Shown one piece after another: positions 1 to 64,000 of a stretch of 64,000 nt of DNA. The notes beneath the pieces were generated by a model, which worked only from the letters and a program-made list of their open reading frames with translations, ran no database searches and was not told the origin of the DNA. The position numbers and the translations under genes are program-made. Positions within the stretch are counted from its first letter, which is position 1. Every line of letters starts with the position of its first letter. The stretch spans positions 1 through 64,000 of the forward strand of contig NIVC01001988.1 of NCBI GenBank assembly GCA_002269645.1, read 5' to 3'. Source of the DNA: Macrostomum lignano (lineage: Eukaryota).

Positions 1-1892
1 CTCGGCCGCAATGACGACTCCCCAAGGCTGCTGCGAACCATGCAGAGAAAGAAAGACCTCGCAGTTTGGATGAAAATGGCCGCAACTGAGCGAAGCGCGG
101 AAGTCAAGGACGAAAAGAATCACGTGCAGAGTCACGTGTTTTTATTGGACGTAGCATTCGTAGATCCTTATGCAGTGGACGAGCGAAACTACAACATCGA
201 AGAGCTGTTTCGACACACGGAGACCCTCACTGGTGGCTACAAGATGAGCCGTTGTTTTTACCCATACTTTGTTCCGGAGGACACTATCTCCGGCCCAGTG
301 ATTGTCTATCCAAAGAATGACGTCATAATTGATCGGGGAATCGGAAGCCCGCACGTGCACTGGCTGACGGAGATCTACCTGGTGAATATCTACAAGGCGT
401 CGCTGTACTACTGCATCATTCCTCAAGAGGAGGATTACGGCCAGCTGGAACTCGGTGACGAGATACTGGTGACCCCGCGGTTCGGACAGCTGCTGCATTA
501 CTCGGAGAAGCGAAAGTTCGGTGGCGGTGCCCAGGAGTCAACGATGTCAGATAGCCTCTGCGAGCAGATACAGATCTACCTAAGGTAAATATCTGATAGC
601 TTCAAGCTGCGAAGTCTGTCTGCATATAGCATTGACGGTTTGACACTTTATTTGATATTAAGAAGGCATTAATATAATATTGAGAAAAAGTGGGTTCAAT
701 CTTTTTTCACTTAAACTTAACCAAACTTCAGGTACACACGAACTTGCTTCATGGAGGACGGCCCAATCTTCAAGCTGCACATATTTTTCTTCACTAAATG
801 CAACGCGCCTTCGTGGCTTGCCGATCCTGCAAGTGACGATGTACAGCTGGACATGAGCAACCCGCTTTACCAGAACGCCCTGCACAAAGCCCTCGACGTT
901 GTCACTGTGCGAATTTTCATCAAGGATGCCGAACAGCAAATCACAGCCAAGAACGTGATGACATACGACGACCTTGATGACACTGAGGACGTCTTCCGGC
1001 CGATGAAAGGCGAAGGTGGCCAGCTGCTATGCGATCCGGTTGGCTCGCAGCAGGCCGCTGCGTACATGGCACCTTCGGATGCTTCGTCGCGAGTGGGCAG
1101 CGAATCGCAGAAGACGGCACAAGCACTCAGTGGCACCAGCACGGAAGTCGCCCTGGTACCCGCGACATTTCACTGCGGATAATCGATTCAACGGCTGCCC
1201 GCGGTATTGGCGAGCTGCTGCACCACGCCAGCAGTGCCTGCGAGACCGTGCACTCGTTCAGACAGGCCGCAGATCCTGCTTTGGAGCTCAACTACGACTG
1301 CGACACTCTAGGCATGACATCTTTGTCCTATCAGCCCGACCTAATGACACCCACCAGATCTCTCCGCCTTACTGGAAATCAGCTGCCTCAGAAATATTCC
1401 GCTCAGCAGTTCCAGCAGCAGATTCAGGGACGCGATTCGGACCTGTTCGACAATTCTCGTTTTTCGCTGATATCTGACGATCCACTTCTGCCCCTGCCAC
1501 CGCAGGCGGCCTCAACACAACCTGCCGCTTTGCCGCCGCCTGAAGTACAACAGCAACAACAGCAACAAGAACAACAGCAGCAGCAGCAGCAGCAACAACA
1601 AGAGCAACAACAGCAACAAGAACAACAGCAACAGCTGAATTTGCCGTTGCAGGCGCGGCTTAAGCAAAGGAGGCCATCGCTGCTGCTTGACGTGTCGCCA
1701 CATTCGCAACTGCCTGATCCGATGCCAAGGCCGCCGCAGCCGACGCAGCCAGTTGCGCAGACGCTTTCATTGTCACAGAAGTCGTTGGAGCAGCAACCAC
1801 AGCAGCAGCTGGCCCTGCGCAGCGACTCTCCTCGGGCGTCTAGAAAAGTGTCTGCCGATGTTGACAAAAGCGAGGAACAGGCGGAAGACTAG
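1..1892 (+). CDS. Unknown protein, 5'-partial, with low-complexity polyQ C-terminal region
   Basis: The frame is open from base 1 to AG|GTAAAT at 584. Intron 585-731 ends TTCAG and rejoins in frame (R-YTRTCF-MEDGPIFK, ORF 751-1182). Protein-like sequence continues in ORF 1029-1892 after an apparent -1 shift near 1155-1180. No family recognised. Confidence 0.55.
1548..1636 (+). repeat. CAG/CAA trinucleotide tract encoding polyQ
   Basis: Mixed CAA/CAG run inside ORF 1029-1892. Confidence 0.85.
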
Positions 1893-2614
1893 CAGCAGCA
1901 GCAGCAGCAGGAGCGAGGGCGAAGACAATGAAACGTTATAAAGCAAGCCTGAGACGCTCGTAACTGTAGTCAGTTTCACGTACTGTAGTTAACTGAATGA
2001 AACTTGCTTTTGTGAATTGCTTATTAGTACATGCATAGACACCTGCGTTTTGCTCTGAAACTCGGACGAGAGTTTGAATTTTGATTTTTTAATATTTTTC
2101 GTGGACAGTTTATGCACGAATGTAGCTCCAGCCAGGGTACGCCTTTGTTCTCAATGAAAGCATCTAATAAGCTCAAACTGCAAGTTGCGCATAAACAGGT
2201 CCTGGTCCTTGAATTGTCTCGGAGGAAAAAATCGGCTCAAATAAAGTCAGTAAGGCCTTTTTAACTACTCAAATAGTAGTAGCCGCAGTGACTGCAAATC
2301 GTAAAAAGAAACTACTTGTTTTTCAATGATGGTACCATGTCCTTTTTTTGAAAAATTGGAATAAACTGCAGGGCAAAATAGCAAACGCTAGTTCTGGCTT
2401 AAGCAGAACTGTTAGAGTAAAAGATAGCCAGCAGAAAAACAAACAACGCAGACATGTAGAGAATTGACATACTGGCTGTTTTGTTTTACTGAGGTGAGTG
2501 GTCTGTCGGATTATAAAAGTACATTTACGAGTAAAGAGGGGAGAGAGATAAAACTTCCACCAAACCAAACACTGAGATTTAATCCAGTTATTTTTAACAA
2601 CTCTTCGTCCGGCG

Positions 2615-3071
2615 TCAAGGCGTCGGGGCCAGGAGGGTGACGGAGGCACAGCCGGCCATGCAGACACCGTTGGCGGCGTTGCAGGCCAGGATGGCGGCGG
2701 GCACGGCAGTGCCACCCGTGGAGACCCCGGCAACGCCTCCGGCGGCGGCCACGCAGGCGACCCAGACGGTGTTGCAGCCGGTCTGGCAGACCCCGTAGCT
2801 GGCTACAGCGCCGATAATGCCGGCCTCGGCCTGCAGCTGCGGCCCGCCGATCAGCAGCAAAGCCAGCAGGGCGACTTTGGTGACGAACTGGATAGCTGAA
2901 TCAAAGCGAACGTAATAAAAGCAGTTTATGGTATGCACACTTGTACTACGAGCTAATTTTAAATTCTTAAGCATGGGTTCTTTCTTAGACTTATGAATAA
3001 ACAAGTTCCTAGCGTCCTTTATTAATTATTTGTGTGAGTTTTTAATATAAAATTATAATATACTTACCCAT
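2615..3071 (-). CDS. Small secreted 6-Cys hydrophobic peptide, copy A (resembles the YGICQxGC...ACN...C family annotated as zygote-specific class V / fungal cysteine-rich protein)
   Basis: Exon 1 is ATG G (3071-3068) followed by the donor GTAAGTA. Intron 3067-2896 ends TTCAG; exon 2 is 2895-2615. Product: MAIQFVTKVALLALLLIGGPQLQAEA-GIIGAVASYGVCQTGCNTVWVACVAAAGGVAGVSTGGTAVPAAILACNAANGVCMAGCASVTLLAPTP. It has a signal peptide ending AEA and a paralog at 13.8 kb with the same intron. The family name is from memory, not a search. Confidence 0.85.
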
Positions 3072-3829
3072 TGCAAATTCGCTAGGTGAGATCTGTTGCT
3101 GAACGATTCGTTCGCAATAATCTGACAGCAGACTTAGTGTCGCGAGAACAGGGGGAATTTCTAGCTGAACAGCCCCAACTACTTGTATTTATGGTGGTCC
3201 TTCCCTGCGTACGTACGGCCTGCCATGGGGTGGAGGGGTGGGGGTGGGGGGTTAGACAGGGAAGCGAAAACAGTTTTAACTTGCGTTCCTCTGTGCTTGC
3301 AAAGGGCGTGAGTGCGTCTTCCTCACATGTGAATTTCCAAGAAATCTATTTTTCTTTCTTTCCTGGAAATTCCAATCTAGGCATTTTAGCACGTGCTGGG
3401 TAAGACTTGTCGCTAAATTTTTATTGCGAGTGCGCCTGCACTTGCTCCCCTCTTTTTCTTTCTCTATCTGCCCCTGGGCCCTGTCTAACCATCCACCTTA
3501 TCTTTAATTATTCAATGCCTCGGCCACAAATCAACATGTACGCCATCCTCCGTTCCGCCTGTCTCTTATCTACGTTTGTTCGTTCGTTATTCTGAAAATG
3601 TACGTTCAACCTCCCGCTGTACTTGTCTGGACCCAGTCCCTTCTTATTCAACATGGACGCTGTATTGGGTATGGGGGGTTGGTAGAGTTGGGCTTGGGCT
3701 GTCGTTCTCTCCTTTGTAGCGTACACTATGCAATGCACAAGGCCCAACTTTCCACAACAGGGGGGTTCATAGTCCGCCCATGGGCTTCCTCTCAACTTTC
3801 GGGTACACTCAATGCCACTCACTCTTAAC

Positions 3830-4552
3830 TAGGGATTGCAAATCCCGGCTGTCCCCCGGATCCCGGACTAAGCAATGACTCAATCCGGGATCCCGGACCC
3901 AATCCCGGGATTGACATTTTAAATATTTTTGCCGATAGAAGGCCAGAAAACCCGCTTTTTTAAACGTTTTTTAAAGTAGTAACTTTTCTATTTGATTTTA
4001 CTAAAAAAACGAGAACACAAATGTGTAAAGCAGTAATAGTGTGTAATACATTTTATATTTCTCGACTTGACAGCATTACCGAGTATTCTATTATCTAATA
4101 TATAATGGTTTCTTTTCTTGTTTTGTTATTTTCTACACTTGTAACTTACGAGCTCGTAATCGTAATGCATGCATGCAAAATTATCTCCCAGTCATTTTTC
4201 AATGCTTTTATGTACATAACACAAAGTTACACAACCTCACAAGTTACACAAGTAACACAAGTAGTCAATTACACAAACACAACACAAGTTTGAGACTCGC
4301 ATGTATTGTCTGTATTGTATAATTTGGATTGTATCACGATTCGAGAATCGAGAGTCACGTCACGATCACGACTCATGATCACGACGCGCGAATGTTACTT
4401 GTGTAATGTATTTAAAATACAAAAATTTTGATATTTCCTGGATATCACCCACTTTATAAAAAAAGTTTCCAATCCCGGGATCCCGAGCCCCTAATCCCGG
4501 GATTCCGTCAGGCCAAAAAGTGTCCGGCCGGATCCCGGGATTGCAATCCCTA
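3830..4552. mobile_element. Non-autonomous hAT-type DNA transposon (MITE), 723 bp
   Basis: TIRs TAGGGATTGCAA(A)TCCCGG at both ends. Perfect 8-bp target-site duplication CTCTTAAC at 3822-3829 and 4553-4560. Subterminal CCGGGAT/ATCCCGG repeats and no transposase ORF. Confidence 0.92.
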
Positions 4553-4723
4553 CTCTTAACACCAACCACTCGAGGCTTGTTTTAAATAATCAATCGATAA
4601 AATTAAATGTACACTTGCGGCAAGCTGTGTTTCGATTGTAAAAGAAGGGGAAGAAAGTGGCCAAGGGCACCCCCCCACAAGGCAGGCAGGCCGGCCCGAG
4701 CGCGCAAACGCGGTTCGCCTCGC

Positions 4724-5394
4724 CATCATAAACCCGAAAAATCACAACTCCGAAAGCACTTCCCATCATAAACCCGAAATATCACAAACCCGAAATATCA
4801 CAAACCCGAAATATCACAAACCCGAAATATCACAAACCCGAAATAACACAAACCCGAAATATCACAAACCCGAAATATCACAAACCCGAAATATCACAAA
4901 CCCGAAATATCATAACTCCGAAAAACAAAATAGCAACGCCCATCATAAACCCGAAATACCATAACTCCGAAATTAATAGCAGGGCCCATCATAAACCCGA
5001 AATATCATAAACCCGAAAAATCACAACTCCGAAATTAATAGCAGGGCCCATCATAAACCCGAAAAATCACAACTCCGAAAGCTAAAATAGTGTTGGGCAT
5101 TGCTAGAAATTTTGGAGTTATGATATTTCGAGTTTATGATATTTCGGATTTATGATGGGCGTTGCTATTTTGTTTTTCGGAGCTGTGATTTTTCGGGCTT
5201 ATGATTTTTCGAGTTTATGATGTGCGTTGTTATCAATTTCGGAGTTATGATATTTCGGGTTTGTGATATTTTGGGTTTGTGATATTTCGGGTTTGTGATA
5301 TTTCGGGTTTGTGATATTTCGGGTTTATGATATGATATTTCGGGTTTATGATGGAAAGCGCTTTTCGGAGTTGTGATTTTTCGGGTTTGTGATG
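4724..5394. mobile_element. Foldback-like palindromic element with internal 16-bp tandem repeats
   Basis: The left arm (CATCATAAACCCGAAAAATCACAACTCCGAAAG...(AAACCCGAAATATCAC)n) is the reverse complement of the right arm ending ...TTTTTCGGGTTTGTGATG. There is a short central spacer near 5085-5110. No clean TSD. Confidence 0.7.
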
Positions 5395-5485
5395 CCCCCC
5401 TCGCAAACGCAATGACAAAATAAAATTAGAAAAGTACACTATTTACGCTTCATAGGTCATATACAAAAGTAACGATAATAATAGA

Positions 5486-7219
5486 TAGGGAAATACAATT
5501 CCGTGATCCCGAAATTCCGGGATTAGGGTTTGCAATCCCGGGATCCCGGGATTGCAAATACTCGCCGGGATTTATCGGGATTGATAATCCCGGGATTATC
5601 CATGGACGGGATATGCCGATCCCGACAATCCCGGGATTGACAGAAGACCGGGATTTTGCAATCCCTACCCGGGATTATGCCTGAATCCCAGGATCACACT
5701 TGTCAGGGATTCGAAAATCCCGGGATTGACCATCGGGATCCCGATCCCGGTTTTCAATAATTCAATCATTCATTATCGAGTAGTATAGTATCTGCAGCTG
5801 AGCTACCTGTCAGGTGAAAATCATAAACCCAGTTGGCCTGCTTTTGATTTATTAATCTTTTTAGCATGCAGGCTAGTGAGAAGGCCAGGGCTGCAGGGAT
5901 ACAAAACTGAAGTTGTGGCAGTTCGTAGGAGATTTCGGGTGTAATAATTTACGTGCAACTGTATGCATATGGTACTCGCAGACTATATTATTCTAAAACC
6001 TGTGCACAGAGTCTAGACTCTAAAGCAATAGAAGCCAGTTTCTCATAGTTTCCTATCACAGCGCTATAGCTTGCCAGACGGGTGTCAAATCATTGTTCAT
6101 TTGAACTCTGAGTCTCTAGTAGGGAATACAAAATCCCGAGTTTTGCCCATCCCGGGATTTTCCGAATCGAGATATCCCGGACTTTGAAAATCCCGGGATT
6201 CTCGGGATCGGGATATCCCGGACTTTGCCAATCGCGGGATCCCGACGAATTGGGCCGGGATCCCGGAATTGAAAAAGTTTCTCATCTTTGTTGGTGCAAA
6301 TTTGGCTTTCGAAGCCATCTAACCTGATTTTAATGGGCTTTTAATAATAAAGTAGAAGAGAATAAAATATTTTGCAAACAAGAAACTTACAATGAGCTCT
6401 GAATTGGAGTGTGATGTACGGGCTGGCGTAATGGGCGTGCTTTTTTACATGCCAGTATCAGCTCAGGAAAATCACACTCGATTTTGATGTAACCTGGGGA
6501 ATGATAGCTTACAGCAGAGCTATGACCCGAGGTACTGATAACAAGTTAGAAGGGGATCAGAGTCCAGACTCAGACCTCCCCTCCCGCCCTAGATGGAGAA
6601 TTGCATGGTAGCTTGGGTTATTCGGATAGCAAGGTCCCACTGTTCTAATCCCAACTATACGGCCAAGGAGTTTTAAAGTATCGACTGCTTAAAGTAGTTC
6701 TGTCATCACCCCTTTGCTGCATGCTGGGCAATCTAAAGGGTTTCCTGACAGTGCTGAGAATGAGGTCTGTCGCAAAGGGGGCTTCTGATCTGTACAAGGT
6801 CGAGACCCCTTGATTTTAGCTGCATGGGTTTGAGAAGAGGGAGAGTTCAAATGAACAATAATTTGACTCCCGTTTGGCCAGCGTCATCGCTGCGATCGGA
6901 AACGATGAGGAATTCGCTTCTACATGTATTGCTTTAGGGCTTAGGCTCTGTTCACAGGTTTTTGAATAATAATTACATTAGTCTGCGAGTACCATATGCA
7001 AGACAAGACAAAGCAAGACAAATGGGTGATGATCTTCACGTGACAAATAGCTCAGCTGCAGATACTCTACTACTCGAGAATGATTGATTGAATTACTGCG
7101 AACCGGGATCGGGATCCCGATGGTGCAATCCCGGGATTTTCGAATCCCGGACAATTGTGGGCCTAATGGGCCCAATCCCGGGATTTCGGGATCCCGGGAA
7201 CCCGGGATTGTATTCCCTA
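5486..7219. mobile_element. Nest of hAT-type non-autonomous elements with TAGGGAATAC termini
   Basis: TAGGG(A)AATAC termini at 5486 and 6120, and inverted at 7219. Dense CCGGGAT subterminal repeats. Parts of 5486-6109 are the reverse complement of 6842-7219 (e.g. 6073-6109 vs 6842-6878). Confidence 0.7.
5524..5667. mobile_element. 144-bp mini hAT element nested in another hAT end
   Basis: TIRs TAGGGTTTGCAATCCCGG / TAGGGATTGCAAAATCCCGG. Flanks are TCCGGGAT and CCCGGGAT (7/8 TSD match). Confidence 0.7.
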
Positions 7220-7804
7220 ATAGGTACGGTATTAATGACAGTTTATTTTCGAACAAAAGTAGCTACTTTCAAACCACCAGCACGTAGAGAGTTATTAAAA
7301 TTTCACTGTTTATGAAATTTTATAAAATTTAACACAGAATTTTAGATATTGAAAACTTTAAAAGAAGGGTATTACTGTTGCATCTTGCATGTGACTAAAA
7401 CCGTGGTAATAGGATGGTGAAACTGGTGATTGGTATCTAGCTTCTTTTGATAACTTAGCTGGTTAGACCCCAATATTGTAACGCTGGAGCCAAATACAAT
7501 GGAGCGATTAGTTTCTCTCAAATGTCTCTGCCAGTGCCAGTTTAGTCCATTATAGTAAGTAACCAATAGTTACGAGCTACGACCGAAGGAAGTTGATAGT
7601 GAGGTCCGGGAAACAATTTTGGATGACAAATTTTGATAAAGAATTGCTGTAAAATTTTAGCATTTTTGGTCCCCTGATTTGAGCCAGGTGTCAAAATGCG
7701 TAGAAAAGATGGAATTTTATTATGAAATAACAAAAACGGAAATTCCACTTTTGTACACGAAAAATACCAAAAACCTCTAAAACGGCCCTTTTTCGGTTGT
7801 TACA

Positions 7805-8335
7805 GTCTGCAGCTATTTGCTTTAGATTGCTGCTGCTGTGTGCTGCAGCCTGATGCTGTCTGCTACAAATTGCTGCTGTGTGCTACAGCCTGATGCTGTC
7901 TGCTTCAGATTGCTGCTGTGTGCTGCAGCCTGATGCTGTCTGCTACAGATTGCTGCTGTGTGCTGCAGCCTGATGCTGTCTGCTACAGATTGCTGCAGCC
8001 TGATGCTGTCTGCTACAGATTGCTGCTGTGTGCTGCAGCCTGATGCTGTCTGCTACAGATTGCTGCTGTGTGCTACAGCCTGATGCTGTCTGCTACAGAT
8101 TGCTGCTGTGTGCTGCAGCCTGATGCTGTCTGCTACAGATTGCTGCTGTGTGCTGCAGCCTGATGCTGTCTGCTACAGATTGCTGCTGTGTGCTGCAGCC
8201 TGATGCTGTCTGCTACAGATTGCTGCTGTGTGCTGCAGCCTGATGCTGTCTGCTACAGATTGCTGCTGTGTGCTGCAGCCTGATGCTGTCTGCTACAGAT
8301 TGCTGCTGTGTGCTGCAGCCTGATGCTATCTGCTG
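7805..8335. repeat. 40-bp minisatellite
   Basis: Unit TGCTACAGATTGCTGCTGTGTGCTGCAGCCTGATGCTGTC, about 13 copies. Confidence 0.92.
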
Positions 8336-8539
8336 CTGTCAGCTGCTAGCTGCTTCCTGGTGCCATCTATTCTAGTCCGGCTTCAATAGTTGTCTGCTGC
8401 TTTTTTGCTGTCTTCTGCCTGCTGCCTTCAGCTGCCTTCTGCTGCCATATGGCACTGTCCACTGATGTCTGCTGCTATCTGCTGCTGGGTATTGCTACTG
8501 TATGTGCTACGCAACTGCTTCTGCCGATTCTTGAAAAGT

Positions 8540-8640
8540 GGCACAGCATTGCAGCGTGGCATCACCAAATCGCGCGCGCGCACCTTTGTCAGAAAGAGTC
8601 CGGAGGCGGAAAATGCATACTTTGATTCGCATAAACTGAG
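8540..8640 (-). pseudogene. hAT transposase C-terminal dimerisation-domain relic
   Basis: Reads CESKYAFSASGLFLTKVRAR, then after a shift in a (CG)n run RFGDATL. This resembles the hAT motif SERAFSxAGLFLTKLRSRLxDxTL. A TIR-like end (CCGGGGTTGACATACCTA) lies near 8760-8778. Confidence 0.45.
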
Positions 8641-10488
8641 TTTCAATCGGCTTTCTGTGAATCTTTTTCTTATTTAAATGGCAAAAATTAGGTTACAAAT
8701 CCATTTTTTTAATATTTTTTCTCCCCGGGATCCCCGGTCCAATTCCCAGGGGAGCACTACCCGGGGTTGACATACCTAGTACTCCCGAATGGGAACATAA
8801 GAGTTCGGATACGTTGCCAAGAAGAACCTCCCAGGCTCTGGCTTCTTAACGCAGCTATAAGATAAATGCTTGGAGTTGATTTTAGCTAATTAACAGCTAG
8901 GGATCTTTTGTCATCTTAATTGACCCAATTTCAAGTCTGTGGTTTACGGCAGCTGGCCGGGTGTTTTAATTCCCTGAACACACCCTGCCAGCCGTCTATC
9001 TTCATTATGCAAATGCCAAAATTGAGACAGAACGCCAAGGCTCCGTTCATCCATTAGGGAATGTGATGAAATGGGTGGAATGTGAAGTTTAAGGAATTGG
9101 AAGTTCGCTGTTACGTATACTTCTTCGAAGGCTTTACTCACGACTTTTCGTTTTCATTTTCGAGTGAGCACATTTAATATTTGTCAAGATTTTGGGCTTT
9201 TTGACACTGAGGACACCGAGGATTACCAGCTATATTTACCAGCAGTAGAGTGCCAAGTTCACCCATATTTGATAAGTTTTCTTACTTTCATGCTAGAATC
9301 GACCAAACCCGAACACACGAAACTCAAGGACATCGTTGAACTATCTGTTGCAAACCTTCTGAAACAGCTGTTGCTATTGTTCTTATGGGGGTTGCTATTG
9401 CGCGGATCCCCCATCCTGTCAATGCTGCTTTTGTTCCTTTTGTACCTTCTATGGGTTTGAAGCAGCAAATAAAGAAGTTGTTCCTACATGTCAAATGCAC
9501 TCCTGATGTCTGACGTCCTGTCCTGTCTTGACTCTTAAATTTTATTGATGTTCACTTCACTTCGAGCGGATGTTATTCTTCAGATTAAATTTGCGTGTAC
9601 TTGTTGAGACGTGCATGCTCGACCACTTACATTGGTGTAGTGCTTGGATGAAAAATCTGGCACCTATCTGCAGCCTATTCGAATTTAGCGTCACTACACC
9701 TCCACCCACCCCCCCCCCCTACTTATACTGTATTCTCGCAATTGGATTCAAATCAACTAATTGCAGTGCGAACGCTTTTGATCACTCGTAGAGAATCACT
9801 TAATTGTGTGACAAATTGATGGGATCGTCAAGGATTGCTCGATAGCTAACTGAAACTTTGTGTGAAAGAGCCTTTCAGGACATGAAAACATTGTTAAGCT
9901 GCAGCATTCTGTGAGGACAACTCTAACTCTGCACAATAACTTTACGGTCGTACAACATAGCTTTGGTGGTACTGCTATGCCGCTTTGTGAAGAGTTCGCA
10001 AAATGCTGCTTTGGTTCTCTTTCTCTCTCCCTCTCTCTCCCTTGTTATCTTCCTAGGGACGGGAGACAGACAGAAACTAATGCTGGACGCGCGGTCACTC
10101 CTCAGCAGGGGCAGCCTCCACAACGCTAAAGAAGGGGAATGAGTTGCATATTTTAAATTATTTTTTCCTCCCTTCAAAGCAAAACGTTTGGGAAATCTAT
10201 GTTGCATCCTATCCCCCTTCTCAGTGGCGTAGCCATATGTTTTTCGTAGGATGACCAGGGGGATGGGGGTAGCGAGCCTCTCCAACTGGAGAAGGAAAAT
10301 AGAAATGTTTGATTAAAAAAGCGCAACTGCCACTGGAATTCTCACTCACCTGAATTTGCGGGTCATTACCGCTGCGTCCACCCCGCCACCCCAATGCGAT
10401 CGGGCAAAATGCATAAAGCAGCCAGTATAGCAGCAATAGACGCGCAAGCCTTTTGCCCCGTAGACAGAACTCTGTAGAGCCGCTTATC

Positions 10489-11302
10489 ATGCAGGCCTCA
10501 TTAATTCTGCCGCTTTTCTGCTGCTGCGTCGCCTTCCGCTGCTCCCTTGGCGTCGAATTCAGTCCGTTGGGCTGCTTCGTGGACAGCCCAACTCGAGACA
10601 TAACCGGCCTTGTAGGCAGGTCCACCATCGGGCCCTACTCGGTGAACACGCTGAGTGTCGACCTCAGCAATATGACCCTGGAACTGTGCAGCCGAATCTG
10701 CGCCTATGGAAACTTCAAGTACTTTGCTACTCAGTACTCACGTTCATGTGTCTGTGGGAACTCGTACGGCGGCTTAGGCCAGGCAGCTGACAGCGACTGC
10801 AACATGAACTGTGCTGGAAACCCCGCTCAAATTTGCGGAGGATTTTACAGAAACTCAGTGTACCGGCAGGTCTACCTTCGTCCAGGTGAGTTGCAACACG
10901 GAGACAGCGATTCTGACGCTCTCAAACCTACGGTTAGGGCTAGCGTCTAGCGCTTAACCTGTCATGTATAAAGGTCCCAGCTCGCATAATGATCTGAGAC
11001 ATGTGACCAGTTACCAAGGAGATGATTATAACCCGCGATCATGACTAATTATGGATTGCACTTTCAGCCAGCGGACGCTTCACCTGGGCTGATCGAGTCT
11101 ACCTGAACGTGACCTCCTCCAGCGCGCCTTTCTACCGCACCGTGCAGCCCGTGAGGTGCCTGACCGACTGCATGGTTCGCTGCGGCACCGACTGCCAGGC
11201 CGTGTTGTTCCACCTGGACACCTAGCCTGCCACCTGCTGAGACTGCCCGCTCTGCCGCACGAGCTGGAGTACGTGCCTGGTGAATTCTTCCTTCGCGTCT
11301 GA
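10489..11302 (+). CDS. Secreted WSC-domain protein with C-terminal PAN/Apple-like domain (one apparent frameshift)
   Basis: Signal peptide MQASLILPLFCCC..., then WSC motifs GCFVD, MTLELC...C, YFATQYSRSCVCGN, C...CAGN...CGG..RNSVY. Phase-1 intron 10886-11067. Exon 2 reads CLTDCMVRCGTDCQAVLFHLDT, then after a -1 shift at 11223 ACHLLR...FFLRV* (stop 11300-11302). Confidence 0.78.
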
Positions 11303-12189
11303 GCGATCGGATAAATGAGAGTTGAGGAGACGAGACGAGTCACCGCAAGGACCCTAAAAAAGCAGAATTTGTCAGTTTAACTCTGTGATTAGCGGAACTC
11401 GAAGCGAACCCCTTTTGACTCATTCAATCCTGATTTCATTCTGTGGTTAAGCGCTCTGTCTCAGTACAGAACTCTGATTGTTAACCATTTTTAACTCTGA
11501 TTAAGCGCTCTGTCTCAGTAACAGAACTTTTTAATTGTTAACCATTGTTATTTATGTGATTAAACACCGTCTCTGGAAAAATTAACTTCCCTAAACCTGT
11601 CTGTTTGCTCTGTGATTAAGACCAATCACACAGCAATAACTCATTGATTTCTTTAAGCGTGGAGTGACTCTTTTATTAGGCTCTTCCCTCTTTTTCTTAA
11701 TCTGTCCTGTGTTTTATCGTGTCCAACTTTGCAGAAAGAACTTTTTTCACTAATTAATAAGTTCAAAATTAGTCGACGTGCTTGACAAGCAGTCGCTTTG
11801 TTAGCAAAAAACACATGTTTTGTTATCAGTCGGCAGTGAAACTTTCCACTGATCTCTTTTGAAACAGTCAATCTGTAATTTTTTAGAAAGTGTCTACGTC
11901 TTGATGAAACAAGACCGTCAGGCTACGAAGAGAGTCAGTTGGTTCTAATATATTCAAGCTCGCAATTCGTCAAACTCAACTCCGTACGCCCAGACCCGTG
12001 AAGAGAGAATGGAGGGCACTACGCATGGAGGAGGAACTGGAAAGAGGCAATGAACAGCGAGGTGACGCATCGCGACCTTCCAAAATTGTCCCGAACCCCC
12101 CCCCCCCTATAGCCCCACTTAAACAAGACAATTCTTACTGTAAGATCACGACCACGGAAGGAAACTCTAATTGTCAATAGAACATTGTC

Positions 12190-12850
12190 AAACCAGTCAC
12201 TCCGCCGGCTTGCCTACCTGATCATCTTCAAAGCAACGCTCGCAGAACGTCGAGACAGTTTAAGCCATCACTGTCGCTGGCTTCCACCGGCTTCCATTGG
12301 CAGTCTTTCGCCAGCATGAAGTCACCTGAAGTCACCGACATCGATGTGACAGTCATGAGCATGGACGTTATGCCGTTGGTTCTGCAGAGCTGGCTGCTGC
12401 TGCACCCTGGCTGGCAGGTCCGGTCTAACGCGATCCAGCAGCGAGTGCAGCCTCAGGAGGAACTTAGGTCGTGGCATGGGGCGTCACGCGGCGTAGGTGA
12501 GCAAAAATCGGGCTACTCGCTCGTCCAAGGATTCACTCTTCTGCTTAGCTAGCAACCTTTTGAGCGTCTGGACCGCCCTCTCGCCTGAGCGTTGGACGCC
12601 AGTGGTAGGGCGCCGTCCTTACGTGCCGAATCCTGTTTTTTGACAGAAAGGTCTCCATCTTCTTCCTCATGAAGTTCGGTTCGTTGTTCGATACGATGCT
12701 GCCCATGTGTAGAAAAACTTTGTCGCAGCCTCTGGATGGTTGCGGCTTAAGAAGTCATAGTTATTGCGTGGACATCCATCCACTTTGAGTGCGCATCCAC
12801 AGTGAGTATAGGCGGGACCAATGGCCTGTCTGGCCAAGCTCAAGGATGTT
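12190..12850 (-). mobile_element. Ty3/Gypsy integrase relic (K02A2.6-like), degenerate
   Basis: Across stops and frameshifts the minus strand reads TVDAHSKWMDVH...AATIQRLRQSFSTHG...SNNEPNFM...KNRIRHVRTAPYH...RAVQTLKRLLAK...VARFLLTY..TPHATT, a typical rve core. Confidence 0.82.
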
Positions 12851-13099
12851 TATCTGTCGAATGTAGATAGTATAGAGTAGAAAAGTGTAAAAAGAAAATT
12901 ATTAATTAAAGTTTCTGAAGCTCTAAATTGTCTCGATCTATTGAGACTATCCACTCTCACTCTCACACAGCAACAAATACTAGCAACTACGAGGTGCCAA
13001 CCAACCAACCAATTGCCAAGTCTATCCATTGAGCAATTTGAAAAACGAAAACGAAAATCCTGACAGACTTAGTTTCCACTCGGGTGACAGCAGCGGCTT

Positions 13100-13236
13100 T
13101 AAAAAGACGCCACGCGAAGCGAGGCATCTAACGGAAACTAGCGCAGTATAATAAATTAGTTCTGGGCTCAATTATGTTCATATTATAACACTTTTTGTAA
13201 TCATAACAAAAATTTGTCCCGGGATTGCAATCCCTA
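13100..13236. mobile_element. hAT MITE end, same family as 3830-4552 TIR
   Basis: Ends CCGGGATTGCAATCCCTA. The subterminal ~110 bp aligns to 54838-54959. Confidence 0.65.
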
Positions 13237-13389
13237 TACGGCACATTGTCAGTTGCTGAGTGCGTAGTACGCGCACGAATAGAAAAAGCTACCGGGTGGA
13301 CTGTGAATCGAAGTTTCTCTTAAAAACAACTGGCTATTTACTCACAATCAGGTACAATCAGGTGCACGGGCCCAGGTTTTCCCTGTTTC

Positions 13390-13550
13390 AGTTTTTCGTA
13401 TTTCATTTTCGTTTTTCGTTTTTCATTTTCGTTTTTCGTTTTTCATTTTCGTTTTTCGTATTTCATTTTCGTTTTTCGTTTTTCATTTTCGTTTTTCGTT
13501 TTTCATTTTCGTTTTTCGTTTTCCATTTTAGGTTCTTCGTTTTCATTTTA
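13390..13550. repeat. Simple repeat (TTTTCG/TTTTCA)n
   Basis: Iterated TTTTCGTTTTTCATTTTCG units. Confidence 0.8.
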
Positions 13551-13843
13551 GTTTTCGATTTGGCTATTTGAAAATTTAAATCAGAGAGTCTTGGACACTT
13601 TGCTTTATTTTTTCCAGACAACGATTAGATAATATTCTATACAGTGTGTCTTGAGCCACAGCTCACAGTGATTGGTGGTAGCTGGTAAAAAAAACCTATA
13701 CATTTAAAAGCTAGGAGCTAGTATAGAGGTCAGCAGCAATTTTATAAATACGCGTCTCTCTTTTCAACTCTTCCCACACGACAAAGCCTTCTCTAGATTT
13801 CCAAGCCAATTCTAATCCCAGCAGAATTCTTAATTCATACGCT

Positions 13844-14207
13844 ATGGGTGAGTACAGTTAATACAGTTTAAAGTACACGCATTAACGCCCTGCCGATAAC
13901 TATAACCATTTTCACTGTTAATTCAGCCACCAGCTTTGCCACCGCTGCTGTGCTGACCGTGTCGCTGCTGCTGACCTGCGGGCCGCTGCTGCAGGCCGAG
14001 GCGGGGCTCTTTGGCGCCTTGTTCGGCTACGGGATCTGCCAGACCGGCTGCAACACCGTCTGGGTCGCCTGCGTGGCCGCCGCCGGAGGCGTTGCCGGGG
14101 TCTCCACGGGCGGCACGGCCGTGCCCGCCGCCATCCTGGCCTGCAACGCCGCCCAAGGAGTCTGCATGGCCGCCTGCGCCTCCGTCACCATTGCAGGTCC
14201 AGTTTAA
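13844..14207 (+). CDS. Small secreted 6-Cys hydrophobic peptide, copy B
   Basis: Exon 1 is ATG G (13844-13847) followed by GTGAGTA. Intron 13848-13926 ends TTCAG; exon 2 is 13927-14207. Product: MATSFATAAVLTVSLLLTCGPLLQAEA-GLFGALFGYGICQTGCNTVWVACVAAAGGVAGVSTGGTAVPAAILACNAAQGVCMAACASVTIAGPV. TATAAATA lies at about 13743. Confidence 0.87.
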
Positions 14208-14788
14208 TTGGCGGCACTGGATTTGATGCATGCCGGATGAACTCTGTCGGAGGTCATCTGTCTGCGGTCATTAATTCAAATGGTTCCTCTGCACCTGGCG
14301 TCTGTTTCTCGTTTTCTTCGAAAGCCATTGCTTTTTCTGAAAGTTTCTGTCCGTTTCAAGATCAATATTTTTATATCCCTTCGACACACAAGGACTACTC
14401 AAGTAACATATATATACATGTAGGACGCTACACTCGAAATCTGTGGTAAATGTTTTGAAGGAAACTTTTCGCTGAAAAATACACTACAGAGATAGGAGGT
14501 TTTAATTTTTTCAGCACAAAAATTGTTTTTGCTTTTGATAGGAGACAGATCCAGTGTTCATCTTTTAATGTTGTGCCTTTCTTATTGCTCTATCAATATT
14601 CATAAAGCTTTTCGTTCAGAAATAGTTTTAAAGGCAGGTTTCACCGGAAAAATACACTACGGAGATAGGAAATTTCACGATCACATTATTTTGTGCCTCA
14701 CATGCTGCTCTAACGACGCATTAATCGATTTTTCATGTTAAATTGGTCTTGTCATTATTTTAAACGTTTTTTTCAAGTGCGAAGTACG

Positions 14789-14909
14789 GTTGCAGGGATC
14801 TCCATTGGCCCAGCAGTCGTTCCTCCCGCCATCCTGGCCTGCAATGCCGCCAAAGGAGCCTGCATGGCCGGCTGTGCCTCCCATCACCATCCTGGCCCCA
14901 ACGCCTTAG
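14789..14909 (+). pseudogene. 3' fragment of a third 6-Cys peptide gene
   Basis: VAGISIGPAVVPPAILACNAAKGACMAGCAS, then a +1 insertion, then ITILAPTP*. The 5' half is absent. Confidence 0.8.
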
Positions 14910-17529
14910 CGCTGGACGATGAGCTGTTAAAAATAACTGGAGTGAAGAAACGATTTTTTGCCAGATAGATTATTTTTTAAAAAGGATGTACCCACCATCA
15001 TTAAAAAACAAGTAGTTTCTTTAGTTCTTTCAGTCACTACCACTACTACTATTGGAGTAGTTAAAAAGGCCTTACTGACTAAGGGCTGCGGGCATCCCAC
15101 CGCAACGCGAAATCGTCTTACAGCCATCGGTGACGCAATTCTGCACAGCGTACAGCGGCCCTAACTTTCTATCCGTCAAGCAAGTACATAAACTCACTAC
15201 ATGTATGCCTTTGGGGGCTTGGCCTCATGGGGTGTGAATCGAACAGAGGAGATGCCGCGAGAGTAGGAAACGTAATTACCATTGAGCTACTCGGAAGCAC
15301 GAAGGCAGCTCTCTAAAAATCGAAGGCAGATCAGATTTTTAAGCTGTCGCAGTAAACTGCGGAAATTCCACTTGTGACAGCGAGACAACCAGACAGGGTG
15401 TGCTGCTATTGGCTGCTGCTCGTTGCTCTTAATTGGTGATGTAGATCCAGGGAGTCTGCAGTGCCCGGAGAGGGCATTTCACCGATGTTAATCAGGCGCT
15501 ATTGCGGGGTAAAGCGGATAGGTGTTCGTAGATAGGACGGTCTCCGTGCCGGAGAGAGCTGCACGTACAGTATAACATGCAGGCCAGTAATGGAAAAAGG
15601 GAATTAGAGGGATTGGACCGCGGGGGGGGGCAGGCGCCCTTTGTTAAGGAGCGGGCACGCCGCCGCCCCTAAATCGTAATCAAAGCTTCTGTTGCAACTA
15701 TGAATGGATCATCATCACACTTAAATTAATTATAATTGGATTAAGGGGTAGAATAATTTTGCGATACTTCATCGGTCTCTTTCTCAAGTTTCTTTCCTTC
15801 TACTTAAGTCTTAAGACCTCTTAGATGATTTCATTACATGACAAATTGTTTTTTGTTTCGTTACCTATTGATAAAACAAAGCTTCTAAAGAATGCATCTA
15901 GCATGTGAAGCAGTACACCTCATGAGGCGATAGTCTTTATTAAAAAAAGTTTTTTTGTTTTTTAATTTAAATATTTTATTTAAATTCTTAATTAATTAGC
16001 AGTTACTTTTTAAGCTGTTATTTTTATTTTAGTTGTTAAAACGATTGCTTCTATAGCAACGGCACGCTAGAACACAAAAAATACAATTGCAAATTAATTT
16101 TAACCATTAAATTCTGTACCCTTCTACAAAGCTCTTTACTGTACTTCCCTCTCATGCTTAAGAGAAATAAAAGCCTTAGCTTTGATTTATTATTTTACTA
16201 AATTCCTTCTGAAGCAATAATGAAGACTATGTTACAGTCTGCTGAAAATCAAATTTATCGTTTTCATAATAATAAATCTCCGTTTAGATTACATTCAAAA
16301 TTTATTGACATCAAGTATGTTAGAAACTAGCTTCATTAATACCTAAAATCTGCAAAGAAAGGATCATTTAATATTTTATTTTAAATAGTTATTTATATAA
16401 ATAGCCTATTCATTGCCACCTAAATTAGTATGGAGTTAAATGTGCCCACTAATACATACTATTTTCTGTTAATATAATACATATTCGTGTAAAAACTGTA
16501 TTTATAATCGCCTTAGTTTGTATTGATTTTATTAAATTATATTTATTTTGTACAGAGAGACAGACAGAGAGAGAGAGAAAGCAGTTCAGGTATCAACAAG
16601 ATCAACCTCTAATTTCTTGGTTGACAATCTAGTTATCAAATGAATATTATAATATTTAGCATCTTATGGGTAAATTGTTCATTTGAGTTTTCAAATTATT
16701 TTTATTTTAAATAATTGCCTTTGCAGTGCAGTCAAATAAGTTTCTGGGTAAATTGGGCTTTATTAAAACATTTATTTTGCCAGAAACAGTTTTAATAACA
16801 CTCCATAGTGCTCCATATTTGTTTTGCCATTTTTTCAAATGAGTAATACAAAAATCACTCTAAGCAGTTAAAATTAAAATTAAGCAGCTGCTAAGTATGC
16901 CCTGTGTTTTTATGGCTGTTTTCGATTTCTAAAGTCAAAATAATTCATTGGTTCATTTTTATTCAAAATATTTACAATTTTTTCAGTGAAAACATTGTGT
17001 AAACTAGAGTTATTATAATTTTATAAAGACTTTTTTTATGTATATAATATATATTTTATAGTTTAAAGATTGTCCGGGACTTTATTTGTATTTTCTAGGA
17101 TTTTATTTAATTTTTAATAATCCTGTAAAATCTTTATGCCTATGTTTTATCTGAGATTAAGCGTGACTTTTCGGGCCCTCGTGATTTATACAAATAACTC
17201 CCTCAAAAGGAATGTTAGCAGGTTGATCTGGACAGACAAAAACTCTTAGACAATTTAACAGATATTGCCTCAATATGCAGAACTCGTCAATTGTTAAGTT
17301 CGAGAAGTTTTAATAAAAAACCTGAGATCTCTTTGTTTAAGTAAAATCGAGCTACAGCTATTTTTAGAACAGCTATACTCGTAAGTATAGTTTTCTCCAT
17401 AGACGAGCTCACGCAGTTATGAGTTATTTTAAGCTCAACTTTGCGGAACCAAATAAACAGTCGATGAGCTGAGAACTTTCCGAACGCTCACACGCGATGC
17501 AACAAAAAACTTGTTAATTTAACCCGGCG

Positions 17530-17888
17530 ATGCCCCGTCCGTTGCAGCGCAAGCAGATGAAAAGTGGCGGCAACCGCAGCAAGAAGGTGAAGGTCTGGGT
17601 TCGAGTCCGGCCCAGCCAGAACTTTGCCGACGACGCCATCAAGCTGGACCCGGAGGGCCGGTCGCTGCAGATCAGCGTGCCGCGGCCGGCGGCGACCAGC
17701 AGCCGCAGCAGCGCGGCTTCGCCAACAACCAGCGCTCCGACTGGTCCTTCCGCACCGACGGCATCTTCTCCAACTCCTCGCAGCAGGAGGTCTACGAGAC
17801 TGTGGGGGCCGACCTCATCGAAAGCGGCTTGGCCGGCTACAACGGCACCATCATGTGCTACGGCCAGACCGGAGCGGGTGAGCTGAGC

Positions 17889-17981
<93 letters not shown>

Positions 17982-18013
17982 GGCTGTCTGTCTGTCTGCC
18001 TGCCTGCCTGTCC

Positions 18014-18059
<46 letters not shown>

Positions 18060-18060
18060 G

Positions 18061-18098
<38 letters not shown>

Positions 18099-18108
18099 CC
18101 TGTCTGCC

Positions 18109-18149
<41 letters not shown>

Positions 18150-21100
18150 TAGTGAATCTGCAAAGCTGCTTGCCAATGCTCAAAGATCGCTCTCGTGCGT
18201 GGTGTTTCAGGCAAAACTTTCACCATCACGGGTGCCACCGAGATGTTCCACAATCGCGGTCTGGTGCCCAGGGCGCTGAGCCATCTGTACAAGGAGATCG
18301 AGGCCAAGTCCGACCTGGCCATCACGGTGCGCATTACCTACTTGGAGATCTACAACGACACCATGCTGGACCTGCTGGCCACCATGCCTGACAGCCAGGA
18401 GGCCGGCAGCCCGCTGGTCATCACCGAGGAGAATGGCGGCGTCTACGTCAAAGGCCTGAATGTCCACCTGGCGCAATCGGAGGAGGAGGCGCTGAACCTG
18501 CTGTTTGAGGTGATTAGGCGGGCTGCGCATCTGGATCTGAGTTCTGATTAGGCTGTTTGTGCATTTGAGGCAGCAGAGTAGCTTAGCGGCATCTGGATCT
18601 GAGTTCTGATTAGGCTGTTTGTGCATTTGAGGCAGCAGAGTAGCTTAGCGGCATCTGGATCTGAGTTCTGATTAGGCTGTTTGTGCATTTGAGGCAGCAG
18701 AGTAGCTTAGCGGCATCTGGATCTGAGTTCTGATTAGGCTGTTTGTGCATTTGAGGCAGCAGAGTAGCTTAGCGGCCACGACCCCTGGTTCAATTCCGTG
18801 TGTTCCAAAGTTGACCAAGGGTTAGCCGTTCGAGTCTCACCAATGAGGACCAGCTCCCAAGGCACACAGAGTGAACATGCCTGACGATTAGAAAGTCAGG
18901 GGCCGATGACCATATACATGTATACATGTAGGTTGCGAAAGCACTCAGACCCCAGATTTAGGGGATGGGTGACCATTTTTGCACTGCGCATTAGAGGGGC
19001 ATCTAGGCAGGTTAGTGAGGCTGGTGACCGAGCCACTGTCAGCATCATAAAGTAAAATAAGAATCTTCGCCCAGTAGCCCTACTGTCGCCATTGAAAAAC
19101 CCGCACCGCAGGGCGAGACTAACCGCGCCACGGCTGCTCACGCGCTGAACAAGAACTCTTCCAGGTCGCACACGATTTTCACCGTCTACCTGGAGACCCG
19201 GTCCCGGTTCCAGTCCAATTCCAAGTACACAACGTCCAAGATTAACTTCGTAGATCTGGCCGGATCCGAGAGGCTGCAGAAAACCCTGAGCACGGGAAAG
19301 ACTCAGCAGGAGGCCTCCTACATCAACAAGTCGCTGTCGTTTCTCGAGCAGACAGTCATCGCGCTGACGGAGAAGAACCGCGACCACGTGCCTTACAGGC
19401 AGAGCAAGCTGACACACTACCTGAAGGACAGCATCGGCGGCGGCTGCAAGACCATCCTCATCGCCAACATCTGGGGCGACGTCAGGCAGCTTGACGAAAC
19501 TGTGAGTTCCTGGACACTCTTTGATGAGCCGCCATTGGTGCAGTATTAGACTGGACACTCTTTGATGAGCCGCCATTGATACAGTATTAGACTGGAAACT
19601 CTTTGATGAGCCGCCATTGATACAGTATTAGACTGGACACTCTTTGATGAGCCGCCATTGGTGCAGTATTAGACTGGAAACTCTTTGATGAGCCGCCATT
19701 GGTGCAGTATTAGACTGGAAACTCTTTGATGAGCCGCCATTGATACAGTATTAGACTGGAAACTCTTTGATGAGCCGCCATTGATACAGTATTAGACTGG
19801 AAACTCTTTGATGAGCCGCCATTGGTGCAGTATTAGACTGGACACTCTTTGATGAGCCGCCATTGGTGCAGTATTAGACTGGAAACTCTTTGATGAGCCG
19901 CCATTGGTGCAGTATTAGACTGGAAACTCTTTGATGAGCCGCCATTGATACAGTATTAGACTGGAAACTCTTTGATGAGCCGCCATTGGTGCAGTATTAG
20001 ATTGGAAACTCTTTGATGAGCCGCCATTGGTGCAGTATTAGACTGGAAACTCTTTGATGAGCCGCCATTGGTGCAGTATTAGACTGGAAACTCTTTGATG
20101 AGCCGCCATTGATACAGTATTAGACTGGAAACTCTTTGATGAGCCGCCATTGGTGCAGTATTAGACTGGAAACTCTTTGATGAGCCGCCATTGGTGCAGT
20201 ATTAGACTGGAAACTCTTTGATGAGCCGCCATTGATACAGTATTAGACTGGAAACTCTTTGATGAGCCGCCATTGGTGCAGTATTAGACTGGAAACTCTT
20301 TGATGAGCCGCCATTGGTGCAGTATTAGACTGGACACTCTTTGATGAGCCGCCATTGGTGCAGTATTAGACTGGAAACTCTTTGATGAGCCGCCATTGGT
20401 GCAGTATTAGACTGGAAACTCTTTGATGAGCCGCCATTGGTGCAGTATTAGACTGGAAACTCTTTGATGAGCCGCCATTGGTGCAGTATTAGACTGGAAA
20501 CTCTTTGATGAGCCGCCATTGGTGCAGTATTAGACTGGAAACTCTTTGATGAGCCGCCATTGGTGCAGTATTAGACTGGAAACTCTTTGATGAGCCGCCA
20601 TTGGTGCAGTATTAGACTGGAAATAAACCAAAACCTTCAACGCATTTAACGATCACCAATGAGCACCCACCTGTTCCTCCTGCTTTCGGAGGCTGCGTCA
20701 ATGGAATGGGCGAAATTGGCTCGCCAGTTGTGGGACAATGTCTCCAAAGGCCCAGGGTGCCCGAAAGCCCACGGTCTGCGCATTTCATCTTCAATACCTC
20801 CCCCCCCCCGATCTGCCTGCAGGTTTCCACAATGCGATTCGCTCAACGAATGAGCTGCGTTGCCAGCGAGCCGGTGGAGAACCAGCGCACCGATCCCAGC
20901 GTGAGCAGCGGTTTTTGCTTTGGGCGATTTTAAATAGCTGAGCAATTTTTGTCATATTCAGCGATTTTCAGCGAATTTTTATTCAGGGCGTTAGAATCGT
21001 GTGATTCTGGGGGTAGAATCGTGAGATTCTGGGGGTAGAATCGTGTGATTCTGGGGGTAAGAATCGTGTGATTCTGGGGGTAGAATCGTGAGATTCTGGG

Positions 21101-24100
21101 GGTAAGAATCGTGTGATTCTGGGGTAGGAATCGTGTGATTCTGGGGGTAAGAATCGTGTGATTCTGGGGGTAAGAATCGTGTGATTCTGGGGGTAGGAAT
21201 CGTGTGATTCTGGGGGTAAGAATCGTGTGATTCTGGGGTAGGAATCGTGAGATTCTGGGGTAGGAATCGTGTGATTCTGGGGGTAGGAATCGTGTGATTC
21301 TGGGGGTAGGAATCGTGTGATTCTGGGGGTAGGAATCGTGAGATTCTGGGGGTAAGAATCGTGTGATTCTGGGGGTAGGAATCGTGTGATTCTGGGGTAG
21401 GAATCGTGTGATTCTGGGGTAGGAATCGTGTGATTCTGGGGTAGGAATCGTGAGATTCTGGGGGTAGGAATCGTGAGATTCTGGGGGTAAGAATCGTGTG
21501 ATTCTGGGGGTAGGAATCGTGAGATTCTGGGGGTAAGAATCGTGTGATTCTGGGGGTAGGAATCGTGTGATTCTGGGGGTAGGAATCGTGTGATTCTGGG
21601 GCTAGGAATCGTGTGATTCTGGGGGTAGGAATCGTGTGATTCTGGGGGTAAGAATCGTGTGATTCTGGGGGTAGGAATCGTGTGATTCTGGGGTAGGAAT
21701 CGTGAGATTCTGGGGGTAAGAATCGTGTGATTCTGGGGGTAAGAATCGTGTGATTCTGGGGTAGAATCGTGTGATTCTGGGGGTAAGAATCGTGTGATTC
21801 TGGGGTAGGAATCGTGAGATTCTGGGGGTAGGAATCGTGTGATTCTGGGGTAGGAATCGTGTGATTCTGGGGGTAGGAATCGTGTGATTCTGGGGGTAGG
21901 AATCGTGAGATTCTGGGGGTAGGAATCGTGTGATTCTGGGGGTAGGAATCGTGTGATTCTGGGGGTAGGAATCGTGTGATTCTGGGGGTAAGAATCGTGT
22001 GATTCTGGGGGTAAGAATCGTGTGATTCTGGGGGAAGAATCGTGTGATTCTGGGGGTAGGAATCGTGTGATTCTGGGGGTAGGAATCGTGTGATTCTGGG
22101 GGTAGAATCGTGTGATTCTGGGGGTAAGAATCGTGTGATTCTGGGGGTAGGAATCGTGTGATTCTGGGGGTAGGAATCGTGAGATTCTGGGGGTAAGAAT
22201 CGTGTGATTCTGGGGGTAAGAATCGTGTGATTCTGGGGGTAGAATCGTGTGATTCTGGGGGTAAGAATCGTGTGATTCTGGGGGTAGGAATCGTGTGATT
22301 CTGGGGGTAAGAATCGTGTGATTCTGGGGGTAAGAATCGTGTGATTCTGGGGGTAGAATCGTGTGATTCTGGGGTAGGAATCGTGAGATTCTGGGGTAGG
22401 AATCGTGAGATTCTGGGGGTAGGAATCGTGAGATTCTGGGGGTAGGAATCGTGAGATTCTGGGGTAAGAATCGTGTGATTCTGGGGTTAAGAATCGTGTG
22501 ATTCTGGGGGTAGAATCGTGTGATTCTGGGGGTAGGAATCGTGAGATTCTGGGGTAAGAATCGTGTGATTCTGGGGGTAGAATCGTGTGATTCTGGGGGT
22601 AGAATCATGTGATTCTGGGGGTAAGAATCGTGTGATTCTGGGGGTAAGAATCGTGAGATTCTGGGGGTAAGAATCGTGAGATTCTAGGGGTAAGAATCGT
22701 GTGATTCTGGGGGTAAGAATCGTGAGATTCTGGGGGTAAGAATCGTGAGATTCTGGGGGAAAGAATCGTGAGATTTTAGGGGAAAAATCGTGAGATTCTG
22801 GGGGTAAAAATCGTGAGATTCTGGGAATAAGAATCGTGAGATTCTATGGGTAAGAATCGTGAGATTTTGAGGGTAAGAATCGTGAGATTTTGAGGGTAAA
22901 AATCGTGAGATTCTGGGGGTAAGAATCGTGAGATTCTGGGGGTAAGAATCGTGAGATTCTGGGGGTAAGAATCGTGAGATTCTGGGGGTAAGAGTCATGA
23001 TTAAAACAATGTTTTTTATTTCAAAGTATTTGGGATTTTTTATTTTCCATGGGATTTTTGTCAAGCCAAGTTTTGGTGGCAACACTGCTTTGGACTGTTA
23101 AAACTGAGTCTTTGATTGCTTAAGCGTAGGCGTGCGAAGTACTTTGAGAACTATGCGAAAAGATTAGGGATATCAGGAGAAAGTTTTGGTAGAGTTTGAG
23201 CAGATCGGTTTTATTTTGTGGCATTAGACTCGAAACTTGAGTAGATCAACAGGTACAGTCACCAACTACCAATTCAATTAAAATTTATCCACAGTAACAA
23301 CCAGGGGCGTCGCCAAGGGCATGCCCAATGCTCCCCCGCCCCACCTTGTGAACAGTTATGGCAGTCATAACTTTGCTACAGGGCACCAAAATATAGCGCC
23401 TTTGACGCCAAGATGAGTGCCTGTCTGCGGCGCCAAGATGAGTGCCTGTCTGTGGCGCCAAGATGAGTGCCTGTCTGTGGCGCCAAGATGAGTGCCTGTC
23501 TGTGGCGCCAAGATGAGTGCCTGTCTGTGGCGCCAAGATGAGTGCCTGTCTGTGGCGCCAAGATGAGTGCCTGTCTGTGGCGCCAAGATGATTGCCTGTG
23601 GTGCCAAAATGACTGCCTGTGGCAATAATTAGAATAAATAAAATCAATAAAAATAATTACCCGTGTGTAACTACTAGAACTAACTAGGAAGAAATATTGA
23701 CAAAATGCCAAAAAGAATTAAAACCGACCGATGCAAGTTTACTACTTCAATATACTAAAAATATACACTCTATTAGTAGTATCACGACGCCATAGCGAGA
23801 CCTGAACTCCGATCCCACAGATAATGGTGAAGGTGCTGGAGGCGGAGATCGCCGCATTGAAGAAGGAGCTGGCGATGCACAACACCCTGGTGAGTGAAGT
23901 TCCAATGGGCAAAGTCTGTGGAAAAGATGCTACCATTGTTCAAATGCAGTGATGCGTTTTCTGTTTCAAAACCACTTAATCGTAAAATTGCGTCTGATTT
24001 TCAGAAAATCGAGGAGCTGTTCGAAAAAGTAGTCTTGAAATTATCAATATGAATTGTTTTATTCAAAATATATTTATAAAATCTCTCTTTGATCAGTTAG

Positions 24101-57008: not shown

Positions 57009-58088
57009 TCATTTGCCGTGCAGCTCCGGCAAAATTCGGCCCTTCTTTTTTGCGCGCTCGATTTTGCGCTTTACTCGCGCCTCCCCGCGCGCCCGAATGT
57101 TGGCGCGCCGGCGCTCCTGGCGCTCCGTCTGGCGCTGTTCCACGCCGGCCTGGCGCTCCTGCCATTTGCGCGCCTTCACGCGCCGCATCTTCGCCTGGCG
57201 CTTGGCTGTGCGCGCCAGCCGGGCCGGGTCGTCCTTCACCTTCACACCCTCGGCGCGGGCCATTGCACGCTCCCACCGCGCCTTCTCCTCCAGGCGGGCC
57301 GCCGCCTCGGGATTGGAAGATTTCATCGCCTCGATGCGGCGCCGCTGACGCTCGAGGTCGGCGCCGGCGGTGGTGGGCACCAGGCGGCGCTCCAGCTGCT
57401 TGCGCTGCCGCTTGCGCGTCTCGGCGGCGGCCCGGCTGCCGGTGGTCTCCGAGCCCAGCAGCTCCTCCTTGGCAACCAGGTCGAACTTTGAGTACAAGAT
57501 TTTGCCGTCTTTGTTGTACTTGGCCTGGCTGCCTGACTGCTGCTTCTGCTGCTGCTGGTTCGGCTGAGTCTCATTGGCGGCCGCCAGGTTTTGCACCCGG
57601 CGCTTCAGGGTCGCCTCTTTGCGCTTCAGGCTGCGCCGCTTCTTGCCGCGGTCGCCAGAAGCCGTGGGTTGCGCGTTTCGCTGCTGGCGCAGCTGCTCCA
57701 TGCGGGCCTGCAGCTTCTGCTGCAGCTCCTGCCTGGTGGCCGCCGCCTTCTCCGACTTCGATGGCTGCTGCTGAGTAGCCAGCTTCATCACTGGCTCAAC
57801 GACGGATGAAGAATGTGAAACTGTCGAGTCAGTTTTCAGTTTCTTCTGCTTTTTCTTCGACACCTGATTGAGCTTGCCGAGGGCCGTCAGGACTTTGGCC
57901 GGGTCGGCGAAGTCCGGATCGAAGCGGAGCCGCCGAATGCCGCCGCCGCTGCCCAGGCGGTTCAGCTGCTGGCGCTGCTCGGAGCTGAGGTACAGCGACA
58001 CCGGCAGCAGGCCGAGACAGCGGGACAGCTGGCTGGCGGCATCCGCTGCTGCGGAGTCTGCCGCGGATTCTGAGGCTGTTGTCGCTTC
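57009..58088 (-). CDS. SURF6: Nucleolar protein SURF6/Rrp14; initiator ATG not found in cis
   Basis: GKILYSKFD, WERAMARAEGVKVKDDPARL, KWQERQ...RRANI.AR, KKKGRI. The ORF is entered through acceptor TTGCAG at 58094-58089 in phase 0. Confidence 0.88.
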   Translation of the reverse strand, partial: EATTASESAADSAAADAASQLSRCLGLLPVSLYLSSEQRQQLNRLGSGGGIRRLRFDPDFADPAKVLTALGKLNQVSKKKQKKLKTDSTVSHSSSVVEPVMKLATQQQPSKSEKAAATRQELQQKLQARMEQLRQQRNAQPTASGDRGKKRRSLKRKEATLKRRVQNLAAANETQPNQQQQKQQSGSQAKYNKDGKILYSKFDLVAKEELLGSETTGSRAAAETRKRQRKQLERRLVPTTAGADLERQRRRIEAMKSSNPEAAARLEEKARWERAMARAEGVKVKDDPARLARTAKRQAKMRRVKARKWQERQAGVEQRQTERQERRRANIRARGEARVKRKIERAKKKGRILPELHGK

Positions 58089-58181
58089 CTGCAATGCGTT
58101 CGGTAATCGTTCAAATAAAAAATAATGTCCTTTTACACTACTAGCTGAAAGTAGTTTGAACGAGTGTCACTATCCGATCAC

Positions 58182-58187
58182 TTTATT
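58182..58187 (-). terminator. Candidate poly(A) signal AATAAA about 93 nt upstream of the SURF6 acceptor
   Basis: TTTATT on the + strand, followed on the minus strand by a U-rich tract (58127-58114) and then the acceptor. Confidence 0.4.
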
Positions 58188-58227
58188 AAGAGGCTGACTA
58201 GGGCAATTTTTGAGGACCAAGGATGCC

Positions 58228-59230
58228 TGAATGGCGACTCTTGAGGAGTGAATGGCGACTCTTGAGGAGTGAATGGCGATTCATGAGGGGTGAATGGCGA
58301 TTCTTGAGGAGTGAACGGCGATTCTTGAGGAGTGAATGGCGATTCCTGAGAAGTGAATGGCGATTATTAAGGAGTGAATGGCGATTCCTGAGAAGTGAAT
58401 GGCGATTCTTGTGGAGTGAATGGCGACTCTTGAGGAGTGAATGGCGATTCCTGAGAAGTGAATGGCGATTATTGAGGAGTGAATGGCGATTCCTGAGAAG
58501 TGAAAGGCGATTCATGAGAAGTGAATGGCGATTCTTGTGGAGTGAATGGCGATTCCTGAGAAGTGAATGGCGACTCTTGAGGAGTGAATGGCGATTCCTG
58601 AGAAGTGAATGGCGATTATTGAGGAGTGAATGGCGATTCCTGAGAAGTGAATGGCGATTCTTGTGGAGTGAATGGCGATTATTGTGGAGTGAATGGCGAT
58701 TCCTGAGAAGTGAATGGCGATTCATGAGAAGTGAATGGCGATTCTTGTGGAGTGAATGGCGATTCTTGTGGAGTGAATGGCGATTCCTGAGAAGTGAATG
58801 GCGACTCTTGAGGAGTGAATGGCGATTCCTGAGAAGTGAATGGCGATTATTGAGGAGTGAATGGCGATTCCTGAGAAGTGAATGGCGACTCTTGAGGAGT
58901 GAATGGCGATTCCTGAGAAGTGAATGGCGATTATTGAGGAGTGAATGGCGATTCCTGAGAAGTGAATGGCGACTCTTGAGGAGTGAATGGCGATTCCTGA
59001 GAAGTGAATGGCGATTATTGAGGAGTGAATGGCGATTCCTGAGAAGTGAATGGCGATTCTTGTGGAGTGAATGGCGATTATTTTGGAGTGAATGGCGATT
59101 ATTGTGGAGTGAATGGCGATTCCTGAGAAGTGAATGGCGATTCTTGAGTAGTGAATGGCGATTTTTGAGGAGTGAATGGCGATTCTAGAGGAGTGAATGG
59201 CGATTAATGAGGAGTGAATGGCGATTCTTG
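58228..59230. repeat. 21-bp minisatellite
   Basis: Unit GAGTGAATGGCGATTCCTGA(G/A). Confidence 0.93.
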
Positions 59231-59989
59231 AAAGGGGAAAAATGGCCAGGTGTCACGGCACTTGAGGACTGAAGGGCGATTCGTGTAACCCAAAAGGGAG
59301 GCGGCTGGGAGCGAGGCAAACGGGAAAGGCCAGAGAAAGTGTAAAAAGTAAGCCGAGTTCCCAGAGCTCGGAGGCAGTTGCTGATTAAACACGGCACAGA
59401 AAAAAACGCATCAAAAGTGAGGCAGAGAAACCCTTCAGGATGGCAAAAAGTCTCCACTGCAGCCGTGCCCGGAACGGTTATTAAACTAATTAATTGTGCT
59501 CAGCCCCTACCGCTAATGACTCTCTCTATCCTCACCTGCGTGAGAAGTCCACAGTAAATAAAACTTGTTTCGAACTAATAGGAAAATAATATTTTATCAA
59601 ACAGAATCCAGTGTATTTTACAGTTTTCATCTCATTACACAAAATATGATTTATTACTTAAATTGAAGTAAACTGTAAATGCGATCATACAGTAACAAGC
59701 AGGTACAAGTTTGTATAGGCAATCATTAACATTGGCTTCTCAACACTAATACATTTCAGACTAACACTTGACAAGCTTCACGAACACTGACTCAATGATA
59801 AGTTGGCTCCGTGACTTCCAGTGCTGCTAGTAAGAGCTAGGAAGGACTCAGATTAACGGTGCTCTGAAACCCCTTCCCACGAGACTTACAAGGCTTTTTG
59901 GGCTTTTAGGCTTGAAATCTGTAAATCGCTGAGATTAAAAAATATTCTCAGTTCCACTAATCTAAATCTCCAATCCGTAAACTTTCCAA

Positions 59990-60725
59990 TGTTCCCAGAC
60001 TTTCCAATCCCCAAGCTTCCCCTTCCCGCAGACTTCCCAATCCCCAAGCTTCCCCATCCCCCGACTTCCCGATCCCCAAGCTTCCCCATCCCTCAGACTT
60101 CCCAATCTCCAAGCTTCCCCATCCCTCAGACTTCCCAATCCCCAAGCTTCCCCCATCCCTCAGACTTCGCAATCCCCAAGCTTCCCCCATCCCTCAGACT
60201 TCGCAATCCCCAAGCTTCCCCCATCCCTCAGACTTCCCGATCCCCAAGCTTCCCCATCCCGCAGACTTCCCAATCTCCAAGCTTCCCCATCCCTCAGACT
60301 TCGCAATCCCCAAGCTTCCCCATCCCTCAGACTTCGCAATCCCCAAGCTTCCCCCATCCCTCAGACTTCCCAATCCCCAAGCTTCCCCCATCCCTCAGAC
60401 TTCGCAATCCCCAAGCTTCCCCCATCCCTCAGACTTCCCGATCCCAAGCTTCCCCAAGCTTCCCCATCCCGCAGACTTCGCAATCCCCAAGCTTCCCCCA
60501 TCCCTCAGACTTCCCGATCCCCAAGCTTCCCCATCCCGCAGACTTCCCAATCTCCAAGCTTCCCCATCCCTCAGACTTCGCAATCCCCAAGCTTCCCCAT
60601 CCCTCAGACTTCCCAATCCCCAAGCTTCCCCCATCCCTCAGACTTCGCAATCCCCAAGCTTCCCCATCCCTCAGACTTCCCAATCTCCAAGCTTCCCCAT
60701 CCCTCAGACTTCGCAATCCCCAAGC
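59990..60725. repeat. ~22-24-bp composite minisatellite immediately after SERGEF stop
   Basis: Alternating CAGACTTCCCAATCCCCAAG / CTTCCCCCATCCCT units. Confidence 0.9.
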
Positions 60726-60734
60726 TGAAATTTC

Positions 60735-62767
60735 TCAAACCGAGTTTCCCACCAGCTCAAAGTCCGGCTCTCCCTGATGCTCAGACAGCAGCGCAAAAGT
60801 GCAGCCGCCGCCAGCGAAGACGGCAGCGGGATCGGCCGGGATCCGCGCCACCGGCCGCGGCTCGGACAGGAACTCGGCGTCCGAGTCAGCGCCGCAGATG
60901 CCGTGCTCGTTCCAGCCCCAGCACAGCAGCAGCCGCTTGGCACCAGCCGCAACCAGGCAGGCCGAGTGCTCGGAGCCGCTGGCGGCCTGCAGGACTCGCC
61001 AGCCGGCCGGCGTGGCCACCGGGAGCGGCCGCCAGGCGTCTCCGGACCGGCCCAGCTGGCCGAGGTCGCAGCGGCCCCAGCTGAGCAGGCGGCCGCTGCA
61101 GGTCAGCAGCAGCAGGTGGGACCAGCCCGAGTGCAGCGACACGATCGGATCCGCTGTCTGCTCCGCCCCCTGATCCGCTGTCTGCTCCGCCCCATCAGCC
61201 GCCAGCGCACCCAGCGGCACGGGCCTGTCGAACGCGATTCCCAATTCGGGCGGCCGGCCGCACTGGCCGTGCCGATTGTCGCCCCAGACGAAGAGTCTGC
61301 CGGGCCCGGCGGTGAGCACGGCTGTGTGGCCGGTGCCCGCTGCTGCAGCCACCGCCGGCTCCGACAGCGACTCCACCAGGCCTGGCTCCGGACCGCCCGA
61401 GTGACCGAGCTGGAAATTTTCAATCAACATTCAATACATGCTTTGTGAACCCCTACCTCTTCCCCGCCCCTTCAATCCACCCTCTACTTCCGCTTCGCCT
61501 CTACAATCATCCATCTACCTACGCTTTGCTCCTACAATCCTCCCTCTACCTACGCTCCGCCCCAACAATCCTCCCTCTACCTACGCTCCGCCCCTACAAT
61601 CCTCCCTCTACCTACGCTCCGCCCCTACAATCCTCCCTCTACCTACGCTCCGCCCCTACAATCCTCCCTCTACCTACGCTCCGCCCCTACAATCCTCCCT
61701 CTACCTACGCTCCGCCCCTACAATCCTCCCTCTACCTACGCTCCGCCCCTACAATCCTCCCTCTACCTACGCTCCGCCCCTACAATCCTCCCTCTACCTA
61801 CGCTCCGCCCCTACAATCCTCCCTCTACCTACGCTCCGCCCCCTCTATTCGCCCTACTTCCGCTCTGCTCTCGCACCTGTCCCCGCCGTCCGCAGCCCCA
61901 GGTGACGACCCGCCCCAGCCGGCGGGTGCAGGCCACGCCGTGCCGCATGCCTGCCGCGCAGACGGCGATTCCCTCGTCCCCGACCTCCGCTGGAATCGGC
62001 ACCAACGCGGGCTGGCGGCAAACCCGGGCTCCGCCTCCACCGCCGACTCCGCACTGGCCCCGGCTGTTGTTCCCCAGCGCCCACAGGCGGGCGTCGGCGT
62101 CCAACAGCAGGCTGAAATCCCAGCCAGCCGAGGCAGCGACAATTCTTGGCGCAGCGGCAAGCGAAGGCGCGGGGGCGAACAGAAGGCCGCCGGAGCCGCC
62201 AGCCTGGCCGCACTGGTCCCAGCCGCAGGACAGTGGCGTCCGCAGTTCGCCGCCCAAAATTATCGAATGGCCGCCGCCGATAACAACGGAAATTGAGCCA
62301 AACGTTTGACCGGAAGTAGACACGGATGCCTGCCCGGAAGTAGACACGGATGTTTGACCGGAAGTAGACACGGATGTTTGGCCGGAAGTAGACACGGATG
62401 TTTGACCGGAAGTAGACACGGATGCCTGCCCGGAAGTAGACACAGATGTTTGACCGGAAGTAGACACGGATGTTTGACCGGAAGTAGACACGGATGCCTG
62501 CCCGGAAGTAGACACAGATGTTTGGCCGGAACTCATGTCTAACACGTCACCGGAAGTGGATTCCAATTTAGCTTCAAGATCTGTATTAGAAATAATACCG
62601 GAAGTGCAATCGGAAATTCCAGACGCCAGAGACACCGCGGCTGGCCGGCCGGAATCGATAGCATGGCCTTGGCCGAGCTGCCCGTAGGAATTGGCGCCCC
62701 AGCTGAACAGGCAATACGCGCGTCCGAAAGGAAGCGGCCGCGCTGCCCGACTCTGGCCGAGATGCGA
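60735..62767 (-). CDS. SERGEF: RCC1-repeat protein SERGEF/DelGEF; initiator ATG not found in cis
   Basis: Exons 62767-61877 and 61409-60735 with a phase-0 intron. Motifs LFSWGANSYGQLG, GGGHS, AGWDFSLLL, AAGMRHGVA, VWGDNRHGQCG, SGWSHL, WGRCDLGQLGR, SGSEHS and WGWNEHGICG appear in SERGEF order. Confidence 0.85.
61455..61845. repeat. 31-bp minisatellite, SERGEF intron
   Basis: Unit CTACCTACGCTCCGCCCCTACAATCCTCCCT. Confidence 0.92.
62305..62530. repeat. 24-bp in-frame repeat in SERGEF exon (TSVSTSGQ x9), each unit containing CCGGAAGT
   Basis: Period 24, and the frame stays open through it. Confidence 0.88.
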
Positions 62768-63122
62768 CTGGAATTGATTGAATAAAACATTCTTTTTGAC
62801 TTTTTATCAAAGTAAGAAAAAAAAGTAATTTTCGATACATATCGGCAACGTAAGTTTAGGACAACAAAAGAGTAATAATAAGCGAAAAAAGGAATTAGCT
62901 AATGCTATAAAAACAGCTCACCCCGAAACTTGGGGACCAACAAGTTCATAGCCCAGAGGCATTGGCAGTTATATTATTGTAATGCATAACGAATTTTATA
63001 TGAAGATCTGCGTTATGTTGAACGCTCAGCAAATACAGCACATTGCTGAATTTAATATTGAGGCACACTTTCTCCGACGAGAGTAAGGAAGGATAAAAAG
63101 AGGGAGATAGGAAGACGGAGGT

Positions 63123-63124
<2 letters not shown>

Positions 63125-63221
<97 letters not shown>

Positions 63222-63790
63222 AGAGAGAGGAAGACAGGATAGATTAAGAGAGAGACAGGGGTGAGAGGGAGACAGGGTGAGAGGGAGACAGGAGAGATTA
63301 AGAGAGAGACGGGTGAGAGGGAGACAGGGTGAGAGGGAGACAGGAGAGATTAAGAGAGAGACGGGTGAGAGGGAGACAGGGTGAGAGGGAGACAGGGTGA
63401 GAGGGAGACAGGGTGAGAGGGAGACAGGAGAGATTAAGAGAGAGACAGGGGTGAGAGGGAGACAAGGGTGAGAGGGAGACAGGGGTAAGAGGGAGACAAG
63501 GGTGAGAGGGAGACAGGGGTAAGAGGGAGACAAGGGTGAGAGGGAGACAGGGGTAAGAGGGAGACAAGGGTGAGAGGGAGACAGGGGTAAGAGGGAGACA
63601 GGAGAGATTAAGAGAGAGACAGGGTGAGAGGGAGACAAGGGTGAGAGGGAGACAGGGGTAAGAGGGAGACAAGGGTGAGAGGGAGACAGGGGTAAGAGGG
63701 AGACAAGGGTGAGAGGGAGACAAGTGAGAGGGAGACGGGTGAGAGGGAGACAAGTGAGAGGGAGACAAGTGAGAGGGAGACAGGGAGATG
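63125..63790. repeat. (GA)n followed by 16-17-bp GAGAGGGAGACA(A)GGGT minisatellite
   Basis: Dinucleotide run at 63130-63213, then a tandem array. Confidence 0.9.
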
Positions 63791-64000
63791 AGGCCACACA
63801 CCAGCTGCCATAATCGGTGAGTTCTGAAGGCCCCGAGTTGCCGCAGGCGCACTGAAGATTCGAATGCGCCTGCAGCCAACAGGCATGCACAGTGAACAAA
63901 TACGAATATTGATGGAATACGTTCACAAACAAAATGAGCTGGGTTATTACGGTGGACACATTAAATAAAGCATAGAGCAGGGATTAGCGCAATTAAGCAC

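Follow-up and report, generated by a model that had tools for sequence, protein, structure and literature searches.

Two Macrostomum lignano genes for predicted charge-free six-cysteine hairpin peptides belong to a functionally uncharacterised eukaryotic family

Two intact genes and a decayed copy

We analyzed a 64,000-nucleotide stretch of the Macrostomum lignano genome (contig NIVC01001988.1, positions 1 to 64,000; here, the window). An earlier note, made from the sequence alone, had described two intact genes (2615-3071, minus strand, and 13844-14207, plus strand). We built exon/intron models for both, and each gene, here called A and B, encodes a precursor of 94 amino acids.

The first exon of gene A (3068-3071, minus strand) consists only of ATGG, the start codon (ATG at 3071) plus one nucleotide. 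A phase 1 intron (2896-3067; GTAAGT..TTCAG, 172 nt, 28.5% GC) separates it from exon 2 (2615-2895), which contains codons 2-94 and a TGA stop codon and encodes the mature 68-aa peptide at 2821-2618. The 5'UTR reaches upstream to at least ~3167, and a TATA-like element (ATAAATA, 3186-3192, minus strand; motif match only) lies 121 nt 5' of the ATG. Gene B, on the plus strand, begins with a first exon that is likewise only ATGG (13844-13847), located 101 nt downstream of a TATA box (TATAAA, 13743-13748, plus strand; motif match only). Its phase 1 intron (13848-13926; GTGAGT..TTCAG, 79 nt) is at the same position as that of gene A. Exon 2 (13927-14207) contains codons 2-94 and a TAA stop codon, with the mature 67-aa peptide encoded at 14004-14204; the product is protein P0121.

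The gene A protein is 100% identical over 94 aa to P0001 (BOX15_Mlig004286g2), an M. lignano protein model that was deposited for a second genomic copy of the locus, and the splice junction of that model agrees with the gene structure found here. The gene B protein is 99% identical to A0A267GIT5 (M. lignano, 'Zygote-specific protein'). For transcription of the M. lignano genes, the evidence is the deposited spliced model, which suggests that they are expressed. Over the core (aa 35-86), A and B differ by three non-synonymous and four synonymous changes; their signal peptides differ at many positions.

The third copy is a dead duplicate, 5'-truncated and frameshifted. A decayed fragment had been reported at 14789-14909. 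The fragment is real, and its homology runs on to 14941 (plus strand). It consists of codons ~56-94 of an A-type coding sequence, its 3' third, with the original stop codon at 14907-14909, and an A-like 3'UTR, and is 82.7% identical in DNA sequence to 2734-2583. A 1-bp insertion shifts the frame (..CAS is followed by HHHPGP..), and the signal peptide, helix 1 and three of the cysteines are missing. The A-type 3' flank continues at 14994-15080 (plus strand; 86.5% identity to window positions 2333-2245). The pseudogene recurs in the second genomic copy (L006). Within the window, tblastn detected no further copies beyond A, B and the fragment.

We called the signal peptides by inspection, from a hydrophobic N-terminus and an A-x-A site followed by G. 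Predicted cleavage after ..LQAEA and before G gives mature peptides of 68 aa (A) and 67 aa (B), close to the ~68 aa reported earlier. These peptides use only A, G, V, C, T, I, L, S, N, P, Y, Q, W and M (plus F in B), and, as had been claimed, neither contains a charged residue (K, R, H, D or E). The palindromic cysteine spacing that had also been noted, C-x3-C-x6-C-x23-C-x6-C-x3-C, is exact in both genes. Ten residues follow the sixth cysteine in A and nine in B.

Family membership and origin

We found that genes A and B belong, as unexceptional members, to a large family confined to eukaryotes, already labelled and functionally uncharacterised. The UniRef label 'Zygote-specific protein' is attached to the M. 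lignano protein and to many relatives from Pezizomycotina, in agreement with the family assignment made in the earlier note. The name is presumably inherited from the Chlamydomonas 'class V copy B' zygote transcript. A word-indexed search returned 216 matches and an exhaustive profile search returned 529 clusters at 50% identity; matches to the M. lignano entries had E-values of 1e-31 to 1e-48. Members occur in Pezizomycotina, Mucoromycota, Basidiomycota and animals (e.g., A0A267GIT5, and XP_032218746.2 of Nematostella), and the animal-type profile also finds named fungal members (e.g., Venturia P0235 at 2.3e-11). The earlier statement that the motif is mostly annotated in fungi, oomycetes and algae is incomplete, as a large animal clade exists. 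A search with the alga-like, tail-bearing member P0201 gave only 5 matches, with uninformative names.

A and B have the six-cysteine spacing, the signal peptide, the charge-free Ala/Gly-rich hairpin and the ..PTP C-terminus in common with the family, and we found no essential difference from it. The pattern C-x3-C-x6-C-x(19-24)-C-x6-C-x3-C was present in 337 of 393 retrieved proteins, and the C-terminus lay exactly nine residues past the sixth cysteine in 258 of these 337 (the family mode). Most domains (293/339, 86%) had no charged residue, and signal peptides were found throughout the animal and fungal members. The cysteine spacing is not due to chance, because 119 of the 120 best-matching database relatives have it unchanged. 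Animal-type members have an x23 loop and the core V-A-A-A-G-G-V-A-G-V-S-T-G-G; Pezizomycotina members have an x22 loop and F-T-W-G-A-T-L-G.

Searches against described domains and structures gave no related entry. Pfam had no match to either protein, and none of the models for hydrophobins, CFEM, saposin, LNR and similar domains scored above its gathering threshold (Notch/LNR, E 1.5, 9.8 bits vs 21.2). PDB sequence searches with a single sequence and with a profile gave no relevant match (a chance VHH at E 0.26). Scans of 185,579 GTDB species genomes and of IMG/VR with family motifs gave pattern matches only and no confirmed relatives, and A and B showed no tie to bacterial or viral peptide families such as bacteriocins or viroporins.

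We found no functional study of the family in the literature, no Pfam model and no solved structure, consistent with its earlier description as functionally uncharacterised. A Rhizopus homologue, RO3G_14304, appears in an incidental listing (PMC8977774). The only physiological hints are the Chlamydomonas-derived family name and a Daphnia gene named 'zygote-specific protein', tied to the family by name only, whose expression rises in acute hypoxia (PMC9548574). We had also considered equating class V with ZYS1, and dropped this because ZYS1 is a different, nuclear protein: ZYS1A/B are putative transcription factors, distinct from the family (PMC4889651).

Among named animals the family has a patchy distribution, and in fungi it is abundant. 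It also appears to be mobile, as Aphelenchoides besseyi has a copy of ascomycete type surrounded by nematode genes. These observations would fit the suggestion of the earlier note that the flatworm genes reflect horizontal acquisition, in its recent form from a fungus, oomycete or alga. However, A and B group with Nematostella and a probable Aurelia sequence in an animal-type cluster of 126 members, which a copepod sequence joins at a looser cut, and not with fungal or alga-like members. Identity is 73-78% to cnidarians and 52-60% to fungal or alga-like members (about 55% for the fungal ones). Codon usage is host-like (GC3 of 0.85 for A and B vs 0.80-0.87 in adjoining host genes). The two paralogs have one intron position in common, the sequences outside exon 2 can no longer be aligned, and the locus, pseudogene included, exists as two diverged genomic copies. 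Because of the animal-type clustering, the host-like codon usage and the common intron position, a recent acquisition by Macrostomum is not supported, and we regard it as very improbable. Taken together, these sequence-level comparisons show A and B to be native, anciently duplicated M. lignano genes. Given the few taxon labels, there may have been an ancient transfer into early animals. The nematode A. besseyi is a better-supported candidate for horizontal transfer than Macrostomum.

Predicted fold and disulfide geometry

AlphaFold2 (with a 50-sequence alignment) predicted a helix (27-61), a turn (62-65) and a second helix (66-89), with a mean pLDDT of 81.8 and values of about 86-94 over the hairpin. 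This is the helical hairpin that had been proposed from the sequence. The cysteines can be paired as C38/C84, C42/C80 and C49/C73, and the two positions of each pair sum to 122. Nested pairing fits because a constant sum is the in-register pattern for antiparallel helices. From this register we infer three nested disulfides (C38-C84, C42-C80 and C49-C73), the geometry put forward earlier.

Several known proteins are helical hairpins with nested disulfides, including the small Tims, CHCH-domain proteins (twin-Cx3C/twin-Cx9C) and plant alpha-hairpinins (C-x3-C..C-x3-C). Like A and B, they are antiparallel hairpins with in-register cysteine pairing. Unlike A and B, they have two disulfides, other spacings and charged, soluble surfaces, and neither the Tims nor the CHCH proteins, which reside in the mitochondrial intermembrane space, have a signal peptide. 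Pfam and PDB sequence searches detected no similarity of A and B to any of these. Saposin-like proteins (NK-lysin, amoebapore and surfactant protein B) are small, secreted, lipid-interacting helical proteins with nested disulfides C1-C6, C2-C5 and C3-C4. They resemble the pattern proposed for A and B in having three nested disulfides, and differ in their four to five helices, other cysteine spacing and charged surfaces; Pfam gave no SapB match to A or B.

Foldseek comparison with PDB and BFVD gave no match at E <= 0.001 (best E of 1.8 and 0.85, respectively). The closest PDB shapes, non-significant, were ATP-synthase c subunits (TM 0.52-0.60, E about 5) and hairpins of alpha-pore-forming toxins.

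Conservation, topology and possible function

The peptide is conserved on all sides. Mean pairwise identity was 81% across the 126 animal-type domains, 22 of 62 positions were near-invariant, and entropy was equal on the cysteine face, the flanks and the back face. An invariant GxxxG (G54-x3-G58) and G78 lie on the back face, pointing outward. Judged from the alignment, this whole-surface conservation, including the outward GxxxG, favours a putative self-associating exoplasmic subunit of a membrane or surface over a fast-evolving toxin or antimicrobial.

The latter kind of product, which the earlier note had favoured, is a secreted effector that would enter foreign membranes and act as an antimicrobial, toxin or surfactant. 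It would be compatible with a small, hydrophobic, disulfide-stabilised peptide that has a signal peptide. The family also duplicates in tandem (three copies in Nematostella; two plus the pseudogene here), and the fold weakly resembles the membrane-inserting hairpins of AhlB, SmhB and MakA. However, toxins and peptides of host defence as a rule diverge quickly, and most of them carry a positive charge. The peptide here is neutral, with 73-78% identity between flatworm and cnidarians, and the family occurs equally in fungi and as membrane-tethered forms. An effector in an arms race is disfavoured because the peptide evolves very slowly, and we consider this role distinctly unlikely.

Hydropathy bears on whether the hairpin enters the membrane. 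In 19-residue Kyte-Doolittle windows the arms reached 0.9-1.5, less than is normally required of a transmembrane helix. Whether the hairpin truly inserts into the membrane is therefore uncertain, and helices rich in Ala and Gly can also exist in soluble form. In 14 relatives without a signal peptide, an added transmembrane segment (Kyte-Doolittle 1.7-2.3) is followed by aromatic/basic residues (WFYRRYR, YKWWRA or FWYKLRSR). Pfam gave no match to these tails. By the positive-inside rule applied to the tails, the ends of the hairpin would lie outside.

These data can also be read in terms of an integral two-pass membrane micro-protein. Its ends would be exoplasmic and its S-T-G-G turn cytosolic, and a glycine-zipper oligomer would form a channel or a regulatory proteolipid. 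Helices of 24-27 residues each without charges, with G54xxxG58 on the outer face, would suit such a protein, and the relatives without a signal peptide begin with the hairpin and add a further hydrophobic stretch, an order that would allow an N-out three-pass topology. The top structural analogues by TM-score are c-ring subunits. The F-ATP synthase c subunit is itself a Gly/Ala-rich helical hairpin of ~70-80 aa with GxxxG-type packing faces; unlike A and B, it lacks a signal peptide and a cysteine ladder and has an essential carboxylate and higher hydropathy. The comparison with c subunits and other proteolipids gave no PDB sequence match and only non-significant Foldseek similarity, and Pfam and PDB sequence searches found no homology to proteolipid families. 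The low hydropathy of the arms, both of which contain N, T, S, G and P, also argues against two membrane passes, and the higher values of the tail segment suggest that anchoring in the membrane is not done by the hairpin itself. A C49-C73 disulfide deep in the bilayer would be unusual. On balance, we think a two-pass protein unlikely.

The explanation that we prefer, and to which we give an even chance as a whole, is that A and B encode a native, charge-free hairpin that serves as a tightly packed exoplasmic building block and is not a toxin or antimicrobial. The 94-aa precursor would lose its signal peptide in the ER (between ..AEA and G). The remaining 67-68-aa peptide, uncharged and rich in Ala, Gly and Val, would fold as an antiparallel two-helix hairpin in which three nested disulfides tie the three cysteines of one helix to the three that face them on the other. 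Because it has almost no polar surface and every face is conserved, such a hairpin could not act as a free monomer. Most likely it packs tightly against its own copies or a conserved partner, either at an extracellular surface or embedded in or resting on the exoplasmic membrane leaflet. The product would be a structural unit resembling a proteolipid or a coat protein, and its role, cellular or protective, would be conserved.

A broader proposal, possible and in our view rather doubtful, is that the twin C-x3-C-x6-C hairpin defines an ancient, unrecognised class of disulfide-stapled, charge-free proteolipids. The outward GxxxG faces would self-assemble into a pore, ring or lattice with a protective or developmental role, as the zygote and hypoxia hints might suggest. 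Fungi, algae and animals that branch early or live in water would share the class, and most bilaterian model organisms would have lost it.

Our analysis corrects an appealing story of horizontal transfer into the flatworm. Although A and B are ordinary members, the family merits experimental work. It is a conserved unknown, a ~62-residue core with six invariant cysteines found in hundreds of fungi, in cnidarians and in a flatworm. Both M. lignano and Nematostella lend themselves to genetic manipulation, so the function of the family is directly testable.

Two intact peptide genes and a truncated third copy

We found that gene A (2615-3071, minus strand) and gene B (13844-14207, plus strand) each encode a precursor of 94 residues. 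We inspected the minus strand over 2400-3300 and the plus strand over 13600-15100, and spliced the genes by script. Gene A starts at an ATG at 3071. Its first coding exon consists of just ATGG (3071-3068), followed by an intron (GTAAGT..TTCAG, 3067-2896) and exon 2 (2895-2615). Gene B begins with the same ATGG exon (13844-13847), an intron (GTGAGT..TTCAG, 13848-13926) and exon 2 (13927-14207). The intron position is common to both genes (phase 1), and TATA-like elements are located 121 nt (gene A) and 101 nt (gene B) upstream of the ATG.

The gene A precursor consists of the signal peptide MAIQFVTKVALLALLLIGGPQLQAEA and the mature peptide GIIGAVASYGVCQTGCNTVWVACVAAAGGVAGVSTGGTAVPAAILACNAANGVCMAGCASVTLLAPTP; that of gene B consists of MATSFATAAVLTVSLLLTCGPLLQAEA and GLFGALFGYGICQTGCNTVWVACVAAAGGVAGVSTGGTAVPAAILACNAAQGVCMAACASVTIAGPV. 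The A-x-A|G cleavage site was placed by inspection and from recurring ..xEA|G and ..AHS|G junctions in relatives. K, R, H, D and E are absent from the mature peptides (68 aa for A, 67 aa for B), and both match C-x3-C-x6-C-x23-C-x6-C-x3-C exactly. Strand reading and splicing reproduced exactly the two intact genes for charge-free, six-Cys peptides described in the earlier note. The gene A product is 100% identical to its best database match, the deposited M. lignano protein P0001 (BOX15_Mlig004286g2). The P0001 model, from contig L008 (NIVC01002501.1), reads through the 5'UTR and has the same splice junction as gene A; given how the M. lignano genome was annotated, this suggests a transcript-derived model. 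Gene B corresponds to protein P0121, whose locus (NIVC01001988.1:3844-24207, assembly GCA_002269645.1) is 100% identical to window 3844-24207, so contig and window numbering coincide.

The third copy is a pseudogene. In nucleotide alignments, 14789-14941 matches gene A 2734-2583 (82.7%), and 14994-15080 matches the gene A 3' flank (2333-2245). The copy begins at approximately codon 56, so that its signal peptide, helix 1 and three of the cysteines are missing, and a 1-bp insertion shifts its frame before its end, bearing out the decayed fragment previously noted at 14789. No further copies were found in the window by tblastn.

Genes A and B are head to head, separated by 10.8 kb. Only in exon 2 can they still be aligned (89.7% over 224 bp); alignment fails in the introns and flanks. 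The hairpin core (aa 35-86) has 3 non-synonymous and 4 synonymous changes, and many positions differ in the signal peptides. Contig L008 matches window 1-8514 (95-99%) with an identical gene A protein. Contig L006 (NIVC01000299.1) matches 6172-25247 (94-99.7%); it contains the same pseudogene fragment, and its gene B has one residue changed. Because L006 has both gene B and the fragment, this arrangement is older than the split between haplotypes or homeologues. The neighbourhood (1-25247) is present in two copies in the assembly (window versus L006/L008), 94-99.7% identical, either as haplotypes or as a result of the known genome duplication. The M. lignano genome therefore has at least two A-type and at least two B-type genes.

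Other features of the window include an ORF or exon between genes A and B with a WSC domain (carbohydrate-binding, Cys-rich; 10453-10950, plus strand; Pfam E 4.7e-17). A KIF9-like kinesin gene (814 aa, plus strand, assembly annotation) starts at ~17550, ~3.3 kb downstream of gene B, and spans a minisatellite-rich stretch. An ORF at 29968-31002 (plus strand) matches rhodopsin-family 7TM receptors (Pfam 7tm_1, E 3.4e-10). Very large (GACA)n / (TGTC)n microsatellite arrays are present at 31217-37609, 42374-43454 and 17888-18149, the largest with ~1,600 copies over 6.4 kb and essentially T-free on the plus strand. Minisatellites (41-mer x27, 23-mer x89, 19-mer x89, 21-mer x48, AG-rich arrays and others) are located at 19510-20623, 20981-22993, 46542-48251, 58228-59231, 40730-41871 and many other places; they account for most long 'ORFs' in a mechanical ORF list.

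Extent and origin of the family

A word-indexed search retrieved 216 relatives, and 119 of the best 120 of these share this spacing, x23 included. With an exhaustive profile search, the number of clusters (50% identity) was 529 at E <= 1e-3 and 134 at E <= 1e-10. Pfam has no model for the A and B peptides, and sequence and profile searches found no relative in the PDB. No relative was confirmed in prokaryotes (one genome per GTDB species) or viruses (IMG/VR), and the family looks restricted to eukaryotes.

Named animal members come from M. lignano, Nematostella vectensis (XP_032218746.2), the copepod Neocalanus flemingeri (a transcript with two hairpins in tandem) and the 'Seg2693.2 GoldUCD' model, which we take to be Aurelia. 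Fungal members include the basidiomycete Scleroderma and many Pezizomycotina (Aspergillus, Penicillium, Pyrenophora, Venturia, Fusarium, Bipolaris and others). UniRef names the M. lignano and Pezizomycotina members 'Zygote-specific protein', so the family assignment in the earlier note was right. Chlamydomonas ZYS1A/B, putative transcription factors (PMC4889651), are not to be equated with the 'class V' founder of the name. A literature search found no paper characterising the protein; a Rhizopus homologue appears in a secretome table (PMC8977774).

In Nematostella (locus L011, from OW051985.1), three tandem same-strand single-exon copies (L011 5946-6086, 17261-17401 and 20977-21117) lie within ~15 kb. 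XP_032218746.2 (153 aa over 9.4 kb) has apparently added upstream exons to one of them.

The flatworm domain is 73-78% identical to those of Nematostella and the probable Aurelia and 82-85% identical to two relatives without a taxon label, versus only 52-60% for members of ascomycete, basidiomycete or alga-like type. When 339 domains were clustered by average linkage, the flatworm peptides fell in a 126-member animal-type cluster (mean pairwise identity 81%) whose named members are all animals, distinct from a Pezizomycotina cluster of 129 members with an x22 loop. GC3 is 0.853 in both A and B. Two neighbouring single long ORFs served as host codon-usage references: an SLC3A2/4F2hc-like amino-acid-transporter heavy chain (49651-51654, plus strand; SLC3A2_N and alpha-amylase domains; GC3 0.87) and a Fes1/HspBP1-like nucleotide-exchange factor (55112-56191, plus strand; GC3 0.80). 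GCC/GGC/GTC codon preferences are common to all four. The animal-type clustering, host-like codon usage, shared intron, old duplication and two diverged genomic copies give no pointer to recent transfer into Macrostomum, and the horizontal acquisition raised in the earlier note is not supported. The named animals with a member are scattered, and taxon labels are missing for most matches; ancient transfer or many losses may lie behind this patchy distribution.

In another lineage, fungus-to-nematode transfer is credible. A copy of ascomycete type with an x22 loop is present in the fungivorous nematode Aphelenchoides besseyi (8001-8319 of locus L009, from JAMPIP010000001.1; the same in locus L010, from a second assembly). 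It is 78% identical to the Pezizomycotina protein P0190 and has two short, nematode-style GT..AG introns. In both assemblies it sits on a ~18-Mb scaffold between genes for a Roller-3/ROS1-like kinase, RMC1 and symplekin.

Predicted hairpin and constraints on function

The proposed helical hairpin was supported in silico. AlphaFold2, run on a 50-sequence alignment (mean pLDDT 81.8), predicted a helix (27-61), a turn (G62-A65) and a second helix (66-89), with pLDDT of 86-94 per 10-residue block over residues 31-90. The cysteines of helix 1 (38, 42 and 49; i, i+4, i+11) are on one face, as are those of helix 2 (73, 80 and 84). C38+C84, C42+C80 and C49+C73 each sum to 122, as expected of in-register antiparallel helices, making three nested disulfides the geometrically natural pairing; we infer that C38-C84, C42-C80 and C49-C73 are the probable bonds. 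Fold searches of the PDB and BFVD gave no significant match. The nearest, non-significant shapes were ATP-synthase c subunits (TM 0.52-0.60), together with the hairpins that AhlB, SmhB and MakA insert into membranes.

Conservation extends beyond the Cys face. Entropies for helix 1/helix 2 were 0.56/0.75 bit on the Cys face (Cys excluded), 0.21/0.69 bit on the flanks and 0.59/0.76 bit on the back faces, which bear an invariant G54-x3-G58 and G78. In the animal clade, 22 of 62 positions are near-invariant. K, R, H, D and E are absent between C1 and C6 in 293 of 339 domains, and mean GRAVY is 1.05 (1.19 and 1.26 for the A and B mature peptides). The C-terminus is exactly 9 residues past C6 in 258 of 337 members, usually ..PTP. 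A two-helix hairpin with almost no interior and an all-apolar, all-conserved surface must be buried against something. The peptide evolves very slowly beside freely diverging signal peptides; this slow evolution and the neutral charge argue against a host-defence or toxin peptide.

Fourteen relatives without a signal peptide begin with the hairpin, followed by a Gly/Ala-rich linker, a genuine transmembrane segment (Kyte-Doolittle 1.7-2.3) and then aromatic and basic residues. By the positive-inside rule, the two ends of their hairpin would be exoplasmic, in the compartment that the forms with a signal peptide also reach. Values for the hairpin arms are only 0.9-1.5, a moderate hydropathy that makes a true two-pass membrane protein somewhat less likely. 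Examples of this architecture are P0154, P0164, P0201, P0206, P0220, P0244, P0251, P0254, P0263, P0272 and P0273; some such relatives have a long acidic tail, and none has a Pfam domain.

On the best reading of sequence and model, the hairpin would be a building block that associates with itself or binds a partner, either embedded in or lying on the exoplasmic side of a membrane, or at an extracellular surface. Its disulfide ladder would staple it rigidly, and the outward GxxxG would provide the packing face. The only physiological hints, both weak, are the zygote-derived family name and a Daphnia magna gene, linked by name only, that is up after 12 h of acute hypoxia (PMC9548574).

Genes A and B are new members of a family already in databases under an inherited name and uncharacterised in function and structure. 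The interest is in a deeply conserved, uncharacterised family that is testable in tractable animals, and not in any peculiarity of the A/B locus.

What the first reader, a model, noticed from the sequence alone, without database searches (positions are those of the whole stretch)
57009..62830. SERGEF and SURF6 lack their own ATG: candidate operon with spliced-leader-donated start codons
Seen in sequence: both minus-strand ORFs are closed upstream by an in-frame stop with no ATG before conserved sequence. The first in-frame ATG of SERGEF (62536) lies after WGANSYGQLG. That of SURF6 (57788) lies ~100 codons in, after an Rrp14-N-like LSRCLGLLPVSLYL segment. Each ORF begins at a U-rich-preceded acceptor in phase 0 (TTCCAG|TCG at 62767; TTGCAG|GAA at 58088), and an AATAAA lies ~93 nt upstream of the SURF6 acceptor. 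Established: flatworm spliced leaders end in AUG, which can serve as the initiator, and SL trans-splicing resolves polycistronic transcripts. Inference: SL-AUG gives MSHLGQ... and MEATTAS..., and the two housekeeping genes may be co-transcribed.
Basis: partly seen in the sequence, partly recalled or inferred. Interest (0 to 1): 0.7.

Follow-up and report, generated by a model that had tools for sequence, protein, structure and literature searches.

The report
Flatworm genes with spliced-leader start codons
Two ordinary housekeeping genes of the flatworm Macrostomum lignano (SERGEF and SURF6) have no start codon of their own because the AUG is almost certainly supplied by the spliced leader; this mechanism is already well known in flatworms, so the case is ordinary.

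Summary
The window is Macrostomum lignano contig NIVC01001988.1, with the same coordinates.

**Start codons.**
- Both minus-strand ORFs start directly after consensus trans-splice acceptors: TTCCAG|62767 and TTGCAG|58088.
- Each has an in-frame stop upstream and no ATG before conserved sequence.
- GC content jumps sharply at each acceptor.
- The M. lignano spliced leader (SL) ends in ATG.
- The public RNA-seq-based annotation starts both 5'-partial CDSs exactly at these bases.
- With an SL-Met, both N-termini match the orthologues in length.
- Two of the four assembly copies of SURF6 read CATG instead of GCAG at the junction. These are the SL's last four bases. The assembly was polished with RNA-seq, so this is probably a polishing scar and indirect evidence for SL addition at 58088.

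**Operon.** Plausible but unproven.
- The pair meets the published criterion: same strand, and 911 nt of non-repeat spacer against a 1 kb limit.
- A public gene model fuses the two genes through the SURF6 acceptor.
- However, the annotation puts SERGEF in one transcriptional unit with the upstream TAF3-like gene, and SURF6 in a separate unit.
- The cluster is probably larger: NOL10-like, NDUFA12-like, TAF3-like, SERGEF, SURF6.

**Verdict.** A new instance of a known kind, of low interest.

The parts
62768..62773 (-). SERGEF trans-splice acceptor TTCCAG. The first exon base is 62767.
   Evidence: Read from the sequence. Fits the motif [T/C]TNCAG. GC steps from 0.27 to 0.67 here. Conserved in three assembly copies, and the annotated CDS start is the same in all three.
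62804..62806 (-). In-frame TAA closing the SERGEF frame upstream of the acceptor.
61877..62767 (-). SERGEF coding exon 1 (297 codons, no genomic ATG at its start). The first in-frame ATG comes only at 62536-62534.
   Evidence: Joined to exon 2, it reproduces NCBI PAA61903.1 (P0005, 521 aa, 5'-partial) exactly. RCC1 repeat at residues 21-53.
62304..62531 (-). In-frame 24-nt coding minisatellite inside exon 1, 9.5 copies, encoding STSGQ[T/A]SV.
   Evidence: TRF. Copy number differs among paralogues, giving proteins of 521, 598 and 777 aa.
61410..61876 (-). SERGEF intron (GT at 61876-61875, AG at 61411-61410), phase 0. Mostly a 31-nt tandem repeat (61464-61842).
60735..61409 (-). SERGEF coding exon 2, including the stop (TGA 60737-60735).
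60751..60752 (-). GT donor (CTG|GTGGGA), 5 codons before the SERGEF stop. The public fusion model joins it to the SURF6 acceptor.
   Evidence: P0008 (UniRef A0A1I8IAB2) reads ...EPDFEL|EATTAS.... Both boundaries are canonical GT..AG in the window.
59996..60726 (.). Intergenic tandem repeat: 33/67-nt unit, about 22 copies, 731 nt.
59650..59655 (-). First of only two AATAAA hexamers between the genes. Candidate SERGEF poly(A) signal.
58228..59231 (.). Intergenic tandem repeat: 21-nt unit, about 48 copies, 1004 nt.
58182..58187 (-). AATAAA 94 nt upstream of the SURF6 acceptor. The spacing is that of an operon intercistronic region if this is the SERGEF poly(A) signal.
   Evidence: The repeat-adjusted operon spacer mode is about 100 bp.
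58167..58169 (-). In-frame TGA closing the SURF6 frame upstream of the acceptor.
58089..58094 (-). SURF6 trans-splice acceptor TTGCAG. The first exon base is 58088.
   Evidence: The same sequence is in copy L004. Copies L001 and L003 read TTCATG, where the last 4 nt equal the SL 3' end.
57009..58088 (-). SURF6 single-exon CDS (359 codons plus stop, no genomic ATG at its start). The first in-frame ATG comes only at 57788-57786.
   Evidence: Identical to the NCBI 5'-partial protein P0004. PF04935 at E=2e-27. 7 synonymous against 1 non-synonymous difference to the homeologous copy, including 2 synonymous changes in the first 100 codons.
63051..63056 (-). ATTAAA 284 nt upstream of the SERGEF acceptor. 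It is the only poly(A)-type hexamer between the TAF3-like stop and SERGEF.
63104..63788 (.). CT-rich tandem repeat array in the TAF3-like to SERGEF spacer (the SERGEF outron).

Best explanation
The window is Macrostomum lignano DNA.

Start codons. SERGEF (exons 62767-61877 and 61409-60735) and SURF6 (58088-57009) are spliced-leader (SL) trans-spliced genes. Their first coding exon begins in phase 0 directly at the trans-splice acceptor. The 35-nt SL (...AATTTATTGCATG) is joined to 62767 and to 58088. Its 3'-terminal AUG then serves as the initiator, giving M-SHLGQ... (522 aa) and M-EATTAS... (360 aa).

Operon. The two genes lie at the 3' end of a same-strand cluster: NOL10-like, NDUFA12-like, TAF3-like, SERGEF, SURF6. 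This cluster is probably transcribed at least partly as polycistronic precursor RNA that SL trans-splicing resolves. The spacers are inflated to about 2.6 kb by tandem repeats.

What is shown:
- the gene structures;
- the absence of a genomic ATG;
- the acceptor consensus;
- the species and its SL sequence;
- coincidence with the RNA-seq-derived annotated 5' ends;
- that the published operon spacing criterion is met.

What is inferred:
- actual SL addition at these two bases (probability about 0.9);
- use of the SL AUG as initiator (about 0.85);
- co-transcription of SERGEF with the TAF3-like gene (about 0.7);
- co-transcription of SURF6 with SERGEF (about 0.55-0.6).
For: Species and SL:
- NCBI proteins BOX15_Mlig... 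on contig NIVC01001988.1 of GCA_002269645.1, with the same coordinates as the window.
- The SL is CGGTCTCTTACTGCGAAGACTCAATTTATTGCATG.
- The SL ATG is regarded as a start codon in Macrostomum and in flatworms generally.

Structure:
- In-frame stops upstream, no ATG, phase-0 consensus acceptors and GC steps.
- A conserved RCC1 repeat lies before the first SERGEF ATG.
- In the orthologues, 2-21 residues precede the SWGAN motif; here, with an SL-Met, 22 residues do.
- The SURF6 N-terminal motif sits at the same distance from Met as in its homologues.
- 7 synonymous against 1 non-synonymous substitution between homeologous SURF6 copies.

RNA-derived evidence:
- The deposited annotation cuts genes at SL-read peaks and then calls ORFs.
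- Its 5'-partial CDSs begin exactly at 62767 and 58088. Neighbouring genes start with ATG.
- The assembly was Pilon-polished with RNA-seq.
- In 2 of 4 SURF6 copies, GCAG| is replaced by CATG|, the SL's last 4 nt. This pattern contradicts the copy phylogeny. It is also the only multi-base substitution among 21 differences between the near-identical copies L003 and L004.
- A second case: the NDUFA12-like junction reads CAG| in one copy and CTG| in two others. The changed base at position -2 is the SL's T.

Operon:
- Same strand, with no annotated gene between.
- 2646 nt spacer minus 1735 nt of tandem repeat leaves 911 nt, under the 1 kb criterion.
- AATAAA 94 nt before the SURF6 acceptor.
- Fusion model P0008 uses the SURF6 acceptor in cis.
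- The TAF3-like gene and SERGEF carry the tags Mlig031197 g1/g2 on this contig. The TAF3-like gene alone is g3 on the L001 contig, where the SERGEF tag (predicted g4) could not be retrieved. The pair is g5/g6 on the L003 contig.
- That numbering is the naming pattern for genes cut from one transcriptional unit.
- Fusion model P0107 spans the NOL10-like, NDUFA12-like and TAF3-like genes.
Against:
- SURF6 carries a different transcriptional-unit prefix (Mlig008570) from SERGEF (Mlig031197). The published RNA-seq assembly therefore did not join them, although it bridged the equally repeat-rich TAF3-like to SERGEF spacer.
- The fusion models come from an older annotation whose method I could not read. 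They may be prediction artefacts.
- The raw spacers (2.6 kb) are far longer than the typical spacer of about 100 nt.
- The CATG and CTG variants could be real polymorphisms rather than polishing scars.
- The annotated CDSs of the two CATG copies oddly begin 2 and 7 codons downstream of that ATG. I cannot explain this.
Confidence: 0.8

Rival explanations
1. SL trans-splicing and the SL-donated AUG are real, but SURF6 is monocistronic. It would have its own promoter in the 764-nt unique segment (59232-59995) or the 139-nt segment upstream of the acceptor. SERGEF would end at the AATAAA at 59655.
For: - Most trans-spliced M. lignano genes (about 60%) are not in operons.
- SURF6 has its own transcriptional-unit prefix, distinct from that of SERGEF.
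- An AATAAA at 59655-59650 could end SERGEF 1.5 kb before the acceptor.
Against: - The repeat-adjusted spacing is under 1 kb.
- A second AATAAA lies 94 nt before the acceptor.
- Fusion model P0008 implies read-through RNA.
- The authors state that transcriptional units tend to break in repeat-rich operon spacers.
Confidence: 0.35
2. These are conventional genes. Unannotated upstream exons, cis-spliced to the same acceptors, supply the ATG.
For: A scan finds one phase-0 ATG...GT[A/G]AG-type candidate upstream of each gene. For SURF6 it is ATG AAA ACT|GTAAAA near 59630. For SERGEF it is a 28-codon ORF with GTGAGC at record 64222-64139.
Against: - One candidate per 2.6 kb is chance level.
- The transcript-based annotation has no such exon and marks both CDSs as 5'-partial, starting exactly at the acceptor.
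- The orthologues need no further N-terminal residues.
Confidence: 0.06
3. SURF6 has no start of its own because its main product is a SERGEF-SURF6 fusion protein. The fusion would be made by cis-splicing from the donor at 60752 to the acceptor at 58089.
For: UniRef A0A1I8IAB2 (P0008, 862 aa) has exactly this structure, with canonical GT..AG boundaries.
Against: - The newer evidence-based annotation splits the two genes.
- SERGEF has its own stop 5 codons after the donor.
- The donor GTGGGA is weak against the GT[G/A]AG consensus.
- The same old annotation also fuses three unrelated upstream genes (P0107), which points to read-through or precursor artefacts.
- No RCC1-SURF6 fusion appears among the homologues.
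Confidence: 0.05
4. The missing SURF6 ATG is an assembly or allele problem. Either the true sequence has a genomic ATG (as in copies L001 and L003, or ...TTGCATGG... with an indel error), or the window copy is a defective allele.
For: - Two of four copies read CATGGAAGCG, with an in-frame ATG exactly at the junction.
- The assembly has many single-base indels and frameshifts in these copies.
Against: - The CATG state is shared by non-sister copies and equals the SL 3' end, including the C that an ATG does not need.
- The assembly was polished with RNA-seq.
- The annotated CDSs of the CATG copies do not use that ATG.
- SERGEF shows the same no-ATG architecture with an intact acceptor in all three copies.
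- A second junction shows a one-base change towards the SL that destroys its AG.
Confidence: 0.07
5. Translation starts at the first internal ATGs (SERGEF codon 78, SURF6 codon 101), giving N-terminally truncated proteins.
For: These are the first genome-encoded in-frame ATGs.
Against: - It would delete a significant RCC1 repeat and the conserved SURF6 N-terminal motif.
- The upstream codons evolve as coding sequence.
- An SL AUG would precede these ATGs in frame on the mRNA.
Confidence: 0.03

Closest known systems
Flatworm SL 3'-terminal AUG used as initiator methionine (Schistosoma mansoni; Cheng, Cohen, Ndegwa and Davis 2006, J Biol Chem 281:733, cited in PMC12582326)
   Same: The SL ends in AUG. 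The acceptor lies directly at the first codon, in frame. There is no genomic AUG before conserved protein sequence.
   Different: A different species and SL sequence (the 35-nt M. lignano SL). Use of the AUG is inferred here, not assayed.
M. lignano SL trans-splicing and operons (Wudarski et al. 2017, PMC5730564; Ustyantsev and Berezikov 2021, PMC8629364), for example transcriptional unit Mlig030697 with genes g1 and g2
   Same: - Same genome and same acceptor motif [T/C]TNCAG.
- Conserved housekeeping genes.
- Same-strand neighbours with under 1 kb of non-repeat spacer.
- Spacers inflated by tandem repeats.
- TAF3-like and SERGEF named as g1/g2 of one unit.
   Different: SURF6 is named as a separate unit. 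The SERGEF-SURF6 link rests on spacing and on an older fusion model only. Neither paper discusses these genes or SL-AUG dependence.
Caenorhabditis elegans operons (SL2-resolved, spacers of about 100 nt)
   Same: A poly(A) signal lies about 100 nt upstream of the downstream gene's trans-splice acceptor (94 nt here). Unrelated housekeeping genes are clustered.
   Different: M. lignano has a single SL type, not a specialised SL2. Nematode SLs do not end in AUG and do not donate the start codon. The raw spacers here are 2.6 kb.

Membership tests
SL trans-spliced mRNA initiating at the SL AUG | The organism has an SL RNA whose exon ends in AUG. | tested here: met
   Species identified as M. lignano. 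The published SL ends ...TTGCATG. No SL RNA gene lies in the window itself.
SL trans-spliced mRNA initiating at the SL AUG | [quoted passage not shown] | tested here: met
   TTCCAG|TCG at 62767 and TTGCAG|GAA at 58088. Both fit [T/C]TNCAG.
SL trans-spliced mRNA initiating at the SL AUG | No genome-encoded in-frame AUG between the upstream stop and conserved protein sequence. | tested here: met
   (stops at 62806 and 58169; first ATGs at codons 78 and 101). (RCC1 repeat in residues 21-53). (SURF6 N-terminal motif).
SL trans-spliced mRNA initiating at the SL AUG | The SL sequence is physically joined to the exon in mRNA. | tested here: inconclusive
   No reads or transcripts were retrievable. 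Indirect evidence: the annotated 5' ends, derived from SL-read peaks, coincide exactly with the acceptors, and paralogous copies carry an SL-like CATG scar.
SL trans-spliced mRNA initiating at the SL AUG | The protein N-terminus starts with the SL-encoded Met. | not testable with these tools
   Needs N-terminal proteomics or a reporter assay. Only the match in N-terminal length with orthologues is available.
M. lignano operon (criterion of Ustyantsev and Berezikov 2021) | Immediately adjacent genes on the same strand, with no opposite-strand transcript between. | tested here: met
   The called genes on the contig run TAF3-like, SERGEF, SURF6, all on one strand with nothing between. Non-coding transcripts were not visible to me.
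M. lignano operon (criterion of Ustyantsev and Berezikov 2021) | Repeat-adjusted intergenic distance below 1 kb, with the downstream gene trans-spliced. | tested here: met
   2646 nt minus tandem repeats of 1004 and 731 nt leaves 911 nt, measured from CDS stop to acceptor. This is an upper bound, because the 3' UTR is not subtracted. Trans-splicing of SURF6 is inferred as above.
M. lignano operon (criterion of Ustyantsev and Berezikov 2021) | One polycistronic precursor from a single promoter. | tested here: inconclusive
   For: fusion model P0008, and a shared unit name for TAF3-like and SERGEF. Against: a separate unit prefix for SURF6. No promoter or precursor data could be accessed.
SERGEF (RCC1-like GEF) orthologue | A seven-bladed RCC1-like domain, with best hits to annotated SERGEF proteins. 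| tested here: met
   Pfam RCC1, RCC1_2 and WD40_RLD over both exons. The top non-self hits are named SERGEF, at E=4e-45 to 1e-30 and 83-96% coverage. A reciprocal best-hit test was not done.
SURF6 / Rrp14 family | C-terminal SURF6 domain (PF04935); N-terminal RRP14 domain (PF15459). | tested here: met
   PF04935 at E=2e-27, 96.7 bits against a cut-off of 23.1. PF15459 was not detected; only a short motif aligns.

The most novel reading that the evidence does not exclude
The CATG found in place of GCAG at the SURF6 junction in two of the four genomic copies may be real, not a polishing artefact. The same would apply to CTG in place of CAG at the NDUFA12-like junction. In that case the SL's terminal AUG would have been written into the genome, for example by gene conversion from a reverse-transcribed trans-spliced mRNA. 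An SL-dependent start would have become a self-contained start in some homeologues. That would be a natural snapshot of interconversion between SL-donated and genome-encoded initiation codons.
Probability: 0.08. Interest if true: 0.55.

Novelty: new member of a known kind. Interest (0 to 1): 0.17.

Why it matters
Biologically it matters little. SL trans-splicing affects about 30% of M. lignano genes, about 15% of genes are assigned to operons, and the AUG-ending SL of flatworms is a known initiator. The case is a clean textbook example of two conserved genes that cannot be translated correctly without the SL AUG. It also explains why so many deposited M. lignano proteins are labelled 'partial'.

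The practical value lies in two caveats for users of the Mlig_3_7 assembly.
1. 5'-partial CDSs that begin right after an AG are probably complete once the SL Met is added.
2. RNA-seq polishing seems to have overwritten bases just upstream of some trans-splice sites with SL bases. This destroys the acceptor AG and in places creates false genomic ATGs.

Tried and rejected
- An Rfam scan of the window gave no hit.
- A fuzzy search for the SL in the window found no SL RNA gene.
- TTGCATG is not enriched in the window: 9 found against 10.9 expected.
- An exact look-up of M+SURF6, M+SERGEF and the ATG-truncated forms found none in the protein collection.
- A search with a chimeric N-terminal query that included the SL-encoded peptide found no M. 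lignano transcript-derived protein. It also missed the known cluster, so this negative result is weak.
- Supplements of PMC8629364 and PMC5816591 hold nothing on these gene ids. A full-text search for the ids gave 0 papers.
- The Wasik et al. 2015 paper is not held, so the method behind the fusion models could not be checked.
- Two window ORFs tried as anchors for annotating the rest of the window are not on record.
- Pfam did not confirm an RRP14 N-domain.
- The bacterial-type TTG start listed at 58094 was ignored as irrelevant for a eukaryote.
- An A-run difference near the SURF6 3' end, considered as a possible poly(A) polishing scar, was uninformative.

Full report
**Identity of the sequence.** The SURF6-like ORF translation is an exact match to an NCBI protein on a 215,634-nt contig. 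Its near-identical relatives are named BOX15_Mlig008570g2, g3 and g4 [Macrostomum lignano]. Fetching the encoding contig showed that the window is NIVC01001988.1 of assembly GCA_002269645.1 (Mlig_3_7), positions 1-64000, with identical numbering. The organism is therefore the free-living flatworm M. lignano.

**The observation.**
- SERGEF: the frame is closed by TAA at 62806-62804, with no in-frame ATG before the acceptor TTCCAG (62773-62768). The first in-frame ATG is at 62536 (codon 78).
- SURF6: the frame is closed by TGA at 58169-58167, and the acceptor is TTGCAG (58094-58089). The first in-frame ATG is at 57788 (codon 101).
- Both exon starts are in phase 0.
- GC content jumps from about 0.25-0.35 to 0.64-0.72 exactly at each acceptor.
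- AATAAA lies at 58187-58182, 94 nt before the SURF6 acceptor.
- Only two AATAAA/ATTAAA hexamers exist in the whole 2.6-kb spacer. The other is at 59655-59650.

**Gene models and identities.**
- My SERGEF model is exon 1 at 62767-61877, a phase-0 GT..AG intron at 61876-61410, and exon 2 at 61409-60735.
- It reproduces NCBI PAA61903.1 (BOX15_Mlig031197g2, 'partial', 521 aa) residue for residue.
- Pfam finds RCC1 repeats over both exons, and SURF6 (PF04935, E=2e-27) in the other gene.
- The best non-self hits of the RCC1 protein are annotated 'secretion-regulating guanine nucleotide exchange factor' from many animal phyla, with E down to 4e-45.
- The 77 codons before the first SERGEF ATG contain a significant RCC1 repeat (E=1.2e-6, above the gathering score). 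The internal ATG therefore cannot be the native start.
- For SURF6, Pfam does not detect an RRP14 N-domain.
- LSRCLGLLPVSLYL does align with the corresponding motif of two SURF6 homologues.
- The homeologous copy differs by 7 synonymous and 1 non-synonymous codons, with no indels. Two of the synonymous changes fall in the first 100 codons.

**N-terminal lengths.**
- With a Met added at the acceptor, SWGAN begins at residue 23 of SERGEF. In nine orthologues it begins at residues 3-21.
- The SURF6 motif begins at residue 22, compared with 19 in a homologue that starts with its own Met.
- No further upstream coding exon is needed.

**Spliced leader.**
- M. lignano has one 35-nt SL, CGGTCTCTTACTGCGAAGACTCAATTTATTGCATG. 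About 30% of its genes are trans-spliced, and the top motif at trans-splice acceptors is [T/C]TNCAG (PMC8629364). The eLife transcriptome paper gives the same 3' end.
- The terminal ATG is treated as a likely translation start in Macrostomum (PMC10468722).
- All reported flatworm SLs end in ATG, which can provide a start codon (Cheng et al. 2006, as cited in PMC12582326).
- Both acceptors here fit the motif.

**RNA-derived evidence: the annotation.**
- The GenBank annotation of Mlig_3_7 came from a genome-guided transcriptome. In it, 'transcriptional units' were cut into genes at peaks of SL-containing reads (SL trimmed) and at poly(A) sites. ORFs were then called with TransDecoder (PMC5730564).
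- The deposited CDSs of both genes are 5'-partial and begin exactly at 62767 and 58088.
- The same SERGEF start is used in three assembly copies.
- The neighbouring Fes1-like, SLC3A2-like and TAF3-like genes start with ordinary ATGs.
- This is what an SL site in phase 0 with a trimmed SL-ATG should look like.

**RNA-derived evidence: an SL-like scar in paralogous copies.**
- The assembly holds four copies of the SURF6 locus: L002 (the window contig), L001, L003 and L004.
- At the junction, L002 and L004 read CATTGCAG|GAAGCG. L001 and L003 read CATTCATGGAAGCG.
- The three changed bases (-2, -3, -4) all become the SL's bases, so the last four nucleotides equal the SL 3' end, CATG.
- The state is shared by non-sister copies, since the tree is ((L003,L004),L002),L001.
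- It is the only multi-base substitution among the 21 differences between L003 and L004 over 10 kb.
[quoted passage not shown] For the transcriptome work, STAR was run end-to-end.
- The simplest reading is that SL-bearing mRNA reads overwrote the bases next to the junction. This would be an artefact that incidentally records CATG|GAAGCG in mRNA.
- A second junction behaves the same way. The NDUFA12-like gene upstream on the same contig has CAG|ATT in one copy and CTG|ATC in two copies. At position -2, A becomes the SL's T, which destroys the AG at an annotated SL-type start.
- The alternative is that these are real variants giving some copies a genomic ATG. That cannot be excluded without DNA reads, and it is my 'novel case'.
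- One oddity remains unexplained. The annotated CDSs of the two CATG copies start 2 and 7 codons downstream of that ATG.

**Operon question: points in favour of SERGEF-SURF6 co-transcription.**
- The two genes are on the same strand, with no called gene between them.
- The 2646-nt spacer consists of 1004 nt and 731 nt of tandem repeats plus 911 nt of unique sequence.
- Ustyantsev and Berezikov assign adjacent trans-spliced genes to one operon if the repeat-subtracted distance is under 1 kb. They find a mode near 100 bp.
- The AATAAA 94 nt before the acceptor would give such a spacer if it is the SERGEF poly(A) signal.
- UniRef A0A1I8IAB2 (P0008) is a fusion ...EPDFEL|EATTAS.... It joins a canonical GT (60752-60751), five codons before the SERGEF stop, to the SURF6 acceptor. 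This implies RNA spanning both genes if the model is transcript-based.

**Operon question: points against.**
- Locus tags follow the scheme in which genes cut from one transcriptional unit share a prefix (Supplementary Fig. 5a of PMC5730564).
- The TAF3-like gene and SERGEF are Mlig031197 g1/g2 on this contig. The TAF3-like gene is g3 on the L001 contig; SERGEF there is predicted to be g4, but I could not retrieve its tag. The pair is g5/g6 on the L003 contig.
- SURF6 is Mlig008570 (one gene per copy), as is the convergent Fes1-like gene Mlig023369.
- The published assembly therefore links SERGEF to the upstream TAF3-like gene, not to SURF6.
- The authors warn that units break in repeat-rich spacers, so this is only mild counter-evidence.
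- I could not read how the older fusion models were made.

**The wider cluster.**
- Upstream on the same strand lies a TAF3-like gene. It has its own ATG directly after a cis acceptor, and its true stop is at record 65404. The annotated CDS is cut short by a frameshift in a poly-Pro run.
- The TAF3-like to SERGEF spacer has the same build: 2636 nt, tandem repeats of 835 and 688 nt, and one ATTAAA 284 nt before the acceptor.
- Further upstream are an NDUFA12-like gene with an SL-type 5'-partial start and a NOL10-like gene.
- An older model, P0107, fuses the NOL10-like, NDUFA12-like and TAF3-like genes.
- SERGEF and SURF6 are thus the last two genes of a five-gene same-strand cluster. The cluster ends where the Fes1-like gene (55112-56191, + strand) converges on it.

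**Rivals.**
- Cis exons supplying an ATG. Only one chance-level candidate exists per spacer, and none is in the annotation.
- A SERGEF-SURF6 fusion protein as the main product. The newer annotation contradicts this, the donor is weak, and no such fusion appears among the homologues.
- An assembly error hiding a genomic ATG. This is unlikely, because SERGEF shows the same architecture with an intact acceptor in all copies, and because the variant equals the SL.
- Initiation at the internal ATGs. This would delete conserved sequence.
- The serious rival concerns only the operon: SURF6 may be trans-spliced from its own monocistronic transcript.

**Verdict.**
- The SL-donated AUG is the best explanation for both genes (about 0.85-0.9).
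- Co-transcription is likely for TAF3-like and SERGEF, and about even to somewhat better than even for SERGEF and SURF6.
- The mechanism, the genome-wide prevalence and even these gene boundaries are already in the literature or the public annotation. This is a new, well-documented member of a known kind, and its interest is low.
- The possible SL polishing scars in the Mlig_3_7 assembly are the most useful by-product.

Noticed in passing
L001:9990-10000 and L003:9975-9985 (SURF6 junction; equivalent to window 58089-58092); L007/L008:5998-6000 against L009:5998-6000 (NDUFA12-like junction): Bases just upstream of annotated trans-splice sites are replaced by the SL's terminal bases in some assembly copies: GCAG becomes CATG, and CAG becomes CTG. 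This is probably a scar of the RNA-seq-based Pilon polishing of Mlig_3_7. It destroys the acceptor AG and can create false genomic ATGs.
   Followed up: partly
window 62304-62531 (-): An in-frame 24-nt coding minisatellite (STSGQ[T/A]SV, 9.5 copies) sits inside SERGEF exon 1. Copy number differs strongly between assembly copies, giving proteins of 521, 598 and 777 aa. A smaller 24-nt coding duplication lies at 61148-61202 (GAEQTADQ, with one more copy in L003).
   Followed up: partly
window 31217-37609: A 6.4-kb (GACA)n microsatellite of about 1600 copies at 96% match. It explains the stop-free 'ORFs' of more than 2000 aa in several frames on both strands. GACA-rich arrays also fill the NOL10-like to NDUFA12-like spacer.
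   Followed up: partly
window 58228-59231, 59996-60726, 61464-61842, 63104-63788; L002:2838-3672: Every spacer and the SERGEF intron in this cluster carry long tandem-repeat arrays with units of 17-67 nt. Both intercistronic spacers have the same layout: unique sequence, repeat, unique sequence, repeat, poly(A) hexamer, AT-rich stretch, acceptor.
   Followed up: partly
L005:4567-7364 (record 68201-65404, just outside the window): The TAF3-like gene (Bromo_TP plus a C-terminal PHD finger) is annotated as 723 aa on this contig and 300 aa on another. The true ORF is 932 aa, as in the third copy. The truncations are frameshifts in GC-rich runs, i.e. assembly indels. Similar frameshifts truncate SURF6 in copies L003 and L004.
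   Followed up: partly
UniRef A0A1I8IAB2 (P0008); MetaClust UPI0007A1E793 (P0107): Older M. lignano gene models fuse neighbouring genes of this cluster into single proteins: SERGEF+SURF6, and NOL10-like+NDUFA12-like+TAF3-like. Because of these fusions, the 90%-identity protein clusters mix unrelated families.
   Followed up: partly
L001:10001 and L003:10001: In the two copies that carry CATG at the junction, the annotated 5'-partial SURF6 CDS starts 2 and 7 codons downstream of that in-frame ATG, not at it. I have no explanation.
   Followed up: no
window 55112-56191 (+) and 49690-51654 (+): Two genes converge on SURF6. One is Fes1/HSPBP1-like, 359 aa, with a marginal Pfam PF08609 hit (E=2e-4). 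The other is an SLC3A2/4F2hc-like heavy-chain gene of 654 aa. Both have ordinary ATG starts.
   Followed up: partly
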